Numbered from the stretch's first letter, positions 1 to 64,000 are shown. The stretch: 64,000 nucleotides of DNA from Bacteroidales bacterium (GCA_021740585.1 JAIOZM010000005.1:5642-69641); one strand, 5' to 3'. Numbers and translations are program-made. Notes: generated by a model not told the origin, from the letters alone.

Positions 1-854
1 ATGAAATTTTTTATGTTTATGTTGTAGATAATGCGAATATCCTGAAAGGAACATTATCACTTAAAAAACTTGTTTTGGCATCTCCCCAGGAACGGATTAA
101 TAAGTTATATAAACCTGATGTAATTTCTGTTCATACCGATACTGATGATGAAGAGGTTGCCAACTTAATGAGTAAATACGACCTTGTAAGCCTTCCTGTT
201 GTGGATGCAATTGGCAGGCTTGTAGGAAGAATTACCATCGACGATGTAATTGATGTAATTCAGGACGAGGCAGAAAAGGATTATCAACTGGCTTCTGGTA
301 TCACCGAGGATGTGGAGCATTCTGATTCGACCTGGATGCTTACCCGGGCAAGGTTGCCCTGGTTAATGATCGGGCTGTTTGGGGGAATTCTGGTAGCTCT
401 GGTTATTGGTCAGTTCGAATCGGATTTACAAATCAATCCAAAAATGGCATTTTTTATTCCTCTGATTGCTGCAATGGCAGGGAATGTGGGAATACAGTCG
501 TCGGCAATTGTTGTTCAGAGTATAGCAAATAATACCCTTAGATTAGAGCGAACTTTCCCGAAACTAATCAAGGAACTATCTGTAGGTTTACTAAATGGTG
601 GAATTCTGGCAACTATGCTTTTTGGATATAATTATTTTTTCACGAATTCTTTGGCGCTAACCTATACTGTAAGTATCTCTCTTTTGATAGTAATTCTGTT
701 TGCCGCATTTTTTGGAACATTAATTCCATTGATTTTGAATAATTTAAAAATTGATCCGGCTTTGGCAACAGGACCATTTATCACCACAATGAATGATATA
801 ATGGGTTTGTTTATTTATTTTTTGGTAGGTAGGATATTGTATGGAATTTTTTAG
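1..854 (+). CDS. mgtE: Magnesium transporter MgtE (5'-partial; CBS pair + MgtE membrane domain)
   Basis: Frame is open from position 3 (EIFYVYVVD...LKGTLSLKKL, CBS domain). Motifs ARLPWL, MAGNVGIQS and DPALATGPFITTMNDIMG. Confidence 0.93.
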   Translation, partial: EIFYVYVVDNANILKGTLSLKKLVLASPQERINKLYKPDVISVHTDTDDEEVANLMSKYDLVSLPVVDAIGRLVGRITIDDVIDVIQDEAEKDYQLASGITEDVEHSDSTWMLTRARLPWLMIGLFGGILVALVIGQFESDLQINPKMAFFIPLIAAMAGNVGIQSSAIVVQSIANNTLRLERTFPKLIKELSVGLLNGGILATMLFGYNYFFTNSLALTYTVSISLLIVILFAAFFGTLIPLILNNLKIDPALATGPFITTMNDIMGLFIYFLVGRILYGIF

Positions 855-940
855 AAAAAGCTGTTGGGTGCAGGCTGAGGGATAACAGATACAGGGAGTA
901 TAGCTTAAGGCTTTTTCCCTGAAATCGCCGCCCTTAAAAC

Positions 941-2197
941 CTAAAATGTAGAATTTATTGCAATAACAGGGTCAAGTCTTGCAGCGGAATAAGCAGGCGC
1001 AAGACCGGAAATAAGTCCAATTAAAGATGAAATACTTAATCCCATTATTATATTACCCATTGTTAATGTAACTTGAAAATCAGAGGTTGAATTTATAATA
1101 AGCGTCCCGATATAAACCAATAAAAGTCCAACAAAACCTCCCATTACAGCTAAAAGTATAGATTCGAAAATAAACTGTTCAATAATAAAAAATCTTTTTG
1201 CTCCCAAAGCTTTTTGAACACCTATTAGTTTGGTTCTTTCCTTCACCGAGACGAACATTATATTTGCTATCCCAAAGCCTCCCACCAGAAGAGAGAAAAT
1301 GCCGATAAACCATCCCGCCATATTCAGAACGCCAAAAAACTGATCGAGCTGATTATTTAGCATACTGGTTTGATTAAGTGCAAAATTATCGTCTGCTTTT
1401 GGTTTTAGCCGACGAATATTCCTAAGCTGCATTCTTATCTCACCTTTTAGTTCTTCTGTACTAACATTTTCGGCAGATTTAATCCAGATCATAGGATTCA
1501 TAGATTCACTTCTGATGTTCACTACGTTTCTAACATGATTTATAGGTACCATTACATTCTCATCCATACTATCGCCGAAAGTGTCCTTACCCTCCTTATT
1601 AAATACCCCGATTACTCTTGTTTTGTGGCCTTTAATGCTAATTATTTTGCCCAGAGGATCTATGTTTCCGAACAATTGATTTGCAATTTCAAAACCCAGA
1701 ATACAGATGTTCTTACCCGAAGTCAATTCGAAATCGGAAAAATATCTGCCACTTTGGATGTCAAAACTTCTGATGCCATCAAAACCTGAAGATACACCCA
1801 GAAAGTTCATGTTGTCAATCGTGTTATCCTTGTATTGCACAGAAGTTCTGGTTGAAATTACAAACGCTATCTCATCGGCCTTAGTAAGTCGGTCTTTCAG
1901 TAATTCATACTCCTGAATGTTTGGAACAGGTCTGTTCACGTACTGCCACCACTTAAATTCTCCGCCATCTTCCTGAGTCCAGGGCCACTTTTCAACGTAA
2001 ATTATATCAGAGCCTAATGAAGAAAGACTTTCACGTATGTTTATTTCGAGAGAATCGACAATGGTAAAGACGGCAATAATGGCAAAAATGCCAATAGTGA
2101 TGCCCAATAGTGAAAGTAATGTCCGTAACCTGTTAACAATAACAGCCTGAATTGCGAAAATTATACTTTCAATGCTGAGTACCAGAAGTTTAAGCAT
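941..2197 (-). CDS. ABC transporter permease, MacB/FtsX family
   Basis: RTLLSLLGITIGIFAII, a periplasmic MacB-type domain, GGFGIANIMFVSVKERTKLIG and PAYSAARLDPVIAI. Confidence 0.9.
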   Translation of the reverse strand: MLKLLVLSIESIIFAIQAVIVNRLRTLLSLLGITIGIFAIIAVFTIVDSLEINIRESLSSLGSDIIYVEKWPWTQEDGGEFKWWQYVNRPVPNIQEYELLKDRLTKADEIAFVISTRTSVQYKDNTIDNMNFLGVSSGFDGIRSFDIQSGRYFSDFELTSGKNICILGFEIANQLFGNIDPLGKIISIKGHKTRVIGVFNKEGKDTFGDSMDENVMVPINHVRNVVNIRSESMNPMIWIKSAENVSTEELKGEIRMQLRNIRRLKPKADDNFALNQTSMLNNQLDQFFGVLNMAGWFIGIFSLLVGGFGIANIMFVSVKERTKLIGVQKALGAKRFFIIEQFIFESILLAVMGGFVGLLLVYIGTLIINSTSDFQVTLTMGNIIMGLSISSLIGLISGLAPAYSAARLDPVIAINSTF

Positions 2198-2340
2198 AGT
2201 TGGAAAAAATTTTAATAAAACTTTAGATAATTCATTGGAAACTACTTCCTTTGTATAATTTTATTAATGAATTATCATTCCGAAATTACTCTATTTTTAT
2301 CAAATTTAATAATTTTGGACATCTTTATTAATCTCCATAA

Positions 2341-3864
2341 ATGAATACAAAAAAAAAGATCCATTCAGCACTAATTTCAGTTTATCATAAGGATAATTTG
2401 GAAGAGCTTGTAAACGAACTCCTTAAAAACGATGTAAGTATCTATTCTACAGGAGGAACTAAAACTTTTATTGAGAGCCTTGGGGCTAAAGTAACGGCTG
2501 TTGAAGATCTTACAGCATATCCTTCAATCTTCGGAGGAAGAGTAAAAACTCTTCATCCAAAAGTTTTTGGCGGAATACTATCCAGAAGGGATGATGATTC
2601 TGATAAGAAGCAAGCGAAGGAGTACGATATTCCTGAAATAGATTTGGTAATTGTTGATTTGTATCCTTTTGAGGAAACACTTAAGTCGGGTGCCGATGAA
2701 GCTGCTCTTATCGAAAAGATTGATATTGGAGGAATTTCTTTAATCCGGGCCGCAGCAAAAAATTTTAAGGACGTTGTGGTTGTTTCTTCCCGCGGTCAAT
2801 ATGAGGAGCTTAGCCATTTGCTTCGTGAAAAGAAAGGATGCACAGACATTGAAGATCGGCGAAGATTTGCCACCGCTGCCTTTCATATTTCCTCGCATTA
2901 CGATTCTGCCATTTTCAATTATTTTGATGCCGAAGGTTTAACAGCATTTAAGGAATCATTATTTCCCGGAAAAAAATTGAGATATGGAGAGAATCCGCAT
3001 CAGGAAGGTTATTTTTACGGTGATTTTGACGAAATATTCGAAAAGCTTTACGGTAAAGAGATTTCTTACAACAATTTACTCGATATAGATGCCGCAGTAA
3101 ATCTTATTGGTGAATTTGACGAACCTACTTTTGCTATACTGAAACATAATAATGCTTGTGGAATTGCAAGCCGCCCGGTTTTGTTCGATGCATGGACCGA
3201 TGCTTTAGCAGGGGATCCGGTATCTGCCTTTGGTGGAATTTTGGTAACTAATGTACAGGTTGACGTTAAAACGGCTGAGGAGATCAATAAGCTTTTTTAT
3301 GAGGTGATTATTGCGCCAGCCTATGAAGATAAAGCTTTGGAAGTATTAATGCAGAAGAAAAACAGGATTATTTTAGTGCAGCGATCTGCAAATTTTAAGG
3401 ACAGAAGTATAAGGACAGTATTAAATGGGGCTTTGGTTCAGGATAAAGATGTATATACAGAATCAGCCAAAGATTTAACTCCGGTTACGAATTTAAGACC
3501 CGGTAAAGATACAATTCAGGACCTTTTATTCGCGAATAAAATTGTTAAGCATACCAAATCAAATACAATAGTTCTTGCCAAAAATAAACAATTATGCGCT
3601 AGCGGTGTTGGACAAACATCCAGAGTAGACGCTCTTAAGCAAGCCATTGAAAAAGCCAAAAGTTTTGATTTTGATTTGCAGGGAGCAGTAATGGCCTCGG
3701 ATGCATTTTTTCCTTTCGCTGATTCAGTTGAAATTGCAAATAAAGCAGGAATAACTTCCGTTATACAACCTGGTGGTTCAATAAAGGATCAGGATTCAAT
3801 TGATTATTGCAATTTGAACAAAATGAGTATGGTTTTCACAGGTATTAGACATTTTAAACATTAG
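2341..3864 (+). CDS. purH: Bifunctional AICAR transformylase/IMP cyclohydrolase
   Basis: SALISVYHK, GRVKTLHPKVFGGIL, IDIGG, LRYGENPHQ, ASDAFFPF and C-terminal RHFKH. Confidence 0.98.
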   Translation: MNTKKKIHSALISVYHKDNLEELVNELLKNDVSIYSTGGTKTFIESLGAKVTAVEDLTAYPSIFGGRVKTLHPKVFGGILSRRDDDSDKKQAKEYDIPEIDLVIVDLYPFEETLKSGADEAALIEKIDIGGISLIRAAAKNFKDVVVVSSRGQYEELSHLLREKKGCTDIEDRRRFATAAFHISSHYDSAIFNYFDAEGLTAFKESLFPGKKLRYGENPHQEGYFYGDFDEIFEKLYGKEISYNNLLDIDAAVNLIGEFDEPTFAILKHNNACGIASRPVLFDAWTDALAGDPVSAFGGILVTNVQVDVKTAEEINKLFYEVIIAPAYEDKALEVLMQKKNRIILVQRSANFKDRSIRTVLNGALVQDKDVYTESAKDLTPVTNLRPGKDTIQDLLFANKIVKHTKSNTIVLAKNKQLCASGVGQTSRVDALKQAIEKAKSFDFDLQGAVMASDAFFPFADSVEIANKAGITSVIQPGGSIKDQDSIDYCNLNKMSMVFTGIRHFKH

Positions 3865-3869
3865 AGAAT

Positions 3870-4889
3870 ATGGGATTGTTTTCGTTTCAGCAGGAATTAG
3901 CGATTGATTTAGGTACCGCAAATACTATTATAATATACAATGACAAGGTGGTTGTAAATGAGCCATCGATTGTGGCCATTGATCAAAAAACAGGCAAATT
4001 AATTGCCATAGGTGATAAAGCCCGCCAAATGCATGGGAAAACCCATGAGAATATTAAGACTATCCGCCCTTTACGCGATGGCGTAATTGCTGATTTTGAT
4101 GCTGCAGAGCTGATGATCAGAGAAATGATAAAGCTGATCAACCGAGGAAATCGCTTTTTTACACCATCAATGAGAATGGTGGTTTGTATCCCCTCAGGTT
4201 GTACTGAAGTTGAGAGAAGAGCTGTAAGAGACTCCTCAGAACATGCTGGTGGGAGGGATGTTTACATGATTTATGAGCCTATGGCAGCAGCAATAGGAAT
4301 TGGTATAGATGTGGAAGCTCCAATGGGTAATATGGTGGTTGATATTGGAGGTGGAACCACTGAAATTGCCGTAATTGCTTTGGGCGGTATAGTATGTAAT
4401 GAGTCTCTTAGGGTAGCAGGTGATGGATTTACTGCTGATATTCAGGCTTATATGAGGCATCAGCATAATATTAAAATAGGGGAGCGTACCGCAGAAGAAA
4501 TTAAAATTGCGGTTGGCTCGGCTCTTTCTGACCTCGAAAATCCACCTGCAGATTTTACTGTCAGAGGACCAAATCTAATGACTGCAATGCCTATTGAGAT
4601 ACCCATTTCATACCAGGAAATTGCTCATTGTCTGGATAAATCAATATCAAAAATAGAAACAGCAATTTTGTCCGTTCTGGAGCAAACACCTCCTGAGTTG
4701 TATGCTGACATAGTCCAAAGAGGAATATATCTTGCCGGTGGCGGCGCACTTTTAAAAGGATTGGATAAACGTTTAACAGATAAAATCAGCATTCCATTTC
4801 ATGTAGCTGAAGATCCCCTGCAGGCAATCGCCAGAGGAACAGGAATTGCTTTAAAGAATATTGGTAAATTTTCATTTTTGATGAGATAA
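3870..4889 (+). CDS. mreB: Rod shape-determining protein MreB
   Basis: AIDLGTANT, RPLRDGVIADF, EPMAAAIG, DIGGGTTE and LAGGGALL; operon context. Confidence 0.98.
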   Translation: MGLFSFQQELAIDLGTANTIIIYNDKVVVNEPSIVAIDQKTGKLIAIGDKARQMHGKTHENIKTIRPLRDGVIADFDAAELMIREMIKLINRGNRFFTPSMRMVVCIPSGCTEVERRAVRDSSEHAGGRDVYMIYEPMAAAIGIGIDVEAPMGNMVVDIGGGTTEIAVIALGGIVCNESLRVAGDGFTADIQAYMRHQHNIKIGERTAEEIKIAVGSALSDLENPPADFTVRGPNLMTAMPIEIPISYQEIAHCLDKSISKIETAILSVLEQTPPELYADIVQRGIYLAGGGALLKGLDKRLTDKISIPFHVAEDPLQAIARGTGIALKNIGKFSFLMR

Positions 4890-4896
4890 AGGTAGG

Positions 4897-5733
4897 ATGA
4901 GGACACTCTTCAGGCTAATAGTAAAAAACTATTTTGTTCTTTTATTTCTTCTCCTGGAAGGGATTTCTCTAGCTCTTGTTTTTCAGTATAATCCATTTCA
5001 TAAGTCATTTTTTCTCACTTTCAGCAGAAATATGACCAATGGGATGAATACCAGAATTTCTACTATAAGGGATTATTTCTTTTTGCAAGAGGAAAATGAG
5101 CGTTTAAACAATGAAAATGTTTATCTGAGAAATAAACTTTCTGATAGTACAAGCATTGTTTACCTTTCGTATCCCAATTATGAGGATACCATTGGTTTTT
5201 CCAACAATAACAGGTTCTCATTTAAGCCTGGTGAGATTGTAAAAAACTCAATCTCCAGGCAATACAATTATATTACCATTAAAATAGGAGAGGCTGATAG
5301 TATTGCAGCAAATATGGCAGTCATCTCCAGTGAGGGTATTGTAGGAATGGTGATGGAGACTTCCAAAAATTTCTCAACAGTACAACCTTTAATAAACAGA
5401 AATTCTAAAGTTGGGGCAAAAATAAGAGGGAATGATTATTTCGGCATTTTATTTTGGGATGGCAGAAACCCTGAAATTGTGCAATTAAGTGAGATTCCTG
5501 TTCATGTTGAGATACAGGTGGGTGATACCATTGTTACCAGCGGTTATTCTTCCATTTATCCTAAAGATTTGCCTATTGGAGTAATTAAGGAATTCCAAAA
5601 AGGGCAAGGCAATTTTTATACTATTGATGTTAGATTATTTGTTAATTTCAGAACAATTAATCATGTTATGGTTATAAATAATTTCTTGCAAAAAGAGCAA
5701 AAAGAGCTGGAAAGGGAAATTTCGTATGATTAG
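4897..5733 (+). CDS. mreC: Rod shape-determining protein MreC
   Basis: N-terminal TM, coiled coil LQEENERL, GDTIVTSGYSSIYP; lies between mreB and mreD. Confidence 0.95.
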   Translation: MRTLFRLIVKNYFVLLFLLLEGISLALVFQYNPFHKSFFLTFSRNMTNGMNTRISTIRDYFFLQEENERLNNENVYLRNKLSDSTSIVYLSYPNYEDTIGFSNNNRFSFKPGEIVKNSISRQYNYITIKIGEADSIAANMAVISSEGIVGMVMETSKNFSTVQPLINRNSKVGAKIRGNDYFGILFWDGRNPEIVQLSEIPVHVEIQVGDTIVTSGYSSIYPKDLPIGVIKEFQKGQGNFYTIDVRLFVNFRTINHVMVINNFLQKEQKELEREISYD

Positions 5734-6232
5734 AATTTATCTCAGAAATATTATTCGTTTTTTTATCCTGATCTTTGTACAGATTATAATCTTTGATAAT
5801 ATTCAGCTTGGGGGAAATATTAGTCCGTATATTTATGTCCTTTTTATTATACTGATGCCTTTTGAAATTCAGGGATGGGGTTTATTACTAAGTGCTTTTT
5901 TCCTTGGACTTGGAATTGATATATTGCTGTTGAGCCCGGGATTTCATACTGCCGCAACCGTATTGATGGCCTTTCTACGGCCTTTCGTTTTACAAAGTTT
6001 TGCTCCACGAGACGGCTACGATTTGGGGAGTTTTCCAAGAGTGTACTATTATGGATTAGGGTGGTTTGCGAAATACAGTATTATTCTCATTTTCTTTCAT
6101 CACTTATTTTTATTCAGCCTCGAAATATTTAGATTTTCAGATATTTTCCTTATTTTATGGAAAACAGTTTTAAACACGTTGATTTCAGGCTTGCTGATTA
6201 TCCTGAGTCAATACTTTGTTTTTAAGAAATAA
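5726..6232 (+). CDS. mreD: Rod shape-determining protein MreD
   Basis: Hydrophobic 168 aa; PYIYVLFIILMP and AFFLGLGID; overlaps mreC and mrdA. Confidence 0.92.
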   Translation: MIRIYLRNIIRFFILIFVQIIIFDNIQLGGNISPYIYVLFIILMPFEIQGWGLLLSAFFLGLGIDILLLSPGFHTAATVLMAFLRPFVLQSFAPRDGYDLGSFPRVYYYGLGWFAKYSIILIFFHHLFLFSLEIFRFSDIFLILWKTVLNTLISGLLIILSQYFVFKK

Positions 6233-8064
6233 TGAATCCATATGCTGACCGGAAATATATCATTATTATTCTGATTTTAATTTCAGCTTTCCTTTTTATT
6301 GTAAAGCTATTTTTAATGCAGGTGGTCGATGATCAATATAAATTGTCGGCTGAAAGCAACTCGAGACGGGATGTAATAATTTATCCTGCGAGAGGATTGG
6401 TTTACGACAGGAATGGGGCAATTTTAGTATCCAATCAGGCTGCTTACGATATTATGGTAGTACCCAGGCAAATGGTAAGTATGGACACTGCTGAATTCTG
6501 TGAAGTATTGGGGATTGAGAAACAAGATTTCATTGAAAGGATAAACAAGGCTAAAGATTATAGTTATTATGCTCCCTCAGTTTTTATGAAACAGGTTTCA
6601 GCTGAGATAAGTTCGGTGTTTTCTGAGAAGTTGTTTTTATATCAGGGCTTTTATTTGCAATCAAGAACTCTTAGGAAATATCCAAAAAATATCGCTTCTC
6701 ATGTCCTTGGATATGTTGGAGAAGTGAATAAAAGCATAGTTGAAAATAGCGATTATTATGTTTCTGGCGATTATATTGGAATTTCCGGCATTGAAAAAAC
6801 CTATGAAGATATATTACGTGGAGAAAAAGGTCATAAATATTTTTTGGTAGATGTTCATAATCGAATTACCGGGCAATGGGAGTCGGGTAAATACGATGAG
6901 CAGGCTTTGCTTGGAACAGATATTATTCTTACTATCGATAATGAATTGCAAGAGTATGGCGAAAAATTAATGTCAGCTTTTTCTGGTAGTATCGTGGCTA
7001 TTGAACCACAGACTGGCGAAATCCTCTCCTTGGTCTCTGCACCTTCCTATCCTCCAGACCTGTTGGTAGGCAGGGGCTTAAGTGAGAATTTTAAAAAACT
7101 GGCCGGAGACACATTAAATCCTGTTTTTAACCGGGCCGTAGCAGCTAGTTATCCACCGGGATCGACTTTTAAGATTATAAACGGGCTTATTGCTTTGGAG
7201 GAAAAAGTTTTAACTCCTTACTCAGAGTATTCATGTAATATGGGATATTATTACAGGGGAATACATGTTGGATGTCATAGCCATGATTCACCTCTCGATT
7301 TTGAAGGTGCTGTACAAAACTCCTGTAACGCATATTTTTGTAATGTTTTAAGAAATATTCTTGAGGATAAGAAATTCCAAAGAACAGATTCAGCCTTTTC
7401 AAACTGGAAAACTCATGTTGAATCATTTGGATTCGGAAACAGACTAGGAACAGATGTTTCCGGTGAATTGAAGGGTTTCGTGCCGTCAACTTCCTATTAT
7501 AACAGGTATTATGGATCAGGGCACTGGAACTTTCTAACCGTTCTTTCCCTTTCCATCGGTCAGGGAGAACTCGGAATCACGCCTTTGCAAATGGCCAATA
7601 TGTCTGCAACATTAGCAAACAGAGGTCATTATTTTGTTCCTCATCTTATCAAAGCCTTTGGTAATGACAAGAAAATTGATCCAAAATATAAGGAAAAGCA
7701 TAGTACAACTATCGACTCTACATTATTTGAACTGGCTGTGAATGGGATGGATTTAGTAGTAAACGGTGCTAAAGGCAGTACAGCCAGAATTGCAAAAATG
7801 AATGATATTGTTATTTGCGGTAAAACAGGGACAGCAGAGAATCCTTTTGGCGAGGACCACTCTATTTTCATAGCTTTTGCACCTAAAGATGATCCACAGA
7901 TTGCCATTGCCGTTTATGTTGAGAATGTAGGTTTTGGTGCAAGTTGGGCCGCTCCAATAGCAAGTCTTATGATTGAGAAGTACTTAACAAAAGAGCTAAC
8001 GCGGAGCTGGTTGGAAAGCTATATTTTAAACGGACCACAGAAAATTAAAAAAGAGGAGGAATGA
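6232..8064 (+). CDS. mrdA: Penicillin-binding protein 2
   Basis: PARGLVYDRNG; SxxK (PGSTFK), SxN (SCN) and KTG (GKTGTAEN) motifs. Confidence 0.97.
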   Translation: MNPYADRKYIIIILILISAFLFIVKLFLMQVVDDQYKLSAESNSRRDVIIYPARGLVYDRNGAILVSNQAAYDIMVVPRQMVSMDTAEFCEVLGIEKQDFIERINKAKDYSYYAPSVFMKQVSAEISSVFSEKLFLYQGFYLQSRTLRKYPKNIASHVLGYVGEVNKSIVENSDYYVSGDYIGISGIEKTYEDILRGEKGHKYFLVDVHNRITGQWESGKYDEQALLGTDIILTIDNELQEYGEKLMSAFSGSIVAIEPQTGEILSLVSAPSYPPDLLVGRGLSENFKKLAGDTLNPVFNRAVAASYPPGSTFKIINGLIALEEKVLTPYSEYSCNMGYYYRGIHVGCHSHDSPLDFEGAVQNSCNAYFCNVLRNILEDKKFQRTDSAFSNWKTHVESFGFGNRLGTDVSGELKGFVPSTSYYNRYYGSGHWNFLTVLSLSIGQGELGITPLQMANMSATLANRGHYFVPHLIKAFGNDKKIDPKYKEKHSTTIDSTLFELAVNGMDLVVNGAKGSTARIAKMNDIVICGKTGTAENPFGEDHSIFIAFAPKDDPQIAIAVYVENVGFGASWAAPIASLMIEKYLTKELTRSWLESYILNGPQKIKKEEE

Positions 8065-9482
8065 AAAGAGGCAATATATTGGCAAATCTCGATTGGGCAA
8101 CAGTATTGCTTTACCTGATTATGGTTGTATTAGGTTGGCTTAATATTTATTCAGCAACCTTTTCCGAACGAAGCGCAGAATTATTTGATTTTAGTCAAAG
8201 GCATGGGAAGCAATTTTTATGGATTCTTGCTGCTATCATAATTGCCATAGCCATTCTGATCATTGATCATAAGTTTTATGACTTCTTTGCATACGGATTT
8301 TATAGCCTTGCCATTATCCTACTCCTTTTAGTATTGATTATAGGTAAAGAAATTAATGGGGCCCAAAGCTGGATCATTATTGGCGGGGTACAGATTCAAC
8401 CTTCAGAATTAGCAAAACCTGCCGTTGCAATTGCTTTAGCAAGATATCTTTCGGGTTATAATCTGAAGATAGACCAGCTAAAAACCTATATTACAGCAGG
8501 AATAATAATTTTCACACCCGCATTATTAATCCTTCTTCAACCCGACACTGGATCGGCTTTGGTTTTTTTCGTTTTTATTCTTGTGGCTTTTCGTGAAGGT
8601 TTTTCAGTAAGTCTTCTTCTTATTTTAATAGCGCTGATTGTATTATTTTTATTGAGTTTAATTTTTGAAAAAATAATTCTTTTAACAATTATTTTATCAT
8701 TGGGAGTTTTAATCTTAGGTCTGATCACAAAAAATTATAAAAGAGTTATTCTTACGATTCTTATTCTTGTCGGAAGCTTTTTATTAATTTTTGGGGTTAA
8801 TTTTTTATCGGGCTGGGGACAAAGTATGATTAGAATTATGATACTAAGTCTGACAGTATCTGCCTTTGTCTTTCTAATTCTGGTATTTAGCTACAGACTA
8901 AGAAAGTCAGCTTTTATTTTAGGTTTTACTACGATTGCAATTTTTTATGTTTTTGCCGTGGATTTTGTCTTTGAAAATGTACTTGATCCTTATCAGCAGC
9001 GAAGAATTAATATTGTACTTGGTTTGGAATCAGACCCTCAGGGAGCCGGATATAATCTGGCACAGTCAAAAATTGCCATTGGTTCGGGTGGTTTTTTTGG
9101 AAAAGGTTTTTTAAACGGAACTCAGACTAAGTTGAATTTTGTTCCTGAGCAAAGTACCGATTTTATCTTTTGCACCGTTGGTGAAGAATGGGGTTTTGCA
9201 GGATCAGTGGTAGTTATTCTTCTTTTTGTTGCTCTTCTCTTAAGACTCGTTCAACTTGCAGAACGTCAGCGCTATAAATTTGCCAGAATCTATGGCTATG
9301 GAGTATTCTCCGTCTTGTTTTTTCATTTCTTTGTAAATATTGCCATGACCATTGGTTTGTTCCCGGTAGTGGGTATACCCCTGCCATTTTTTAGTTACGG
9401 TGGATCCTCACTCTGGGCTTTCACCATTTTACTGTTTATTTTTCTCAAACTTGATGCCAGCAGGATGGAGCATATTAATTAG
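8061..9482 (+). CDS. rodA: Rod shape-determining protein RodA (SEDS family)
   Basis: QIQPSELAK, LQPDTGS, SKIAIGSGG, PEQSTDFIF and PFFSYGGSS. Confidence 0.97.
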   Translation: MKRGNILANLDWATVLLYLIMVVLGWLNIYSATFSERSAELFDFSQRHGKQFLWILAAIIIAIAILIIDHKFYDFFAYGFYSLAIILLLLVLIIGKEINGAQSWIIIGGVQIQPSELAKPAVAIALARYLSGYNLKIDQLKTYITAGIIIFTPALLILLQPDTGSALVFFVFILVAFREGFSVSLLLILIALIVLFLLSLIFEKIILLTIILSLGVLILGLITKNYKRVILTILILVGSFLLIFGVNFLSGWGQSMIRIMILSLTVSAFVFLILVFSYRLRKSAFILGFTTIAIFYVFAVDFVFENVLDPYQQRRINIVLGLESDPQGAGYNLAQSKIAIGSGGFFGKGFLNGTQTKLNFVPEQSTDFIFCTVGEEWGFAGSVVVILLFVALLLRLVQLAERQRYKFARIYGYGVFSVLFFHFFVNIAMTIGLFPVVGIPLPFFSYGGSSLWAFTILLFIFLKLDASRMEHIN

Positions 9483-9483
9483 T

Positions 9484-9524
9484 TTGCTGGTAGGGTAATG
9501 TGGTGGTGTGCTAATGGTGCTAAC
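9484..9524 (+). repeat. Degenerate 8-mer tandem repeat after the rodA stop
   Basis: ttgctggt agggtaat gtggtggt gtgctaat ggtgctaac; same family as 44581-44628. Confidence 0.5.
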
Positions 9525-9547
9525 AGAATTTCATTAAGCCAATTTCT

Positions 9548-10162
9548 TTATGCATCATCAGTATCATCGAGACTACCGGTTACGATTCCGAATTCCTGTA
9601 AAATATAGTTTCTTATATCAGGGAAAAACTGATTAAATTCTTCCAGATATTCGTTTTCTCTTTCACGTAATGATTGTATGGCGAATTCGGTATATTCCGG
9701 TAGCGAGGTCCGACTCGACATTCTTTGAAGAACGGTTTCCATTCCTTCTATAGTAGAATACGCGATTAACCAATTATTCCGAATAAAATTCGGGAAAAAG
9801 TTTTTGATGCCCTGGGGGAAGATGTCATAATTATTTCTGAGTAAATGAAATGCCCGGTTTACAAATTCAGGTAGTGGAATATTACAATAATTAGCCCAGG
9901 AGAGTGTAAGTAAATAATCGTAAAAAATATCTACAACTATGCCAGAATATTTAGAGTATTTGTCTGCCAAATGAAGCCGGCTTTGTTTGGTAACAGGGTG
10001 ATTGTCAGTGTAAAAATCAATTTTCCTGTGTAATAATATTCCTTTTCGAATTCCTTCAGGATATTGAATGTAATTTCTACCTTTCACATAATCTCCCATA
10101 AAATTACCAACAAGTACTTTCTCATTATTGCCAGACAGATATATGTGGGCAAGGAAGTTCAT
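9548..10162 (-). CDS. acpH: Acyl carrier protein phosphodiesterase (AcpH/DUF479)
   Basis: MNFLAHIYLS, GNFMGDYVKG, GILLHRKIDFYTDNHP and DIFYD. Confidence 0.9.
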   Translation of the reverse strand: MNFLAHIYLSGNNEKVLVGNFMGDYVKGRNYIQYPEGIRKGILLHRKIDFYTDNHPVTKQSRLHLADKYSKYSGIVVDIFYDYLLTLSWANYCNIPLPEFVNRAFHLLRNNYDIFPQGIKNFFPNFIRNNWLIAYSTIEGMETVLQRMSSRTSLPEYTEFAIQSLRERENEYLEEFNQFFPDIRNYILQEFGIVTGSLDDTDDA

Positions 10163-10448
10163 AATACGAATACTACATTCAAATTGACAAATGACATGGC
10201 TTATAAATTACGAATAATCAAGGAGTTTTAAATACAAAACTTTAATATTATTGACAAAAAATCAGAAAAAATAGTTGCACATTTCGATTTAAAGATAATC
10301 AATAGTATTCCTTATAATACATAACAGCATTTTTTTTCAATCAAAATTTAATTCCTGAATCATATATGTTTTTTAATAGATTTTATATTCTTAAAATCTT
10401 TCACACCTTTGTTTATATCTGTAATTCAATTTTAAAAACCATTAAAAT

Positions 10449-11786
10449 ATGTCAAAAAAAAATGTAATAATTATCGGTGCAGCCGGACGGGACTTTCATA
10501 ACTTTAATACCTATTTTAGAGATAATGAGGCTTATAATGTAGTTGCATTTACTGCTGCTCAAATACCTGATATTGACGGAAGAAAATACCCTTCCGAGCT
10601 TGCAGGAAAGTTGTATCCCAATGGAATTTCTATTTTTTCGGAGGCTGATTTGCCTCAATTGATCAAAGATAAAAAAGTTGATGATTGTGTATTTTCTTAT
10701 AGTGATGTAACTTATGAAAAAGTTGGTAGTGTAAGTGCCATTGTAAATGCAGCGGGTGCGAATTTTGTTTTACTTGGCACTAAAGACACTATGTTGAAGA
10801 GTTCAAAACCTGTTATTGCGGTTGGAGCAGTTAGAACGGGTTGTGGAAAAAGTCAAACCTCAAGGCGTATTATTGAACTTTTGATGGAAAAGGGTTTGAA
10901 AGTTGTGGCTATTCGTCATCCTATGCCCTATGGTGATTTGAATGCACAAAAAGTTCAGCGTTTTGCTGTTATTGGTGATTTGGAGAAGCATAAATGTACC
11001 ATCGAGGAAATGGAGGAATACGAACCTCATGTGGTTCGTGGGAATGTTATTTATGCCGGAGTTGATTATGAGGCTATTCTGAGAGCCGCTGAAAAAGATC
11101 CCGATGGTTGTGATATTATTTTATGGGATGGTGGCAATAACGATTTCCCCTTCTACAAACCGGATCTTACTGTAACAGTTGCAGATCCTCATCGACCCGG
11201 TCATGAATTGAAATATTATCCTGGTGAAGTTACTATGCGTATTGCTGATGTTGTAGTAATTAACAAAATGGATAGTGCTGCTCCCGAATCAATACAAATT
11301 GTTCGCGAAAGCATTGAAAAAGTAAATCCAAAAGCTATAGTTATTGATGGAGCCTCTCCTATAAGAGTCGATAATCCTTCAATAATAAAGGGTAAACGAG
11401 TTTTGGTAGTTGAAGACGGACCAACCCTTACCCATGGAGAGATGAAAATTGGTGCCGGGGTGGTAGCGGCAAAAAAATACGGATGTAAGGAACTTGTTGA
11501 CCCAAGACCTTTTACGGTTGGGAAACTTAGCGAAACCTTCCAACTCTATCCAAATATTGGCACTTTGCTGCCTGCCATGGGTTATGGTAAGGATCAGCTT
11601 AAGGATCTCGAAACTACGATAAACAACACCGATTGTGACGCCGTAGTTATTGGTACTCCAATCGATTTAAGCAGAATTGTAAACATTAAAAAACCACATA
11701 CCCGTGTGTTTTATGATCTTCAGGAAATTGGAGAACCCAATTTGAAAATGGTTCTGGATGATTTTGTAAAACAGCATAAACTTTAA
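10449..11786 (+). CDS. Cyclic 2,3-diphosphoglycerate synthetase-like P-loop protein (COG2403)
   Basis: GAAGRDFHNFN, AVRTGCGKSQTSR, RHPMPYG, IEEMEEYEPH, WDGGNND and VEDGPTLTHG. Confidence 0.82.
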   Translation: MSKKNVIIIGAAGRDFHNFNTYFRDNEAYNVVAFTAAQIPDIDGRKYPSELAGKLYPNGISIFSEADLPQLIKDKKVDDCVFSYSDVTYEKVGSVSAIVNAAGANFVLLGTKDTMLKSSKPVIAVGAVRTGCGKSQTSRRIIELLMEKGLKVVAIRHPMPYGDLNAQKVQRFAVIGDLEKHKCTIEEMEEYEPHVVRGNVIYAGVDYEAILRAAEKDPDGCDIILWDGGNNDFPFYKPDLTVTVADPHRPGHELKYYPGEVTMRIADVVVINKMDSAAPESIQIVRESIEKVNPKAIVIDGASPIRVDNPSIIKGKRVLVVEDGPTLTHGEMKIGAGVVAAKKYGCKELVDPRPFTVGKLSETFQLYPNIGTLLPAMGYGKDQLKDLETTINNTDCDAVVIGTPIDLSRIVNIKKPHTRVFYDLQEIGEPNLKMVLDDFVKQHKL

Positions 11787-11826
11787 CAAAAATAATATCA
11801 ATTAAAGCATTGATAATTGATCTGAA

Positions 11827-11888
11827 TTATCTCTGTGAGACACTGAAAACTTTTTTTGATTTAAAAGAACAGCGTTTCACAGAGATAA
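11827..11888. repeat. Imperfect inverted repeat (CTCTGTG/CACAGAG type) between convergent genes
   Basis: ttatctctgtgagacactg ... cagcgtttcacagagataa; 19-bp arms with 2 mismatches. Confidence 0.65.
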
Positions 11889-11981
11889 ATATTATATATG
11901 ACCTTATCTATCAGTTCTGTTAGGGGTTGGGAAAGGCAAATAAACCGGCATGGTGTAATATTATAATTTAAGAAAGTACAA

Positions 11982-12929
11982 CTAATTTCTGCGTCTATCT
12001 TTTTTTTGATATTTTGAAATTATAATTTTCCCGGTTGCAAGTATGCTTATTCCAATAATGGTAATAATACCTCCAATTATCTGCATTTTTACAGGAAAAA
12101 CACCCAGGTAAATAATAGCTCCTACAGCAACAAAAATTCCTCTGGTAGATTGAATAATCATGGTTCTTGTAGCTTCAATATATTTTAAGGAGGAGAACTG
12201 TGCCAGACCTGTTAAAAAGGGACCCAGAACAGAACCCATACCCACATTAAATAATGCAGCACCAGGAATTTCCAATGATTTTCCGCTTTGAATCATCATA
12301 ATAGTAAAGAAAATAAACAGGTATGCAATTCTGTTTATCATCAATAATGATGGGTCAATTTCTTTAATTCTGTATTTAGAAACAATGACGCTTATTGACA
12401 TGAACAGAGATGATAAAAGGATATAACCCGTGCCTTCAATAAATATATCGTTCAGATCATTCTTTCCTGAGTAAGAAATCAGGATTGCTCCAATAAGCGT
12501 AAAAAGAATTCCGGTTACTTCAATTTTGGTAAATCGCTCTGCCAAAAAACTTATGCCTAATATAGCGACAAAAACAGGAGTCAGATTCGAAAGGAATGAA
12601 ACTATCGTTGGATTTTCAACAATTTCAATGGAAATAAAAAGAGTTATAGCAGCAAATAATTCCAGGAAACCGACCAAAATCAATAAATATCTGGATTTTG
12701 TATTTAAGCTTTTTATAAGAGTCAGCTTTCCGGAAAATATTACGTAGAACAAACTCCAGATAAAAGCCAGTCCAAACCAATAAAATCCAAACTGATAGAG
12801 GTGGATCTCGGAAAGGGCGGCTTTGCTGAAAATATAAACATTAGCCATTCCCAAAGTAGCTAAAAAGGCAAAAATATAACCTTTGGTTACCTGATGGGAA
12901 GATAAATACTTCTTGATTTTACCAAACAT
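11982..12929 (-). CDS. DMT/EamA family transporter
   Basis: About 10 TM helices in two EamA repeats (PVFVAILGISFLAERF; QIIGGIITIIG). Confidence 0.88.
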   Translation of the reverse strand: MFGKIKKYLSSHQVTKGYIFAFLATLGMANVYIFSKAALSEIHLYQFGFYWFGLAFIWSLFYVIFSGKLTLIKSLNTKSRYLLILVGFLELFAAITLFISIEIVENPTIVSFLSNLTPVFVAILGISFLAERFTKIEVTGILFTLIGAILISYSGKNDLNDIFIEGTGYILLSSLFMSISVIVSKYRIKEIDPSLLMINRIAYLFIFFTIMMIQSGKSLEIPGAALFNVGMGSVLGPFLTGLAQFSSLKYIEATRTMIIQSTRGIFVAVGAIIYLGVFPVKMQIIGGIITIIGISILATGKIIISKYQKKDRRRN

Positions 12930-13138
12930 TTGGATTGGGTTATAAAGATTCTGACTTCAGAAACAAATGCCAGTCAATTATGTTCCTTTCAAAGCTTTTA
13001 AAACCTCTAATGATTTAATATTCAATAATTAGCAAATAAAATATGTCCAACACCTGTTGTGCCAGTTAAAAAATCTGCTGATTTAGCAAGCTTAAACAGA
13101 AAGTTTCGGGCTTACCAGAATTAAATTACAAAAAATAA

Positions 13139-14482
13139 TTATAGTCTTTTTTTAATTTCCTCAGTTTCCTTCTCGAATCCAGGTTTTTCTAGCAGAGCAA
13201 ACATATTTGTTTTGTATGCTTCAACGCCAGGTTGATTGAATGGATTAATATTGAGGAGATATCCGCTTATTCCGCATGCTTTTTCAAAGAAATATACCAG
13301 TAGTCCCAGATTGTATTCATTAATACGGTCAATTTCTATTCGAATGTTTGGAACCCCACCGTCAACATGTGCCAGCATAGTGCCAAGTTCAGCCTTTGAG
13401 TTTACTTCAGAAATTCGTTTATTGGCAATATAATTGAGCTGATCTAAATTGTCGATATCTGAAGGGATTTTCATTGTTTTATCAGATCCGGTCACTGAGA
13501 TAACGGTTTCAAAAATATGTCGTTCACCTTCCTGAATATATTGCCCCATGGAATGCAGATCGGCTGTGAAATAAACACTGGCAGGGAAAATTCCTTTGTT
13601 TTCTTTTCCTTCACTTTCACCATACAATTGCTTCCACCATTCTGATAAATAAACCAGTTTGTCGTGATAATTTGCTAAAATTTCAATCTTTTTTCCTTTT
13701 AAATATAGTGCATGACGGGTTGCGGCATAAATGGCAGCAGGATTTTCTTCAAATGAAACTTCCGGAGAAGTTAAAGACTCCATCTTTTTTGCACCGTTAA
13801 TGAATTCGCGGATTGAGTAACCGGCAATTGCAATGGGAAGGAGCCCAACCGGTGTTAATACAGAATATCTTCCACCTGCATCATCGGGAATTACAAAGCT
13901 TTGATACCCTTCAATATTAGCAAGCTTACGCAGAGCGCCTTTTTTGGCATCTGTTATGGCAATAATTAATTCTTTTGCCTGATCTTTTCCTACCTGTTCT
14001 TCAAGTTGATTTTTTAGAATACGAAAAGCCACTGCCGGCTCTGTGGTGGTACCCGACTTTGAAATTACTACAATACCAAACTTTTTACCTTTTAATAAAG
14101 CAGATAATTCAACAATGTATTCTTCAACAAGGTTTTGCCCGGCAAAAAGAACTCTGGGATATTTCCCTTTATTCTCCAGCCACTCAAAACTGCTGCTCAT
14201 GGCTTCGAGGAAAAATTTGGCTCCCAGATAAGAACCTCCAATACCTATCACAACAACGAAATCGACTTTATTGGCAAGTTCATTGGCGCACTTTTCAATG
14301 GATTGAATTTCATTTTCTGAGATTTGAGAAGGCAGGTCAACCCATCCAAGGAAATCACTCCCCTCACCTGTTTTATTATGAAGACTGCTAAGCTGTTTCT
14401 GAGCTTCTTCTGAAAATGAGAATACTTCTTCTTTGCTTACAAAATTATGAATCTTACTGATATCAAGCCTGAAATTTTTCAT
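13139..14482 (-). CDS. pgi: Glucose-6-phosphate isomerase
   Basis: FLGWVDLP, IGIGGSYLGA, SKSGTTTEP, GGRYSVLTPVG, QLYGESEGK and NPFNQPGVEAYK. Start moved to ATG 14482, downstream of TAAATTTG. Confidence 0.97.
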   Translation of the reverse strand: MKNFRLDISKIHNFVSKEEVFSFSEEAQKQLSSLHNKTGEGSDFLGWVDLPSQISENEIQSIEKCANELANKVDFVVVIGIGGSYLGAKFFLEAMSSSFEWLENKGKYPRVLFAGQNLVEEYIVELSALLKGKKFGIVVISKSGTTTEPAVAFRILKNQLEEQVGKDQAKELIIAITDAKKGALRKLANIEGYQSFVIPDDAGGRYSVLTPVGLLPIAIAGYSIREFINGAKKMESLTSPEVSFEENPAAIYAATRHALYLKGKKIEILANYHDKLVYLSEWWKQLYGESEGKENKGIFPASVYFTADLHSMGQYIQEGERHIFETVISVTGSDKTMKIPSDIDNLDQLNYIANKRISEVNSKAELGTMLAHVDGGVPNIRIEIDRINEYNLGLLVYFFEKACGISGYLLNINPFNQPGVEAYKTNMFALLEKPGFEKETEEIKKRL

Positions 14483-14527
14483 TTGCCTTAAAATATTATT
14501 GTTTGTTATAAATTTCTTTTGAAGGGG

Positions 14528-14535
14528 CAAATTTA
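14528..14535 (-). promoter_or_regulatory. Bacteroidota -7 promoter element upstream of pgi
   Basis: Minus strand reads TAAATTTG, matching TAnnTTTG. Confidence 0.55.
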
Positions 14536-14641
14536 GAAAGAATTATCCACTTTTTTTTCAATAAAAGTTGAAGCTTAGACTGTAAGATGAAAGAATAATA
14601 TGTGACCAATAAATTTTACAAAGCCTGAAGAAAGAATAGGG

Positions 14642-15592
14642 TTATTCCTCATTAAGAATTTTAACATCCTGAATTCTTCTGCTTAAAATGTCAGAATAGA
14701 CTTTAGAATCTTTATTCTCGTATTTCCCCCAGGCTAACTGGGAATATTCGAGGGCTTTTTCATACTCGCTTAATATTTCATAAACAACAGCTAAATTATG
14801 TGCAGAACGTCCCTGAGTTTTTCTTTTTTTGCGTTCCATCGAAATTTCAAAACTGGCAATGGCAGCCTCCCAATTATTCACTTCCATCATTCGGGCACCT
14901 TGTGCGAGGTCTTTATCACGGCCGCCTTTTTTATAATAAGTGCGGGTAACCCTTTGCCAGTATGGAGTGATTCTTTTTCCATAGGCTCTGCCGGCATCAT
15001 AGCTAAGGTAAATTACAGGGTCGGATTCAACAGCTGTATTTATGATATTAATTAAATTATTATCATAGGAATTTATTCTTCCGCTTTTTGAAAACTTATA
15101 TTCTTCAATAACTGAATTTGAGGCGAGATCGTAAATTCTAAATCCTAGTTTAGCATCAATAAATTCACCGTTTCGATCTGTATCAAAATATTCTAGAGAT
15201 AGCACAGCATCGGCATTGTATTCCAGACAAATTCCCTTTAAATCTGCTGTCGGTAACAATGGGGCCATATTGCCAGGTTTGCCTTCGGTAATCATTTCAA
15301 TATTTGTTCTGATAAAGCGAATATGAATATTATCATCTACCTGATCTATTAAACCATCGATACATTTCTGTCCGGCAAACCGGTCTTGTCCAATTCCTTC
15401 ACCCGTAATTCCACCTTCTAGTATATTAATAAGTTTAGTATTACGTGCACTTCTGTCGATAACAGCAATAGTTTTAATGTGCTCAGGAAATCTTAGAGAG
15501 GCCGGGAATAATGCGTCAAATGAAATGGAGGGGGCAGCAAAAATAAAAAATGTCAGCAAAAGGATCAGGCTATTTTTAATTTGGGTTTTCAT
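14642..15592 (-). CDS. Exported protein, DUF6340-like with C-terminal TPR
   Basis: Signal peptide, PASLRFPEHIKTIAVIDRS, ADAVLSLEYFD and TPR-like SAHNLAVVYEILSEYEKALEY. Confidence 0.65.
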   Translation of the reverse strand: MKTQIKNSLILLLTFFIFAAPSISFDALFPASLRFPEHIKTIAVIDRSARNTKLINILEGGITGEGIGQDRFAGQKCIDGLIDQVDDNIHIRFIRTNIEMITEGKPGNMAPLLPTADLKGICLEYNADAVLSLEYFDTDRNGEFIDAKLGFRIYDLASNSVIEEYKFSKSGRINSYDNNLINIINTAVESDPVIYLSYDAGRAYGKRITPYWQRVTRTYYKKGGRDKDLAQGARMMEVNNWEAAIASFEISMERKKRKTQGRSAHNLAVVYEILSEYEKALEYSQLAWGKYENKDSKVYSDILSRRIQDVKILNEE

Positions 15593-15789
15593 TGTTGAGG
15601 ATTTTAGTGATTAATCAGGTTTTAATCTGATAAATAGATCGCAAATACAGTACCAAATATTACTTTTTTATCAATTTGCTATTTATAGGGTATAAAGATA
15701 GCTTAAGCAATATTTCTTATTAGAGCTATTAAAAACTTTTTGCATGACTTGCCTCGATAGATTTTTTGTATTCCAGATTTACAATCTCT

Positions 15790-16410
15790 CTATTTCGTTC
15801 CAAACAACCGGTCGCCCGCGTCCCCCAATCCCGGTACGATATAGCCATTCTCATTTAATTTTTCATCGAGGGCTGCCAGGTAGATGTCAACATCGGGATG
15901 ATCTCTTTCAATTCGTGCCACACCTTCAGGGGCTCCAACAATACATACCAGTTTTATGATTTTAGCACCAAATTTCTTTACACTGCTTATGGCCGCACTT
16001 GCACTGCCTCCTGTGGCCAGCATTGGATCCAGAATCATAACTACTGCATCCGGGGTATTTGGGGGGAACTTTGAATAATAATCCTGAGGTTCGAGGGTTA
16101 CATGATCCCGAAATAAACCGATATGACCTACCTTAGCGGTAGGAATCAGATTCGAAATACCATCAACCATTCCCAGTCCGGCGCGAAGGATGGGGATTAG
16201 CACAATGTCTCTGGCTAATTCAGCCGTATGACATGGTCCGACAGGTGTTTCTATATCAATTTCATTCAGAGGAATATCCTGAGTTATTTCATAAGCCATT
16301 AATGCAGCCATTTCATCGAGGTTTTCCCGAAAATCTTTTGTGCCGGTTTCTTTTCTTCTAATTATTGAAAGTTTATGGGTAATCAGGGGGTGATCAAGAA
16401 TATTTAGCAT
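15790..16410 (-). CDS. upp: Uracil phosphoribosyltransferase
   Basis: [27 protein letters not shown] and [18 protein letters not shown]; start at ATG 16410. Confidence 0.97.
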
Positions 16411-16425
16411 ATAATGGATTTTACA

Positions 16426-16433
16426 CAAAGATA
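16426..16433 (-). promoter_or_regulatory. Bacteroidota -7 promoter element upstream of upp
   Basis: Minus strand reads TATCTTTG about 16 bp upstream of the ATG. Confidence 0.6.
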
Positions 16434-16468
16434 GGAAAAGCTGTCAGAAATTTGTTTAATTTATCCCC

Positions 16469-17251
16469 TCAATAAACAACAATATAATCTGTATATTGAT
16501 GATCCAGCGACTCAGGGAGGTATGAATCGAATTTTCTGGAAGTTCCCTCAATGTTTAGCCACTGTTGATAAAAGGCATCTGATGCAGGACCCAGTGGTAC
16601 AGGAAAATATTGGTCTCTGCGATCTGCAGAATCAAAAACGGTAATTAACATATAGCTTCCAATTTTTGCACCTCTGTTGCCTTTTAAAACATAATTATAG
16701 AATCCATCTATATTTTCCTGATATGCCTGATGGAACTCATTTTCTACAAAGGTCTCGAATTCCTTTTGCAGGCTGGGCTCAATATCAAAATACCTGACGG
16801 CAATAATCTCTCCAATTACTGGAGCTATTATTTTTGAGAAACCCAGAACCACGTAGTCTGTAAAAGGTATTACTGTTTCTACAAGTTTTTGCTCCGGAGC
16901 GTGAAATTGAAACCTGTTCAGAACAGCGTTCCATTGCGGATAATTCGACCAATCGGAAGCAGGGAAATAATAATCGCGGGTGGTTTTAAAATCAAATGTC
17001 CAGGCAAAAATATATTCTCCATTTCTTTCTCCCCGGTCGCCTTTCATAACCCATCCACCTGCACCTTTAGAGTGAGCCGCAATATTATCGCACCATTGAT
17101 TATAGTAATTCAACAGGATAATTTCATTAACTCCCTCACACATCTCGAGTTCACGAATGGAGACAACTTCAGGAAGAAATTGAGCATTTAAATTTTGATT
17201 TTGAATGATCATCAGCAGGATCAGGCCGGATAGAGATACTAATCGTTTCAT
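16469..17251 (-). CDS. Secreted hypothetical protein with two tandem homologous domains
   Basis: Signal peptide (..NLNAQ); internal repeat WVMKGDRGERNGEY..RDYYFP vs YVLKGNRGAKIGSY..RDQYFP. Confidence 0.75.
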   Translation of the reverse strand: MKRLVSLSGLILLMIIQNQNLNAQFLPEVVSIRELEMCEGVNEIILLNYYNQWCDNIAAHSKGAGGWVMKGDRGERNGEYIFAWTFDFKTTRDYYFPASDWSNYPQWNAVLNRFQFHAPEQKLVETVIPFTDYVVLGFSKIIAPVIGEIIAVRYFDIEPSLQKEFETFVENEFHQAYQENIDGFYNYVLKGNRGAKIGSYMLITVFDSADRRDQYFPVPLGPASDAFYQQWLNIEGTSRKFDSYLPESLDHQYTDYIVVY

Positions 17252-17583
17252 GATTCCATGGTTTTAATTAAAGTCTTATGAAAAGAACAGCTTATTAAGA
17301 AATTTGAAGCGATAATTCAATTAACACAAAAAACACTTTTTTATAAAAATAGCTTTTTACAGACTCCATGTCAAGTAATAAACCATTTAAAAATAATTTA
17401 TTAAACATGTTCATTGATACTTCAATTAAAAATTTATTCTGATGGATAAGATTCTAATATCTCCTTTGGTTTCTCAGAAATCCCAAATATTTTTGTTTAG
17501 ACTTGATCTGGGAAAAAGCCTTTTTGAAGTGTGGCTTGGTTATTTTAAATAATAAATCGTGAAGTAAATTGAGGCAGAATTTT

Positions 17584-18675
17584 TTAAAGAAAAATCCTAT
17601 AATCAAATAAGCAGGAGTCAGCGTCTAAAGTTGAAAATTCAAAATCCCAGGTTTTCCCAATACGGGAAAGATCAATAAATGTTAAATCCGATTTTTTAAT
17701 TGACTTAGATTTTAGATTTTCCTTAAACATAATTTTAAGTTCTTCTTCATTTTTATTTTTAAGGAGCTCAAAAAGATTTTGTAAATAATTTCTATCCTGA
17801 ATGCTGATTTCATTTACAGATTTTACCGAGTAAGTCTCTTTGGACCTGCCATAAGAAAATAGTCCAACTTTTTTATTATTTCTTATAAGACCGTGTTTAC
17901 TTATATTCTGGATCATTTCAACCGATGCATGAAAGAGGTCTCTCTGAGTGGTATATGGGAAATCAGATTCTTTAAGATTATTCTCAATCATTTGAATTAC
18001 CGGAAGCAGGGTCTCATGCCTGAAGTCGCTTTTATACAGAAGATATTGGTCGGATTTGAAAAGTTCATTGTCGAGCTGGATAATCTCATCAAAGATGATC
18101 TTCTTTTTTTCCTTAGTGATCATACTTTCTGGTGGGCCAAAACTCAGCATTATATAAAAAATGGAAAAATCTTTACTGTCAGGTTCAAAATGAAAATTTA
18201 ATTTATTGCCTGTCTTTCTGGCCATTTCGATTAAACCCAGAGAGGCTCCACCTTTATCGGTATATTTACCTTCAACCAATACCGTTTTATATAGCTTTGA
18301 GAGGTCTTCCTGATTTAAGGTATTCAGGTATTCAATTTTTTGAGAAAGTAACTCGATTTTCTCATTTCTGATTGGATTTGCAGAAGCAATATGAAGAAAA
18401 TTGTTCTGTACGCGAATAAAAAACGCATTTTCAAGTTTGCCATTGCTGTTTCTTTTTTTGCTGTCCACTCCATGTCTGGCTACATTTTGAAAACATTCAG
18501 CAACAAGAAATACGGCCTTTTTCTTAATTTTACCGAGTTCATTTTTCTCGAGATAAGATTCAGAAAGGTCTACGATTTTTTCAACAATGGAATCTTTAAA
18601 ACTACCATAATAGGCGAGTGTAAGGTCATCCTTTTTAAGGCGATGGTAATAATCGATCAGGTTGAATTCTTTCAA
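17584..18675 (-). CDS. SiaB-family (DUF6272) protein kinase-like protein, tandem duplicated
   Basis: LAYYGSF, ECFQNVARHG and KGGASLGLIEMARKTGNKLNF; second unit has EMIQNISKHG. The TTG start is uncertain. Confidence 0.8.
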   Translation of the reverse strand: MKEFNLIDYYHRLKKDDLTLAYYGSFKDSIVEKIVDLSESYLEKNELGKIKKKAVFLVAECFQNVARHGVDSKKRNSNGKLENAFFIRVQNNFLHIASANPIRNEKIELLSQKIEYLNTLNQEDLSKLYKTVLVEGKYTDKGGASLGLIEMARKTGNKLNFHFEPDSKDFSIFYIMLSFGPPESMITKEKKKIIFDEIIQLDNELFKSDQYLLYKSDFRHETLLPVIQMIENNLKESDFPYTTQRDLFHASVEMIQNISKHGLIRNNKKVGLFSYGRSKETYSVKSVNEISIQDRNYLQNLFELLKNKNEEELKIMFKENLKSKSIKKSDLTFIDLSRIGKTWDFEFSTLDADSCLFDYRIFL

Positions 18676-18781
18676 AAGGGGCGATTTTAGAGATCCAAAT
18701 ATTGAAATAAATTTATGTTAAATACATCAGCAAAACAAATATTCTAAAAACTAAAAAGATAATCCAACTCTAATACAGATA

Positions 18782-19546
18782 TTACTTTAATTCAAGCAAT
18801 TCGATTTTCCGAAATTCAGTTGGAGCACTTTCTGCCTGAATGGCAATATAGCCTTTGGAAAGAGCAAGTCCTTCAAAATGCCTGTAAGATTCAGGTAAGT
18901 CTCCCCCAATTACCGGCTTTCTATATGTCATAACGGTATCACCATTAACAATATGATGGATAATACTGTCCCCAAATACCACGGCCTCAAATCTGACCCA
19001 CTGATCACCATTAAAAGTTTTTGAATTGGATCTTATACAATGTTCAGTAATAAGATTTCCATTTATCTCAATATGAGTTCCTGGAGTACAAACGTTACCT
19101 GTCGGCCTTTCATCATCTTCAATTCCACCAAGAAGCTGCGCTTCAATAGAAACCGGAAAAGACTGGTCCAGTTCTATGCTTTCAGGAGGTTGACAATGTA
19201 ACATTATGCCATTATTCCGGATTGCCCAGGCTTGTCCTCCCGTTACTTGCTCACCTGTGAACCGGTATTCAAAGCGAATCTTATAATTTGAGTAACTTTT
19301 TTCGTAAAAAAGATGACCAAATTCATCCGAAAAATTTTCATATTCCTCATAAGAGACTTTTAAAACAGAATCGCTGACCCGGAAGGTATTTTTGTAATTA
19401 ATACCCAATTCCGAATGATTGAATTTTGGAGTCCAGCCTTCAAGATTTTCCCCGTTAAAGAGCTGAATCCAGTTTTCTTCTTTTTGGGTAGCGGGATTGC
19501 AAGAGATTAAAAGAAGGATTAGAATGAAGATTGAGAATTGTCTCAT
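18782..19546 (-). CDS. DUF1080 (3-keto-disaccharide hydrolase family) lipoprotein
   Basis: Lipobox LLISC, WIQLFNGENLEGW, FPVSIEAQL and GYIAIQAESAPTEFRKI. Confidence 0.9.
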   Translation of the reverse strand: MRQFSIFILILLLISCNPATQKEENWIQLFNGENLEGWTPKFNHSELGINYKNTFRVSDSVLKVSYEEYENFSDEFGHLFYEKSYSNYKIRFEYRFTGEQVTGGQAWAIRNNGIMLHCQPPESIELDQSFPVSIEAQLLGGIEDDERPTGNVCTPGTHIEINGNLITEHCIRSNSKTFNGDQWVRFEAVVFGDSIIHHIVNGDTVMTYRKPVIGGDLPESYRHFEGLALSKGYIAIQAESAPTEFRKIELLELK

Positions 19547-19716
19547 TTATTTAAATTAATTTTTGATCAAGATATGAATTCAAACTTATACCTGAAAGGA
19601 AATCGATGTTAAATATTTATGCGGTATTGAGTTGAAAGGTCTAAATTCTGGTTTTAAAGCTCTGTTTTCATTAAAAATTCTTAATTTGTCGGAAATATCA
19701 TTTAATAGATTCCAAC

Positions 19717-20463
19717 ATGAAAAACATAATCAGTCTTTGCAGCCTTTTGGTTTTTATTTCTACGATGAGCTTTTCACAAAGCAATCCGCAAATTATTCCG
19801 GAAGATGCCGTTTCACTTTTTAACGGAAAAGATTTTAAAGGATGGAAGATACCCGAAGGCGATAACGGACATTGGAAGATAGTAAACTCGGTAATCGATT
19901 ATGATGCGGAAAGTGAGGCTATTAACGATAAGAATTTGTGGACAGAAAAAAGCTATAAGGATTTTGTATTATACATCGACTGGAGAATAAAGGAAACACC
20001 CTGGGAAAACCCCCGGGTTCCAATTATTTTACCGAGTGGTTTGAATAAAAAGGACGAAAAAGGAAAAGATATTGTAACAAAAGTCCCGGATTCCGATTCG
20101 GGCATATTACTTAGAGGGAATGATAAATCGCAATGTAACATTTGGTGTTGGCCGGTTGGTTCAGGGGAAGTTTACGGCTACAGAACGGATAAAAACCTTC
20201 CTGCTGAAGTAAGGAGAGGAGTGACACCAAAGTTGAATGCCGATAATAATATTGGAGAATGGAACAGATTCGTAATTACTCTTATTGACAATGTTTTAAC
20301 TGTAAACCTGAACGGTTATAATGTAATTGAAGAAGCCGAGTTGCCGGGACTACCTGAAAGCGGAGCTATAGGACTTCAGCATCATGGTGCTAAAAGAGAT
20401 GGTGAATGGATTAGTCCGCCAGCTTTGGTGCAATTCAGAAATATATATATCAAAGAGTTGTAG
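19717..20463 (+). CDS. DUF1080 (3-keto-disaccharide hydrolase family) protein
   Basis: SLFNGKDFKGW, DSGILLRG, GEWNRF, GAIGLQHHG and VQFRNIYIKEL. Confidence 0.9.
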   Translation: MKNIISLCSLLVFISTMSFSQSNPQIIPEDAVSLFNGKDFKGWKIPEGDNGHWKIVNSVIDYDAESEAINDKNLWTEKSYKDFVLYIDWRIKETPWENPRVPIILPSGLNKKDEKGKDIVTKVPDSDSGILLRGNDKSQCNIWCWPVGSGEVYGYRTDKNLPAEVRRGVTPKLNADNNIGEWNRFVITLIDNVLTVNLNGYNVIEEAELPGLPESGAIGLQHHGAKRDGEWISPPALVQFRNIYIKEL

Positions 20464-20563
20464 TTACATGCCACTATGGCTTCAACAAGGAAAGTGATTA
20501 AAGACCCGGAATCAGGTTGACATCCGAAGCGGTTTGCACTCAAACGGAATCAGGATTTGTTCG

Positions 20564-22549
20564 CTATTTCAGAATTATTCGTTCTCTAATAAACTCTTTG
20601 CCCTGAATTTCCAGCACATAAGCACCGTTTTGAAGGTCAGCTCTGGGAATACTTAGTGTTTTACCTGAAAGATTGTTATTCTCATATACAATTTTACCAC
20701 TCAGGTCGATCAATCGGATTAAATCAAAATCTTCCGGAGTAATCAATTCAATATATAATATTTCTGAGAATGGATTCGGAAATACCTTAATTTTGCTGGA
20801 ATTATTTATTTCTTTGTAGGAAGCAGGAGAGCTTATGCGATTGTCTTCTAAGTTGGACAAGGAATGTATGAATGGACCTGATCCTGCTTTTAACGAGCCA
20901 GCCGGGACACAGGCATCAGCCCGAACACCCGCTATCCGATAATAGTATTTATTGCTTAATGCTTTCGGATCGGTATCACGATAGACTCTGAGATCTGATG
21001 AAATTTCGCCAATACTTTCCAGTCTGGTTGAATCAGATCCCCGAAAAATAACATAAGATACAAAGTTAATATCGCCATCCTCAATCACATAAGGTACCCA
21101 GCTTAGATTCACCCCATTGTCAGAACTAACATATTGGAGAAAAAGTGGAATGTGATATTTTGATTCTGCTAATGCAGATTCATTTCCACAGGTGTCAATT
21201 GCAGTAATTTTATATACCCATTGACGAACCTCAGGATCAGCCTCCAAATCTTCAAATACGCTTGTTTGATCAGCGGAAATATTTCCTATCCAATTATAAA
21301 TATTAAGAACCGTCGACTGACGATATATATTGTAGGAAGTGATACCAACATCAGGTGTTCGCTCCCATACAATCAGATTATTACCACTTTCAGGATCGGT
21401 GGTAACCATGCAGATATTATCTTTATCGTAGGGCTTTGATATTTCTACAAAAATTGTATCAGTAAATTCACAAATTTTGTTTTCTGATGAAACTTTGAGC
21501 CAATATTGACCACTTTCTGAAACATTGATGCTTTGCTGATTACTGCCGTTATTCCATAAATAGGAGTCGTATGGTGTTGTTAGATTAAGCTCTATCAAAT
21601 CTCCTTCGCAAGCTATTATGTCTTCACCCAGACTGAATTCAGGTAATGCGGGATCAACAAATAATTGAACGATGTCATTTCCAACACAAGACTTATCTGT
21701 AGTTACTGTAAGAGTATAATTACCTGCATCACTAACAATTATCCTACTTGATACGTCTGCTGTATTCCAAAGGTAGGAGGCATAATTTCCCGGGGTATTA
21801 AAAATATGCGAATTCCCTTCACAAATGGTAACATCTGGCCCGAGATCGGGTTGTGGATTTGGGTTTACAATAAGAGTAGCCGAAGCGGTGACTGTATAGG
21901 CGCAATTATTAGAAATTCTTAATCTAAAAGACCGGCCGTTATCTCCTGTACTTGGTAAATAGCTGAGAAGAGATTGGTCTTCCCCCTCTAAACCTTGCCA
22001 TTGTCCGCCCGATAATTTTGTTTCCCATTGATATACAATTTCACTTCCGGTACCCAGCCCTTCAAAAAACACTTCAACACCTTCACATATTTCTACATTT
22101 TCGGGATGAGAAATAACGGAAGGGGGAGTAGAATTGTAACTAACTTCAACTTCATTGGTGAAATAGCTGGTTCCATTACATGTAACTTCACATTGGTATG
22201 GAAAAGTAGAATGGTTGTTTACTTCATATCTGTTTTCGGTTGCTCCTAAAACCATAATCCAACCGTAATCCCAACCATTTCCGGTATTATAGAAATCGTA
22301 GGTATACCATTGGTAGGTTACAGGTCCGGTACAAGTATTATCCAGCGGATTGACGGCATATAAAACGATGTCGGAACCAGAGCAGCCGTTTACCTGCGGA
22401 CCTGCTTCAACATACTGACATTCGAAATTAAGATTACATATTTCAATAAATGGATCCGCTTTAAGGTTTGCAAAACCTAATAGCATTGATACAAAAAGTA
22501 GAATGAATTTTGAAATAGTGGTTTTTGGGCTGGCTTTAATATGAAGCAT
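20564..22549 (-). CDS. T9SS-secreted protein with Ig-like and Fn3-like repeats
   Basis: YQWE, YLWN..GNYTLTV and YLWN..GQYWLKV modules; C-terminal IKVFPNPF...GAYVLEI CTD. Start uncertain (22549 vs 22606). Confidence 0.8.
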   Translation of the reverse strand: MLHIKASPKTTISKFILLFVSMLLGFANLKADPFIEICNLNFECQYVEAGPQVNGCSGSDIVLYAVNPLDNTCTGPVTYQWYTYDFYNTGNGWDYGWIMVLGATENRYEVNNHSTFPYQCEVTCNGTSYFTNEVEVSYNSTPPSVISHPENVEICEGVEVFFEGLGTGSEIVYQWETKLSGGQWQGLEGEDQSLLSYLPSTGDNGRSFRLRISNNCAYTVTASATLIVNPNPQPDLGPDVTICEGNSHIFNTPGNYASYLWNTADVSSRIIVSDAGNYTLTVTTDKSCVGNDIVQLFVDPALPEFSLGEDIIACEGDLIELNLTTPYDSYLWNNGSNQQSINVSESGQYWLKVSSENKICEFTDTIFVEISKPYDKDNICMVTTDPESGNNLIVWERTPDVGITSYNIYRQSTVLNIYNWIGNISADQTSVFEDLEADPEVRQWVYKITAIDTCGNESALAESKYHIPLFLQYVSSDNGVNLSWVPYVIEDGDINFVSYVIFRGSDSTRLESIGEISSDLRVYRDTDPKALSNKYYYRIAGVRADACVPAGSLKAGSGPFIHSLSNLEDNRISSPASYKEINNSSKIKVFPNPFSEILYIELITPEDFDLIRLIDLSGKIVYENNNLSGKTLSIPRADLQNGAYVLEIQGKEFIRERIILK

Positions 22550-22865
22550 TAGAGAATTTAAGATTATTAATGTATGCAATATATTTAAAGACAGTATATT
22601 TAGCAATACAGGACCTTTAATTCTTAATATAAATTACAAAAGGAAAAGAACTTACTGATAATGGGTGTTTAATGAGACTTTTTATTTTATTTACAGCTAA
22701 ATTCTAAACAGAAGGGTATCACTTCCTTAAAATCTGAAGTGTAAAACACTGAACTTGTTTAATTGAAATTCGAAACAAAAAAGCTTATTATACAAATGAG
22801 GACTAATTCTTAATCAATTATTCTTCAGATTTGCCTTAAGATATATTCGTTTGGTCAGTAGTATA

Positions 22866-23660
22866 TCAGAATTTTTCAGGCACAAAAGTCTGATCGCTTA
22901 TGGGCGGCCTTACATAACCTTTTTTAGAAACTTCAGGGAGTTTTAATTCTTTATATTTTATTTCTTTATATGGAATTTGCGAAAGCAGGTGGTTAATGCA
23001 ATTAAGCCGGGCGCGTTTTTTATCATCTCCGTTCACTACCCACCAGGGAGAAATTTTTGTGTCGGTATATTCGAACATTTCATCTTTGGCTTTTGAATAC
23101 TCAACCCATTTGCTTCTGGAGGCCAGATCCATTTCACTGAATTTCCATCTTCTGAGAGGGTCGTCCATTCGTTCCTGAAACCTTTTTTCCTGCTCTTCAT
23201 CACTTACTGAAAACCAATATTTTATAAGAATAATACCGGAATGAATAAGCATTTCTTCAAAACGTGGGCATGAACGCAAAAAGTCCCAATATTCATCATC
23301 GGTGCAAAATCCCATGACCTTCTCTACGCCCGTTCGGTTATACCAGCTTCTGTCGAATAACACCATTTCACCTGAAGTAGGAAGATGTGCCACATAACGT
23401 TGGAAATACCATTGATTTTTTTCTCTTTCCGTGGGCACACCCAAGGCCACTACTTTGCAGATTCTTGGATTTAAGCTATGTGTAATTCGCTTTATTACCC
23501 CACCTTTGCCCGCAGCATCTCTGCCTTCAAAAAGTACCACCACTTTTAATCCTTCAGCTTTTACCCATTCATGCATTTTTACAAGTTCCCCTTCCAGTCT
23601 TTTAAGTTCTTTCAGGTACTCTTTATTGGAGAGATTGTTAGGATCCTTAGCTTTTTTCAT
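22866..23660 (-). CDS. ppk2: Polyphosphate kinase 2 (class I-like)
   Basis: FEGRDAAGKGG, WYFQRY, FDRSWYNRTGVEKVMGFC and DDKKRARLN. Confidence 0.95.
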   Translation of the reverse strand: MKKAKDPNNLSNKEYLKELKRLEGELVKMHEWVKAEGLKVVVLFEGRDAAGKGGVIKRITHSLNPRICKVVALGVPTEREKNQWYFQRYVAHLPTSGEMVLFDRSWYNRTGVEKVMGFCTDDEYWDFLRSCPRFEEMLIHSGIILIKYWFSVSDEEQEKRFQERMDDPLRRWKFSEMDLASRSKWVEYSKAKDEMFEYTDTKISPWWVVNGDDKKRARLNCINHLLSQIPYKEIKYKELKLPEVSKKGYVRPPISDQTFVPEKF

Positions 23661-23695
23661 ATAGAATATTTTTTAGGCTGGTAAAAAGAAGAATA

Positions 23696-24943
23696 TTATT
23701 TAAATTCTGTGTAATTCTGTATAGCAATATTTAATACTTCTCTCGATTGTTCAATAACCAGGGAACGCCATTCCGGATCAGAAGGATAATACATTTCTAT
23801 AAAGGAGGATTTTATCTTATCTTCCTGTTTGGCATTTTGATAGCCATGCTGAATACCCTGATTTTCAAGAATTGTTTTTTGTATGGAATGCAGTGATCCA
23901 AAGGTTTTCTGACTGTTTAAAGTGCCATATTCAAAGGGCATAGATATAAAAGTGGCGTCAGGATTTAAGTCCCCGATAAAGGAACAGAAGTCTCCGCTAA
24001 CGGTATAAAAATCGTCTGAATCTCCCCAGTCAATGTCGAGACCTTCGAAAACCCTTGTGGTATAATTTTTAAGTTCATCGTTTTCAACAGGATTGGCAAA
24101 TAAATGAAGTTTTCCGATCTCACCATAGCCCGTATGTAAATCAATATGAAGAATAGTTTTGAACTTATCGAAATACATGGGTAAATAATCTTCCAATGCT
24201 GAAATCTGAGGCTCTTGCCTATCTCCACCAAAATATAGTCCCTCAGGAAATTCATATTGCCCCTGCAATACAGCCTGCCTTAGAACCGGCATGGAAGATT
24301 TTGCGATTTTTGCAATGGCCACCATATAGAAGAATTTGTTGTAGAAATCATCTTCAGAGGCCGGGTTTGCAGGATTTACAAAATCGTAAAGGTCGGCATA
24401 GCCACTATTCCCGATATTGTATAATTCATTACTTAGGCTGCTGTTGCGATTCAGATCCACATTGTTTTCAGTAACACGGCGTTTATATTTAAAGCCATAA
24501 GGATTAACGCCATGGATAAGGAGTATTGCCGGACGGTTCCCCTGAATTTCAGGAATCATTTCATTCATCATCATTCTTTGAACAGCGCTTCCTGTATAAC
24601 CTTCAATTCCATGAACACCGGAAGATATTACTACTAATTTGCTGGAGTCACCCACTGACGGAATAAAGCAAAAATCTATACTAAGATTCGTATCAATACT
24701 ACTTTCAACCCTAATAGAATCGATAGACACTCCTTCCATCTGGCTCTTTAGCTGGTTCGAAAGATTTATAAATTCACTTCTGCATTCTTCATAATTTTCA
24801 AAAAAATAAGAAGTGTTTTGATCGTTAACAGCTGTACTTTCAAGTTCAGGAGAATAAGACCAGTAGCTGATATATGAGGCAGCAATTATAAAAATAATAA
24901 CTAAACTTAGGGAGTAAAGGAAAATCTTAATTGATTTTTTCAT
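23696..24943 (-). CDS. M14-type zinc carboxypeptidase-like protein (DUF2817)
   Basis: SSGVHGIEGY, HGVNPYG, RRVTENNVDLNRN, IDLHTGYG and EYGT; N-terminal TM. Confidence 0.85.
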   Translation of the reverse strand: MKKSIKIFLYSLSLVIIFIIAASYISYWSYSPELESTAVNDQNTSYFFENYEECRSEFINLSNQLKSQMEGVSIDSIRVESSIDTNLSIDFCFIPSVGDSSKLVVISSGVHGIEGYTGSAVQRMMMNEMIPEIQGNRPAILLIHGVNPYGFKYKRRVTENNVDLNRNSSLSNELYNIGNSGYADLYDFVNPANPASEDDFYNKFFYMVAIAKIAKSSMPVLRQAVLQGQYEFPEGLYFGGDRQEPQISALEDYLPMYFDKFKTILHIDLHTGYGEIGKLHLFANPVENDELKNYTTRVFEGLDIDWGDSDDFYTVSGDFCSFIGDLNPDATFISMPFEYGTLNSQKTFGSLHSIQKTILENQGIQHGYQNAKQEDKIKSSFIEMYYPSDPEWRSLVIEQSREVLNIAIQNYTEFK

Positions 24944-25209
24944 TGAATAGTTTTTTTGGTTGATGCAAGTAAATTTAGACGAAAAAATCAAAATCACAAA
25001 ACAGCTTGAAGGATAGTTTCTTATTGACAGTCGAAGTTAGGCATTAAAAAATTATTAAAAATTCCCGGCTTAAGTTTTGTTTTAGAAATTATTCATTGTC
25101 AGGCTTATTTCTGTGAACAATGATAAAGGGGAGCAGTTTTTATAGAAATTGAGAAAATATAAAATTATTGTCTTATTTTCGGACTTCAAAAAACTTAAAA
25201 ATATTCTTC

Positions 25210-26493
25210 ATGCCAAAATCTCATGCTTTAAACTCAAAGGAAAATTACTTTCTGCCTATCCTAATTATTGGTTCATTATTTTTTATTTTCGGTTTTGTTA
25301 CCTGGTTAAACGGCATTTTAATCCCTTACCTTCAAATTGCCTGTGAACTATCAGATTTTCAGGCGCTTTTCGTAGCTTTTGCGTTTTATATTGCTTATAC
25401 AGTTATGGCTTTACCCTCTGCCTGGGTATTACGCAAAACGGGCTTTAAAAACGGTATGATGATTGGGCTCTGGGTAATGGCTGTTGGGACCTTAACATTT
25501 ATACCTGCCGCCCTGGCAAGAGACTATAAAATCTTTCTTTTGGGATTATTTATTATGGGTACGGGGTTGGCTCTTCTTCAAACAGCTTCAAACCCATACA
25601 TTACGGTAATTGGTCCAAGAGAGAGCGCCGCCAGAAGAATCAGCATTCTCGGTATTTGTAACAAGCTGGCCGGAGCCATAGCACCTCTTATTCTGGCTTT
25701 TTATATTTTAAATGATGGAGATGTTTTTAGGGAAAGTTTAAAACTTATGGATGAGGCTGCAAAATCAATTGCCCTCGATGAATTGGCAAAGCGTGTTATT
25801 GATCCTTATATTGTAATGACACTCGTTCTTTTAGTAATGGGTATTGGGATTAAGTTGTCTCCGCTGCCCAAGGTTGAAATGGAAGATGAAAGCGAAAACC
25901 ATGCAACCGGGTTTGGGGAGAAGCAAAACATTTTTGGGTTTCCTCATCTGGTACTTGGAGTATTAGCGCTTTTCTTTTATGTAGGGGCAGAGGTAATAGC
26001 AGGGGATACCATTATTCGCTACGGACTTTCTCTGGATATTGCCATGGAAAAGGCTAAGAGTTTTACTTCATACACCATGATTTTTATGGTTGCCGGCTAT
26101 ATTTTAGGGATTATTTTAATTCCTAAGGTGATAAGTCAAAGGACTGCTTTACTGGGCTCAGCCATACTCGGATTAGTATTCAGCATTGGGGCTATTTTTA
26201 CAGATGGAATAACTTCTGTATTATTTATTGCATCGCTTGGACTAGCCAATGCATTGGTATGGCCTACTATCTGGCCACTTGCCTTAAATAAATTGGGGAA
26301 GTTTATTAATACGGGATCTGCACTTCTTATTATGGCAATATCAGGGGGAGCCCTTTTACCGCTTGCCTGGGGTAAATTATCAGATATTTACAGTTCGCAA
26401 CAAGCCTATTGGGTGTTGGTACCCTTGTATTTATTTATATTATTTTACGCTTACAAAGGTCATAAAATTTATAATTGGAAGAAATTGAAATAG
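25210..26493 (+). CDS. Glucose/galactose MFS transporter (GluP/FucP family)
   Basis: LFFIFGFVTWLNG, LLQTASNPY, FFYVGAEV and GLANALVWP. Confidence 0.92.
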   Translation: MPKSHALNSKENYFLPILIIGSLFFIFGFVTWLNGILIPYLQIACELSDFQALFVAFAFYIAYTVMALPSAWVLRKTGFKNGMMIGLWVMAVGTLTFIPAALARDYKIFLLGLFIMGTGLALLQTASNPYITVIGPRESAARRISILGICNKLAGAIAPLILAFYILNDGDVFRESLKLMDEAAKSIALDELAKRVIDPYIVMTLVLLVMGIGIKLSPLPKVEMEDESENHATGFGEKQNIFGFPHLVLGVLALFFYVGAEVIAGDTIIRYGLSLDIAMEKAKSFTSYTMIFMVAGYILGIILIPKVISQRTALLGSAILGLVFSIGAIFTDGITSVLFIASLGLANALVWPTIWPLALNKLGKFINTGSALLIMAISGGALLPLAWGKLSDIYSSQQAYWVLVPLYLFILFYAYKGHKIYNWKKLK

Positions 26494-26519
26494 TTGAAAT
26501 ATAATCTTCCAGCATAGTT

Positions 26520-29225
26520 TTATCTGACCAATAATTTATGAGTCGAAATAGTAGCCGAATCATAGATTTTTAAAAAATAGGCCCCCGGTTTCCAGTTTTG
26601 AGCATTTAAAATCAGGGAATCATCATGAGTACTTATTTTCCAGATAAGAGAGCCGCAGGAATCGTAGAGCTCTAGTACTTTTTCCGTTTGATTGCTTTCA
26701 GGAAATACGACGCTCAGGTATTCATCTACCGGATTTGGGTATAAATTCGGGGTAAACTCATTCCTTTTTTCTTCAACACTAACTTTTGAGCTGAAGTTTA
26801 TCCAGTTAAGATTATGTTCGCCACTTTTTATTAATATCCGGAAAAAATATTTGCCTGCAGGAAGATTAACCAGGGCCGATTGCGTTTGCCAGGTCTGCCA
26901 TCCGCCAGTGCTTGAAAAAGTAACATTGGATAAGGAGATATAAGAGCCACTCTCTTCATAAAGTAACTCAATGCGGGCATTTCCATACAATGAAGCTACT
27001 CTGAAGTCGAGCTGATAATTTCCGGCTGCAGGAACATTTATGAGGTAATCGAGATAATCTCCTGCATTGGTGTATCCAGTATTAAAACCACCACCTATAT
27101 CCTGACAATCCTCCAATACCAAACCCTTATTGGTAAAAAAGTCTTCTGCCTGAATTTTAGCTGGCAGGTCAAATTGTTTTGCAAGTTTGTTGTTTATTGC
27201 CAGTCCTTGGAAATTTTCCAAAGGCAGATCATTGCTATAAATTGATGATCCAATATAGTTTAATTTCAAGCTATTCTTATAAGATAAGGCTGTTCCTGAT
27301 TTAAGAATGATAACATTTGGATGTTCGCTGCTAATTTCAGCACTTGAAATATTTGTTTTAACATTATTCACTAACAGTTCAAAATCCTGAGGTGACATAC
27401 TGCTTGAGCTAATATCTCTGTTTAAATTCAGGTATATCTCTTCAGGATAATAAGACGTTTCGCAGAAAAGTGCTTTAAAGCTTGCTAGTTCAGCAGGTCT
27501 CGGATTGATAAACTTAATATAATTCAGATTTGATCCACCCTTGGTATTTATAAGTTTTAGTTGAATATCGCCTGCAGGCAGGAGGATGTCGGTAATAGTT
27601 GTTGACCTCCAGATTCCCCATCCCCCTGTTGAAGGTAAGATGGCTTCGTTACTAACAATCTTTCCATTAGCTTCAATAACAATTCTCCCTCCGGAACCTC
27701 CCGAAGCATTTCGTATCACACAATCGTATAAGGCTGCCGAGTCTGCATGTAATGTGTAAATCATCCATTCGCCATCCGATGTCCAGCCTACACTATATCC
27801 ATTGGTAGCATCGCTATCGTTACATTTCTCAATATCAACCCCATCGCTTCTATATTGCCAACCTGAATTCCAGGCTTGAAAACTATTTGTTTCCAGATGA
27901 TAATCGGCAGTATCATTGTCGAAGTATGCATATCCATTGCGACCAAGGGCATAGTCTGAGGTAAAAATATAATCTTCCACATCGAATAATTTGAAGGGAA
28001 GGATATCGGTAGTATGAGGCTGGCGAATTAATGCATCAATTACATCATACTGAATATTACAGTTTTCAAATTTGTGGTTATCAGAAAATTTTAACACTGC
28101 CTGAAAAGCTGCATCAACTGTTGGTTTTGCAGCTGTGCCTTTCCAGTAATTTATAAGCTGTGTGTAATCGGAGTTGGTTGTTACACTTAGAATATTGTTA
28201 TTCCCGGTTTTTTTAACCGGCCACCACGACCATCCTATATTTTTTCTTTCGGCAAGCGACACAAGGTTTGTAAACCATGTATTTGAATTTTCGCCGGATT
28301 CGCCTAACCAGAGAGGAACATTATAAACGTTTCTTAAATTTATTATCCAGTCAAGCGAATTATCGTTGTTATAGCTCCAGTATTTATGAAAGCTGTAAAC
28401 CATATTGTTATCCCAGGGGGGGGTTAATCCGGAATGGTCGTTTGCAAAGCTATTCCCTTCTATATAAATGATATGGTTATTATCTACCGATCGTATAGAA
28501 TCTGTTATCCGACCATACAGACTCCTCATTTGAGAGTTGTTTCCCTGGGGGAAAGTCCAGTTGGTTTCATTAATAAGGTCGTAACCACCAATCCATGGTT
28601 CGTCTGCATAACGTTCTGCAAGTTTTTGCCACAAAAGAACGAGTTTGGTTTTATTGTCTTCACTTTCCCAGAGAGAGGGTTTTGTGCTGTCGTAATCAGA
28701 AATTTCAGCATTAGCACCTTGTCCGCCGGGGGCTCCATGCATATCCAATATTAAGTACATTTTATTTTCTGAACACCAGGAGAGCAAAGAATCTAAAATT
28801 ATGAATCCTGTTTCCAACCAGGTTTGTTCCCCCTGCACCAATTCTTCTTCAATGGGGAGGGTAAACCATTTATAATGCAAAGCAACGCGAATTGAATTAA
28901 ATCCCCACGCAGCCATTGAGTCCACATCAACTTTTTGCATATGATTATGCAGCCAGCTGGTATAAAAGCTATCTGTTTTTGCTTCCCCAATGGTCTCAAT
29001 TAATTTATTTGTGAATTCGTGTTGGGTACCGGCAATCCCACTCGTCTGCATCATATAGCCTTCTTGTATCATCCAGTTTCCTGTTCCAATTCCCCGAAGT
29101 ATAAAATTCTCTCCAGAGCCATCTACGATATTTTTCCCATCTGCGTGTAAAAATCCTTGTGAAAAAAGATTGATGGATAGGAAGCAAAGAATTATTGAGA
29201 AACTTAATTTTTTTGGGTGCCGCAT
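26520..29225 (-). CDS. GH5 glycoside hydrolase with two CBM6-like modules and T9SS CTD
   Basis: GNWMIQEGYM, LDMHGAPGGQ, acid/base LINET, YSFHKYW and nucleophile WLGESGEN; STGGW CBM motifs; LYPNP CTD. Confidence 0.9.
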   Translation of the reverse strand: MRHPKKLSFSIILCFLSINLFSQGFLHADGKNIVDGSGENFILRGIGTGNWMIQEGYMMQTSGIAGTQHEFTNKLIETIGEAKTDSFYTSWLHNHMQKVDVDSMAAWGFNSIRVALHYKWFTLPIEEELVQGEQTWLETGFIILDSLLSWCSENKMYLILDMHGAPGGQGANAEISDYDSTKPSLWESEDNKTKLVLLWQKLAERYADEPWIGGYDLINETNWTFPQGNNSQMRSLYGRITDSIRSVDNNHIIYIEGNSFANDHSGLTPPWDNNMVYSFHKYWSYNNDNSLDWIINLRNVYNVPLWLGESGENSNTWFTNLVSLAERKNIGWSWWPVKKTGNNNILSVTTNSDYTQLINYWKGTAAKPTVDAAFQAVLKFSDNHKFENCNIQYDVIDALIRQPHTTDILPFKLFDVEDYIFTSDYALGRNGYAYFDNDTADYHLETNSFQAWNSGWQYRSDGVDIEKCNDSDATNGYSVGWTSDGEWMIYTLHADSAALYDCVIRNASGGSGGRIVIEANGKIVSNEAILPSTGGWGIWRSTTITDILLPAGDIQLKLINTKGGSNLNYIKFINPRPAELASFKALFCETSYYPEEIYLNLNRDISSSSMSPQDFELLVNNVKTNISSAEISSEHPNVIILKSGTALSYKNSLKLNYIGSSIYSNDLPLENFQGLAINNKLAKQFDLPAKIQAEDFFTNKGLVLEDCQDIGGGFNTGYTNAGDYLDYLINVPAAGNYQLDFRVASLYGNARIELLYEESGSYISLSNVTFSSTGGWQTWQTQSALVNLPAGKYFFRILIKSGEHNLNWINFSSKVSVEEKRNEFTPNLYPNPVDEYLSVVFPESNQTEKVLELYDSCGSLIWKISTHDDSLILNAQNWKPGAYFLKIYDSATISTHKLLVR

Positions 29226-29248
29226 TTTTAAAGATTTAGAATATGTTG

Positions 29249-29256
29249 CAAATATA
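29249..29256 (-). promoter_or_regulatory. Bacteroidota -7 promoter element upstream of the GH5 gene
   Basis: Minus strand reads TATATTTG(C). Confidence 0.55.
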
Positions 29257-29352
29257 CTTTTCTATTTTTAAAAATGTTAACAGAGAAGATAGTTTATCTC
29301 GAATATAAATTGCAATTATCTGGATAGCAAGCGATTACATTTGTAACAATTC

Positions 29353-29382
29353 AACCTCGGAGGTCTATAGACCTCCGAGGTT
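29353..29382. repeat. Perfect 30-bp palindrome (REP-like)
   Basis: aacctcggaggtcta|tagacctccgaggtt is exactly self-complementary. Confidence 0.9.
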
Positions 29383-29431
29383 CCTGCTTATGTTAAATAG
29401 AAATATTGATAAGAATGATACATTTCAAATC

Positions 29432-29812
29432 TCAATCCCTGATTTTTGTACCAGAAAAATACAAAATAGTCCATAGCAAATAGGAAATTAAAAATATTAA
29501 AAGCCCATAGATAGGCGCAATCATCGAAACTTTCAATCCACCTGCAAGAATTGAAGGTGAAACATCCCCTGCAGCTTCAATGGCTGTGAAAGCGTAATGT
29601 AAACCTACCATTTGACCCAAAAATCCGGTTACAAGTGCAATAACACCACCTGTTTTGAGAAAACTAAGTCTTTTTAAAGTCTGGTCGAGATCTTTATATT
29701 CCAACTTAATGATAAGATACAAGTAATAGAAAAATAGTGCTAAAATGATAAATAGCATTAAGGTCAGAATTCCCATAAATAATGGTCCGCCGGTTTGAAA
29801 TAGATTAAACAT
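29432..29812 (-). CDS. Small MotA/TolQ/ExbB proton-channel domain protein
   Basis: GGPLFM, GFLGQMVGLHYAF and SILAGGLKVSMIAPIYG; 3 TM. Confidence 0.8.
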   Translation of the reverse strand: MFNLFQTGGPLFMGILTLMLFIILALFFYYLYLIIKLEYKDLDQTLKRLSFLKTGGVIALVTGFLGQMVGLHYAFTAIEAAGDVSPSILAGGLKVSMIAPIYGLLIFLISYLLWTILYFSGTKIRD

Positions 29813-29966
29813 AATTTTAATTTTTAGTTAAACATTTACTAATCCCAACAAAGTTAGGCCAATCAAAGCTCAAACTGCAAGGTCGAATCCATACCAAATC
29901 AGGTTATCTGTCGATAAATTCACTTCAACTCTGGTTTTTTTAAAAAAAACGTGTCAGATTTACATT

Positions 29967-30719
29967 ATGAAAAGACATTTTAATAGTTTTTACTGGTTTA
30001 CGGTGACAGTGCTTCTTATCCTGATCTATGGAAGCAGATTAAATGGATTTGTTGTAAGTTTTTATTTTGTCTCTTTTTTAGTTCCGGTTGTCATAGCCAC
30101 TTCAGTTTACTTTAATAATGTGTTAGTCTCTGAATATTTGTTGAAAAAAAGATATGCAAGATTCATATTTTTGACAATAGCAGGCATAATAATTTCACTC
30201 GATTTACTGTGGTTTATATTTTTCATTGCCTTTTATTTTATGGCCAGATTTCAACCGGACAACATTGTAATACTTATTAATGAATTCAGTTCCTTCCCTT
30301 TGGTTCTTTATTTATCGGTCATTGTAAATGGATTTCTGAATCTTTCAAAGGATTATCTTGGAATCCTTGAGGATAATAAGACTCTGGAAGCCAGAAAGAA
30401 TGACTTTTCTGAAGGGAACTTGCAGGTAAGGGCTAACCGGCAGAATAGAATAATTAGTTTTAAAAGTATTAATTATATTGAAAGTATGTCTGATTATGTT
30501 CTTATCAGAGCAAAGGATAATGAGACGGTTATTACACGGGAAACGATAAGCAGGATAGAGCAGGATTTGCCTTCTGCTTTTTTACGAATTCACAGATCAT
30601 TCATTGTCAATTTGGAAAATGTAGAGTCATTTACCCGGGAATTTATTATGATTGCCGGTATGGAGCTGCCAATTAGCAGAACTTATAGGAAGAAGGTTTA
30701 TGAAATCTTGAAATTATAA
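29967..30719 (+). CDS. Membrane-anchored LytTR DNA-binding regulator
   Basis: About 4 N-terminal TMs, then INYIESMSDYV, FLRIHRSFIVN and LPISRTY. Confidence 0.88.
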   Translation: MKRHFNSFYWFTVTVLLILIYGSRLNGFVVSFYFVSFLVPVVIATSVYFNNVLVSEYLLKKRYARFIFLTIAGIIISLDLLWFIFFIAFYFMARFQPDNIVILINEFSSFPLVLYLSVIVNGFLNLSKDYLGILEDNKTLEARKNDFSEGNLQVRANRQNRIISFKSINYIESMSDYVLIRAKDNETVITRETISRIEQDLPSAFLRIHRSFIVNLENVESFTREFIMIAGMELPISRTYRKKVYEILKL

Positions 30720-30907
30720 GTAGCTATTTATACAAGGTATTGGAGTCTTTAGAATGGTTTGTAGTAAGACCCTCTTTTCATGAAGGACTACCAAATAAGA
30801 ATTTTTTAGGTTGAGATTAACAGAAAAGAATATTGCAACCTGCATTTAGCATATAATAATTTTCCTTTTGCAGGAAGCAATATTTATAACAGATTTAATA
30901 TGAAAAT

Positions 30908-31327
30908 CTATGCTTTCTTTGTCCAAATTCCTAATATTCCCCCTGCAACAGTAAGACCAGTTGTGGTGAATCCCCCGGTAATGAATGCAAGCCAATAAGG
31001 ATCATCATTAAACGCGCCTGTTGTTTTAACTGATAGGAAAACGAAAACAAAGCCGATCAGAAATCCATAAAAGAGACCTTTCGACAAGCTGTCAACACTC
31101 AATTTCACAAACAGCCATGCCAATAAATATACACTGGCAACTGCAGAAATAACATTGGTAATCCATGCACCGGCACTTGCCGGATTTGCTTCAATAGTGG
31201 CCAAATCGAGGCCAACCATTTCCATCCATGGCTCTCCGAATAAAGGTCCGTACCAAATAAATCCGATAACAAATTGGAGAATTATTCCAAGTAGTACGGC
31301 AAGGTGGTTAATTTTTAAATCATACAT
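30908..31327 (-). CDS. DUF1761 family membrane protein
   Basis: INHLAVL, GFIWYGPLFGEPWM; 4 TM; start at ATG 31327. Confidence 0.85.
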   Translation of the reverse strand: MYDLKINHLAVLLGIILQFVIGFIWYGPLFGEPWMEMVGLDLATIEANPASAGAWITNVISAVASVYLLAWLFVKLSVDSLSKGLFYGFLIGFVFVFLSVKTTGAFNDDPYWLAFITGGFTTTGLTVAGGILGIWTKKA

Positions 31328-31603
31328 AATTTTAAGTGTTAATAATAATTCTGAAAAAGGTATTCCTGAAAATAGTTCATAAAAAATAAGATAACAATAA
31401 TACAGGTATTTAAGTTTTTGAATAATCAATACTTAGCTGTAATTTTTTCCTCAAAACTTTGGTTTGCGTGCTCCGTAGAGTTAAAATTAACATGTAATTT
31501 CTTCTGTGTTAACTATTTTATTCATAAAATTACAGGTTCTTATTTGAAGATAATTTAAATTGTTTCTCTATTTTTTTAATAATATTAAACACTTGTACAT
31601 TGT

Positions 31604-31631
31604 GTCAATGCTAGCGCAGCGAAGCAATCTC
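31604..31631. repeat. Degenerate REP-like half element
   Basis: gtcaatgctagcgcagcgaagcaatctc resembles the GTCATTGCGAG..GAAGCAATC intergenic repeat type (recalled, not searched). Confidence 0.45.
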
Positions 31632-31660
31632 ATATTTTTACCTGACTCCAATAATATTAA

Positions 31661-34600
31661 ATGTTAAGATACAAATCTATATTGTTTCTATTTCTAATCT
31701 TATCAGCATTAAGAATACAGGTGCTGGATGCACAGCTATATATTAACGAGTTCTCAGCATCTAATTCAAGTCTGATTCTGGATCCCGAATTTGGTGATGA
31801 TGCCGATTGGGTAGAGATTTATAATGCTGGAACAAGTCCGGTGAATTTATTGAATTATTACCTGAGCGATAACCTGAGTCAGCCCGGAAAATGGCAGATT
31901 AAGGTCGAAGCAACCATTTTTCCAAAAGATTTCATTCTTATCTGGGCCGATGGAAAGGATACTCTCCTGCACACAAGTTACGGATTTTCAAAGCTTGGAG
32001 AGCAAATTGGTTTATACACCCCATTATTGGAAGTGGTTGATACCATTAGTTTTGGTTCCCAGAATGTGAATATTTCCTATGGGAGGAAACCCGATGGGAA
32101 TACTGAATGGGGCTATTTTACAGAGCCTACCCCGGGTTCAACAAATTCGGCTAGTTCATTCGCAGGGGTGGTCGAGGCAATTCCTGATTTCTCTGTGTCG
32201 GGTGGAATTTTCCATGGCGACCTGAGTCTCGAACTATCTTCAGTGCTGGGAGGAACAATCAGATACACCCGCGATGGTTCAAAACCTGATATAAATTCTC
32301 TGGAATATACAAGCCCAATCTCAATAAACACAAATTCTGTAATCAGAGCCAGAGTTTTTAATCCCGATTTTATTCCGGGTGGTGTTATTACCCATTCCTA
32401 TTTCATGGATGATAATTTTAAAATCCGGAACCTGCCGATTATTTCTTTAGCAACCGAACCTGAGAATTTCTGGGATAGCGAAACCGGTATCTATGTTCAG
32501 GATTTTAAACCCGATTGGGAAGTCCCTGTAAATATTGAATTATTTGAAAATAATGGAAGCGATCGCGCGGCCTTCAACCTGGAAGCCGGAACAAAAGTGA
32601 ATGGTCTGTATTCCTGGCAATTGCCACAAAAAATGCTTGGTATTTATTTTAGAAATCAATATGGAAGCGGGAGTCTGGATTACCAATTAATTTTTGAGAA
32701 AGACAGATCGCGATATGAAAATTTTGCATTAAGAGCTTCGGGAAGCGATTGGAGTTATTCTCTTTTCAGGGATATATTGGGTCAGAATGCCATGGAACAG
32801 GGAATGGATAATGATTTTATGGCTTACCGGCCGGGAATAGTATTTGTAAACGGACAATATATGGGTATCCATAATATCAGGGAGAAGGTAGATGAGGATT
32901 ATATAGTGGGAAATCATTCAATGCTATCGGGAGAATTCGATCTGATAGAAAATGAGGATTTTGCTGAACATGGAGATCTGATTGCTTTCAACAAATTTCT
33001 CAGCCTCCTGAGTAAAGATCTTTCCATTCAATCAAATTATGATGAGGTGGCTGCTGTAATGGATATTGAAAATTTCACAGATTATGTAATCACCGAAATG
33101 GCTACAGGTAATACATCCATCGATCATAATGTAATGACTTGGAAACCTAAATCTTATGGAAAATGGAAATGGGTATTAATGGATCTGGATCGGGGCTTCT
33201 TCAATCCTTCCTCTAATCTGATCGATTTTTACCTTCGGCAGGGAAGTCTGCCATTCAAAGAATTAATGCAAAATGATGGCTATAAATCCTATTTTGGTCA
33301 GCGTCTTGCCGATCGGCTAATTACAACATTCAATCCGGCTCAGATGAACGATTTGATTGATAAACATAAAAAAGATATTGAAGTTGAAATTCCATATCAT
33401 ATTGATCGTTGGCTGGGTACTACATCCTCCTATGGAAATGCCATTCCATCTGTTGATTATTGGAATAGTCAGGTTGAAAGACTCAGAACTTTTGTTAATC
33501 AAAGGCCGGGTTTTTTAATAAATGATTTGCAGAATTATGGTTTTAACCCCGGAGCCACACTTTCGGTTTATTTGAGCCCAGAAAATGCTGGAAGTATCTC
33601 TCTCAATGGCATTCAGGTTTCCGGTGAGTATATCAATTCTCAATACCCAATCGGTCTGGATCTTAGCTTTGTGGCTGATAATAAACCCGGATATAATTTT
33701 GTTGGCTGGAAAAGTGCCATCACGAAAAGTATTATTCCCAAGGGGAGTTCGTGGAAATTCCTTGATGATGGAACCGATCAGGGAAAGAATTGGACCGCTT
33801 CCAATTTTGATGATATTTTGTGGAAGGAGGGAGTTGCTGAGTTGGGTTATGGGGATGGTGACGAAGCCACTTTATTAGATTATGGCGGGGATGTAAGTAA
33901 CAAACATATTTGTTATTATTTTAGAAAATCTTTTGTCCTCACAGCATCTGATATGCTGGCTTATCGATTCATTTTAAAAGTTTTACACGATGATGGAATT
34001 GTTGTCTATGTAAACGGATCGGAAGTTTTACGTTCAAATATGCCCTCCGGAAGCATCGATTATTTAAGCACAGCAACAAGTTCTGTTGATGGAATTGCTG
34101 AGTCGGAATTTTCGCAATACCTGTTAGAATCCGATTTTTTTAATGAAGGGGAGAATATTCTGGCAGTTGAGGTTCATCAAAGGGCTGCAAATAGCAGTGA
34201 TGTAAGTTTCAATCTTGAGTTATTGGGTCAGATGGGAGGAAGCTCCGAATACCTGTCTGCTAATAATATTTTGAACTTTCAGATGACAGAAGCAACAAAC
34301 CTTATTGCAGCTTACGAACCATCCGGGGTATGTATTATTCCTGACACAATTAGAACAGATTTTGTTTTGAATGCCAATTGTTCCCCCTGGTATGCCCGTG
34401 GAGATGTAGTAGTTTTAGCAGGTGCAAAACTTAGCATAGAGCCCGGTGTGGAGGTTCTGATGCCGGAGGAGGCAAGCATTTTTGTGCATGGGAGTATTCT
34501 GGCTCAGGGTACAGAGAGCCATCCTATAAATTTCAGTCTGAATCCCGACTATGCAGGGAGCAATTGGGGAGCAATTTGCTTTATAAACAGTTCAGATACT

Positions 34601-36163
34601 TCCTCACTAGCGTATATAAATATGGAAGACGCTTCTCATGGGCCGGAATTATACAATGCAGTGGCTGCAATTTCGGCTTTTAATGCTAAGCTTACACTCG
34701 ATCATATAATAATCGAGAAAGTGGCAGGGAATCCTGTTACAGCCAGATATTCTGATCTTGTAATCACGAACAGTAAATTTCATTCTGAAATTACAGGCGA
34801 TTTGGTAAATATGAAATACGGCACGGGCAGGATTGAAAATTGCTTCTTTGAAGGCAATCAAATGCAGGATACGGATGCAATTGACTATGATGGAATTGAG
34901 AATGGAGTAATAAGGAATTGTATTATACAAAATTTTTTCGGTATAAACAGCGACGGGATTGATATCGGTGAGGCAGCAAAAAATGTCATCATAGAAAATA
35001 ATTTTATTTATAATATTACGGATAAAGGAATATCGCTGGGACAGAAATCAACGGCTTTTGTTCAGAATAATATTTTCATGAATAGCAATCTTGGACTGGG
35101 TGTGAAAGATTCAAGTCATGTAATGGTAAATAAATGTACCTTCTACAATGTAGGTACTCCCATAGCATGTTTTGAGAAGAATAAAGGAAGTGCCGGAGGA
35201 AATGCAGTTGTCCTTAATAGTATTTTATCCAATTCCGGTATTGCTACCTACTCATCAGACAAGAGATCAACATTACGTATTGCCTATAGCATCTCCGATA
35301 ATGACACCCTCTTTGAAGGCAATAATAATCTGTACGGTGATCCACTGTTTACCAATCCTACCTACTTCGATTTTAATGTCAAAGCAAATTCTCCTTGTAA
35401 AGGTTTAGGAGAATATTTGGGTGAATCGACAGATATTGGAGCGGTTCTCGAAGCTTACAATGGTGATCCTCCGGTAATGATTACCGGGATTTATTATTTC
35501 ACAGCTTCAATCTTCGACCAATCAGAGTTTATTACTCTTTTTAATCCGTCTTATTCTCCGGTTGATCTTTCAGGTTACATTATTCAGGATGCAATCGATT
35601 ATACCTTTCCCGATGGTGAAGAATTAGGATCCTTAAAAACAATGTATATTGCAAAAAGTATTAATTCGGCTACTTTTAATTTTGAACCGATAAATATTTT
35701 TCAGTGGGCGGCAGGTAATCTGGCGAATGAAGGGGAGGTGATAGTTCTTCGTGACAGGAATGGCATTATTATAGATAAGGTTGAATACAATACACAGCTT
35801 CCATGGCCAATTCTTCACGATACTGGAAGCATAATCGTTCTCATCGATTATAATCTTGACAATCATTTTGGCAAAAACTGGAGCGTAAAAAGTACGAAAG
35901 AGCTTTCTGTTTTAAAAACTAAAAACAATCAATTTTCATTGAAGATTTATCCTAATCCTGCCAATGAAATTGTAAATGTTAATATTGGGAATCCTTCTGC
36001 TGAAATGGTTTATCTGATGGATATGTCAGGAAGTCTGTTATGGTCGGGAAAAACAACTAGTGAAGGCGAAGCAAGGATTGATGTTAGCAGTTTACAGAAT
36101 GGCATGTATATTATTAAGGCCGGATATAAAACAGGCAGGCTTATTGTTCAGGGTGTAGATTGA
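31661..36163 (+). CDS. CotH kinase family protein with lamin-tail, Fn3-associated, beta-helix and T9SS CTD domains
   Basis: LYINEFSASN..DWVEIYN (LTD), IRYTRDGSKP, FVNGQYMGIHNIREK and KWKWVLMDLDRG (CotH), DTDAIDYDG/DKGISLG (beta-helix), KIYPNPA CTD. Confidence 0.88.
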   Translation: MLRYKSILFLFLILSALRIQVLDAQLYINEFSASNSSLILDPEFGDDADWVEIYNAGTSPVNLLNYYLSDNLSQPGKWQIKVEATIFPKDFILIWADGKDTLLHTSYGFSKLGEQIGLYTPLLEVVDTISFGSQNVNISYGRKPDGNTEWGYFTEPTPGSTNSASSFAGVVEAIPDFSVSGGIFHGDLSLELSSVLGGTIRYTRDGSKPDINSLEYTSPISINTNSVIRARVFNPDFIPGGVITHSYFMDDNFKIRNLPIISLATEPENFWDSETGIYVQDFKPDWEVPVNIELFENNGSDRAAFNLEAGTKVNGLYSWQLPQKMLGIYFRNQYGSGSLDYQLIFEKDRSRYENFALRASGSDWSYSLFRDILGQNAMEQGMDNDFMAYRPGIVFVNGQYMGIHNIREKVDEDYIVGNHSMLSGEFDLIENEDFAEHGDLIAFNKFLSLLSKDLSIQSNYDEVAAVMDIENFTDYVITEMATGNTSIDHNVMTWKPKSYGKWKWVLMDLDRGFFNPSSNLIDFYLRQGSLPFKELMQNDGYKSYFGQRLADRLITTFNPAQMNDLIDKHKKDIEVEIPYHIDRWLGTTSSYGNAIPSVDYWNSQVERLRTFVNQRPGFLINDLQNYGFNPGATLSVYLSPENAGSISLNGIQVSGEYINSQYPIGLDLSFVADNKPGYNFVGWKSAITKSIIPKGSSWKFLDDGTDQGKNWTASNFDDILWKEGVAELGYGDGDEATLLDYGGDVSNKHICYYFRKSFVLTASDMLAYRFILKVLHDDGIVVYVNGSEVLRSNMPSGSIDYLSTATSSVDGIAESEFSQYLLESDFFNEGENILAVEVHQRAANSSDVSFNLELLGQMGGSSEYLSANNILNFQMTEATNLIAAYEPSGVCIIPDTIRTDFVLNANCSPWYARGDVVVLAGAKLSIEPGVEVLMPEEASIFVHGSILAQGTESHPINFSLNPDYAGSNWGAICFINSSDTSSLAYINMEDASHGPELYNAVAAISAFNAKLTLDHIIIEKVAGNPVTARYSDLVITNSKFHSEITGDLVNMKYGTGRIENCFFEGNQMQDTDAIDYDGIENGVIRNCIIQNFFGINSDGIDIGEAAKNVIIENNFIYNITDKGISLGQKSTAFVQNNIFMNSNLGLGVKDSSHVMVNKCTFYNVGTPIACFEKNKGSAGGNAVVLNSILSNSGIATYSSDKRSTLRIAYSISDNDTLFEGNNNLYGDPLFTNPTYFDFNVKANSPCKGLGEYLGESTDIGAVLEAYNGDPPVMITGIYYFTASIFDQSEFITLFNPSYSPVDLSGYIIQDAIDYTFPDGEELGSLKTMYIAKSINSATFNFEPINIFQWAAGNLANEGEVIVLRDRNGIIIDKVEYNTQLPWPILHDTGSIIVLIDYNLDNHFGKNWSVKSTKELSVLKTKNNQFSLKIYPNPANEIVNVNIGNPSAEMVYLMDMSGSLLWSGKTTSEGEARIDVSSLQNGMYIIKAGYKTGRLIVQGVD

Positions 36164-36170
36164 ATAGAAT

Positions 36171-36199
36171 AAAAAAACCCGGGATCAATGTCCCGGGTT
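36171..36199 (-). terminator. Rho-independent terminator (possibly bidirectional)
   Basis: A7 followed by the stem aacccggga-tcaatg-tcccgggtt, between convergent genes. Confidence 0.75.
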
Positions 36200-36248
36200 G
36201 GTTGGAAAGAGGACTTTCCTATTAAATCCTAATCTGAGATTTTCAGTT

Positions 36249-37088
36249 TTAATTGCGATGTCCGAGGGTGATTTCGGTAGTTAAATCATCAATGGTCACT
36301 TCTGCAACATTATCGCAAGTGCCTTCGCCATAGTTAATATAAATAGACGAACCTCCATCAATGTCAATGGTAACAATTCCTGAAACCGGAAACATACTGC
36401 ATCTCATATAATGCAATTCCTCAGTTATACTAGCGGTAAAAGCCTTTCCTTCAAAATTAACACCACTTGCACCACCGGCAACCATGTATTCGTCATCTGC
36501 TGCAATAAATGTTTCATATCCATTAATCATTTCAACATTACGATTGCTTTCCCAGGTCATGGTTGCAGTGTCGCCTTGTGAATAGCTTGCGTTTACACAA
36601 CTTCTTTCGAATGTAAGATTTTGCATATCATTGAGACCAGTGTTTAAAATGGTTCTGGTTCCTTCCAGTTTATTCCCGTTTATTGTAAAGTCCTCGTATG
36701 TGATGGTTCTTGAAGAGCCCTCATTTTTCCAATAGCCGGTAAGGAGAACATTTACAGCGCCTAATTTTGTATTACCAAAGAAATCTACACAATCTTCATT
36801 AGTATAGCTAAACGTCCATGATCGTGGCCAGAATTCAGCAGTTCCATTATCATGTACGGTAACTTCAAAACAAGGCACATAATCTAAAGCTGCGGCTGAT
36901 TTTAATCCATCATCTGCAGTGGCATCATCAATTTCTGCCAGATCCATTATTCCCAGAATGGAAGTGTAATCGGAGGCAGTTGTAATATTGTTGTTTGTTT
37001 TCTCAACATTGTCCTGATCACAAGAAGTAAATGAGAAGCTTATCGCAAATATCCCAAGGATAAATAAAGAAATTTTTGAATTTTTCAT
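36249..37088 (-). CDS. Hypothetical lipoprotein (beta-rich, probably surface exposed)
   Basis: Lipobox FTSC followed by acidic DQDNVE; NYGEGTCDNVA; start at ATG 37088. Confidence 0.75.
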   Translation of the reverse strand: MKNSKISLFILGIFAISFSFTSCDQDNVEKTNNNITTASDYTSILGIMDLAEIDDATADDGLKSAAALDYVPCFEVTVHDNGTAEFWPRSWTFSYTNEDCVDFFGNTKLGAVNVLLTGYWKNEGSSRTITYEDFTINGNKLEGTRTILNTGLNDMQNLTFERSCVNASYSQGDTATMTWESNRNVEMINGYETFIAADDEYMVAGGASGVNFEGKAFTASITEELHYMRCSMFPVSGIVTIDIDGGSSIYINYGEGTCDNVAEVTIDDLTTEITLGHRN

Positions 37089-37226
37089 AATTGTAAAAGT
37101 TAAGTTATTACTACATCTTTTTAGGGTAAGCAAATTTCACCCTTCTTCATTTTTATACATGCAAAGATGTAGCTTCTTATCTGTGTTCTGTTACAGAATT
37201 TTTACAAAGAATTATATAATTTAGTA

Positions 37227-37320
37227 GTTCGACTAATTTCGACTTCGCTCAATACTCCGCGCTCAATACCCCCCACTCAATTTGCGCCCCAAGCGTATTC
37301 CTCTGCGTCCTAAGCGGTTA
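37227..37320. repeat. Cluster of degenerate REP-like motifs
   Basis: ttcgac...ttcgacttcgctcaatac-tccgc-gctcaatac, then ctctgcgtcctaagcggtt. Confidence 0.5.
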
Positions 37321-37390
37321 AATTTTCTAATTCAATTTGAAATATCATCTCTCATTTCTTTACTAATTGCTCACCGCTCACCACTCCTCC

Positions 37391-38311
37391 CTACTTCAAT
37401 CCCGCTATTACTTCCTTATAAAATTTCTCAACTTTCACAATTGGATCGCCTGCACCCAAAGTCTCTATGGGCAAGTAGCCTTTATAGTCAGAATTGGCAA
37501 TAATATCCTTAATCTTATTTAGATCAACGGGCGTTTCAACCTGATTGATAAATACATTTTCTTTAAGTTGCCAGTTGATTGCATATTTTATTGTTTGAGC
37601 AATTTCAATATATGGATCGGCAGTTCGGTAACATCCGATATCAAGCATTAGTCCAACCCACTCATGATTTATCAGTTCCAATAAGCTACTTACTTCTTTC
37701 GCAGTTTTTAGAAAGTCGTTATGATTCTGAACCTCAATCATTACCCCATGGGCTTTCCCGAATTCAGCACACTCAATAATATCTTCAGCCACCCATTTGG
37801 CGACCTCGTCCCAGGAGTAATTCTCAGGAATAGCTTTTCCTGTAAATATCCTTATGGCAGGAGCGCCTAATTTTTCAGCTACAATGATCCAGTTTTTGAC
37901 CAGCTCTTTTTCTTTCTTACGTTGCTCAGGATCGGCATAGCAGAAGTCATTTTTTACTCCGGTACCGCAAATATCCAGACCCAGTTCAAAGGCTCTTTTT
38001 TTAATGCTATAAATGTATTCATCGCTTGGCGGGGCAGGGTATCCCGGGAAATAATATCCGGTTAGATCTGCCGCTTCAATTCCCAACTCTGAACAAAAAC
38101 TCAGCACATCAAAAAGATCCATACTTCCGTCTTTAAGAGGATTATTGAAAGAATAGGCATTCAGCGCAATTTTATTTCGGAGTCCGGGATTGGCTTGTTC
38201 CTCATTTGCATTTTGTTCTGCTGTGTTGCACGACTGAGTCAAAGCAACAAAGATTAATCCGAGTAGCATAGTTAAACTTGCGAAATTTCGACGATGATTT
38301 TTTGATTTCAT
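37391..38311 (-). CDS. Sugar phosphate isomerase/epimerase (AP endonuclease 2 TIM barrel), lipoprotein
   Basis: Lipobox TQSC, ALNAYSF, DLTGYYFPGYP, QNHNDF, LMLDIG and GYLPIETLG. Confidence 0.87.
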   Translation of the reverse strand: MKSKNHRRNFASLTMLLGLIFVALTQSCNTAEQNANEEQANPGLRNKIALNAYSFNNPLKDGSMDLFDVLSFCSELGIEAADLTGYYFPGYPAPPSDEYIYSIKKRAFELGLDICGTGVKNDFCYADPEQRKKEKELVKNWIIVAEKLGAPAIRIFTGKAIPENYSWDEVAKWVAEDIIECAEFGKAHGVMIEVQNHNDFLKTAKEVSSLLELINHEWVGLMLDIGCYRTADPYIEIAQTIKYAINWQLKENVFINQVETPVDLNKIKDIIANSDYKGYLPIETLGAGDPIVKVEKFYKEVIAGLK

Positions 38312-38335
38312 ACTATTCTGTTTTAGAGGGTAATT

Positions 38336-39319
38336 TTATAATGAATTTATTTTCTGTATCAGATTTTCCGGGATATCAATCCCGTTTTTTAAATTTTCCA
38401 TTCTGTTTTTCATAACTCTTTTCCCGGGATAGCCAACCTCAGCATTGTTAAATTGAATAAATTCGAGGGTTTCATTAATCAGGGTTTCCCTGGCTTCTTC
38501 ACTAAAAAACTTTTCGATATTTATTGCAATGAAAACCTGCGATAAGCTGGTTTCGATATCTTTTTCACCGATTTGTTTTGAGGTCTTACCTCCTGAAAGA
38601 ATGGCGGCAGCGAGATCGAGCACGATAGCCATGGCGCTGCCTTTCCACAAACCGGTGGGTAAAATTCTTTGAGACTCCAGAATTTCTGCAGGGTTCTTTG
38701 TAAGTTCACCTTTGCTGTTATATCCACCAAAATCGGAAAGATCTTTTCCCATCCTCGTCATCCACTCCAGCTTCCCATAGGCAAACTGACTCATGGCCAT
38801 ATCGAGCACAATGGGGCCATTCTTATGAGGAATGGCAAACACGAAAGGATTATTACCAATATTAGAAATTTCTCCTCCCCAGGCGGGCATATTTGGAATG
38901 GTATTCGTCCATCCGATTAACATAAATCCTTTTTCCGCAACTTTTCGGCCGTAGGTTCCGGCCCGCATCCAGTGATTTGTGTTTTGGAGTCCTACTAGCC
39001 CGATCCCATTTTCCATGGCGAGCTCAACTGCTCTGTTGCTGGCATGAAGGGCGTTTAAAATTCCCGGTCCCAGATTCCCGTTCCACTGTTCAAAGGCACC
39101 AAATGCATTAACTAAGGAAGGTTTTTCAGAAATTTTGACGATGGTTTTTTTTACAAAGTCAATAAATAAAGGAAAGCGATTTATGCCATGGGAAAAAACT
39201 CCGTCGAAGGTACTTTCTGTGAAGATTTCAGAAATTATATCGGAATCGATGGAAGAAAAGCCATATTTAATGAGCTTTCCATTTAGTAATTCTTTTAATT
39301 GGGAGTACAATAATTTCAT
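38336..39319 (-). CDS. yiaK: 3-dehydro-L-gulonate 2-dehydrogenase (Ldh_2 family)
   Basis: DGVFSHGINRFP, NTNHWMRAGTYG, WTNTIPNMPAWG, GNNP, LDMAMSQF and WKGS; start at ATG 39319. Confidence 0.9.
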   Translation of the reverse strand: MKLLYSQLKELLNGKLIKYGFSSIDSDIISEIFTESTFDGVFSHGINRFPLFIDFVKKTIVKISEKPSLVNAFGAFEQWNGNLGPGILNALHASNRAVELAMENGIGLVGLQNTNHWMRAGTYGRKVAEKGFMLIGWTNTIPNMPAWGGEISNIGNNPFVFAIPHKNGPIVLDMAMSQFAYGKLEWMTRMGKDLSDFGGYNSKGELTKNPAEILESQRILPTGLWKGSAMAIVLDLAAAILSGGKTSKQIGEKDIETSLSQVFIAINIEKFFSEEARETLINETLEFIQFNNAEVGYPGKRVMKNRMENLKNGIDIPENLIQKINSL

Positions 39320-39398
39320 AACGGAAGCAAGATACAAAAAAGCTGGGTTTGCCTTTAGCGATTTTATTATAATTATTTTGTTTTGGGATTTTAGAAAA

Positions 39399-39480
39399 AT
39401 ACCACGAAGGCACGGATTACATGGAGAAACACGGATAAAAATCTCTGTGGCACTCTTTGTAATCCGTGCCTCCGTGGTAT
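39399..39480. repeat. Long inverted repeat (REP/MITE-like hairpin)
   Basis: ataccacgaaggcacggattaca ... tgtaatccgtgcctccgtggtat; 23-bp arms with 1 mismatch. Confidence 0.8.
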
Positions 39481-39510
39481 TCTTTATAAAGGCAGGATAG
39501 TGTACTAGCG

Positions 39511-40074
39511 CTAAAACCCCGGTTTAACATTCCCCTGCGCAAATCCCACCACCTTTTCTATCCTGTTATCCCTTGTAGTCTTTTGTTTTGCCCGGTTAAT
39601 CCAATTTATATATCTATTTCTTATGGAAATTGAGTAATTGAAAAAATTAGTACAAGCAGTTTTATCCCTATTAAGAGCCTGAAGCAATTCGTCAGGCACT
39701 GCTTCCTCTTTTTTTGAGCTGTAAGCCATTTGCCACGTTCCCGATTTTTTTCCTTCCTCCACTTTCTCTAAGCCTGCCTTTTTCATCCGGCCTTCCCCGA
39801 TCATTTTCTCTACTCTTTTAACGTTCAGAAGAGACCATACACTATTTTTCTTCCTGGGAGTATATTTTTGTCTGTAGATGTTTTCATCCACCCGATTAAT
39901 TTTGGAATCAATCCAACCAAAACACAAGGCTTCTTCAACGGCTTCATCGTATGTAACCGAGGCTTTCCCACTGTTCTTTTTGTAATAACCGAGCCAGATT
40001 TCTGTTGCAGTTTTGTGATTTATCTCAAGCCAGGCTCGCCATTCTTCCCGGTCTATGAAAAGTTGAAAGTCCAT
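39511..40074 (-). CDS. YdeI/OmpD-associated family protein
   Basis: WRAWLEINH, EIWLGYYKK, AVEEALCFGWIDS, TPRKKNSVWS and AKQKTTRDNRI; start at ATG 40074. Confidence 0.92.
   Translation of the reverse strand: MDFQLFIDREEWRAWLEINHKTATEIWLGYYKKNSGKASVTYDEAVEEALCFGWIDSKINRVDENIYRQKYTPRKKNSVWSLLNVKRVEKMIGEGRMKKAGLEKVEEGKKSGTWQMAYSSKKEEAVPDELLQALNRDKTACTNFFNYSISIRNRYINWINRAKQKTTRDNRIEKVVGFAQGNVKPGF
39989..40074. repeat. 86-bp direct repeat, left copy (5' end of the ydeI-like gene)
   Basis: Identical by eye to 54785-54870 (ccgagccagatttctg...gaaagtccat). Confidence 0.92.
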
Positions 40075-40257
40075 TGCTGTTATTTTTATTGCAAGATACA
40101 AAAAAGGGGCAAAGTTGGATTTCAACAGCATATTTTCTGTTATAATTGGGAATGTCATTTACAGTGGTTCATGGTTTTTTTTGCTCAGAAGTTTTCAAAA
40201 TAACATCTATTGACTTGTATTTCAGTATTTTGTATATTTGATATAGAATATTGAAAA

Positions 40258-43200
40258 ATGCTTATGGTCTACCAAAAAGCACCATTGTTTTCTCTCTGGA
40301 GTTGCCTTAATAAGGCAGGGTGTTTGAGCGCTTTTCTGCTTCTGTTCTGTTTCCAAAATTCTTTCCCTCAGTATCCAGAAAAACTTTATGGTCCGGAAGA
40401 GGGCCTTAGCCACTCCACTGTACTTGACATAAATCGGGATGAAAATGGGTTTATTTGGGTCTTTACCTTGAAAGGACTTTGCCGGTTCGATGGGTATCAT
40501 TTTAAGGAGTATAAAGTTCTGAATAAAGACCTTGTAACAGATATAAAAGGAATGGGATGCTTTATTAAAGATTCAAAAAACCGTTTATGGATTAGAAGTA
40601 GCCCAAATTTATTGAGCGTTTATAATTCTGAAAAGGACAAAATAGAGACTTTGAGTGATAGTGTCGACTATTATGTTTCATTTGGAGAATATAATACTGA
40701 TATATGGGCCATTGGTATTAATTCTATTATAAATTTTCAAGAATCTGAAGCCTTTTATTTTACATCAACGAATTATTCATTACCTGAAGAAACAGGTATT
40801 ATATATAGAATTTTACCACAGGTTGATGGCAGTCTTATCACAATTACCGAAAACGGTCTGTTTATATTAAAGCCCTTTGAGAATAATTTTCAGGTACAAA
40901 AACTCACTTCTTTGGTAAATGGATTACCCAATATTCATATAGATATTTCTTCAAAGTTTATTGAAATTAATCAAATTCTATATCTGACGAATGCAAGAGG
41001 TATTTATAAAACTAATATCCATTTAAATCATTCTGCTTTTGCCGATTCCGTCGTTTATCTTGATTTAATTACTATGGATTTCCCTGAGCTTGGCATCGAC
41101 CCAGAACAACCTATATATGCTGTGGTTGAAGGAGAAAAAAATGAAATATTTATTCGCTCATTGAATGGCATTTACAAGTACAATTTTTTTAATGACAATA
41201 TGAAAAGAATAAAAGAAGAGTATTATGGAATTTCAGATATGGGAGAAGGAGAATTCAGATTTGCCCTTATGTATGATTCTGATAAAATACTTTGGGCTGG
41301 GACAGATAAAGGATTATTAAAAATTGTAACTCCAAACAAGGACTTCCAGGTTATTTTGCCGGAACCTGAAAATCCAAAAGGCCTGAAATTTGGGAAGCTA
41401 AACCAGGCAATGATTGACTCAAACGGAGACCTTTGGATTGGAACGGTTGGTGACGGGTTGTATCATTCAGTCCCCGATAAAAACAATGAATTTGTTGAAT
41501 TTGAAAATTTTAAACCTGATGGTAGTAATCAAAAAGCTCTAAACTCAACCACAATATCGGTCCTAACTGAAGATTCTAAACAAAATCTTTGGATAGGAGC
41601 AATAGATTTACAAAGTATTGGATTGAACGAAAAGACTATGATTTTCAAGAATACTCCTATAACAGATTATGTAAGGTTGCTATCTAAGCCTTTATTTCCC
41701 TCAAGCATTATTGAAGATCCTGAAGGCAACATCATTTGTATAGGTACTCCGGGTGAACTGTCAAACTGGCAATATAGACCTGATGTGGGGAAAGGATACT
41801 ATTTATATCTCGATTCAACAAAAAAACTCATTAATTGTCCAAGATTTTATCACACAAGGGACGATCAATTCTACATGTATGCGAACAAAAGCTTTTTTAA
41901 ACTAACGAATGGATGGACCTTTAAAGAGGTGGATTATATTCTGGGAAAAGAAGATTTGAAATTTAAAGAAAAAATTAATCTTAAAACTTTATTACCCTAT
42001 GCTTATCCTTCTAAAATAGATACTTTATTACGTTTCGATGAAAATAAAATAGAATTTGCAAGGTTCATCATTACTGAGAAAAGTCAGGAAATTGAATTAT
42101 GGATTAATTTCATGTATGAAAAAAAGATTTTAAGATATAGTATTAAACAACTTCTGACACAAAATGCCAATTTTAGTAATCCTGACTGGGCAAATATGGA
42201 GACTGATGAAAGTCCTCAAGGAATTAATCTTGGGGTTGTCTATGAAATGATTGAGGATAACAGTGGCAGGGTATGGTGCTCAACACAGGATGGACTGATT
42301 TCAATAAATCCCGAAACCAATCATGCATTCACATATTACATTGAAGATGGCCTTCCAACAAATAAACTATTCTGGGGAATTTCAAAAGACAACATAGGAA
42401 GAATTTTCGTATGCACGACCAATGGTCTGCTATTTTTTAATCCAGACAGTATTTCACCCGATCCTCCAGCTATGGTTAAATTAACTGAGCTTTTCCTTTT
42501 TAATGAATTAGTTGAAGTTGATGAAAATTCCATTCTAACCAGAAATATTTCTGAAACAAAGAGTTTACAGTTAAGCCATAATCAAAATTATTTAGGTTTT
42601 AAGTTTTCAGCCTTGGAATACAGGAATACAGAAAGAGTAAAGTACAGGTATAAGCTGGAAGGTGTAGATAAAGATTGGATTGAGCAGGGAAAAAGACTTC
42701 AGGCTGATTACTACAATCTGGATCCGGGAAAGTATACTTTTCATGTCATTGCGGCCAACGGGAACAATGTATGGAATAGTGAAGGAGTTTCCCTTTCTAT
42801 CCGTATCCTTTCCCCACTCTGGTTCCGATGGTGGGCTATTGTTATTGAAGCTTTGGGTCTGATTTTCATTCTCATATTTTATATAAGGTACAGGGAAAGA
42901 GAGCTGCAACAAAGGGCCATTTTACTGGAAGAAAAAGTGGATGAAAAAACCCGCGAGGTACTGGAGCAGCGTAAGGAAGTGGACGAGATGAAAAGCCGGT
43001 TTTACACCAATATTTCCCATGAATTTCGTACCCCTCTCACTTTGCTTGTTGGTCCGCTGGAAGATTCGGTAAAATCGTGCGAGGAAAATGTTCCAATGAG
43101 CAGGAAAATCCTCTGTATTATGCTTCGAAATGCCCGCAGACTCCAGCGACTCATCAACCAATTGCTGGATATTTCAAAAATTGAATCCGGAACAATGGAG

Positions 43201-44571
43201 CTTCGGCTTATAAAGAACGATCTCGCAGAATTTGTCAAAGTGATAGGAGGATCCTTTTTATCCCTTGCTGAATCACAAAAAATTAAATACCGGGTGCAGG
43301 TGGATATAAAGGATAGAGAGCTTTGTTTTGATCCCGATAAACTGGAAAAAGTAGTCACAAACCTCCTTTCCAATGCCTTTAAGTTTACTCCCCGGGAAGG
43401 AGAGGTTATGCTTTCACTGGAAATGCAAAATGGAAGCATGAAAGCTGAAGTGCTTGAGGCGGTTCTGACGGTATCTGATACTGGCAGGGGAATACCGAAG
43501 GACCAGATTGATCATATCTTCGATCGTTTTTTCCAGGTATCGGATTCTGATACCCGGGATGTGGAGGGCTCAGGGATCGGACTTGCCCTTTCAAAGGAGT
43601 TGGTGGAGTTAATGCATGGCAGCATTGAGGTGGAAAGCAATCCGGGGGAGGGTTCAAAATTCATCGTAAAATTCCCGGTTTCGGAACATTGTTTTACAGA
43701 GCAGGAACTGGCTGATCTTGAATCGGGTGTGAAGATAAGAGAGGAATGGGATGAAGAGGATGAAGAAAAGCTTGCAGATGTTTATGAAGAAAGCCTTGAA
43801 GAAGGTTCTGACGAAACTGGAGAAATCAGGAAAGAAATCATTCTTATCGTGGAGGACAATCCGGATCTGCGAAATTACATCAGGGACCAGTTTAACAGTG
43901 AATACCATATAATTGAAGCGCAGAACGGTCAGACCGGTTATGAAAAAGCCGTTCAGCATATCCCAGACCTTATCGTCACCGACCTGATGATGCCGGTAAT
44001 GGGAGGGATGGAGATGTGCCAGAAGGTGAAGACTCACCCGTTAACAAGCCATATCCCGGTAATTATGCTTACAGCAAAGGCAGATAAAGAAAGCAAGCTG
44101 GAAGGATTGGAGACCAATGCAGATGATTATATTATTAAGCCATTCGATGCTGAATTATTGGTAGTAAGAGCTAAGAACCTGATCAGGCAGAGAAAGGAAC
44201 TGAGGCAGCGTTTTGAAAAGACCTTCTTACTGGAAGATAATGGGAATATGGATGCAATTCCATTTAATATGCTGAAAGAAATACTTGAAGTAATTCGGGA
44301 AAATCTTTCAGATGAAGATTTTAGCGTAAATAAGCTGGGGGATGAATTGCACATGAGCAGGTCCGGGGTATTCAGAAAGATTCGCTCTGTGGCCGGTATT
44401 ACTCCAATCGAACTTCTTAGGATGATAAGGATGAAAGAAGCTGCACGGCTCCTCCGTAAAAACGAACTGAATATCACCCAGATAATGTATCAGGTAGGAT
44501 TAAAGAACCCTTCCCATTTTGCACTGACTTTCAAGAAGTTTTATGGGGTGAATCCGTCGGAATACCGGTAA
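40258..44571 (+). CDS. Hybrid two-component system (beta-propeller sensor, Y_Y_Y, HisKA, HATPase, REC, AraC)
   Basis: EEGLSHSTV, LWIGT repeats, YRYKLEGVDKDW, NISHEFRTPLTL, GSGIGLAL, ILIVEDN, DLMMPVMGG and FKKFYGVNPSEYR. Confidence 0.96.
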   Translation: MLMVYQKAPLFSLWSCLNKAGCLSAFLLLFCFQNSFPQYPEKLYGPEEGLSHSTVLDINRDENGFIWVFTLKGLCRFDGYHFKEYKVLNKDLVTDIKGMGCFIKDSKNRLWIRSSPNLLSVYNSEKDKIETLSDSVDYYVSFGEYNTDIWAIGINSIINFQESEAFYFTSTNYSLPEETGIIYRILPQVDGSLITITENGLFILKPFENNFQVQKLTSLVNGLPNIHIDISSKFIEINQILYLTNARGIYKTNIHLNHSAFADSVVYLDLITMDFPELGIDPEQPIYAVVEGEKNEIFIRSLNGIYKYNFFNDNMKRIKEEYYGISDMGEGEFRFALMYDSDKILWAGTDKGLLKIVTPNKDFQVILPEPENPKGLKFGKLNQAMIDSNGDLWIGTVGDGLYHSVPDKNNEFVEFENFKPDGSNQKALNSTTISVLTEDSKQNLWIGAIDLQSIGLNEKTMIFKNTPITDYVRLLSKPLFPSSIIEDPEGNIICIGTPGELSNWQYRPDVGKGYYLYLDSTKKLINCPRFYHTRDDQFYMYANKSFFKLTNGWTFKEVDYILGKEDLKFKEKINLKTLLPYAYPSKIDTLLRFDENKIEFARFIITEKSQEIELWINFMYEKKILRYSIKQLLTQNANFSNPDWANMETDESPQGINLGVVYEMIEDNSGRVWCSTQDGLISINPETNHAFTYYIEDGLPTNKLFWGISKDNIGRIFVCTTNGLLFFNPDSISPDPPAMVKLTELFLFNELVEVDENSILTRNISETKSLQLSHNQNYLGFKFSALEYRNTERVKYRYKLEGVDKDWIEQGKRLQADYYNLDPGKYTFHVIAANGNNVWNSEGVSLSIRILSPLWFRWWAIVIEALGLIFILIFYIRYRERELQQRAILLEEKVDEKTREVLEQRKEVDEMKSRFYTNISHEFRTPLTLLVGPLEDSVKSCEENVPMSRKILCIMLRNARRLQRLINQLLDISKIESGTMELRLIKNDLAEFVKVIGGSFLSLAESQKIKYRVQVDIKDRELCFDPDKLEKVVTNLLSNAFKFTPREGEVMLSLEMQNGSMKAEVLEAVLTVSDTGRGIPKDQIDHIFDRFFQVSDSDTRDVEGSGIGLALSKELVELMHGSIEVESNPGEGSKFIVKFPVSEHCFTEQELADLESGVKIREEWDEEDEEKLADVYEESLEEGSDETGEIRKEIILIVEDNPDLRNYIRDQFNSEYHIIEAQNGQTGYEKAVQHIPDLIVTDLMMPVMGGMEMCQKVKTHPLTSHIPVIMLTAKADKESKLEGLETNADDYIIKPFDAELLVVRAKNLIRQRKELRQRFEKTFLLEDNGNMDAIPFNMLKEILEVIRENLSDEDFSVNKLGDELHMSRSGVFRKIRSVAGITPIELLRMIRMKEAARLLRKNELNITQIMYQVGLKNPSHFALTFKKFYGVNPSEYR

Positions 44572-44580
44572 AGAGATAGT

Positions 44581-44628
44581 GTGGTGGTGTGGTAGTATGC
44601 TGGTGTGCTAGTATGCTGGGCTGCTAAT
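44581..44628 (+). repeat. Six-unit degenerate 8-mer tandem repeat
   Basis: gtggtggt gtggtagt atgctggt gtgctagt atgctggg ctgctaat, directly after the HTCS stop. Confidence 0.75.
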
Positions 44629-44654
44629 GAGTCGAAATACCAGCCTAAAACTAA

Positions 44655-44963
44655 TCAGATCACTATACTTTCTTTAATAATCTCATTAATAAAATCATCC
44701 TTTTCAATATAATATTTAGTTGAATAAGGATGTGTTTCAATTACCGGATACTTGATGTTAATTTTTGAGTAAAGCTTCAAATTATCAAAAATATTATCAC
44801 TGAATTGATCAGAAATTAGTAGTAAATCTATATCAGACCATTCATGTGTCTTATCTTTTGCTGCGGAGCCAAATAGTAGTACTTTGTAAAATGTTAATCC
44901 GCTGGAATTGCATTCATTTACAAATGCTCTGGCAGTTTTTATTGCAGATTCTCTAGTAACCAT
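44655..44963 (-). CDS. Minimal nucleotidyltransferase (MNT) antitoxin-like protein
   Basis: LFGSAAKD..WSDIDLL (GS-x10-DxD); 102 aa; overlaps the HEPN gene. Confidence 0.9.
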   Translation of the reverse strand: MVTRESAIKTARAFVNECNSSGLTFYKVLLFGSAAKDKTHEWSDIDLLLISDQFSDNIFDNLKLYSKINIKYPVIETHPYSTKYYIEKDDFINEIIKESIVI

Positions 44964-45334
44964 ATTTTTAACTCATTTGTTGTTTCCAACATTGATTTTG
45001 TAAATTCTTCGTTACAGATATCGTTCAATTTTGTTGAATAATCAGGATACCTTCCTTCTAATTGAAATCTATTTAAGCTAAGTAAAAATTCACTTTTTTC
45101 ATCTGTCAATTCAATCGATGTTGTCGAAAGTAAAAAAATCAGATTATGTGTCCTTGGAGGAAAATTCTCTTTATTATGTTTTATCCAAATTGCCTTACAA
45201 ACTTTTTCAATTACCAGATGAGCAAAAAATAATGCATGCAAGTATTTCTTTCCTGAAAACAATGTGTCAACAGCAGACCAATCATCTTCTGCTTGCTGAA
45301 TCCAGAAATCTATATGTTCTTGTTTTGTTTTCAT
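44939..45334 (-). CDS. HEPN domain protein
   Basis: WIQQAEDDW, LFFAHLVIEKVCKA, PPRTHNL and EGRYPD. Confidence 0.9.
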   Translation of the reverse strand: MKTKQEHIDFWIQQAEDDWSAVDTLFSGKKYLHALFFAHLVIEKVCKAIWIKHNKENFPPRTHNLIFLLSTTSIELTDEKSEFLLSLNRFQLEGRYPDYSTKLNDICNEEFTKSMLETTNELKIWLLENLQ

Positions 45335-45544
45335 TAATTCAAAGATAATCTTTTTTTTTCCGGAGATGAAATCTTTATGAAATGTTTTAAGAGTATTTTG
45401 CCTACCTTATTATCGTCAGTAAGTGCTAAAAAAGTTGATGTATTGGATGAAAACCATAAAATACCTACCAGACGATTCTATATTTCCCTCATCGGCTTAA
45501 CCTCCTTCTCTCTACTCAAAAACTCTCAACTTTAAACTTCCTCC

Positions 45545-45610
45545 TGACACAATACCGTTCAATTTTGACACAATACCGTTCGACATTGGTTTTTGCAGGG
45601 CGTAATTTTA
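45545..45610 (+). promoter_or_regulatory. Putative HTCS (AraC) operator: 16-bp direct repeat with 21-bp period, plus a -7-like element
   Basis: TGACACAATACCGTTC at 45545 and 45566, followed by GTAATTTTA, upstream of the S41 gene. Confidence 0.8.
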
Positions 45611-45666
45611 GATAAGTTTTTCCCTGATCTTAAAATTGAATTTTTATAAAACTAAAATTTCCAGCT

Positions 45667-48120
45667 ATGAGAAAGATTCTTTGCCTCAATATTTTTCTTT
45701 GCTTTCTCCCAATTCTCTCTGCTCAGGATCTACCTGATAATCTTCAAATAGGAAAGCACACAGTTGCCGAGTGGAAATATATTGTAGACACTATATGGGG
45801 AGATGGAATGCCAACAGAAGACAAACTCATTCTCTTCGACAACTTCTGGGATGCTGTTGATAAATACTATCCAGGATTTGTAAACAATCCTGTTAACTGG
45901 GATTCTGTAAGGACCCACTACCGGCCTGAAATTGAAGCGGGTGTAAGTCATGGAAGATTTACAGGAATTATGTATAAAATGGGCGATATTCTGAAAGAAG
46001 TACACAGCTTAGTTTCTAATGACGAAGTTTTTATGACTCAACCGGGTCCGGGAGTGCCTTTACTATTAGTATCCTTGCAAGAAAATCCGGATTCTGTTGT
46101 ATTGTTTGATAATGGTTGGTTTGGCGCTGTAATAACCCCGGTCAATGAAAATGAATTACTGGTTTTGAGGGCTGTACCGGACCATCCTCTGGGCCTGGAA
46201 GCAGGGGATATTATCCTGGGATATGATGGAATGGCATGGAAAGATCTCTTTCCCTTATTGCGGGCAATGGATTTTCCTTTGGTAAACTTTTATGGAAGTT
46301 CAGATGAAAGTGTAAGGCTCCTATTGCTGGCATCTGTAGGATTAAACTGGCATTTTTTTGACACACTTGATTTTCAGAAATATGGGTCTGCAGATACGCT
46401 GCATATGCCAACATCCCTGCTGGAAGGGAAAGAAATGTATATCCCGGGGAACGAACAGATTCCCCTTGAAGGAATAGCATTTCCCGGTTCAATCAGGGAT
46501 GAGGATTATCCCGAGTTGTTCTATCTCACCCCTATCATTTATGATACTTTATTCGATAATTCCATTGGTTATATTTATTACACTCATATGCCTAAAGGCG
46601 TTGAGTCCACATTGTTTGATGCAACAACAAAGCTTTCAGGCGCTGATATTAACGGACTTATTCTCGATTTAAGATTTAACATCGGGGGATGGATGGGTTG
46701 GGAAACAGGTTTTAATCCGATTTTCAACCAAACCATAGATTCCTGCGCATATTATTCAAGAGCCTATGGAGGTGGGTATAGTGACCTGGTGGCTGTTCAA
46801 AGTAATGTATTTAAAACACTTAGTAAGGACTTTATAAATAAACCGATTGCACTGCTTACAGGCCCCGAAGCCGTTAGCAACGGAGATTATGCTTCTTATT
46901 TTATCCATACCCAGCCAATGACCAGGAGTTTTGGAAGATTTACCAATACAGGATATACACATTATTCTCCTTCTTTAACTCCAAATACACCAACCACTTT
47001 TAATAATGCATCCATTTTATGGGATTTTGGATATGAAGACTGGCATATCCAGATTGCTCCCCGAAATTTTGGACGTTTTATTGACGGAGAGCTTATATAT
47101 TTTATCCATAATCCATTTGAAATTGATGAAGAGATCTGGTATACGCAGGATGCTATACACCAGCAAAAAGACAATATGGTTGAAAGAGCAGTTGAATGGA
47201 TTAATTCCGTTGCCTATGCCGATATTTGCAGGCTGTCAGATACATACCTTGATACAGATAAGACAGATCCATTATACATTCATTCTGGAGTTATTAATCC
47301 AAAAAATCATTCCGTTGAATTAAGTGCAAAGCTGTTTAATAAATCAGGGATATATCTCCAGGATGTTAGCATGCAGGAGAATACTACAGGAGATATCCCT
47401 GATTTGCAAACCCGGGAATGGTATGGTAACTTTAGTATGGACAATGATGGCTTTTATTTTGCTGAAGTTTCAACCAGGGATCTTGATGAAGATTCTTTCC
47501 TGACTTATCCCGGTTACCTTCATTTTACGACAGTCAGAAAACCTGATATATTCCCCAGGACTTTCAATCTTCAAAAAGGTTCAGAACAAAGCATCAGCCT
47601 TACAGTTATGAATACTTCTGAAACCGATCTGGAGAAGCCTTATTTAATGCTTTCATCAAAAGATTCCCTGGTGGATATCAAGTACCCTAAAATAGACCTT
47701 GGAACAAAAATACTTGCTGGAAGAGGCAGGGTAAAGTCACTGGTTTTTACAATTGATTATTCCGCGGAAGTGAATTCGGAATTCTGGATTGATTTGGACA
47801 TTTATGCAGATGGTGTTCACTACTGGAATGACAGTATCCAGTTAAGCGAGGCAACAGATGCTGAAACTTACTTTAATGACTCAAATCCCGAACTAAGAAT
47901 ATATCCTAATCCCATGTCGGAATACTGCATGATTCAGCTGAGCGGACCTGTTGCTATAGAAAAAATCGAGGTGTTTGATCTTTCAGGCAGAAAGGTATTC
48001 CAGGAAAATTCCCTGGGAACTAATTCGTACCGGCTCGAAAAAGGAGATCTCAGGAAAGGAATGTATGTTGTGAGAATTACTGCAGATAGTGTATACGATA
48101 GAAAGCTGGTGGTGAAGTAG
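45667..48120 (+). CDS. S41 family peptidase with PDZ-like region and T9SS CTD
   Basis: Signal peptide, VNWDSVRTHY, GLEAGDIIL, IGYIY, GLILDLRFNIGG, LLTGPEAVSNGD and RIYPNP CTD. Confidence 0.85.
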   Translation: MRKILCLNIFLCFLPILSAQDLPDNLQIGKHTVAEWKYIVDTIWGDGMPTEDKLILFDNFWDAVDKYYPGFVNNPVNWDSVRTHYRPEIEAGVSHGRFTGIMYKMGDILKEVHSLVSNDEVFMTQPGPGVPLLLVSLQENPDSVVLFDNGWFGAVITPVNENELLVLRAVPDHPLGLEAGDIILGYDGMAWKDLFPLLRAMDFPLVNFYGSSDESVRLLLLASVGLNWHFFDTLDFQKYGSADTLHMPTSLLEGKEMYIPGNEQIPLEGIAFPGSIRDEDYPELFYLTPIIYDTLFDNSIGYIYYTHMPKGVESTLFDATTKLSGADINGLILDLRFNIGGWMGWETGFNPIFNQTIDSCAYYSRAYGGGYSDLVAVQSNVFKTLSKDFINKPIALLTGPEAVSNGDYASYFIHTQPMTRSFGRFTNTGYTHYSPSLTPNTPTTFNNASILWDFGYEDWHIQIAPRNFGRFIDGELIYFIHNPFEIDEEIWYTQDAIHQQKDNMVERAVEWINSVAYADICRLSDTYLDTDKTDPLYIHSGVINPKNHSVELSAKLFNKSGIYLQDVSMQENTTGDIPDLQTREWYGNFSMDNDGFYFAEVSTRDLDEDSFLTYPGYLHFTTVRKPDIFPRTFNLQKGSEQSISLTVMNTSETDLEKPYLMLSSKDSLVDIKYPKIDLGTKILAGRGRVKSLVFTIDYSAEVNSEFWIDLDIYADGVHYWNDSIQLSEATDAETYFNDSNPELRIYPNPMSEYCMIQLSGPVAIEKIEVFDLSGRKVFQENSLGTNSYRLEKGDLRKGMYVVRITADSVYDRKLVVK

Positions 48121-48293
48121 TGCTGACGGGCTGAATTGCTTTTCGATTTTGCAACTCTTATATGCCTCAATGGGGTAGAATCAGATTTTGAACCCGGAAA
48201 GAGTAAAAGTAATCCGGATGGAGCGATTGGATAGAGACTTTTTAAAAAAGTGTGTCAAAGTGATTATTAAAAACTAAACTAAATATCCCTGAC

Positions 48294-51200
48294 ATGAAAA
48301 AGAAGATTATTTTTTTTATTTTCCTGCTGATGACTTTTGTCATCCATTCACAAATCATCCACATACCCTCTGACTATCCTTCCATACAGCAAGGAATTGA
48401 TGCTTCAAGCAATGGCGATACGGTTTTGGTTGCTGAAGGAACCTATTACGAGAATATTAATTTTAAAGGCAAAGCCATTACTGTAGCGAGTTTGTTAATT
48501 ACAGACGGGTATGTTTCTCATGTCTCAAAAACCATTATTGATGGAAGTCAAGCTGTACATCCGGATACAGCTTCAGTGGTATTATTTATTTCCGGGGAGG
48601 ATTCAACCTCAGTATTAAATGGATTTAAAATAACCGGGGGAAAAGGAAGTAAGCTTGTAATGGAAGGGGTAGAAACCTTTTTTTTGGGAGGAGGAATTCT
48701 GATAGATTTTTCTGGTGGCAAAATTATTAATAATGAAATAGTCGCAAATAGCCTTTCCTCGGCAGAGTATTCTGTATTTGGGGCAGGAATATTGGGAAAT
48801 GTGGGCGAAAATTTAAACCTGATAATACGGAATAACCAGGTAAGCAATAATGTTGCAAGCAGTGAGAAACATCCCGTAGGAGGGGGAATGGAGCTTGAAT
48901 GCCGTGCTGGATATTTATTATGTGAAAACAATGTAATCAGCAAAAATGTATGCACGGGATTGGGATCATATGCTGCTCTGGGTGGCGGTATATCTGCATT
49001 TAGTATTTCGCCATGGAAGGCCGATTTTATTATTAGAAACAACAGAATATTTGAGAATGAGATCTCAGGGATATATGCAGTCGGGGCAGGTATATACAAT
49101 TATACACCCTATGACAATTCGTTTTTTATGGATGCAGTATCAAAGTATCAAATCTATAATAACCTAATTACAGGCAATATTTCGGAGCATTATGGCGGAG
49201 GTATCGCTTTATGGGGAGAACTTCAGTATGCTAATGCTGTAAATCCTGCTCCCCTGATTTATAATAATACCATTACAGGAAATAAGGCACAGTATGGTGG
49301 GGGACTATTTAATCATAACGCAAAACCACTTCTTTTCAATAATATAATATGGAATGAATCAACCTTAGCAACCGACGAAGAACTTTATAATGGTAATTAT
49401 AGTGGGACACATAAAGGAACATACATTACCCAGAACAATTTAATAAGAGAAGCCTATATGGGTGTGGGGAATATCTATTCAGACCCTTTGTTAGATTCTG
49501 AAACACTTATGCCAACTGAAGGAAGTCCTGCGGTTGGCAGAGGAATGGGATTCCATTCACTATAAAGGTACATGGTATAATGCTCCGCAATACGACTTAT
49601 CCTGGGTTATAAGGAAAGATGCCGCAGCAGATATGGAACCAGATCTCGGAGCCATAGAATCGCCCTTCAATAAATCTCTAATTACTTATGATTCTGAAAC
49701 AGTCATCAATGTCCCTGCAGAACAACCCACCATTCAAGCCGGTATCAATGCTGCCAAAGCGGGTGATACTGTCCTGGTGAATGAAGGTTATTATTATGAG
49801 AATATCAATTTCAAAGGCAAAGCGATTACGGTAGCGAGTAAGTTTATCCTCGACAGGGACGATATTCATATTGCACAGACTGTGATTGACGGGAGTATGC
49901 CTGCTCACCTTGATACTGCTTCTGTTGTATTTATTGGTGGAGGGCTGGATTCGACTACCGTTTTATCCGGTTTCACTATTACGGGTGGCAAGGGTTCTAA
50001 AAGAGTAAGGCCGACCCGAACTTTAAGAATAGGAGGTGGAATTTTTGTTGAATTGTCAGGTGCAAAAGTTGAAAATAATATCATCACAAGGAACTCTGTT
50101 ACTGATCCAAGTTTTGAAGTAAGTGGAGGAGGTATTTTTGCTGTAAATAATACAAGCAGCCAGAATTTGGTAATTCGAAATAACAGGATTTTTAATAACC
50201 ATATATCGGGAAGTACCTATACCCAGGGAGGAGGAATTTTGGTGGCTGAGCCATACGGCATGAAATTGATAGAGAACAATGATATCTTTCAGAACACCGC
50301 AACATGCATAGGGAACTATAAGGCCAATGGAGGGGGCATAAACATTGGGACATGGGAACCTTGGAATACGCCAATTATTGTCAGGAACAACAGGATATAT
50401 GAAAATGAAATTCATTGTGTTGCCAGCCAGGGAGGAGGTATATTCCTGACTTTTCCTGAATGGGGTACTGAGACGCATTCCGGGAAAGCCCCAATAGAGA
50501 TCTATAATAACCTGATCGCAAATAATTCTTCCGAAGACAGGGGTGGAGCGATTGGTATATGGGATCAGGGAAATAAGGCTTATGACATAGAGGATCCAAA
50601 TCCGCTGATCTATAACAATACCATTATTGGCAATACTGCAAAGGAAGGAGGTGGAATTTTTAACTTTGAAATGAATGCCCTGTTGATGAATAATATTATG
50701 ATAAACAATGGATCTGTTGCATCGGCCCGCGAGATCAGCCTGAGAGACATAAATTATATTTACGGGTATTTTGCCAATCAGGGAAGATTTCAATCCTATA
50801 ACAATGATATACGTGGAGGCTTGGCAGGAGCCGGGAATATAGATAAAGATCCGAAAACCGACGCTTATGATTTTAGTCTCAAGGACATTAGTCCCTGTAT
50901 TGGCCGGGGCATCGATTCGGTACATATAAATGGAAACTGGTATTATGCTCCTGCTTACGATCTGAAAGGAGTGAACCGCTTAATGGCTTCTGCAGACGGA
51001 GAAATCGATATGGGAGCGCTGGAATCCACGTTTGAAAGATTGAATCCCGCATACGATTCGGAACACATTATCAATGTTCCCGAAGAAGAGTACACCATAC
51101 AGGCGGCCATAAATGCTGCCGCCGAAAGCGATACGGTACTTGTTGCTCCGGGATTGTATTACGAGAATATCAATTTCAAAGGAAAGGCGATTACTGTGAT

Positions 51201-52686
51201 GAGTCATTATGGGATGGATAAGGATGTAGATCATCAGACGAATACGGTTATTGATGGGAGTATGCCTGCTATTTCTAAAAAAGCTTCCGTAGTGACATTT
51301 AATTCGGGAGAGGATACAACATCTATTCTAAAAGGCTTTACTATAAGGGGTGGGGTGGGTTCTGAAGTTGAACCATTTCCTGGAGTAATTGCAAAAGGAG
51401 GAGGAGGAATAATGATGTTTTCTTCCGGGGGCAAGATTGAAAACAATATCATTAAAGAAAACAAAGTTGAATCTGCCACCATGGAGGTAGCCGGAGGAGG
51501 AATTGTTTATGGGGAACGAGGTAATAATGTGATCATCAGAAATAATAAAATTCTGAACAACGAGATCAAATCTCCGTGGACTATGGGTGCGGGAATTCGC
51601 GTCAGCAGCGACAAAGGCTATATCCTTATTGAAGGGAATGAGATTAACAATAATATTAATACCTGCACGTCATGGTTTAAGGCAATGGGAGGAGGACTAC
51701 TTGTTCAGAAAGCCTATGGGACAGATGTAAAGATTGTTGTTAACAAAAATTATATTCACCACAATGAACTTCATTGTCAAAGTACCGTGGGTGGAGGTAT
51801 CTATAATGTATTCTACAGGGATGCGGCAAAGGAGAATTTAGAAACGAACATACCGGTAGAATACACAAATAATATTATTTCAGAGAATTATTCTGAAGAT
51901 CAGGGAGGCGGTATTGCAATATGGAATATGGCAAATTATTATGGTCTGAAGCAAACTGTCCCTGATCCAATTTTAATAAATAATACAATCATTAATAACC
52001 GGTCTGCCAATGGGGCAGGAATCTTCAATTATGATGCTGAGACATTACTAATGAATAATATCCTTTGGGATGATCTGTCAGCAAATAACTGCAAAGAGAT
52101 ATTTAATGAAGATGTGAATTATCCGGGGGGATGGGCGAAAAATGAAAATGTTGGAATCCTTCACTCCTTTCACAATGATATTCGCGATGGATGGGAAGGA
52201 GGTGAAAATGAAACAGTTGCAGATCCCCTCTGTAAACTGACCACTTTTGCACTGGAAAGCGGAAGTCCCTGCATCGGAACAGGAACAACCATGGTTGAGG
52301 TAAATGGAACAAGCTATTACGCCCCTGTAACAGATTATAACGGAAATCCACGACCAAATTCAAACAATAATTTGGTCGATATAGGTGCCATTGAATCCAT
52401 GATGACAGGATTTAGGCAAACTGTGATTGACAGTAACCCACTCCGGATTTATCCCAATCCCGCAAGCGATTTAACGACCATCAGCTTTAACCTGCAACAG
52501 AAAACCAATGTAAGGCTGAGCATCTTCAACCTTCTCGGACAAGAAGAAATGATATTGCTGAATGAAGAAATGCTTCCCGGCGCTCAGGAAGTGAGCTTTA
52601 ATGTAGCTGAATTAACGAAAGGTTTGTATATAGTTAAACTATTAACTGACAGGAATACAAGTGCTAAGCTTATAGTAAAAGAGTAG
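48294..52686 (+). pseudogene. Triple-repeat right-handed beta-helix T9SS protein split by a +1 frameshift (ORFs 48294-49565 and 49534-52686)
   Basis: Three TIQ..I.AA..GDTVLV..G.YYENINFKGKAITV units. Removing one G at 49547-49549 gives GRGMDSIHYKGTWY, collinear with GRGIDSVHINGNWY in repeat 2, and one 1463-aa ORF from signal peptide to CTD. Confidence 0.85.
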
Positions 52687-52741
52687 TTTAGTATTTGTTG
52701 TTTTTCTTTCCTTTTTTCTTTTTAGTTTTTAGTGGAATAGG

Positions 52742-52767
52742 GGCCACGGAGATTCGTCTCTGTGGCC
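52742..52767. terminator. Hairpin with TTCG loop between convergent genes
   Basis: ggccacggaga-ttcg-tctctgtggcc followed by tttgttt. Confidence 0.6.
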
Positions 52768-52870
52768 TTTGTTTAAGGATAAAAATTGCCTTGTCGCGGT
52801 GCACACCGGTATTTTGTATTGTCCAATTAATCGTCCAGGTACCAGTACTTATGTTTGATTCAAATAAAAT

Positions 52871-54010
52871 TCAGCAAAGAAATTCCAGAAAATTATCTTT
52901 ATCTATTAGCTTAAATTCAGAATCGGGATAAGTAGTTAACCATAGTTTAGGAGCTTTTTGTTTTCCGGAGCTCCATTTGAATTCATAAGCAAAAATATTT
53001 CCATCCCGCTCCTCAATCAAATCAATTTCTTTTTGATCGTAAGTACGCCAGAAAAATTCATTTGCATATATTTTTTTATAGTGCCTTGTTTTAAGCCTTT
53101 CAGAAAAGAGAAAATTTTCCCAGAGAAGGCCTTTATCATTACGCATGTTAAGCGGATTGAAATTGTTGATAATAGAATTCCTCACTCCGTTATCCCAGAA
53201 ATAATATCGATGTGTTTTCGTGATTTCTTTCCTCAGATTTCTTGAAAAGCCCTGTGATTTTTTAATAATGAATACTTTTTCGAGCAAATCAAGGTACCTT
53301 TCCACCGTTTGCTTTGCGATGCCCAATTGTTTACTTAATTCATTAAGAGATACTTCATTGCCTATCTGATAGGCCAGAAGTCGTAACAAATCAAAAAGCT
53401 TAGATGGATTTCTGATATTATCCAATTCCAATATATCTTTAAGCAAAAAGGAGTTTCGAAGATTTATCAGGTAATCTATTCTTTTTTTATTGTTCTCAGC
53501 CGTAACAACTTCAGGATAGTTTCCATAAATCAACATGGTATCCAGCCGATTCAATATTTCCAATCTTCCATACTGATTTTCCAATTCAAGAATGGAAAGA
53601 GGGTATAATGTGTTGACAGTCTGCCGACCGGTAAGCGGTTCACCTATCTTATTTGACAGATCGAATGAGGAAGAACCACTTAAAATTACCATAGAACCAG
53701 GAAGGTGATCGACAATAAGTTTTATGGCTTCACCGATATTTCTGATCTTTTGAGCCTCATCTATAAATATTAAGCTGTAATTGTCTAAGGCACTCTTTAT
53801 TAGGGATAATCTTAGGGAATTTAACAGCTCCTGAAGATCAAAATCGTTTCCATCACCTTTAAAAACATTCTCCCGTTCGCTGATCATTTTCTTTATCAGA
53901 GAAGTCTTACCGACCTGCCTTGCACCTAGCAATACCATTACTTTTCCCTCCTGAAGCATACTTGCAAAAAGGGACTCATAATACCTCCGGATCCAGTTCA
54001 GATTATTCAT
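52871..54010 (-). CDS. AAA_14 ATPase with C-terminal DUF4143 (PD-(D/E)xK-like) domain
   Basis: Walker A GARQVGKTS, Walker B IFIDEAQ, SGSSS, EPLTGR, YFWDNGVRN and FWRTYDQKEIDLI..AYEFKW; start at ATG 54010. Confidence 0.92.
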   Translation of the reverse strand: MNNLNWIRRYYESLFASMLQEGKVMVLLGARQVGKTSLIKKMISERENVFKGDGNDFDLQELLNSLRLSLIKSALDNYSLIFIDEAQKIRNIGEAIKLIVDHLPGSMVILSGSSSFDLSNKIGEPLTGRQTVNTLYPLSILELENQYGRLEILNRLDTMLIYGNYPEVVTAENNKKRIDYLINLRNSFLLKDILELDNIRNPSKLFDLLRLLAYQIGNEVSLNELSKQLGIAKQTVERYLDLLEKVFIIKKSQGFSRNLRKEITKTHRYYFWDNGVRNSIINNFNPLNMRNDKGLLWENFLFSERLKTRHYKKIYANEFFWRTYDQKEIDLIEERDGNIFAYEFKWSSGKQKAPKLWLTTYPDSEFKLIDKDNFLEFLC

Positions 54011-54223
54011 AATTCTAAATATAGACAACAAACTTAACAAATTAATATAAATATAGCAAGTATATGGGCCAAATAAAACATTGTAATTATTCAGGCATAA
54101 TCCTACAGGGTGGGGATGGAATTCATGTGCCAGCTTTTTTCTGAATAATCGAAATATATAGCATCTGAAAAATCCACAAGAATTTTTCCATTCTGTAATA
54201 CTCCCCACCCGCAAACTTCCCTA

Positions 54224-54290
54224 TGACACAATTACGTTCAATTTTGACACAATACCGTTCGACATTGGTTAGGATAGCTGGTAATTTTAT
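54224..54290 (+). promoter_or_regulatory. Second copy of the HTCS operator/promoter
   Basis: TGACACAATTACGTTC (54224) and TGACACAATACCGTTC (54245), then GACATTGGTT-N10-GTAATTTTA; same spacing as 45545-45610. Confidence 0.8.
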
Positions 54291-54303
54291 CCAAAATATC
54301 ACT

Positions 54304-54509
54304 ATCAGCTTTAACCTGCAACAGAAAACCAATGTAAGGTGAGCATCTACAACCCTCTCGGACAAGAAGAAAGGGTATTACTTAATGAAGAAATGCTTCC
54401 CGGCGCACAGGAAGTGAGCTTTAATGTAGCTGAATTAACGAAAGGTTTGTATATAGTTAAAATACTAACTGACAGGAATACAAGTGCTAAGCTTATAGTA
54501 AAAGAGTAG
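54304..54509 (+). pseudogene. Orphan T9SS CTD remnant, copy of 52480-52686
   Basis: 9 substitutions and 1 deletion over ~206 nt vs the beta-helix gene 3' end; similarity continues ~35 nt past the stop. Confidence 0.9.
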
Positions 54510-54581
54510 TTTAGTATTTGTGGTTTTTCTTTTCTTTTTTCTTTGTAACTGGTTCAGCACTGGGGTTATTGGGGCATCTTA

Positions 54582-54745
54582 TTCCACGGGTTAATCCCGA
54601 TAGCCATCTGGACCGCGGCTAATCAATTGTTACCACTCCGTGGTAAATATCCACACCATTCTTTGGGCCTTCGGCCCTTCGGCAAGCTCAGGGATCTCAG
54701 GCTCAGGGACCTCAGGCTCAGGAACCTCACACCATCCTTCGGCAT
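54582..54745. repeat. Cluster of REP-like elements
   Basis: ccacggg..tcccgatagccatctgga..ccgcggctaatc..ccactccgtgg; cccttcggcaagctcagg plus three 15-mer units gctcaggRaYctcaS. Confidence 0.7.
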
Positions 54746-54870
54746 AAGATACAGAAATTTTTCCGCTAGGTATTTTTATAGTAGCCGAGCCAGATTTCTG
54801 TTGCAGTTTTGTGATTTATCTCAAGCCAGGCTCGCCATTCTTCCCGGTCTATGAAAAGTTGAAAGTCCAT
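54737..54870 (-). pseudogene. Truncated, frameshifted ydeI-like 5' fragment (contains the right 86-bp repeat, 54785-54870)
   Basis: Reads MDFQLFIDREEWRAWLEINHKTATEIWLGYYKNT*. After removing one A it continues IPSGKISVSYAEG, vs KNSGKASVTYDEA in the intact gene. Confidence 0.88.
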
Positions 54871-54923
54871 AAATGCTTTTTTATAATGCAAAATACAAAA
54901 AAGTATTTATTTCGTCGTTATAC

Positions 54924-55787
54924 TTAAAAACCTTTCCCAATCCGAATATTAAAAGAAGGCAAAACATCATATTGGGATCCAATATTTGAATACCAATCCA
55001 TCATAGGACCTACATCTAGTGTAAACCTTATATTTTTATTGTTGATATAATCCAGTCCGAATGGGAAGTAAGTTTGCCACGATTCTCCTATAAATACAAA
55101 AGCAAAATAGTTATGGCTTACTCCTGTATGGAAGTTTATGCTGTTCTTTTTAAGCTTTAAAGGATAAATTTTTGTACCTAATCCTGCGCTTATAATTCCA
55201 AGTCCGGCCTCCACACCTATATAATTATTTAAAATACGTTCATATGTAAAACCGGCAACAGGGGTGGTTGCGCCAATGGAAAGAGAAACATAATTCTTTT
55301 TCTCAAGTTCTAAGCTTTTGTCCTCAGATCCGAATTCCTGTCCAAAGCGATATCCGATCTTCCCGCCAAACCAAGGTGAGGGCATGGGCTCAATGGCTTC
55401 TGAATACATGATGCCGGCATCGAAGCTATACTGAAAATTATTTTTTGACACATAAGATATTCCGAGTGGCAAATAAAACATGGCGTTCGGAGTATCATAA
55501 TAAATCATAAAATTGGGTTGGGTATAGTAGTTAAATCTTCGGGTACCTGGATCAGATAAGTAATATCGAACTCCAAGTCCACCGGAAAATATGCCGGCAC
55601 CAACCTCAAGAGAAATTCTTTGGGTAATCATTTGATCGAGGGATAAACCTACCGGCCATTGGGGTGCACCCAATAGTCCTATTGAAATACCGTTTGTTTT
55701 ATACGACAGGCTGCTGCTTTGGTCAGGCTGGGCATTTGATTTTAGAGCAATAATGATGAGCAGAGCAAATAATGAAATGTTTTTCAT
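54924..55787 (-). CDS. Putative outer-membrane protein with two tandem beta-barrel-like repeats
   Basis: Signal peptide; ISLEVGAGIFSGGLGVRYY vs IGVEAGLGIISAGLGTKIY; halves end KIGYRF and RIGKGF. Confidence 0.7.
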   Translation of the reverse strand: MKNISLFALLIIIALKSNAQPDQSSSLSYKTNGISIGLLGAPQWPVGLSLDQMITQRISLEVGAGIFSGGLGVRYYLSDPGTRRFNYYTQPNFMIYYDTPNAMFYLPLGISYVSKNNFQYSFDAGIMYSEAIEPMPSPWFGGKIGYRFGQEFGSEDKSLELEKKNYVSLSIGATTPVAGFTYERILNNYIGVEAGLGIISAGLGTKIYPLKLKKNSINFHTGVSHNYFAFVFIGESWQTYFPFGLDYINNKNIRFTLDVGPMMDWYSNIGSQYDVLPSFNIRIGKGF

Positions 55788-56186
55788 GTTTTTTTTTGAT
55801 TTAAAGATTTGCCCAGGGATTTGATTTTTCAAATGGCTACAAAGCAATCGGATGTTAAAACGCACAGTCTTACAATAAGTTCATTTTATTTAAAGATTAA
55901 CTAATTAGAACTATAAGGGGGGGATATATGTGTTTACAGATTAAAGCTTATTGAATGTTTTTCAATTTAAAGAGTATATGTACGATAAACTTCCTTTTTT
56001 AGGTCAGTCATCTTTTTGTTTGATCTAAGAATTTAGTAGTCAGAAAAATATAATTACTCTAAATTTTGAACTAATTGCATCATCTACGGTTATTATGAAT
56101 GATAGTGTCGAAATAGTTATTATTCAGACAGCTAACTGAGCATAGTTTGTTCAGGTATTTATTATTAAATTAAAAAAACAACAATT

Positions 56187-56690
56187 ATGAAAAACTTACT
56201 ATTTATTGCTGCCGTTGGACTTCTTGTTTCATGTAATTCACCAGAGACTGAATCAGTAGCAGTTGACAGATCGATTGGCTTTAATACTCAATTACCTGAA
56301 TTAAAATGGCAGCTTGGTACTGAAGATGCTGTTCAATTGGTAAAAGATCTCGACAAATTGTGGGCGGCTGAAAATTATGAGGCCATGCGACCATTCCTTT
56401 CTGATACGGCAGAGTGTTATTTTGAAGATGGCAGGGTTGCAAAATCAGGAGATGAGTTTATTAAAATTCTATCGGAAGATGATGAAGGTGAAGATGTTTC
56501 CTGGACCTTTGATTATGCCTTTTCTGTTGATCTGGATCCAAGCAGAGGTGGAGAGCATGTTCAGGCCGGATTCACCGGTACTGAAGTAAAAGAAGGCCTT
56601 ACAACCAAAAAACGTTATCATGAATCATACTATATAGTTGATGGTAAAATAGTAATGTGGAGTCAGTATTCCATGGACATCAAAGAGTAA
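56187..56690 (+). CDS. Lipoprotein, possible NTF2/SnoaL-like fold
   Basis: Lipobox LLVSC; ENYEAMRPFLSDTA; HESYYIVDGKIV. Confidence 0.65.
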   Translation: MKNLLFIAAVGLLVSCNSPETESVAVDRSIGFNTQLPELKWQLGTEDAVQLVKDLDKLWAAENYEAMRPFLSDTAECYFEDGRVAKSGDEFIKILSEDDEGEDVSWTFDYAFSVDLDPSRGGEHVQAGFTGTEVKEGLTTKKRYHESYYIVDGKIVMWSQYSMDIKE

Positions 56691-56706
56691 AAGTAATTAC
56701 AGGATT

Positions 56707-56760
56707 TAGGCTGTCTTGATTTATAAGGTATTTATAATTTGAGGCAGCTTATTTTTTTCT
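56707..56760 (+). terminator. Probable rho-independent terminator
   Basis: taggctgtctt ... gaggcagctta stem followed by a T tract. Confidence 0.55.
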
Positions 56761-56841
56761 TTAGTTTTTCTGAAACCTTAATGCTCATAAAAAGCCAGTA
56801 TTAATATTTTGGCTATGTAAAAAAAATATTTATGCTAATAA

Positions 56842-59508
56842 CTATTGAGCTTTTATTAGTTTTACATATCCGACTTTAACACCATTTTGTCCCATAAATA
56901 ATGAGTAAACCCCGGGATCAAGTTTCTCGTTGATATTCCAATCCAAATAGCCTTCTTCGGTTTGATTATTAACAATTTCCTTTTTTTCAATCAGCCGTCC
57001 CTGCATATCGTAAATTGAAAATTCAACAGGAGAAAGATCGCAAAGTGAATATTTAAGTTTGAAGTTGCCGTTAATTGGATTTGGGAGGATCATTATCGAA
57101 TTGGTTTTGGTTGATTCGTTATCAAGGATAGAGGTCACATCAACTTTCTCAAATTCCATCCAGTTAAAATTCCATCCCCCTGATAAAACATAAAATCTAA
57201 GTATTTGTGTTCCCTCGGCCAATACTATTATATTTGAAATAGTAGTCCACGATTGCAGCCCTCCTGTTGCATCAACTGTATTGGCTGAAAGTACAGCCTG
57301 GGTTGGTTTTCTTATCTCAAATTTCCCGCCTCCTGTGCTGCTGGCAACTCTGAAGCTAAGCCTGTAGCTCCCGGATTCCTTAACAGACACTGTGTATTCA
57401 AATCTGTCGCCAGCATCGAGAGAAGTTAAATTCAGGCCTCCCAACGAATCGCTCGTTACCTGTGTCTCTATACCTGTCATTGCAGAGAATTCTTCTGCTT
57501 CAATTTTTCCGGGAATTTTAAAAACCTGATAATAGCTGAATAGATTTGTTTGCTCTGTGGTGAGGCCGTAACTATCATAGGCCAATATACTTACCGAATG
57601 TGTGCCGAATGAAAGCGAATCTAATGCCCATTCAAATGAACCACTTGTAATTTCTCCAATAAAGTGGGCGTTGAGGTATAGCTCTACTTTTGAAATACCA
57701 TCGGAATCGGTTGCAGTGCCTTTTACAATTACAGGTGAAGCGGAGCCTGCTGTTGAACCGTTTGTTGGGCTGGTAATTTTAATTACCGGTGGATTATTTG
57801 CACTTGTTTGCACATCAAAATCCACATCTGAACTATCGCCCATAACAGCATCGATTCCTGCTAATAATGCTGTAAGAGGGGAGTTCCAATTAATGCAAAC
57901 CTCATTTGAGGCATAACTGCCTTCCACATCAACATAACATTTTGCAGGTGCATCAAAAGGGTAAAAGGAGTTATCCTGCTTCCCGCCATTTGGACCTCCT
58001 GCCACAAAACCCGGTACAGGCTGAATAATTCCGTCTGCGCCTGAGGCCCGATGATGAAAATTCATTGGGGTTTTATATCCGTAGGAAGATACAAAAGAAA
58101 ACCCGGTAGCATTTTTTCCAAGAATATAATCCGCACATTCGGCAGCTCCTTTAATGTATTTTATATCCTTGGTAAGGAGATAAGCATAAAGCAATCCGAC
58201 ACCATTATTTGCAATCCCGCTGTTCGATCCCCAATTAAAGCTAAAATTAGGTATTCTGCACGGACTTACGTTTATCTGGCTTAGCCAATTATCTGATGTA
58301 GTGATAATTGAGTTTTTAATAGTTGTTTTCAGAGATTCCGATAAGCCATTTTCCTGTGTAGCCAGTGAAAGGGATGCCAAAGGTTGAACATTAGGCCATC
58401 CCGGTGCGCTCAAATATCTGAGAGCGGTGCTTTTGCTTTCAAGGTAAGTTTTGTATTCTGCTTCATCAGTACTTATGAACAATTCGGCAGCTGCCCAGAT
58501 AAATTCATCTGTTACATTTCCGTCACCGTATTCACCGGTGGAAACATCGGAAGGATTTTTGAAATAAATTGCAGGATTCGATTTAGCCCAACTCCAGGCA
58601 TTTTTTGCCCGCAAAATGCAGTCTGCAGCATAATCAGTATCATAATCCTTGTAAATCCTTCCGGCCATCGCCATCATTGCGGCAAAATCGAGAGTGGAAG
58701 CAGTTGATTTCCCAATTACATACCGAACTCCGGTAGCTGCAGCCGGCATAATAAATCCGGTAAAATTTAGTGTAGTGAGTTTAACAAAAACACCACCATC
58801 CTCATCCTGCATGGTTTTAAGCCAGTCGAGCTCATATTTCACTTCATCCAAAAGATCGTTTATGCCATTTCCCGATTCAGGAATGCTAAGAATACTATCT
58901 TCAAAAAAGTCGCCGAAGTTTTCGTAAAAGGATAGTAAAGTGGCCACGGAGATTCCCGCATTCACCACATATTTCCCAAAGTCACCTGCATCGTACCACC
59001 CTCCCGGAGATGACATGCTGCCTGTTTTACCTGAGGAGGTATGCATCTGGCAATTGGTGTCAGGATGTCCGGCAGCTCTCGCCCACAGACCTGCATAATC
59101 GTGAGTAAGTTCGTATGAAGCCCGTTGGTAGTAAAAGGATTTTAATGAAGCATAAGCAGGTTTGCGCATTACTGTATTTGAAATCTCAAAAGGGTAGGAC
59201 TCTCCAAAACCCTGGATTCGGATCTGGTAGGTCCCTGTTTTTGTCAGGGTGGAAAAGTCACATAGTTTTACACTGTCGCCCGCATTACTCCAGTAAATCT
59301 TTGGACCTAGGTTTCCGGAATATTCAACGCTGCTATCAGCTGTATTTATTACTTCGAAAGTGCTGGCATCTGTAAAAACAACCACAGCAAATTTATTCGC
59401 CGAAGGATAATATCCCAGTTGATTAATTCTAATGCCTCCGGTTTGGGCATAAATATTCGACAAGCCAAAAAGCAATGCAATGAAAAAATAGCTTTTAAAT
59501 AATTTCAT
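56842..59508 (-). CDS. GH9 endoglucanase (CelD-type Ig + GH9 + Ig-like + CBM6 + T9SS CTD)
   Basis: IRINQLGYYP, FYYQRAS, GGWYDAGDFGKY, HHRASGAD, YASNEVCINWN, GKIEAEEF and ILPNP. Confidence 0.93.
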   Translation of the reverse strand: MKLFKSYFFIALLFGLSNIYAQTGGIRINQLGYYPSANKFAVVVFTDASTFEVINTADSSVEYSGNLGPKIYWSNAGDSVKLCDFSTLTKTGTYQIRIQGFGESYPFEISNTVMRKPAYASLKSFYYQRASYELTHDYAGLWARAAGHPDTNCQMHTSSGKTGSMSSPGGWYDAGDFGKYVVNAGISVATLLSFYENFGDFFEDSILSIPESGNGINDLLDEVKYELDWLKTMQDEDGGVFVKLTTLNFTGFIMPAAATGVRYVIGKSTASTLDFAAMMAMAGRIYKDYDTDYAADCILRAKNAWSWAKSNPAIYFKNPSDVSTGEYGDGNVTDEFIWAAAELFISTDEAEYKTYLESKSTALRYLSAPGWPNVQPLASLSLATQENGLSESLKTTIKNSIITTSDNWLSQINVSPCRIPNFSFNWGSNSGIANNGVGLLYAYLLTKDIKYIKGAAECADYILGKNATGFSFVSSYGYKTPMNFHHRASGADGIIQPVPGFVAGGPNGGKQDNSFYPFDAPAKCYVDVEGSYASNEVCINWNSPLTALLAGIDAVMGDSSDVDFDVQTSANNPPVIKITSPTNGSTAGSASPVIVKGTATDSDGISKVELYLNAHFIGEITSGSFEWALDSLSFGTHSVSILAYDSYGLTTEQTNLFSYYQVFKIPGKIEAEEFSAMTGIETQVTSDSLGGLNLTSLDAGDRFEYTVSVKESGSYRLSFRVASSTGGGKFEIRKPTQAVLSANTVDATGGLQSWTTISNIIVLAEGTQILRFYVLSGGWNFNWMEFEKVDVTSILDNESTKTNSIMILPNPINGNFKLKYSLCDLSPVEFSIYDMQGRLIEKKEIVNNQTEEGYLDWNINEKLDPGVYSLFMGQNGVKVGYVKLIKAQ

Positions 59509-59607
59509 ATTCAGGGTTTTAAATAGATAAATTATAGAATCTAGATCAGGCTAAGATAAGAAAAAACAGCTTTATTGAATTTTAGCCGTTAAAGTATGCT
59601 CCCACCG

Positions 59608-59657
59608 CCACACCATCCTTCCGCCCTTCGGCAAGCTCAGGAACCGCCACACCGTCC
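59608..59657. repeat. REP-like composite element at the tRNA-Thr 3' end
   Basis: ccacaccatcc..cccttcggcaagctcaggaaccgccacaccgtcc, similar to 54651-54737. Confidence 0.75.
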
Positions 59658-59660
59658 AAG

Positions 59661-59733
59661 AGCCTCTCATGGGACTCGAACCCACGACCTGCTCATTACG
59701 AATGAGCTGCTCTGCCAGCTGAGCTAAAGAGGC
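59661..59733 (-). tRNA. tRNA-Thr (anticodon CGT), CCA not encoded
   Basis: GCCTCTTTAGCTCAGCTGGCAGAGCA GCTCA-TTCGTAA-TGAGC AGGTCGTGGGTTCGAGTCCCATGAGAGGCT folds into a 73-nt cloverleaf. Confidence 0.97.
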
Positions 59734-59752
59734 ATTTTTTATCTTTATACCT

Positions 59753-61288
59753 TTATCTTGTATCTTCCAAAATAAACTTTCCTGTACCAAGAATTTCATT
59801 CCGGATTTTGACCTGGTAAAGATACATTCCTGGTATCAATTCCGGAAGAGAAATTTCTGCTTTTATTTTGCCCGATTCCATTTGGAAAAAATCTTTCCGA
59901 ATGATGATTCTTCCACTTAAATCAAGAATGTTAATACTATAGTCAGATTGCGAATCGGAGGAAAATTCTATATAAATATTTTCTGAAGCGGGGTTGGGGA
60001 AACAGCGGCTTTTTTCCCGATCAGTTTCCCGATAATTTACAGTTTCAGGATTTCCATAATCTGTTTCAAAGCAGCCAAGATCCGGGGCCAGCCCATTAAA
60101 AAACAGACCCAAATCAACACCGGCATCTATCAGATCGCTTCCTTCAGTAATATGCATATAGCTAATATTGGGTAAGCTGCCATCGGGATTTCTGGCTCCA
60201 TAGGCTTCAATTGCATTTATGCTTATGAAGTCATCTTCACTTACTAAATAGGGAGGCAACCAGCTGTTATTTACCTGAATGGCAAAATCAGCAATGTTTC
60301 CTGCATCACCCAATGCCAGACAGTTTTTTATGATCAGTTCATTCCCTTCAGCCAGGGTTTTATATATGACATAATTACCACCTAAGTTGTTATAACCGGT
60401 ACAATTATAAAGTTTCATCGATCCCATATTACTGTTCTGGTCGAAGCCCTTGGCTTTATTATTAAAAGCAAGGCAATTCGTCAGGGTATAATGATGACTC
60501 AGGGTTTTATCATCACTTCCTCCCATTTTAAAACCATTCCCATTGGCTTGGGCTCCCGGATCACTGCCGTCTTCGAGGTAACCGTTTTCAAAAGCCCAGC
60601 AATTTTCGAGAATGGTCGAGGCATTGTTAGCATCTCTCATGTATCCATCCCAGCCGTCGTCGCAATTTTTCCACGCCCGGCATCCATAGAAATAATTCTC
60701 CACACCAACATTTAATTTAGCCGCAAATCCGTCTGCATCGCCGTAATCTGTAGGATCTGCATTTAAATAGGAGTCGCAATTTATCACCTCATTGTAGGAA
60801 GCTCCGTTTCCCATTTGAACTCCGGAATCCCGGTTTCGGTAAAAGGCGCAATTTACAATGCTATTATAGTTTCCGCCTTCTATTTTCAATCCGTTGTCAC
60901 CGGCTCCATAAACATCAAAACCTTCGATATGCCAATAATTACCGGTAAGTAAAATACCTCTGTTTGAACCTCCCATTGTCTGGGCAGTAAAATTGAGCTT
61001 TGCCCTTTCTCCGGGAAAAGCGATTAGATGAAAATAGTTTTCTGCAGACCCATTTTTGCTTATCAGGATAGTTGAGGTCAGGCTGTAAATCCCTCCTCTT
61101 ACATACATGGTATCACCGGCTATAGATACGTCAACTGCTTTTTTAATGCTTTGAAAAGGGAGACTAAAACTTCCGGGATTGCTGTCGCTTCCCTGAGGGG
61201 ATACGAAATATGTATTGGCTGAAAGTTTTATTATAAGCATTATACTTATAATAAATGTAGCCGAGATCCTAATGAGTAATTTCTTCAT
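59753..61288 (-). CDS. Polysaccharide lyase family 9 (pectate lyase L-like) with T9SS CTD
   Basis: YFVSPQGSDSNPG, DADGFAAK, NCDDGWD, NGNGFKMGG, KGFDQN and CFPNPA CTD. Confidence 0.9.
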   Translation of the reverse strand: MKKLLIRISATFIISIMLIIKLSANTYFVSPQGSDSNPGSFSLPFQSIKKAVDVSIAGDTMYVRGGIYSLTSTILISKNGSAENYFHLIAFPGERAKLNFTAQTMGGSNRGILLTGNYWHIEGFDVYGAGDNGLKIEGGNYNSIVNCAFYRNRDSGVQMGNGASYNEVINCDSYLNADPTDYGDADGFAAKLNVGVENYFYGCRAWKNCDDGWDGYMRDANNASTILENCWAFENGYLEDGSDPGAQANGNGFKMGGSDDKTLSHHYTLTNCLAFNNKAKGFDQNSNMGSMKLYNCTGYNNLGGNYVIYKTLAEGNELIIKNCLALGDAGNIADFAIQVNNSWLPPYLVSEDDFISINAIEAYGARNPDGSLPNISYMHITEGSDLIDAGVDLGLFFNGLAPDLGCFETDYGNPETVNYRETDREKSRCFPNPASENIYIEFSSDSQSDYSINILDLSGRIIIRKDFFQMESGKIKAEISLPELIPGMYLYQVKIRNEILGTGKFILEDTR

Positions 61289-61295
61289 TGAGGAA

Positions 61296-64000
61296 TTATT
61301 TATTGATGTTGTAACTGTATAAAGATGATCGGGCAGTTATAAAAAGTGTTTTTCCCTCTTTCCCCCCAAACTGGACGCTTGTAGGTCGTTCGGGCAATTC
61401 GATTTTCCCGGTCTTATTTCCGTTTTTATCGTAAATATAAATGTGACCGTCTGCAACATACAGATTTCCTTCGTCATCAATGGCTGAACCAAACTCAGCT
61501 TGTTCAACAAAATAGCTGAGGTTTGAAAGTCTTCCTTCATTGTCTACATCCATTTTCACCATCCGTGTATCGTATTCGTCGGCGGTATAAAAGGGTTCTC
61601 CGGGAATAGCTTCCAGCAAAGATGCCGTGCGGGCAAGATCGTAACATTCCGGAATGATGGTCACGCCATCGGGTGCCACAAAACAGTTCTCGGGAACCAA
61701 AACGGAGATTTCGTTAAAATCGTGAGAATCTCTCCAACGGTTGGAAGGATAGAAGGCTTTTGCAATATTTTTTATCGATCCCATGGGAACCCTGGGCAAC
61801 AAAGCAATGCTTTCCTCCGGATTTTCAGGATCGATGGAATATACCCAGGAGCCAAAACCTGAATTTCCCCATCCACTGAATGATGTACCGTCGGCATCGG
61901 GTAAAGCCGGGACAGATTCCTGCTCGCCATTTATTTTGTAGCCCGGTTGAGGATTATATTTAAACAATACCAGTAAATTATCTTTGGTATCGCAGGCGAG
62001 TGACATGGGTTCCCATGGGAACTCAGAAATCATGGAAACAACATTTTTTTCAACATCCCATTTGTAAATACGGCGCATGCGTTGTTCGCTAAAATAGATG
62101 TTCCCTTTACTATCGCGGGTAATTCCTTCAATGAATTCAAATCCGGTTGCCAGCTTTTCGAGTTTGCCCGGCTGATTGGTCAGAGGGTCTTTTCGCGTTT
62201 CGTTCCCTGTTACAGTCAGCTTTGTAAACTCCCATGGTCTGACATCAAGATTTGTATTTATATCGTAAAAAGTCAGAGTATTGGTGTATTTAATCTGGGA
62301 ATAATTATGGACATTCAGGAATTCAATATTCTTGCAGTTCCAGGTTCTTACAGCATAAGGATAAGGTGTTTTAACCCTGATTACCCGGAACATATATAAA
62401 TTGGCAAAAACCATATCGCTGCAATCCTGCAATTCGATTGGCTGACAATCTAGTCCTTCCCGGCTTTCTTCCTCAGTTTGAAAAGCATAAACTTTCCAGT
62501 TTGAAACATTCTTGAAACGGGCTTCGTTGCGGACATGGTGCTCTATCGACATGGCATAAATCCTGCCCGGAGTAGAAGTATTATTCACATAAATTCCATT
62601 AGCGCTATAAGTGCTTGCTGTCCATATATCTTTAAATGTACCTCCGCCACCGTTTGTAATCCACAGACTCCAGTACTGATTGTCCCAGGCCTTATCCTTT
62701 CCCTGATCAGTTACCGGCTCATCGGGTGTACTTATCCTTCGATCCCCTCTTGACCATGGTTTTTCAGTACCCCGGGCCATAGACCCATGTCCACCGATAA
62801 ATTTCACATCATTCATATAAGAATTTGCACCCGCCATCCATTTACATCCTACCGCCCGGTAATTGTATCCACCGGTATTTATCCCGATTCCCGATACAAT
62901 ATTTTTACCTCCTGCCGGAGTCTCCAGCAAAGCTACCGGCGTTCCGAATCCGCTGAATGCAGGCGTACTTTCCCTCAACATAAGTTGTGTGGCAACCGGA
63001 TTAAGACCAAAGAGGTTTGTATTTGACTTAAGTTTTAAGGGTTCTGAAATTACATACCATCCCTGAGGGATATAAATGGCAGAATATTTTTCAATGGCCT
63101 GAAGGAAAACTTTGGTATCGTCAGTAACCCCATCACCAAGGGCACCCAAATCTTTAATATTTACCCATGTTTGCATATCTGGCAATGCAGGAATATCATT
63201 TGCAGGTGAATCAGGTAGTTTTTTTAATTCAATGATATCAGCTAAGGTTTTGTTTTCGGGTTCAGCAGCCATATCGCTCATGTGCAATCCGTGGGTATAA
63301 TTAACTACTTTGTAGAGTTTTCCTTTCCCATTGGTTTGAGTGTTGCTCCGTCTGTAGTGAACCAATACCGGCACCTCTTCGCAAACAATATTCCTCAGGC
63401 TGATCTGATTGGTATGGTTATTCTCATTACTCACAATGAGAGCCGGTGCGCTAATATTTTTGAAGCTACAATCCTCCATGAAAATCCGGTCGGAATAATT
63501 CGGTCTGATTTCAATTACAGATGGAACATTGACCGCTTTCAATCTGACTATGGTAAGTCCGCCTTCCTGCGTGAAAATGGCTGCCTTACTCTGTCCTTCA
63601 AAATAGGTGTCGACCATCATCATTTGCCATCCGGGAGAAGTTTTGGTGGTATAAATGCCATATTCACCGCCATAAAAACGCACATTTTCCATTTCATTAC
63701 CCACATCATAAAGTCCGGCTTTTCCATTCCCAATCTGAATATCTACATGCGATACAAAACTATGCTGAGCAAAGTGTGTTCGCAGAGCTACAGCATAAGG
63801 ATTTCCGTCTTCAATTTTCAGATTTATATTTGAAATAGCGCTGTAAAACGTGCCTGCACTGGCATCGCGCGGCTCTTGTCCGGCTTCAACAATGTCACTA
63901 GTAAACCAGAACATATAATTGGCTTTTCCTTTATCGTTTACCACTTCTTCCTGGTAGCCGGGTGACTTTTTCCCCAGAAAAATCAATGGTCGTTTACTAC
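61296..64000 (-). CDS. Pectate_lyase_3/GH55-like beta-helix fused to an SMP-30/gluconolactonase propeller (5'-partial)
   Basis: WVNIKDLGALGDGVTDDT; FIEGITRDSKGNIYFSE; IELPERPTSVQFGG..TLFITARSSLY; the frame runs off the window edge. Confidence 0.82.
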   Translation of the reverse strand, partial: SKRPLIFLGKKSPGYQEEVVNDKGKANYMFWFTSDIVEAGQEPRDASAGTFYSAISNINLKIEDGNPYAVALRTHFAQHSFVSHVDIQIGNGKAGLYDVGNEMENVRFYGGEYGIYTTKTSPGWQMMMVDTYFEGQSKAAIFTQEGGLTIVRLKAVNVPSVIEIRPNYSDRIFMEDCSFKNISAPALIVSNENNHTNQISLRNIVCEEVPVLVHYRRSNTQTNGKGKLYKVVNYTHGLHMSDMAAEPENKTLADIIELKKLPDSPANDIPALPDMQTWVNIKDLGALGDGVTDDTKVFLQAIEKYSAIYIPQGWYVISEPLKLKSNTNLFGLNPVATQLMLRESTPAFSGFGTPVALLETPAGGKNIVSGIGINTGGYNYRAVGCKWMAGANSYMNDVKFIGGHGSMARGTEKPWSRGDRRISTPDEPVTDQGKDKAWDNQYWSLWITNGGGGTFKDIWTASTYSANGIYVNNTSTPGRIYAMSIEHHVRNEARFKNVSNWKVYAFQTEEESREGLDCQPIELQDCSDMVFANLYMFRVIRVKTPYPYAVRTWNCKNIEFLNVHNYSQIKYTNTLTFYDINTNLDVRPWEFTKLTVTGNETRKDPLTNQPGKLEKLATGFEFIEGITRDSKGNIYFSEQRMRRIYKWDVEKNVVSMISEFPWEPMSLACDTKDNLLVLFKYNPQPGYKINGEQESVPALPDADGTSFSGWGNSGFGSWVYSIDPENPEESIALLPRVPMGSIKNIAKAFYPSNRWRDSHDFNEISVLVPENCFVAPDGVTIIPECYDLARTASLLEAIPGEPFYTADEYDTRMVKMDVDNEGRLSNLSYFVEQAEFGSAIDDEGNLYVADGHIYIYDKNGNKTGKIELPERPTSVQFGGKEGKTLFITARSSLYSYNINK

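Follow-up and report, generated by a model that had tools for sequence, protein, structure and literature searches.

The locus considered here lies in a 64,000-nt window on contig C59 of a 4.23-Mb MAG of a representative of the Bacteroidales. A block of genes (40075–54784) is enclosed there by an intact ydeI gene on the left and a fragment of a ydeI gene (ydeI′) on the right. The following features are located at the locus, with positions counted from the first nucleotide of the window.

39390–39490, no strand assigned: inverted-repeat REP element 3′ of ydeI, with 41-nt arms that are 80% complementary; its family differs from that of the right-hand REP
39511–40074, minus: intact gene of the ydeI/OmdA family, left copy, an open frame for 187 aa (PF13376, E = 4.9e-12)
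39989–40074, no strand assigned: left copy of the 86-bp perfect repeat, corresponding to ydeI codons 1–28 plus 2 nt (86/86, non-extendable)
40075–40106, no strand assigned: left upstream homology with the shared promoter-like motif TGCAAnATACAAAAAAG, identical to 54871–54903 at 25/33 positions
40258–44571, plus: hybrid two-component system regulator (HTCS) with Reg_prop/Y_Y_Y, HisKA, HATPase_c, Response_reg and HTH_AraC (Pfam)
44655–44963, minus: MNT-type nucleotidyltransferase, putative antitoxin (PF01909 and PF18765)
44939–45334, minus: HEPN-domain protein, putative toxin (PF05168, E = 1.8e-17)
45534–45610, plus: D4, an operator/promoter-like element located 5′ of the S41 gene, with a pair of GACACAATACCGTTC boxes at a spacing of 21 bp
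45667–48120, plus: S41-family peptidase with a T9SS C-terminal sorting domain (PF03572 and PF18962)
48294–49565, plus: gene X, 423 aa, no Pfam match, sharing a repeat module of about 1.35 kb with the beta-helix gene
49534–52686, plus: right-handed beta-helix protein with a T9SS C-terminal sorting domain (PF13229 and PF18962)
52477–52724, plus: CTD-coding end of the beta-helix gene and 38 bp downstream, left copy of a 248-bp repeat
52871–54010, minus: AAA_14/DUF4143 ATPase, 379 aa (Pfam; start refined)
54213–54289, plus: D4′, relic of the operator/promoter element (77 bp at 83%, rising to 91% in the first 58 bp)
54301–54547, plus: CTD′, relic of a T9SS C-terminal domain with a 1-bp deletion (94% over 248 columns)
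54651–54744, no strand assigned: dispersed REP unit and the first 17 nt or so of a second unit, abutting ydeI′ (unit boundaries by alignment)
54737–54870, minus: ydeI′, relic of 33 codons, a +1 frameshift and about 12 more codons, followed by REP
54785–54870, no strand assigned: right copy of the 86-bp perfect repeat (by identity to the left copy)
54871–54903, no strand assigned: right-hand counterpart of the upstream homology; it carries the shared promoter-like motif and lies 20 bp from the stop codon of the OMP gene
54924–55787, minus: gene for a putative outer-membrane beta-barrel protein (OMP), 287 aa, with a signal-peptide-like N-terminus and no Pfam match

The genes proposed by the sequence-only reading of this DNA were recovered with Pfam, which confirmed HTCS, HEPN, MNT, S41 with CTD, beta-helix with CTD and AAA_14/DUF4143. 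Seven Pfam families were matched in the expected order within the single HTCS protein. The HEPN and MNT genes are co-oriented, overlap by 25 nt and are assigned by Pfam to a HEPN–MNT pair, a putative toxin–antitoxin (TA) system. The T9SS sorting domain PF18962 was found at residues 745–816 of the S41 peptidase and 972–1048 of the beta-helix protein, and T9SS cargo genes with PF18962 also occupy both flanks of the block. The same reading had noted the absence of a recombinase, which agrees with the result that no recombinase or transposase family in Pfam was hit by any of the 42 ORFs in the window that reach 110 aa.

HTCS-controlled polysaccharide and protein utilisation loci are known in Bacteroidota. 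Similar to these, an AraC-type hybrid regulator adjoins genes of secreted hydrolase-like proteins, and paired direct-repeat boxes are located upstream of the first cargo gene; unlike them, the locus has no SusC/SusD pair, and the cargo carries T9SS sorting domains. Paired GACACAATACCGTTC sites occur only three times in the genome, and the HTCS is putatively linked to these boxes as regulator to operator. On contig C100, a large ORF is divergently oriented to the D4-like site; it was rejected as an HTCS candidate, since it encodes a BspA-type LRR T9SS cargo protein.

The left ydeI consists of 187 open codons, and its PF13376 score of 46.1 bits against a cut-off of 25.6 places it in the YdeI/OmdA family. 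The right copy reads MDFQ...GYYKNT*, then, after a +1 shift, IPSGKISVSYAEG, and then passes into the beginning of a REP unit; it ends at about codon 45, and the OmdA domain is absent. This bears out the contrast drawn earlier between an intact left gene and a right copy truncated at a REP cluster. The fragment is an old pseudogene rather than a fresh product; it combines the frameshift and the truncation at the REP unit with differences at 18 of the 48 positions on the body side. The REP unit itself (54651–54736) is a dispersed repeat of REP type, with copies at 86–91% identity on at least 15 other contigs and a match of 41 nt at 98% in the congener G001. Partial copies of the left REP (39390–39490) were found on contigs C75, C125, C11, C111, C139 and C22.

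The two copies of the repeat (39989–40074 and 54785–54870), 14,796 bp apart in window coordinates, are identical at 86/86 positions, with a mismatch at the very next base on each side. The core is found in the genome at these two places only, both on C59. It is embedded in a longer gapped homology (39942–40106 against 54737–54903; 167 columns, 84% identity), in which identity outside the core is 30/48 on the body side and 25/33 on the upstream side. The 86-bp core thus records a recent sequence exchange, because the aligned flanks are identical at just 55/81 positions (68%). The chance of a run of 86 matches at 68% identity is about 3e-15 per start position, and synonymous differences number three in the first three codons beyond the core and zero in its 28 codons. 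The upstream motif TGCAA(G/A)ATACAAAAAAG is common to both copies, upstream homology ends after 32–33 bp in both, and the perfect tract is bounded exactly at the ATG of ydeI. The identical direct repeat, the decay of homology on both sides of it and the arithmetic of excision (a loss of 14,796 bp by crossover in the core, with a single intact ydeI remaining) all hold as the sequence-only reading had given them.

Two further pairs of direct repeats, which that reading had missed, also have their right-hand copies at the right border: 45534–45610 with 54213–54289 (77 bp, 83%; first 58 bp, 91%) and 52477–52724 with 54301–54547 (248 bp, 94%). CTD′ is frameshifted and is joined 11 bp after D4′. The spacing between D4 and D4′ is 8,679 bp, and D4′ would sit exactly at the start of a second tandem copy. 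All three right-hand fragments, D4′, CTD′ and ydeI′, are relics, and D4′ and CTD′ are non-functional. A scan of 52400–56000 for sigma-70 promoters and terminators gave no more sites than shuffled sequence.

The closest comparison genomes belong to other species, at about 80% amino acid identity (84% for Ldh_2), and carry little information on recent events. Synteny with the congener G001 is represented by three genes (76–84% amino acid identity) and ends between Ldh_2 and ydeI; the best ydeI homolog of this genome (38%) is encoded on a different contig. The label ‘OMP’ is a reading of the sequence alone and does not come from any tool. No full-length relative of the OMP protein was found in 60 relatives, where two weak partial matches were obtained; among metagenome contigs, from which records of the genome itself may have been excluded, none of 237 pattern matches was confirmed by tblastn. 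A DUF6268 protein of the congener was rejected as an OMP homolog, with no detectable homology. ydeI and OMP, both absent from the syntenic locus of the congener, are therefore not conserved flanks. The sole other gene shared by the G001 contig and C59, encoding a 132-aa PDDEXK_3 protein (74% identity), was rejected as a right synteny anchor, because this family is often multi-copy and is thus unreliable for the purpose.

Genes of the block have no orthologs in two congeners, where the ATPase was not found, the best HTCS match (40%) covers the C-terminal half only and S41 is matched in the CTD only. The HTCS, gene X and the beta-helix gene are syntenic on a chromosome contig of another genus (G111:C254), with amino acid identities of 47%, 70% and 63%, and the ATPase is 81% identical to proteins of G014 and G028, encoded in a different context. 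The block interior is a mosaic of modules with separate phyletic patterns. A GTDB-wide scan returned 581 relatives of ydeI, of which the best full-length homolog has 55% identity, and none is close enough to be an allele of the locus. Among 109 ydeI loci, no window ORF (at least 100 aa, start at 36–60 kb) recurs as a neighbour, apart from a DUF4143 ATPase, present at two of them, and fragments resembling an HTCS, present at a few, both cyanobacterial and other.

The composition of the block is native, without the deviation expected of islands: its tetranucleotide distance corresponds to the 65th percentile of 359 genome windows, and its GC content is 0.380, against a genome mean of 0.372 (sd 0.015). 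The genome-wide recombinase search covered the family PF00589, to which four matches were found, none of them on C59. No genes for replication or transfer were found with Pfam among the block ORFs. The block has no match in plasmids and phages by megablast, and a 40-nt pattern from the core gave no matches in JGI metagenome contigs or in IMG/VR, from which records of the genome itself may have been excluded. A tRNA gene is present at neither border, the sole one in the window being located at 59660–59733.

The best reading of these data, to which about an even chance of being correct may be given, is that relics formed in situ were followed by a short gene-conversion tract; conversion, and not integration, would be the event recorded. 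The identity over 86 bp would represent a short tract of non-reciprocal homologous recombination between intact ydeI and the decayed 5′ relic of an old paralog, located 14.8 kb apart on the same chromosome. The relic lies in a graveyard of about 700 bp (54213–54903), in which D4′ is fused to CTD′ and REP elements stand between the pieces. The block would then be an ordinary species-specific chromosomal locus of an HTCS regulator with T9SS-secreted cargo, built in place by local duplication, gain of modules (HEPN–MNT, the S41 peptidase and the DUF4143 ATPase) and deletion, and the fragments may be the remains of larger duplicates after deletions. In particular, the exact positions of D4′ and CTD′ would result from tandem duplication of an 8,679-bp unit (45534–54212) and two subsequent deletions.

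Ectopic gene conversion with a gene and its paralogous pseudogene as partners belongs to general bacterial genetics, and a patch of identity within old divergence is the usual signature of a conversion tract. The locus resembles such cases in its short perfect tract, sharp edges, older divergence around the tract, direct orientation and location on one replicon. A reciprocal crossover between partners diverged by about 32% would leave products that differ throughout and are not identical over 86 bp; the perfect core would need a conversion-type event under any model and therefore should not be taken as the footprint of integration. RecA-type recombination between the direct repeats could delete 14,796 bp within the core, keeping one intact ydeI; the block is therefore deletion-prone, which is not a demonstration of movement.

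Some features of the locus sit less easily with formation in place. The order D4′–CTD′–ydeI′ is not expected from a single tandem duplication of the whole block, and several events must be assumed because of this misfit. The divergence of the relics is unequal (6% for CTD′, 17% for D4′ and 32% for the flanks of ydeI′), which requires different ages or more conversion. It would be a strange coincidence for a random conversion boundary to fall exactly at the ATG, where the tract ends. A TA-containing block between direct repeats is also the exact layout of a Campbell-type insertion.

The latter was the origin proposed in the sequence-only reading: a 14.7-kb circle with a truncated ydeI homolog, carrying the HTCS, HEPN–MNT, T9SS cargo genes and the ATPase, would have been inserted into the chromosomal ydeI through one crossover mediated by the host and could leave in the same manner. 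Its geometry, gene content and arithmetic stand; integration of a circle received no positive support, is the less economical reading and is considered unlikely. The repeats are correctly oriented, with one product intact and the other truncated, the putative TA pair lies inside the block, a recombinase is lacking, and the block genes are without orthologs in two congeners. A precedent is the microcin H47 island of Escherichia coli (PMC5426353), a 13-kb island with no recombinase gene, bounded by direct repeats that are extensive and imperfect, with islands of identity in them; PCR demonstrated its excision between them, its circular form and its re-integration, which are RecA-independent. The layout of this type, imperfect direct repeats at both ends (167 columns, 84%) and no recombinase of its own, was found here as well. 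Both blocks are small (13 and 14.8 kb), recombinase-less and removable by recombination between repeats; unlike H47, with its circle shown by PCR, the present block is known from the sequence of one assembly, its repeat is the 5′ end of a gene and the relic of that end, and its cargo is a regulator with secreted enzymes. Direct repeats around an accessory block with a putative TA pair inside are shared also with integrase-dependent islands and integrative elements, whereas an integrase, a border tRNA and compositional deviation are missing here, and the repeats are a coding 5′ end, not a short att core. Against a circle stand, further, the perfect core in 68% flanks, which demands a conversion step in addition to the crossover; the native composition; the lack of the core 40-mer in JGI metagenome contigs and IMG/VR and of block matches in plasmids and phages; the non-conservation of ydeI and OMP, the supposed chromosomal flanks; the lack of replication or transfer genes; and the separate histories of the modules, with HTCS–X–beta-helix being chromosomal in another genus. 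The D4′ and CTD′ relics would be left unexplained. Conversion and integration yield the same final sequence and are inseparable from one assembly. The stronger proposal, a TA-stabilised HTCS/T9SS cassette without a recombinase, which, like the H47 island, would cycle as a circle through host recombination at the 5′ end of ydeI, is doubtful and distinctly improbable.

A variant of formation in place, differing in the source of the paralog, takes ydeI′ as the start of the collapsed second copy of a tandem duplication of about 14.8 kb, most of which was deleted, with the junction between REP and ydeI codon 46 or so. The relic does start within ydeI exactly at the boundary of a REP unit, as a duplication junction would, upstream homology stops at 32–33 bp in both copies, and tandem duplication with deletion would explain D4′ and CTD′ too; this is nevertheless rather unlikely, since 32% flank divergence implies great age while tandem duplications usually collapse fast, and copy 2 must have lost everything past 33 bp upstream of ydeI. 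An assembly artefact, either a chimeric contig joined at the 86-bp core or at REP, or a mixture of strains, with the consequence that no actual genome would have the two copies at a distance of 14.8 kb, is suggested by the 139 contigs and 2.65% contamination of the MAG and by the position of the right copy next to a REP with many near-copies in the genome. It is judged very unlikely: REP copies are about 88–91% alike over 70–87 bp, a poor ground for a false join, the two repeat copies lie on one 81-kb contig, each within distinct flanks that are not repeated, and the right border is connected with the block interior through its relics CTD′ and D4′. Of the sequencing runs compared for sampled words of 37500–47400, a range that includes the left junction, two contain them in full or nearly so (100% and 98%), one contains 7% and one none; both of the former are possibly source runs, so that this is weak support. 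Finally, selection on a shared nucleotide-level function, such as that of a leader or small peptide, or of a promoter-proximal element that would also drive transcription in the direction of the ATPase gene, may have kept the core identical. The perfect tract begins exactly at the ATG, the relic retains the promoter-like motif and a frame of 33 codons with its start codon, and it is co-oriented with the ATPase gene, the start of which is 727 bp downstream of the last homologous base of the relic; however, identity of 86 nt at 100%, every synonymous site included, is rarely held by selection, an Rfam scan of 36000–60000 detected nothing except one tRNA, and no other copy exists in the genome or the scanned collections, which makes this explanation highly improbable.

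If the relics formed in place, the locus would show, though not as a new principle, that a direct repeat enclosing accessory genes does not alone point to a mobile element. The repeat described here predicts a specific deletion of 14,796 bp. If the island reading were true, recombinase-less mobility, documented for a small island of E. coli, would extend to a different phylum and a different cargo. If the cycling cassette were real, the relic zone would be a scar left by its repeated entries and exits, and Bacteroidota could swap modules of a regulator and secreted enzymes without a dedicated mobility gene. If the relics formed in situ and were touched by gene conversion, as is preferred here, the locus would be a clear example of the remodelling of a T9SS-cargo region in environmental Bacteroidota by local duplication, gain of modules, REP-associated truncation and short gene-conversion tracts.

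The sequence 39989-40074 is identical to 54785-54870 over all 86 bp, as the sequence-only reading had reported, and the match cannot be extended by a single base on either side. The copies are spaced 14,796 bp apart and are the only two in the genome of the source MAG (4.23 Mb, 139 contigs, completeness 92.5%, contamination 2.65%). Gapped alignment widens the homology to 39942-40106 versus 54737-54903 (167 columns, 84%), with an identity outside the core of 30/48 on the gene-body side and 25/33 on the upstream side, in sum 55/81, or 68%. At 68% identity, 86 consecutive matches would be expected with a probability of about 3e-15 at any given start position; the three codons that follow the core already show three synonymous differences, versus none in its 28 codons. 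The repeat is real and far beyond chance, and an identical core within diverged flanks therefore indicates recent sequence exchange between two old copies of ydeI:

39511-40074, minus strand: intact 187-codon gene with a PF13376 (OmdA/YdeI) match, the repeat being its 5' end
54737-54870, minus strand: ydeI relic

The relic comprises 33 codons up to a stop and, after a +1 shift, about 12 more codons, reading IPSGKISVSYAEG versus KNSGKASVTYDEA in the left gene; it then passes into the start of a REP unit. Judged by the frameshift, the truncation and the many substitutions, it is old. Copies of the REP at 54651-54736 are present on at least 15 other contigs of the MAG, with 86–91% identity. Two distinct REP-like families were observed: a CTCAGG-rich unit of ~80 nt at 54651-54744, with a 41-nt match (98%) in the congener G001, and an inverted repeat with 41-nt arms at 39390-39490, of which six other contigs have partial copies.

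Pfam searches bore out the gene content previously proposed for the block between the ydeI copies (HTCS, HEPN-MNT, S41, beta-helix and AAA/DUF4143), which is represented by:

HTCS regulator
HEPN-MNT pair, genes overlapping
S41 peptidase with T9SS sorting domain
gene X, 423 aa, without Pfam match
beta-helix protein with T9SS sorting domain
52871-54010: AAA_14/DUF4143 ATPase, start placed at 54010

Recombinase and transposase families gave no Pfam matches among the window's 42 ORFs with a length of 110 aa or more, in agreement with the sequence-only reading; of the genome's four PF00589 matches, none lies on this contig. A periodic repeat of ~1.35 kb (72% over 110 nt) at 48382-48491, 49730-49839 and 51095-51204 links gene X with two modules inside the beta-helix gene, both genes being built from one repeated module. 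The sole tRNA of the window, tRNA-Thr (CGT) at 59660-59733 on the minus strand, lies between genes for GH9 and Pel9A-like T9SS cargo proteins, at neither border of the block.

Two further direct-repeat pairs, absent from the earlier reading, have right-hand copies crowded beside the ydeI relic. The region 52477-52724, which covers the final 210 bp of the beta-helix gene and 38 bp downstream, recurs at 54301-54547 (94%), where a 1-bp deletion breaks the frame of the sorting-domain relic. A 77-bp element at 45534-45610, upstream of the S41 gene, recurs at 54213-54289 (83%; first 58 bp, 91%). The right border (54213-54903) consists, in order, of the relic of this putative operator, 11 bp, the sorting-domain relic, REPs and the ydeI relic. 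None of the three fragments is functional; each is a copy of a sequence located at most 15 kb to its left.

The 77-bp element contains two GACACAATACCGTTC boxes 21 bp apart. Only three convincing paired-box sites were found in the genome, each preceding a T9SS cargo gene or its relic:

45546-45581: upstream of the S41 gene
54225-54260: relic copy of the element
contig C100, about 52620-52665 (locus L156, 6620-6665), minus strand: upstream of an LRR T9SS cargo gene

At all three, the GACACAATACCGTTC-like boxes are followed by GTAAyTT. A fourth pair, on contig C57, has four mismatches per box and was taken as chance. In G083:C51, a contig from another genus, a homolog of the C100 LRR gene (46% aa) directly follows an HTCS homolog of 47% identity. 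This makes the element a plausible operator of the window's HTCS, and the sites together with the G083 arrangement suggest a small HTCS regulon. On the same contig (L146, 2909-8149), HEPN-MNT genes (37% and 44% aa) directly precede the HTCS homolog and so lie on the other side of it than in the window; the toxin–antitoxin pair and such regulators recur as neighbours.

The modules of the block differ in distribution, according to a DNA search across 91 genomes of the family, the source MAG included. The ATPase gene matches genes in two genomes of another genus, G014 (L147, contig C15, 8997-10133) and G028 (L148, contig C118, 291-1427), at 74–75% in DNA and 81% in protein; these sit between orthologs of genes of contig C122 of the source MAG, and the ATPase gene was not found in two congeners at E <= 1e-60. 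It looks as if it had been relocated as a gene-sized unit. Its DNA homology ends at most about 55 bp from the gene ends, and six more paralogs (23–45%) are encoded in the MAG. HEPN-MNT has DNA matches of 75–78% in three other genomes. In G111:C254 (L144, 1593-6089), from another genus, homologs of HTCS (47%), gene X (70%) and the beta-helix start (63% aa) are adjacent, the HTCS-to-X interval being without HEPN-MNT and S41 genes; this contig starts near the HTCS start, so that no upstream neighbour is visible. The tetranucleotide profile of the block is at the 65th percentile of 359 equal-size genome windows, its GC content is 0.380 versus a mean of 0.372 (sd 0.015), and megablast of its 14.7 kb against plasmids and phages gave no match. 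The heart of the block is thus a chromosomal locus typical of the family, with other modules added to it. A 40-nt pattern from the repeat had no match in IMG/VR or JGI metagenome contigs.

Both flanks are filled with PF18962 T9SS cargo (GH5, CotH-like, GH9 and Pel9A-like proteins). In the congener G001, synteny at 76–84% aa covers Ldh_2, an AP_endonuc_2 TIM barrel protein and the ORF after it; it breaks between Ldh_2 and ydeI, and in the 15.6 kb that lie upstream on the G001 contig, none of the remaining window ORFs with 100 aa or more has a match. The best ydeI homolog in G001 (38%) is on a different contig, and the best GTDB-wide has 55% identity. Across 60 relatives, the putative outer-membrane beta-barrel (OMP) gene (54924-55787, minus strand) yielded no more than two matches, both weak and partial, and metagenome contigs gave none. 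The supposed target ydeI and the right flank are therefore variable DNA too; these flank comparisons, made across species, reveal little about recent events. In GTDB as a whole, the top ydeI relatives are spread over Chlorobiota, Bacteroidota, Thermoplasmatota and Cyanobacteria. Two Bacteroidota MAG contigs (L053 and L064) share the order Aldedh–MatE–acid phosphatase–ydeI (ydeI 49–52% to that of the window), where matches in L064 were confined to the ATPase and ydeI, and the other three genes were assigned from agreement in the length and order of the ORFs. Genes for DUF4143 ATPases occupy different insertion points within this conserved row.

A reciprocal crossover between partners differing by ~32% reshuffles differences between the products and erases none. 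A perfect 86-bp core in 68% flanks therefore needs a conversion-type step under any model, and the repeat in itself is thus no footprint of integration. Because this step is required, the relic is old and two more local-paralog relics lie alongside, we favour, at about an even chance, duplication in situ, decay in place and a short gene-conversion tract. If an 8,679-bp unit (45534-54212) had been duplicated in tandem and its second copy had then suffered two deletions, the operator and sorting-domain relics would lie exactly at their present places. Against in-situ duplication stand the several events that the relic order demands, the unequal relic divergences (6%, 17% and 32%) and the edge of the perfect tract exactly at the ydeI ATG.

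The block layout, also counting against in-situ duplication, is exactly what Campbell-type insertion of a circle carrying a partial ydeI leaves, and PMC5426353 documents an E. coli precedent, in which a 13-kb island that lacks a recombinase and is flanked by imperfect repeats excises independently of RecA. The sequence-only interpretation is partly supported: its geometry and gene content hold, its Campbell origin gained no support, and a recombinase-less island is rather unlikely. A collapsed 14.8-kb tandem duplication is likewise quite unlikely. An assembly artefact is very improbable. The left junction stretch is present in two sequencing runs, both of which may be the source of this DNA. 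Selection on the core at the nucleotide level is the least credible explanation.

Recombination in the core would delete 14,796 bp and leave one intact ydeI, as the sequence-only arithmetic had it, under the right-hand promoter-like motif. The block is a further instance of known genome plasticity.
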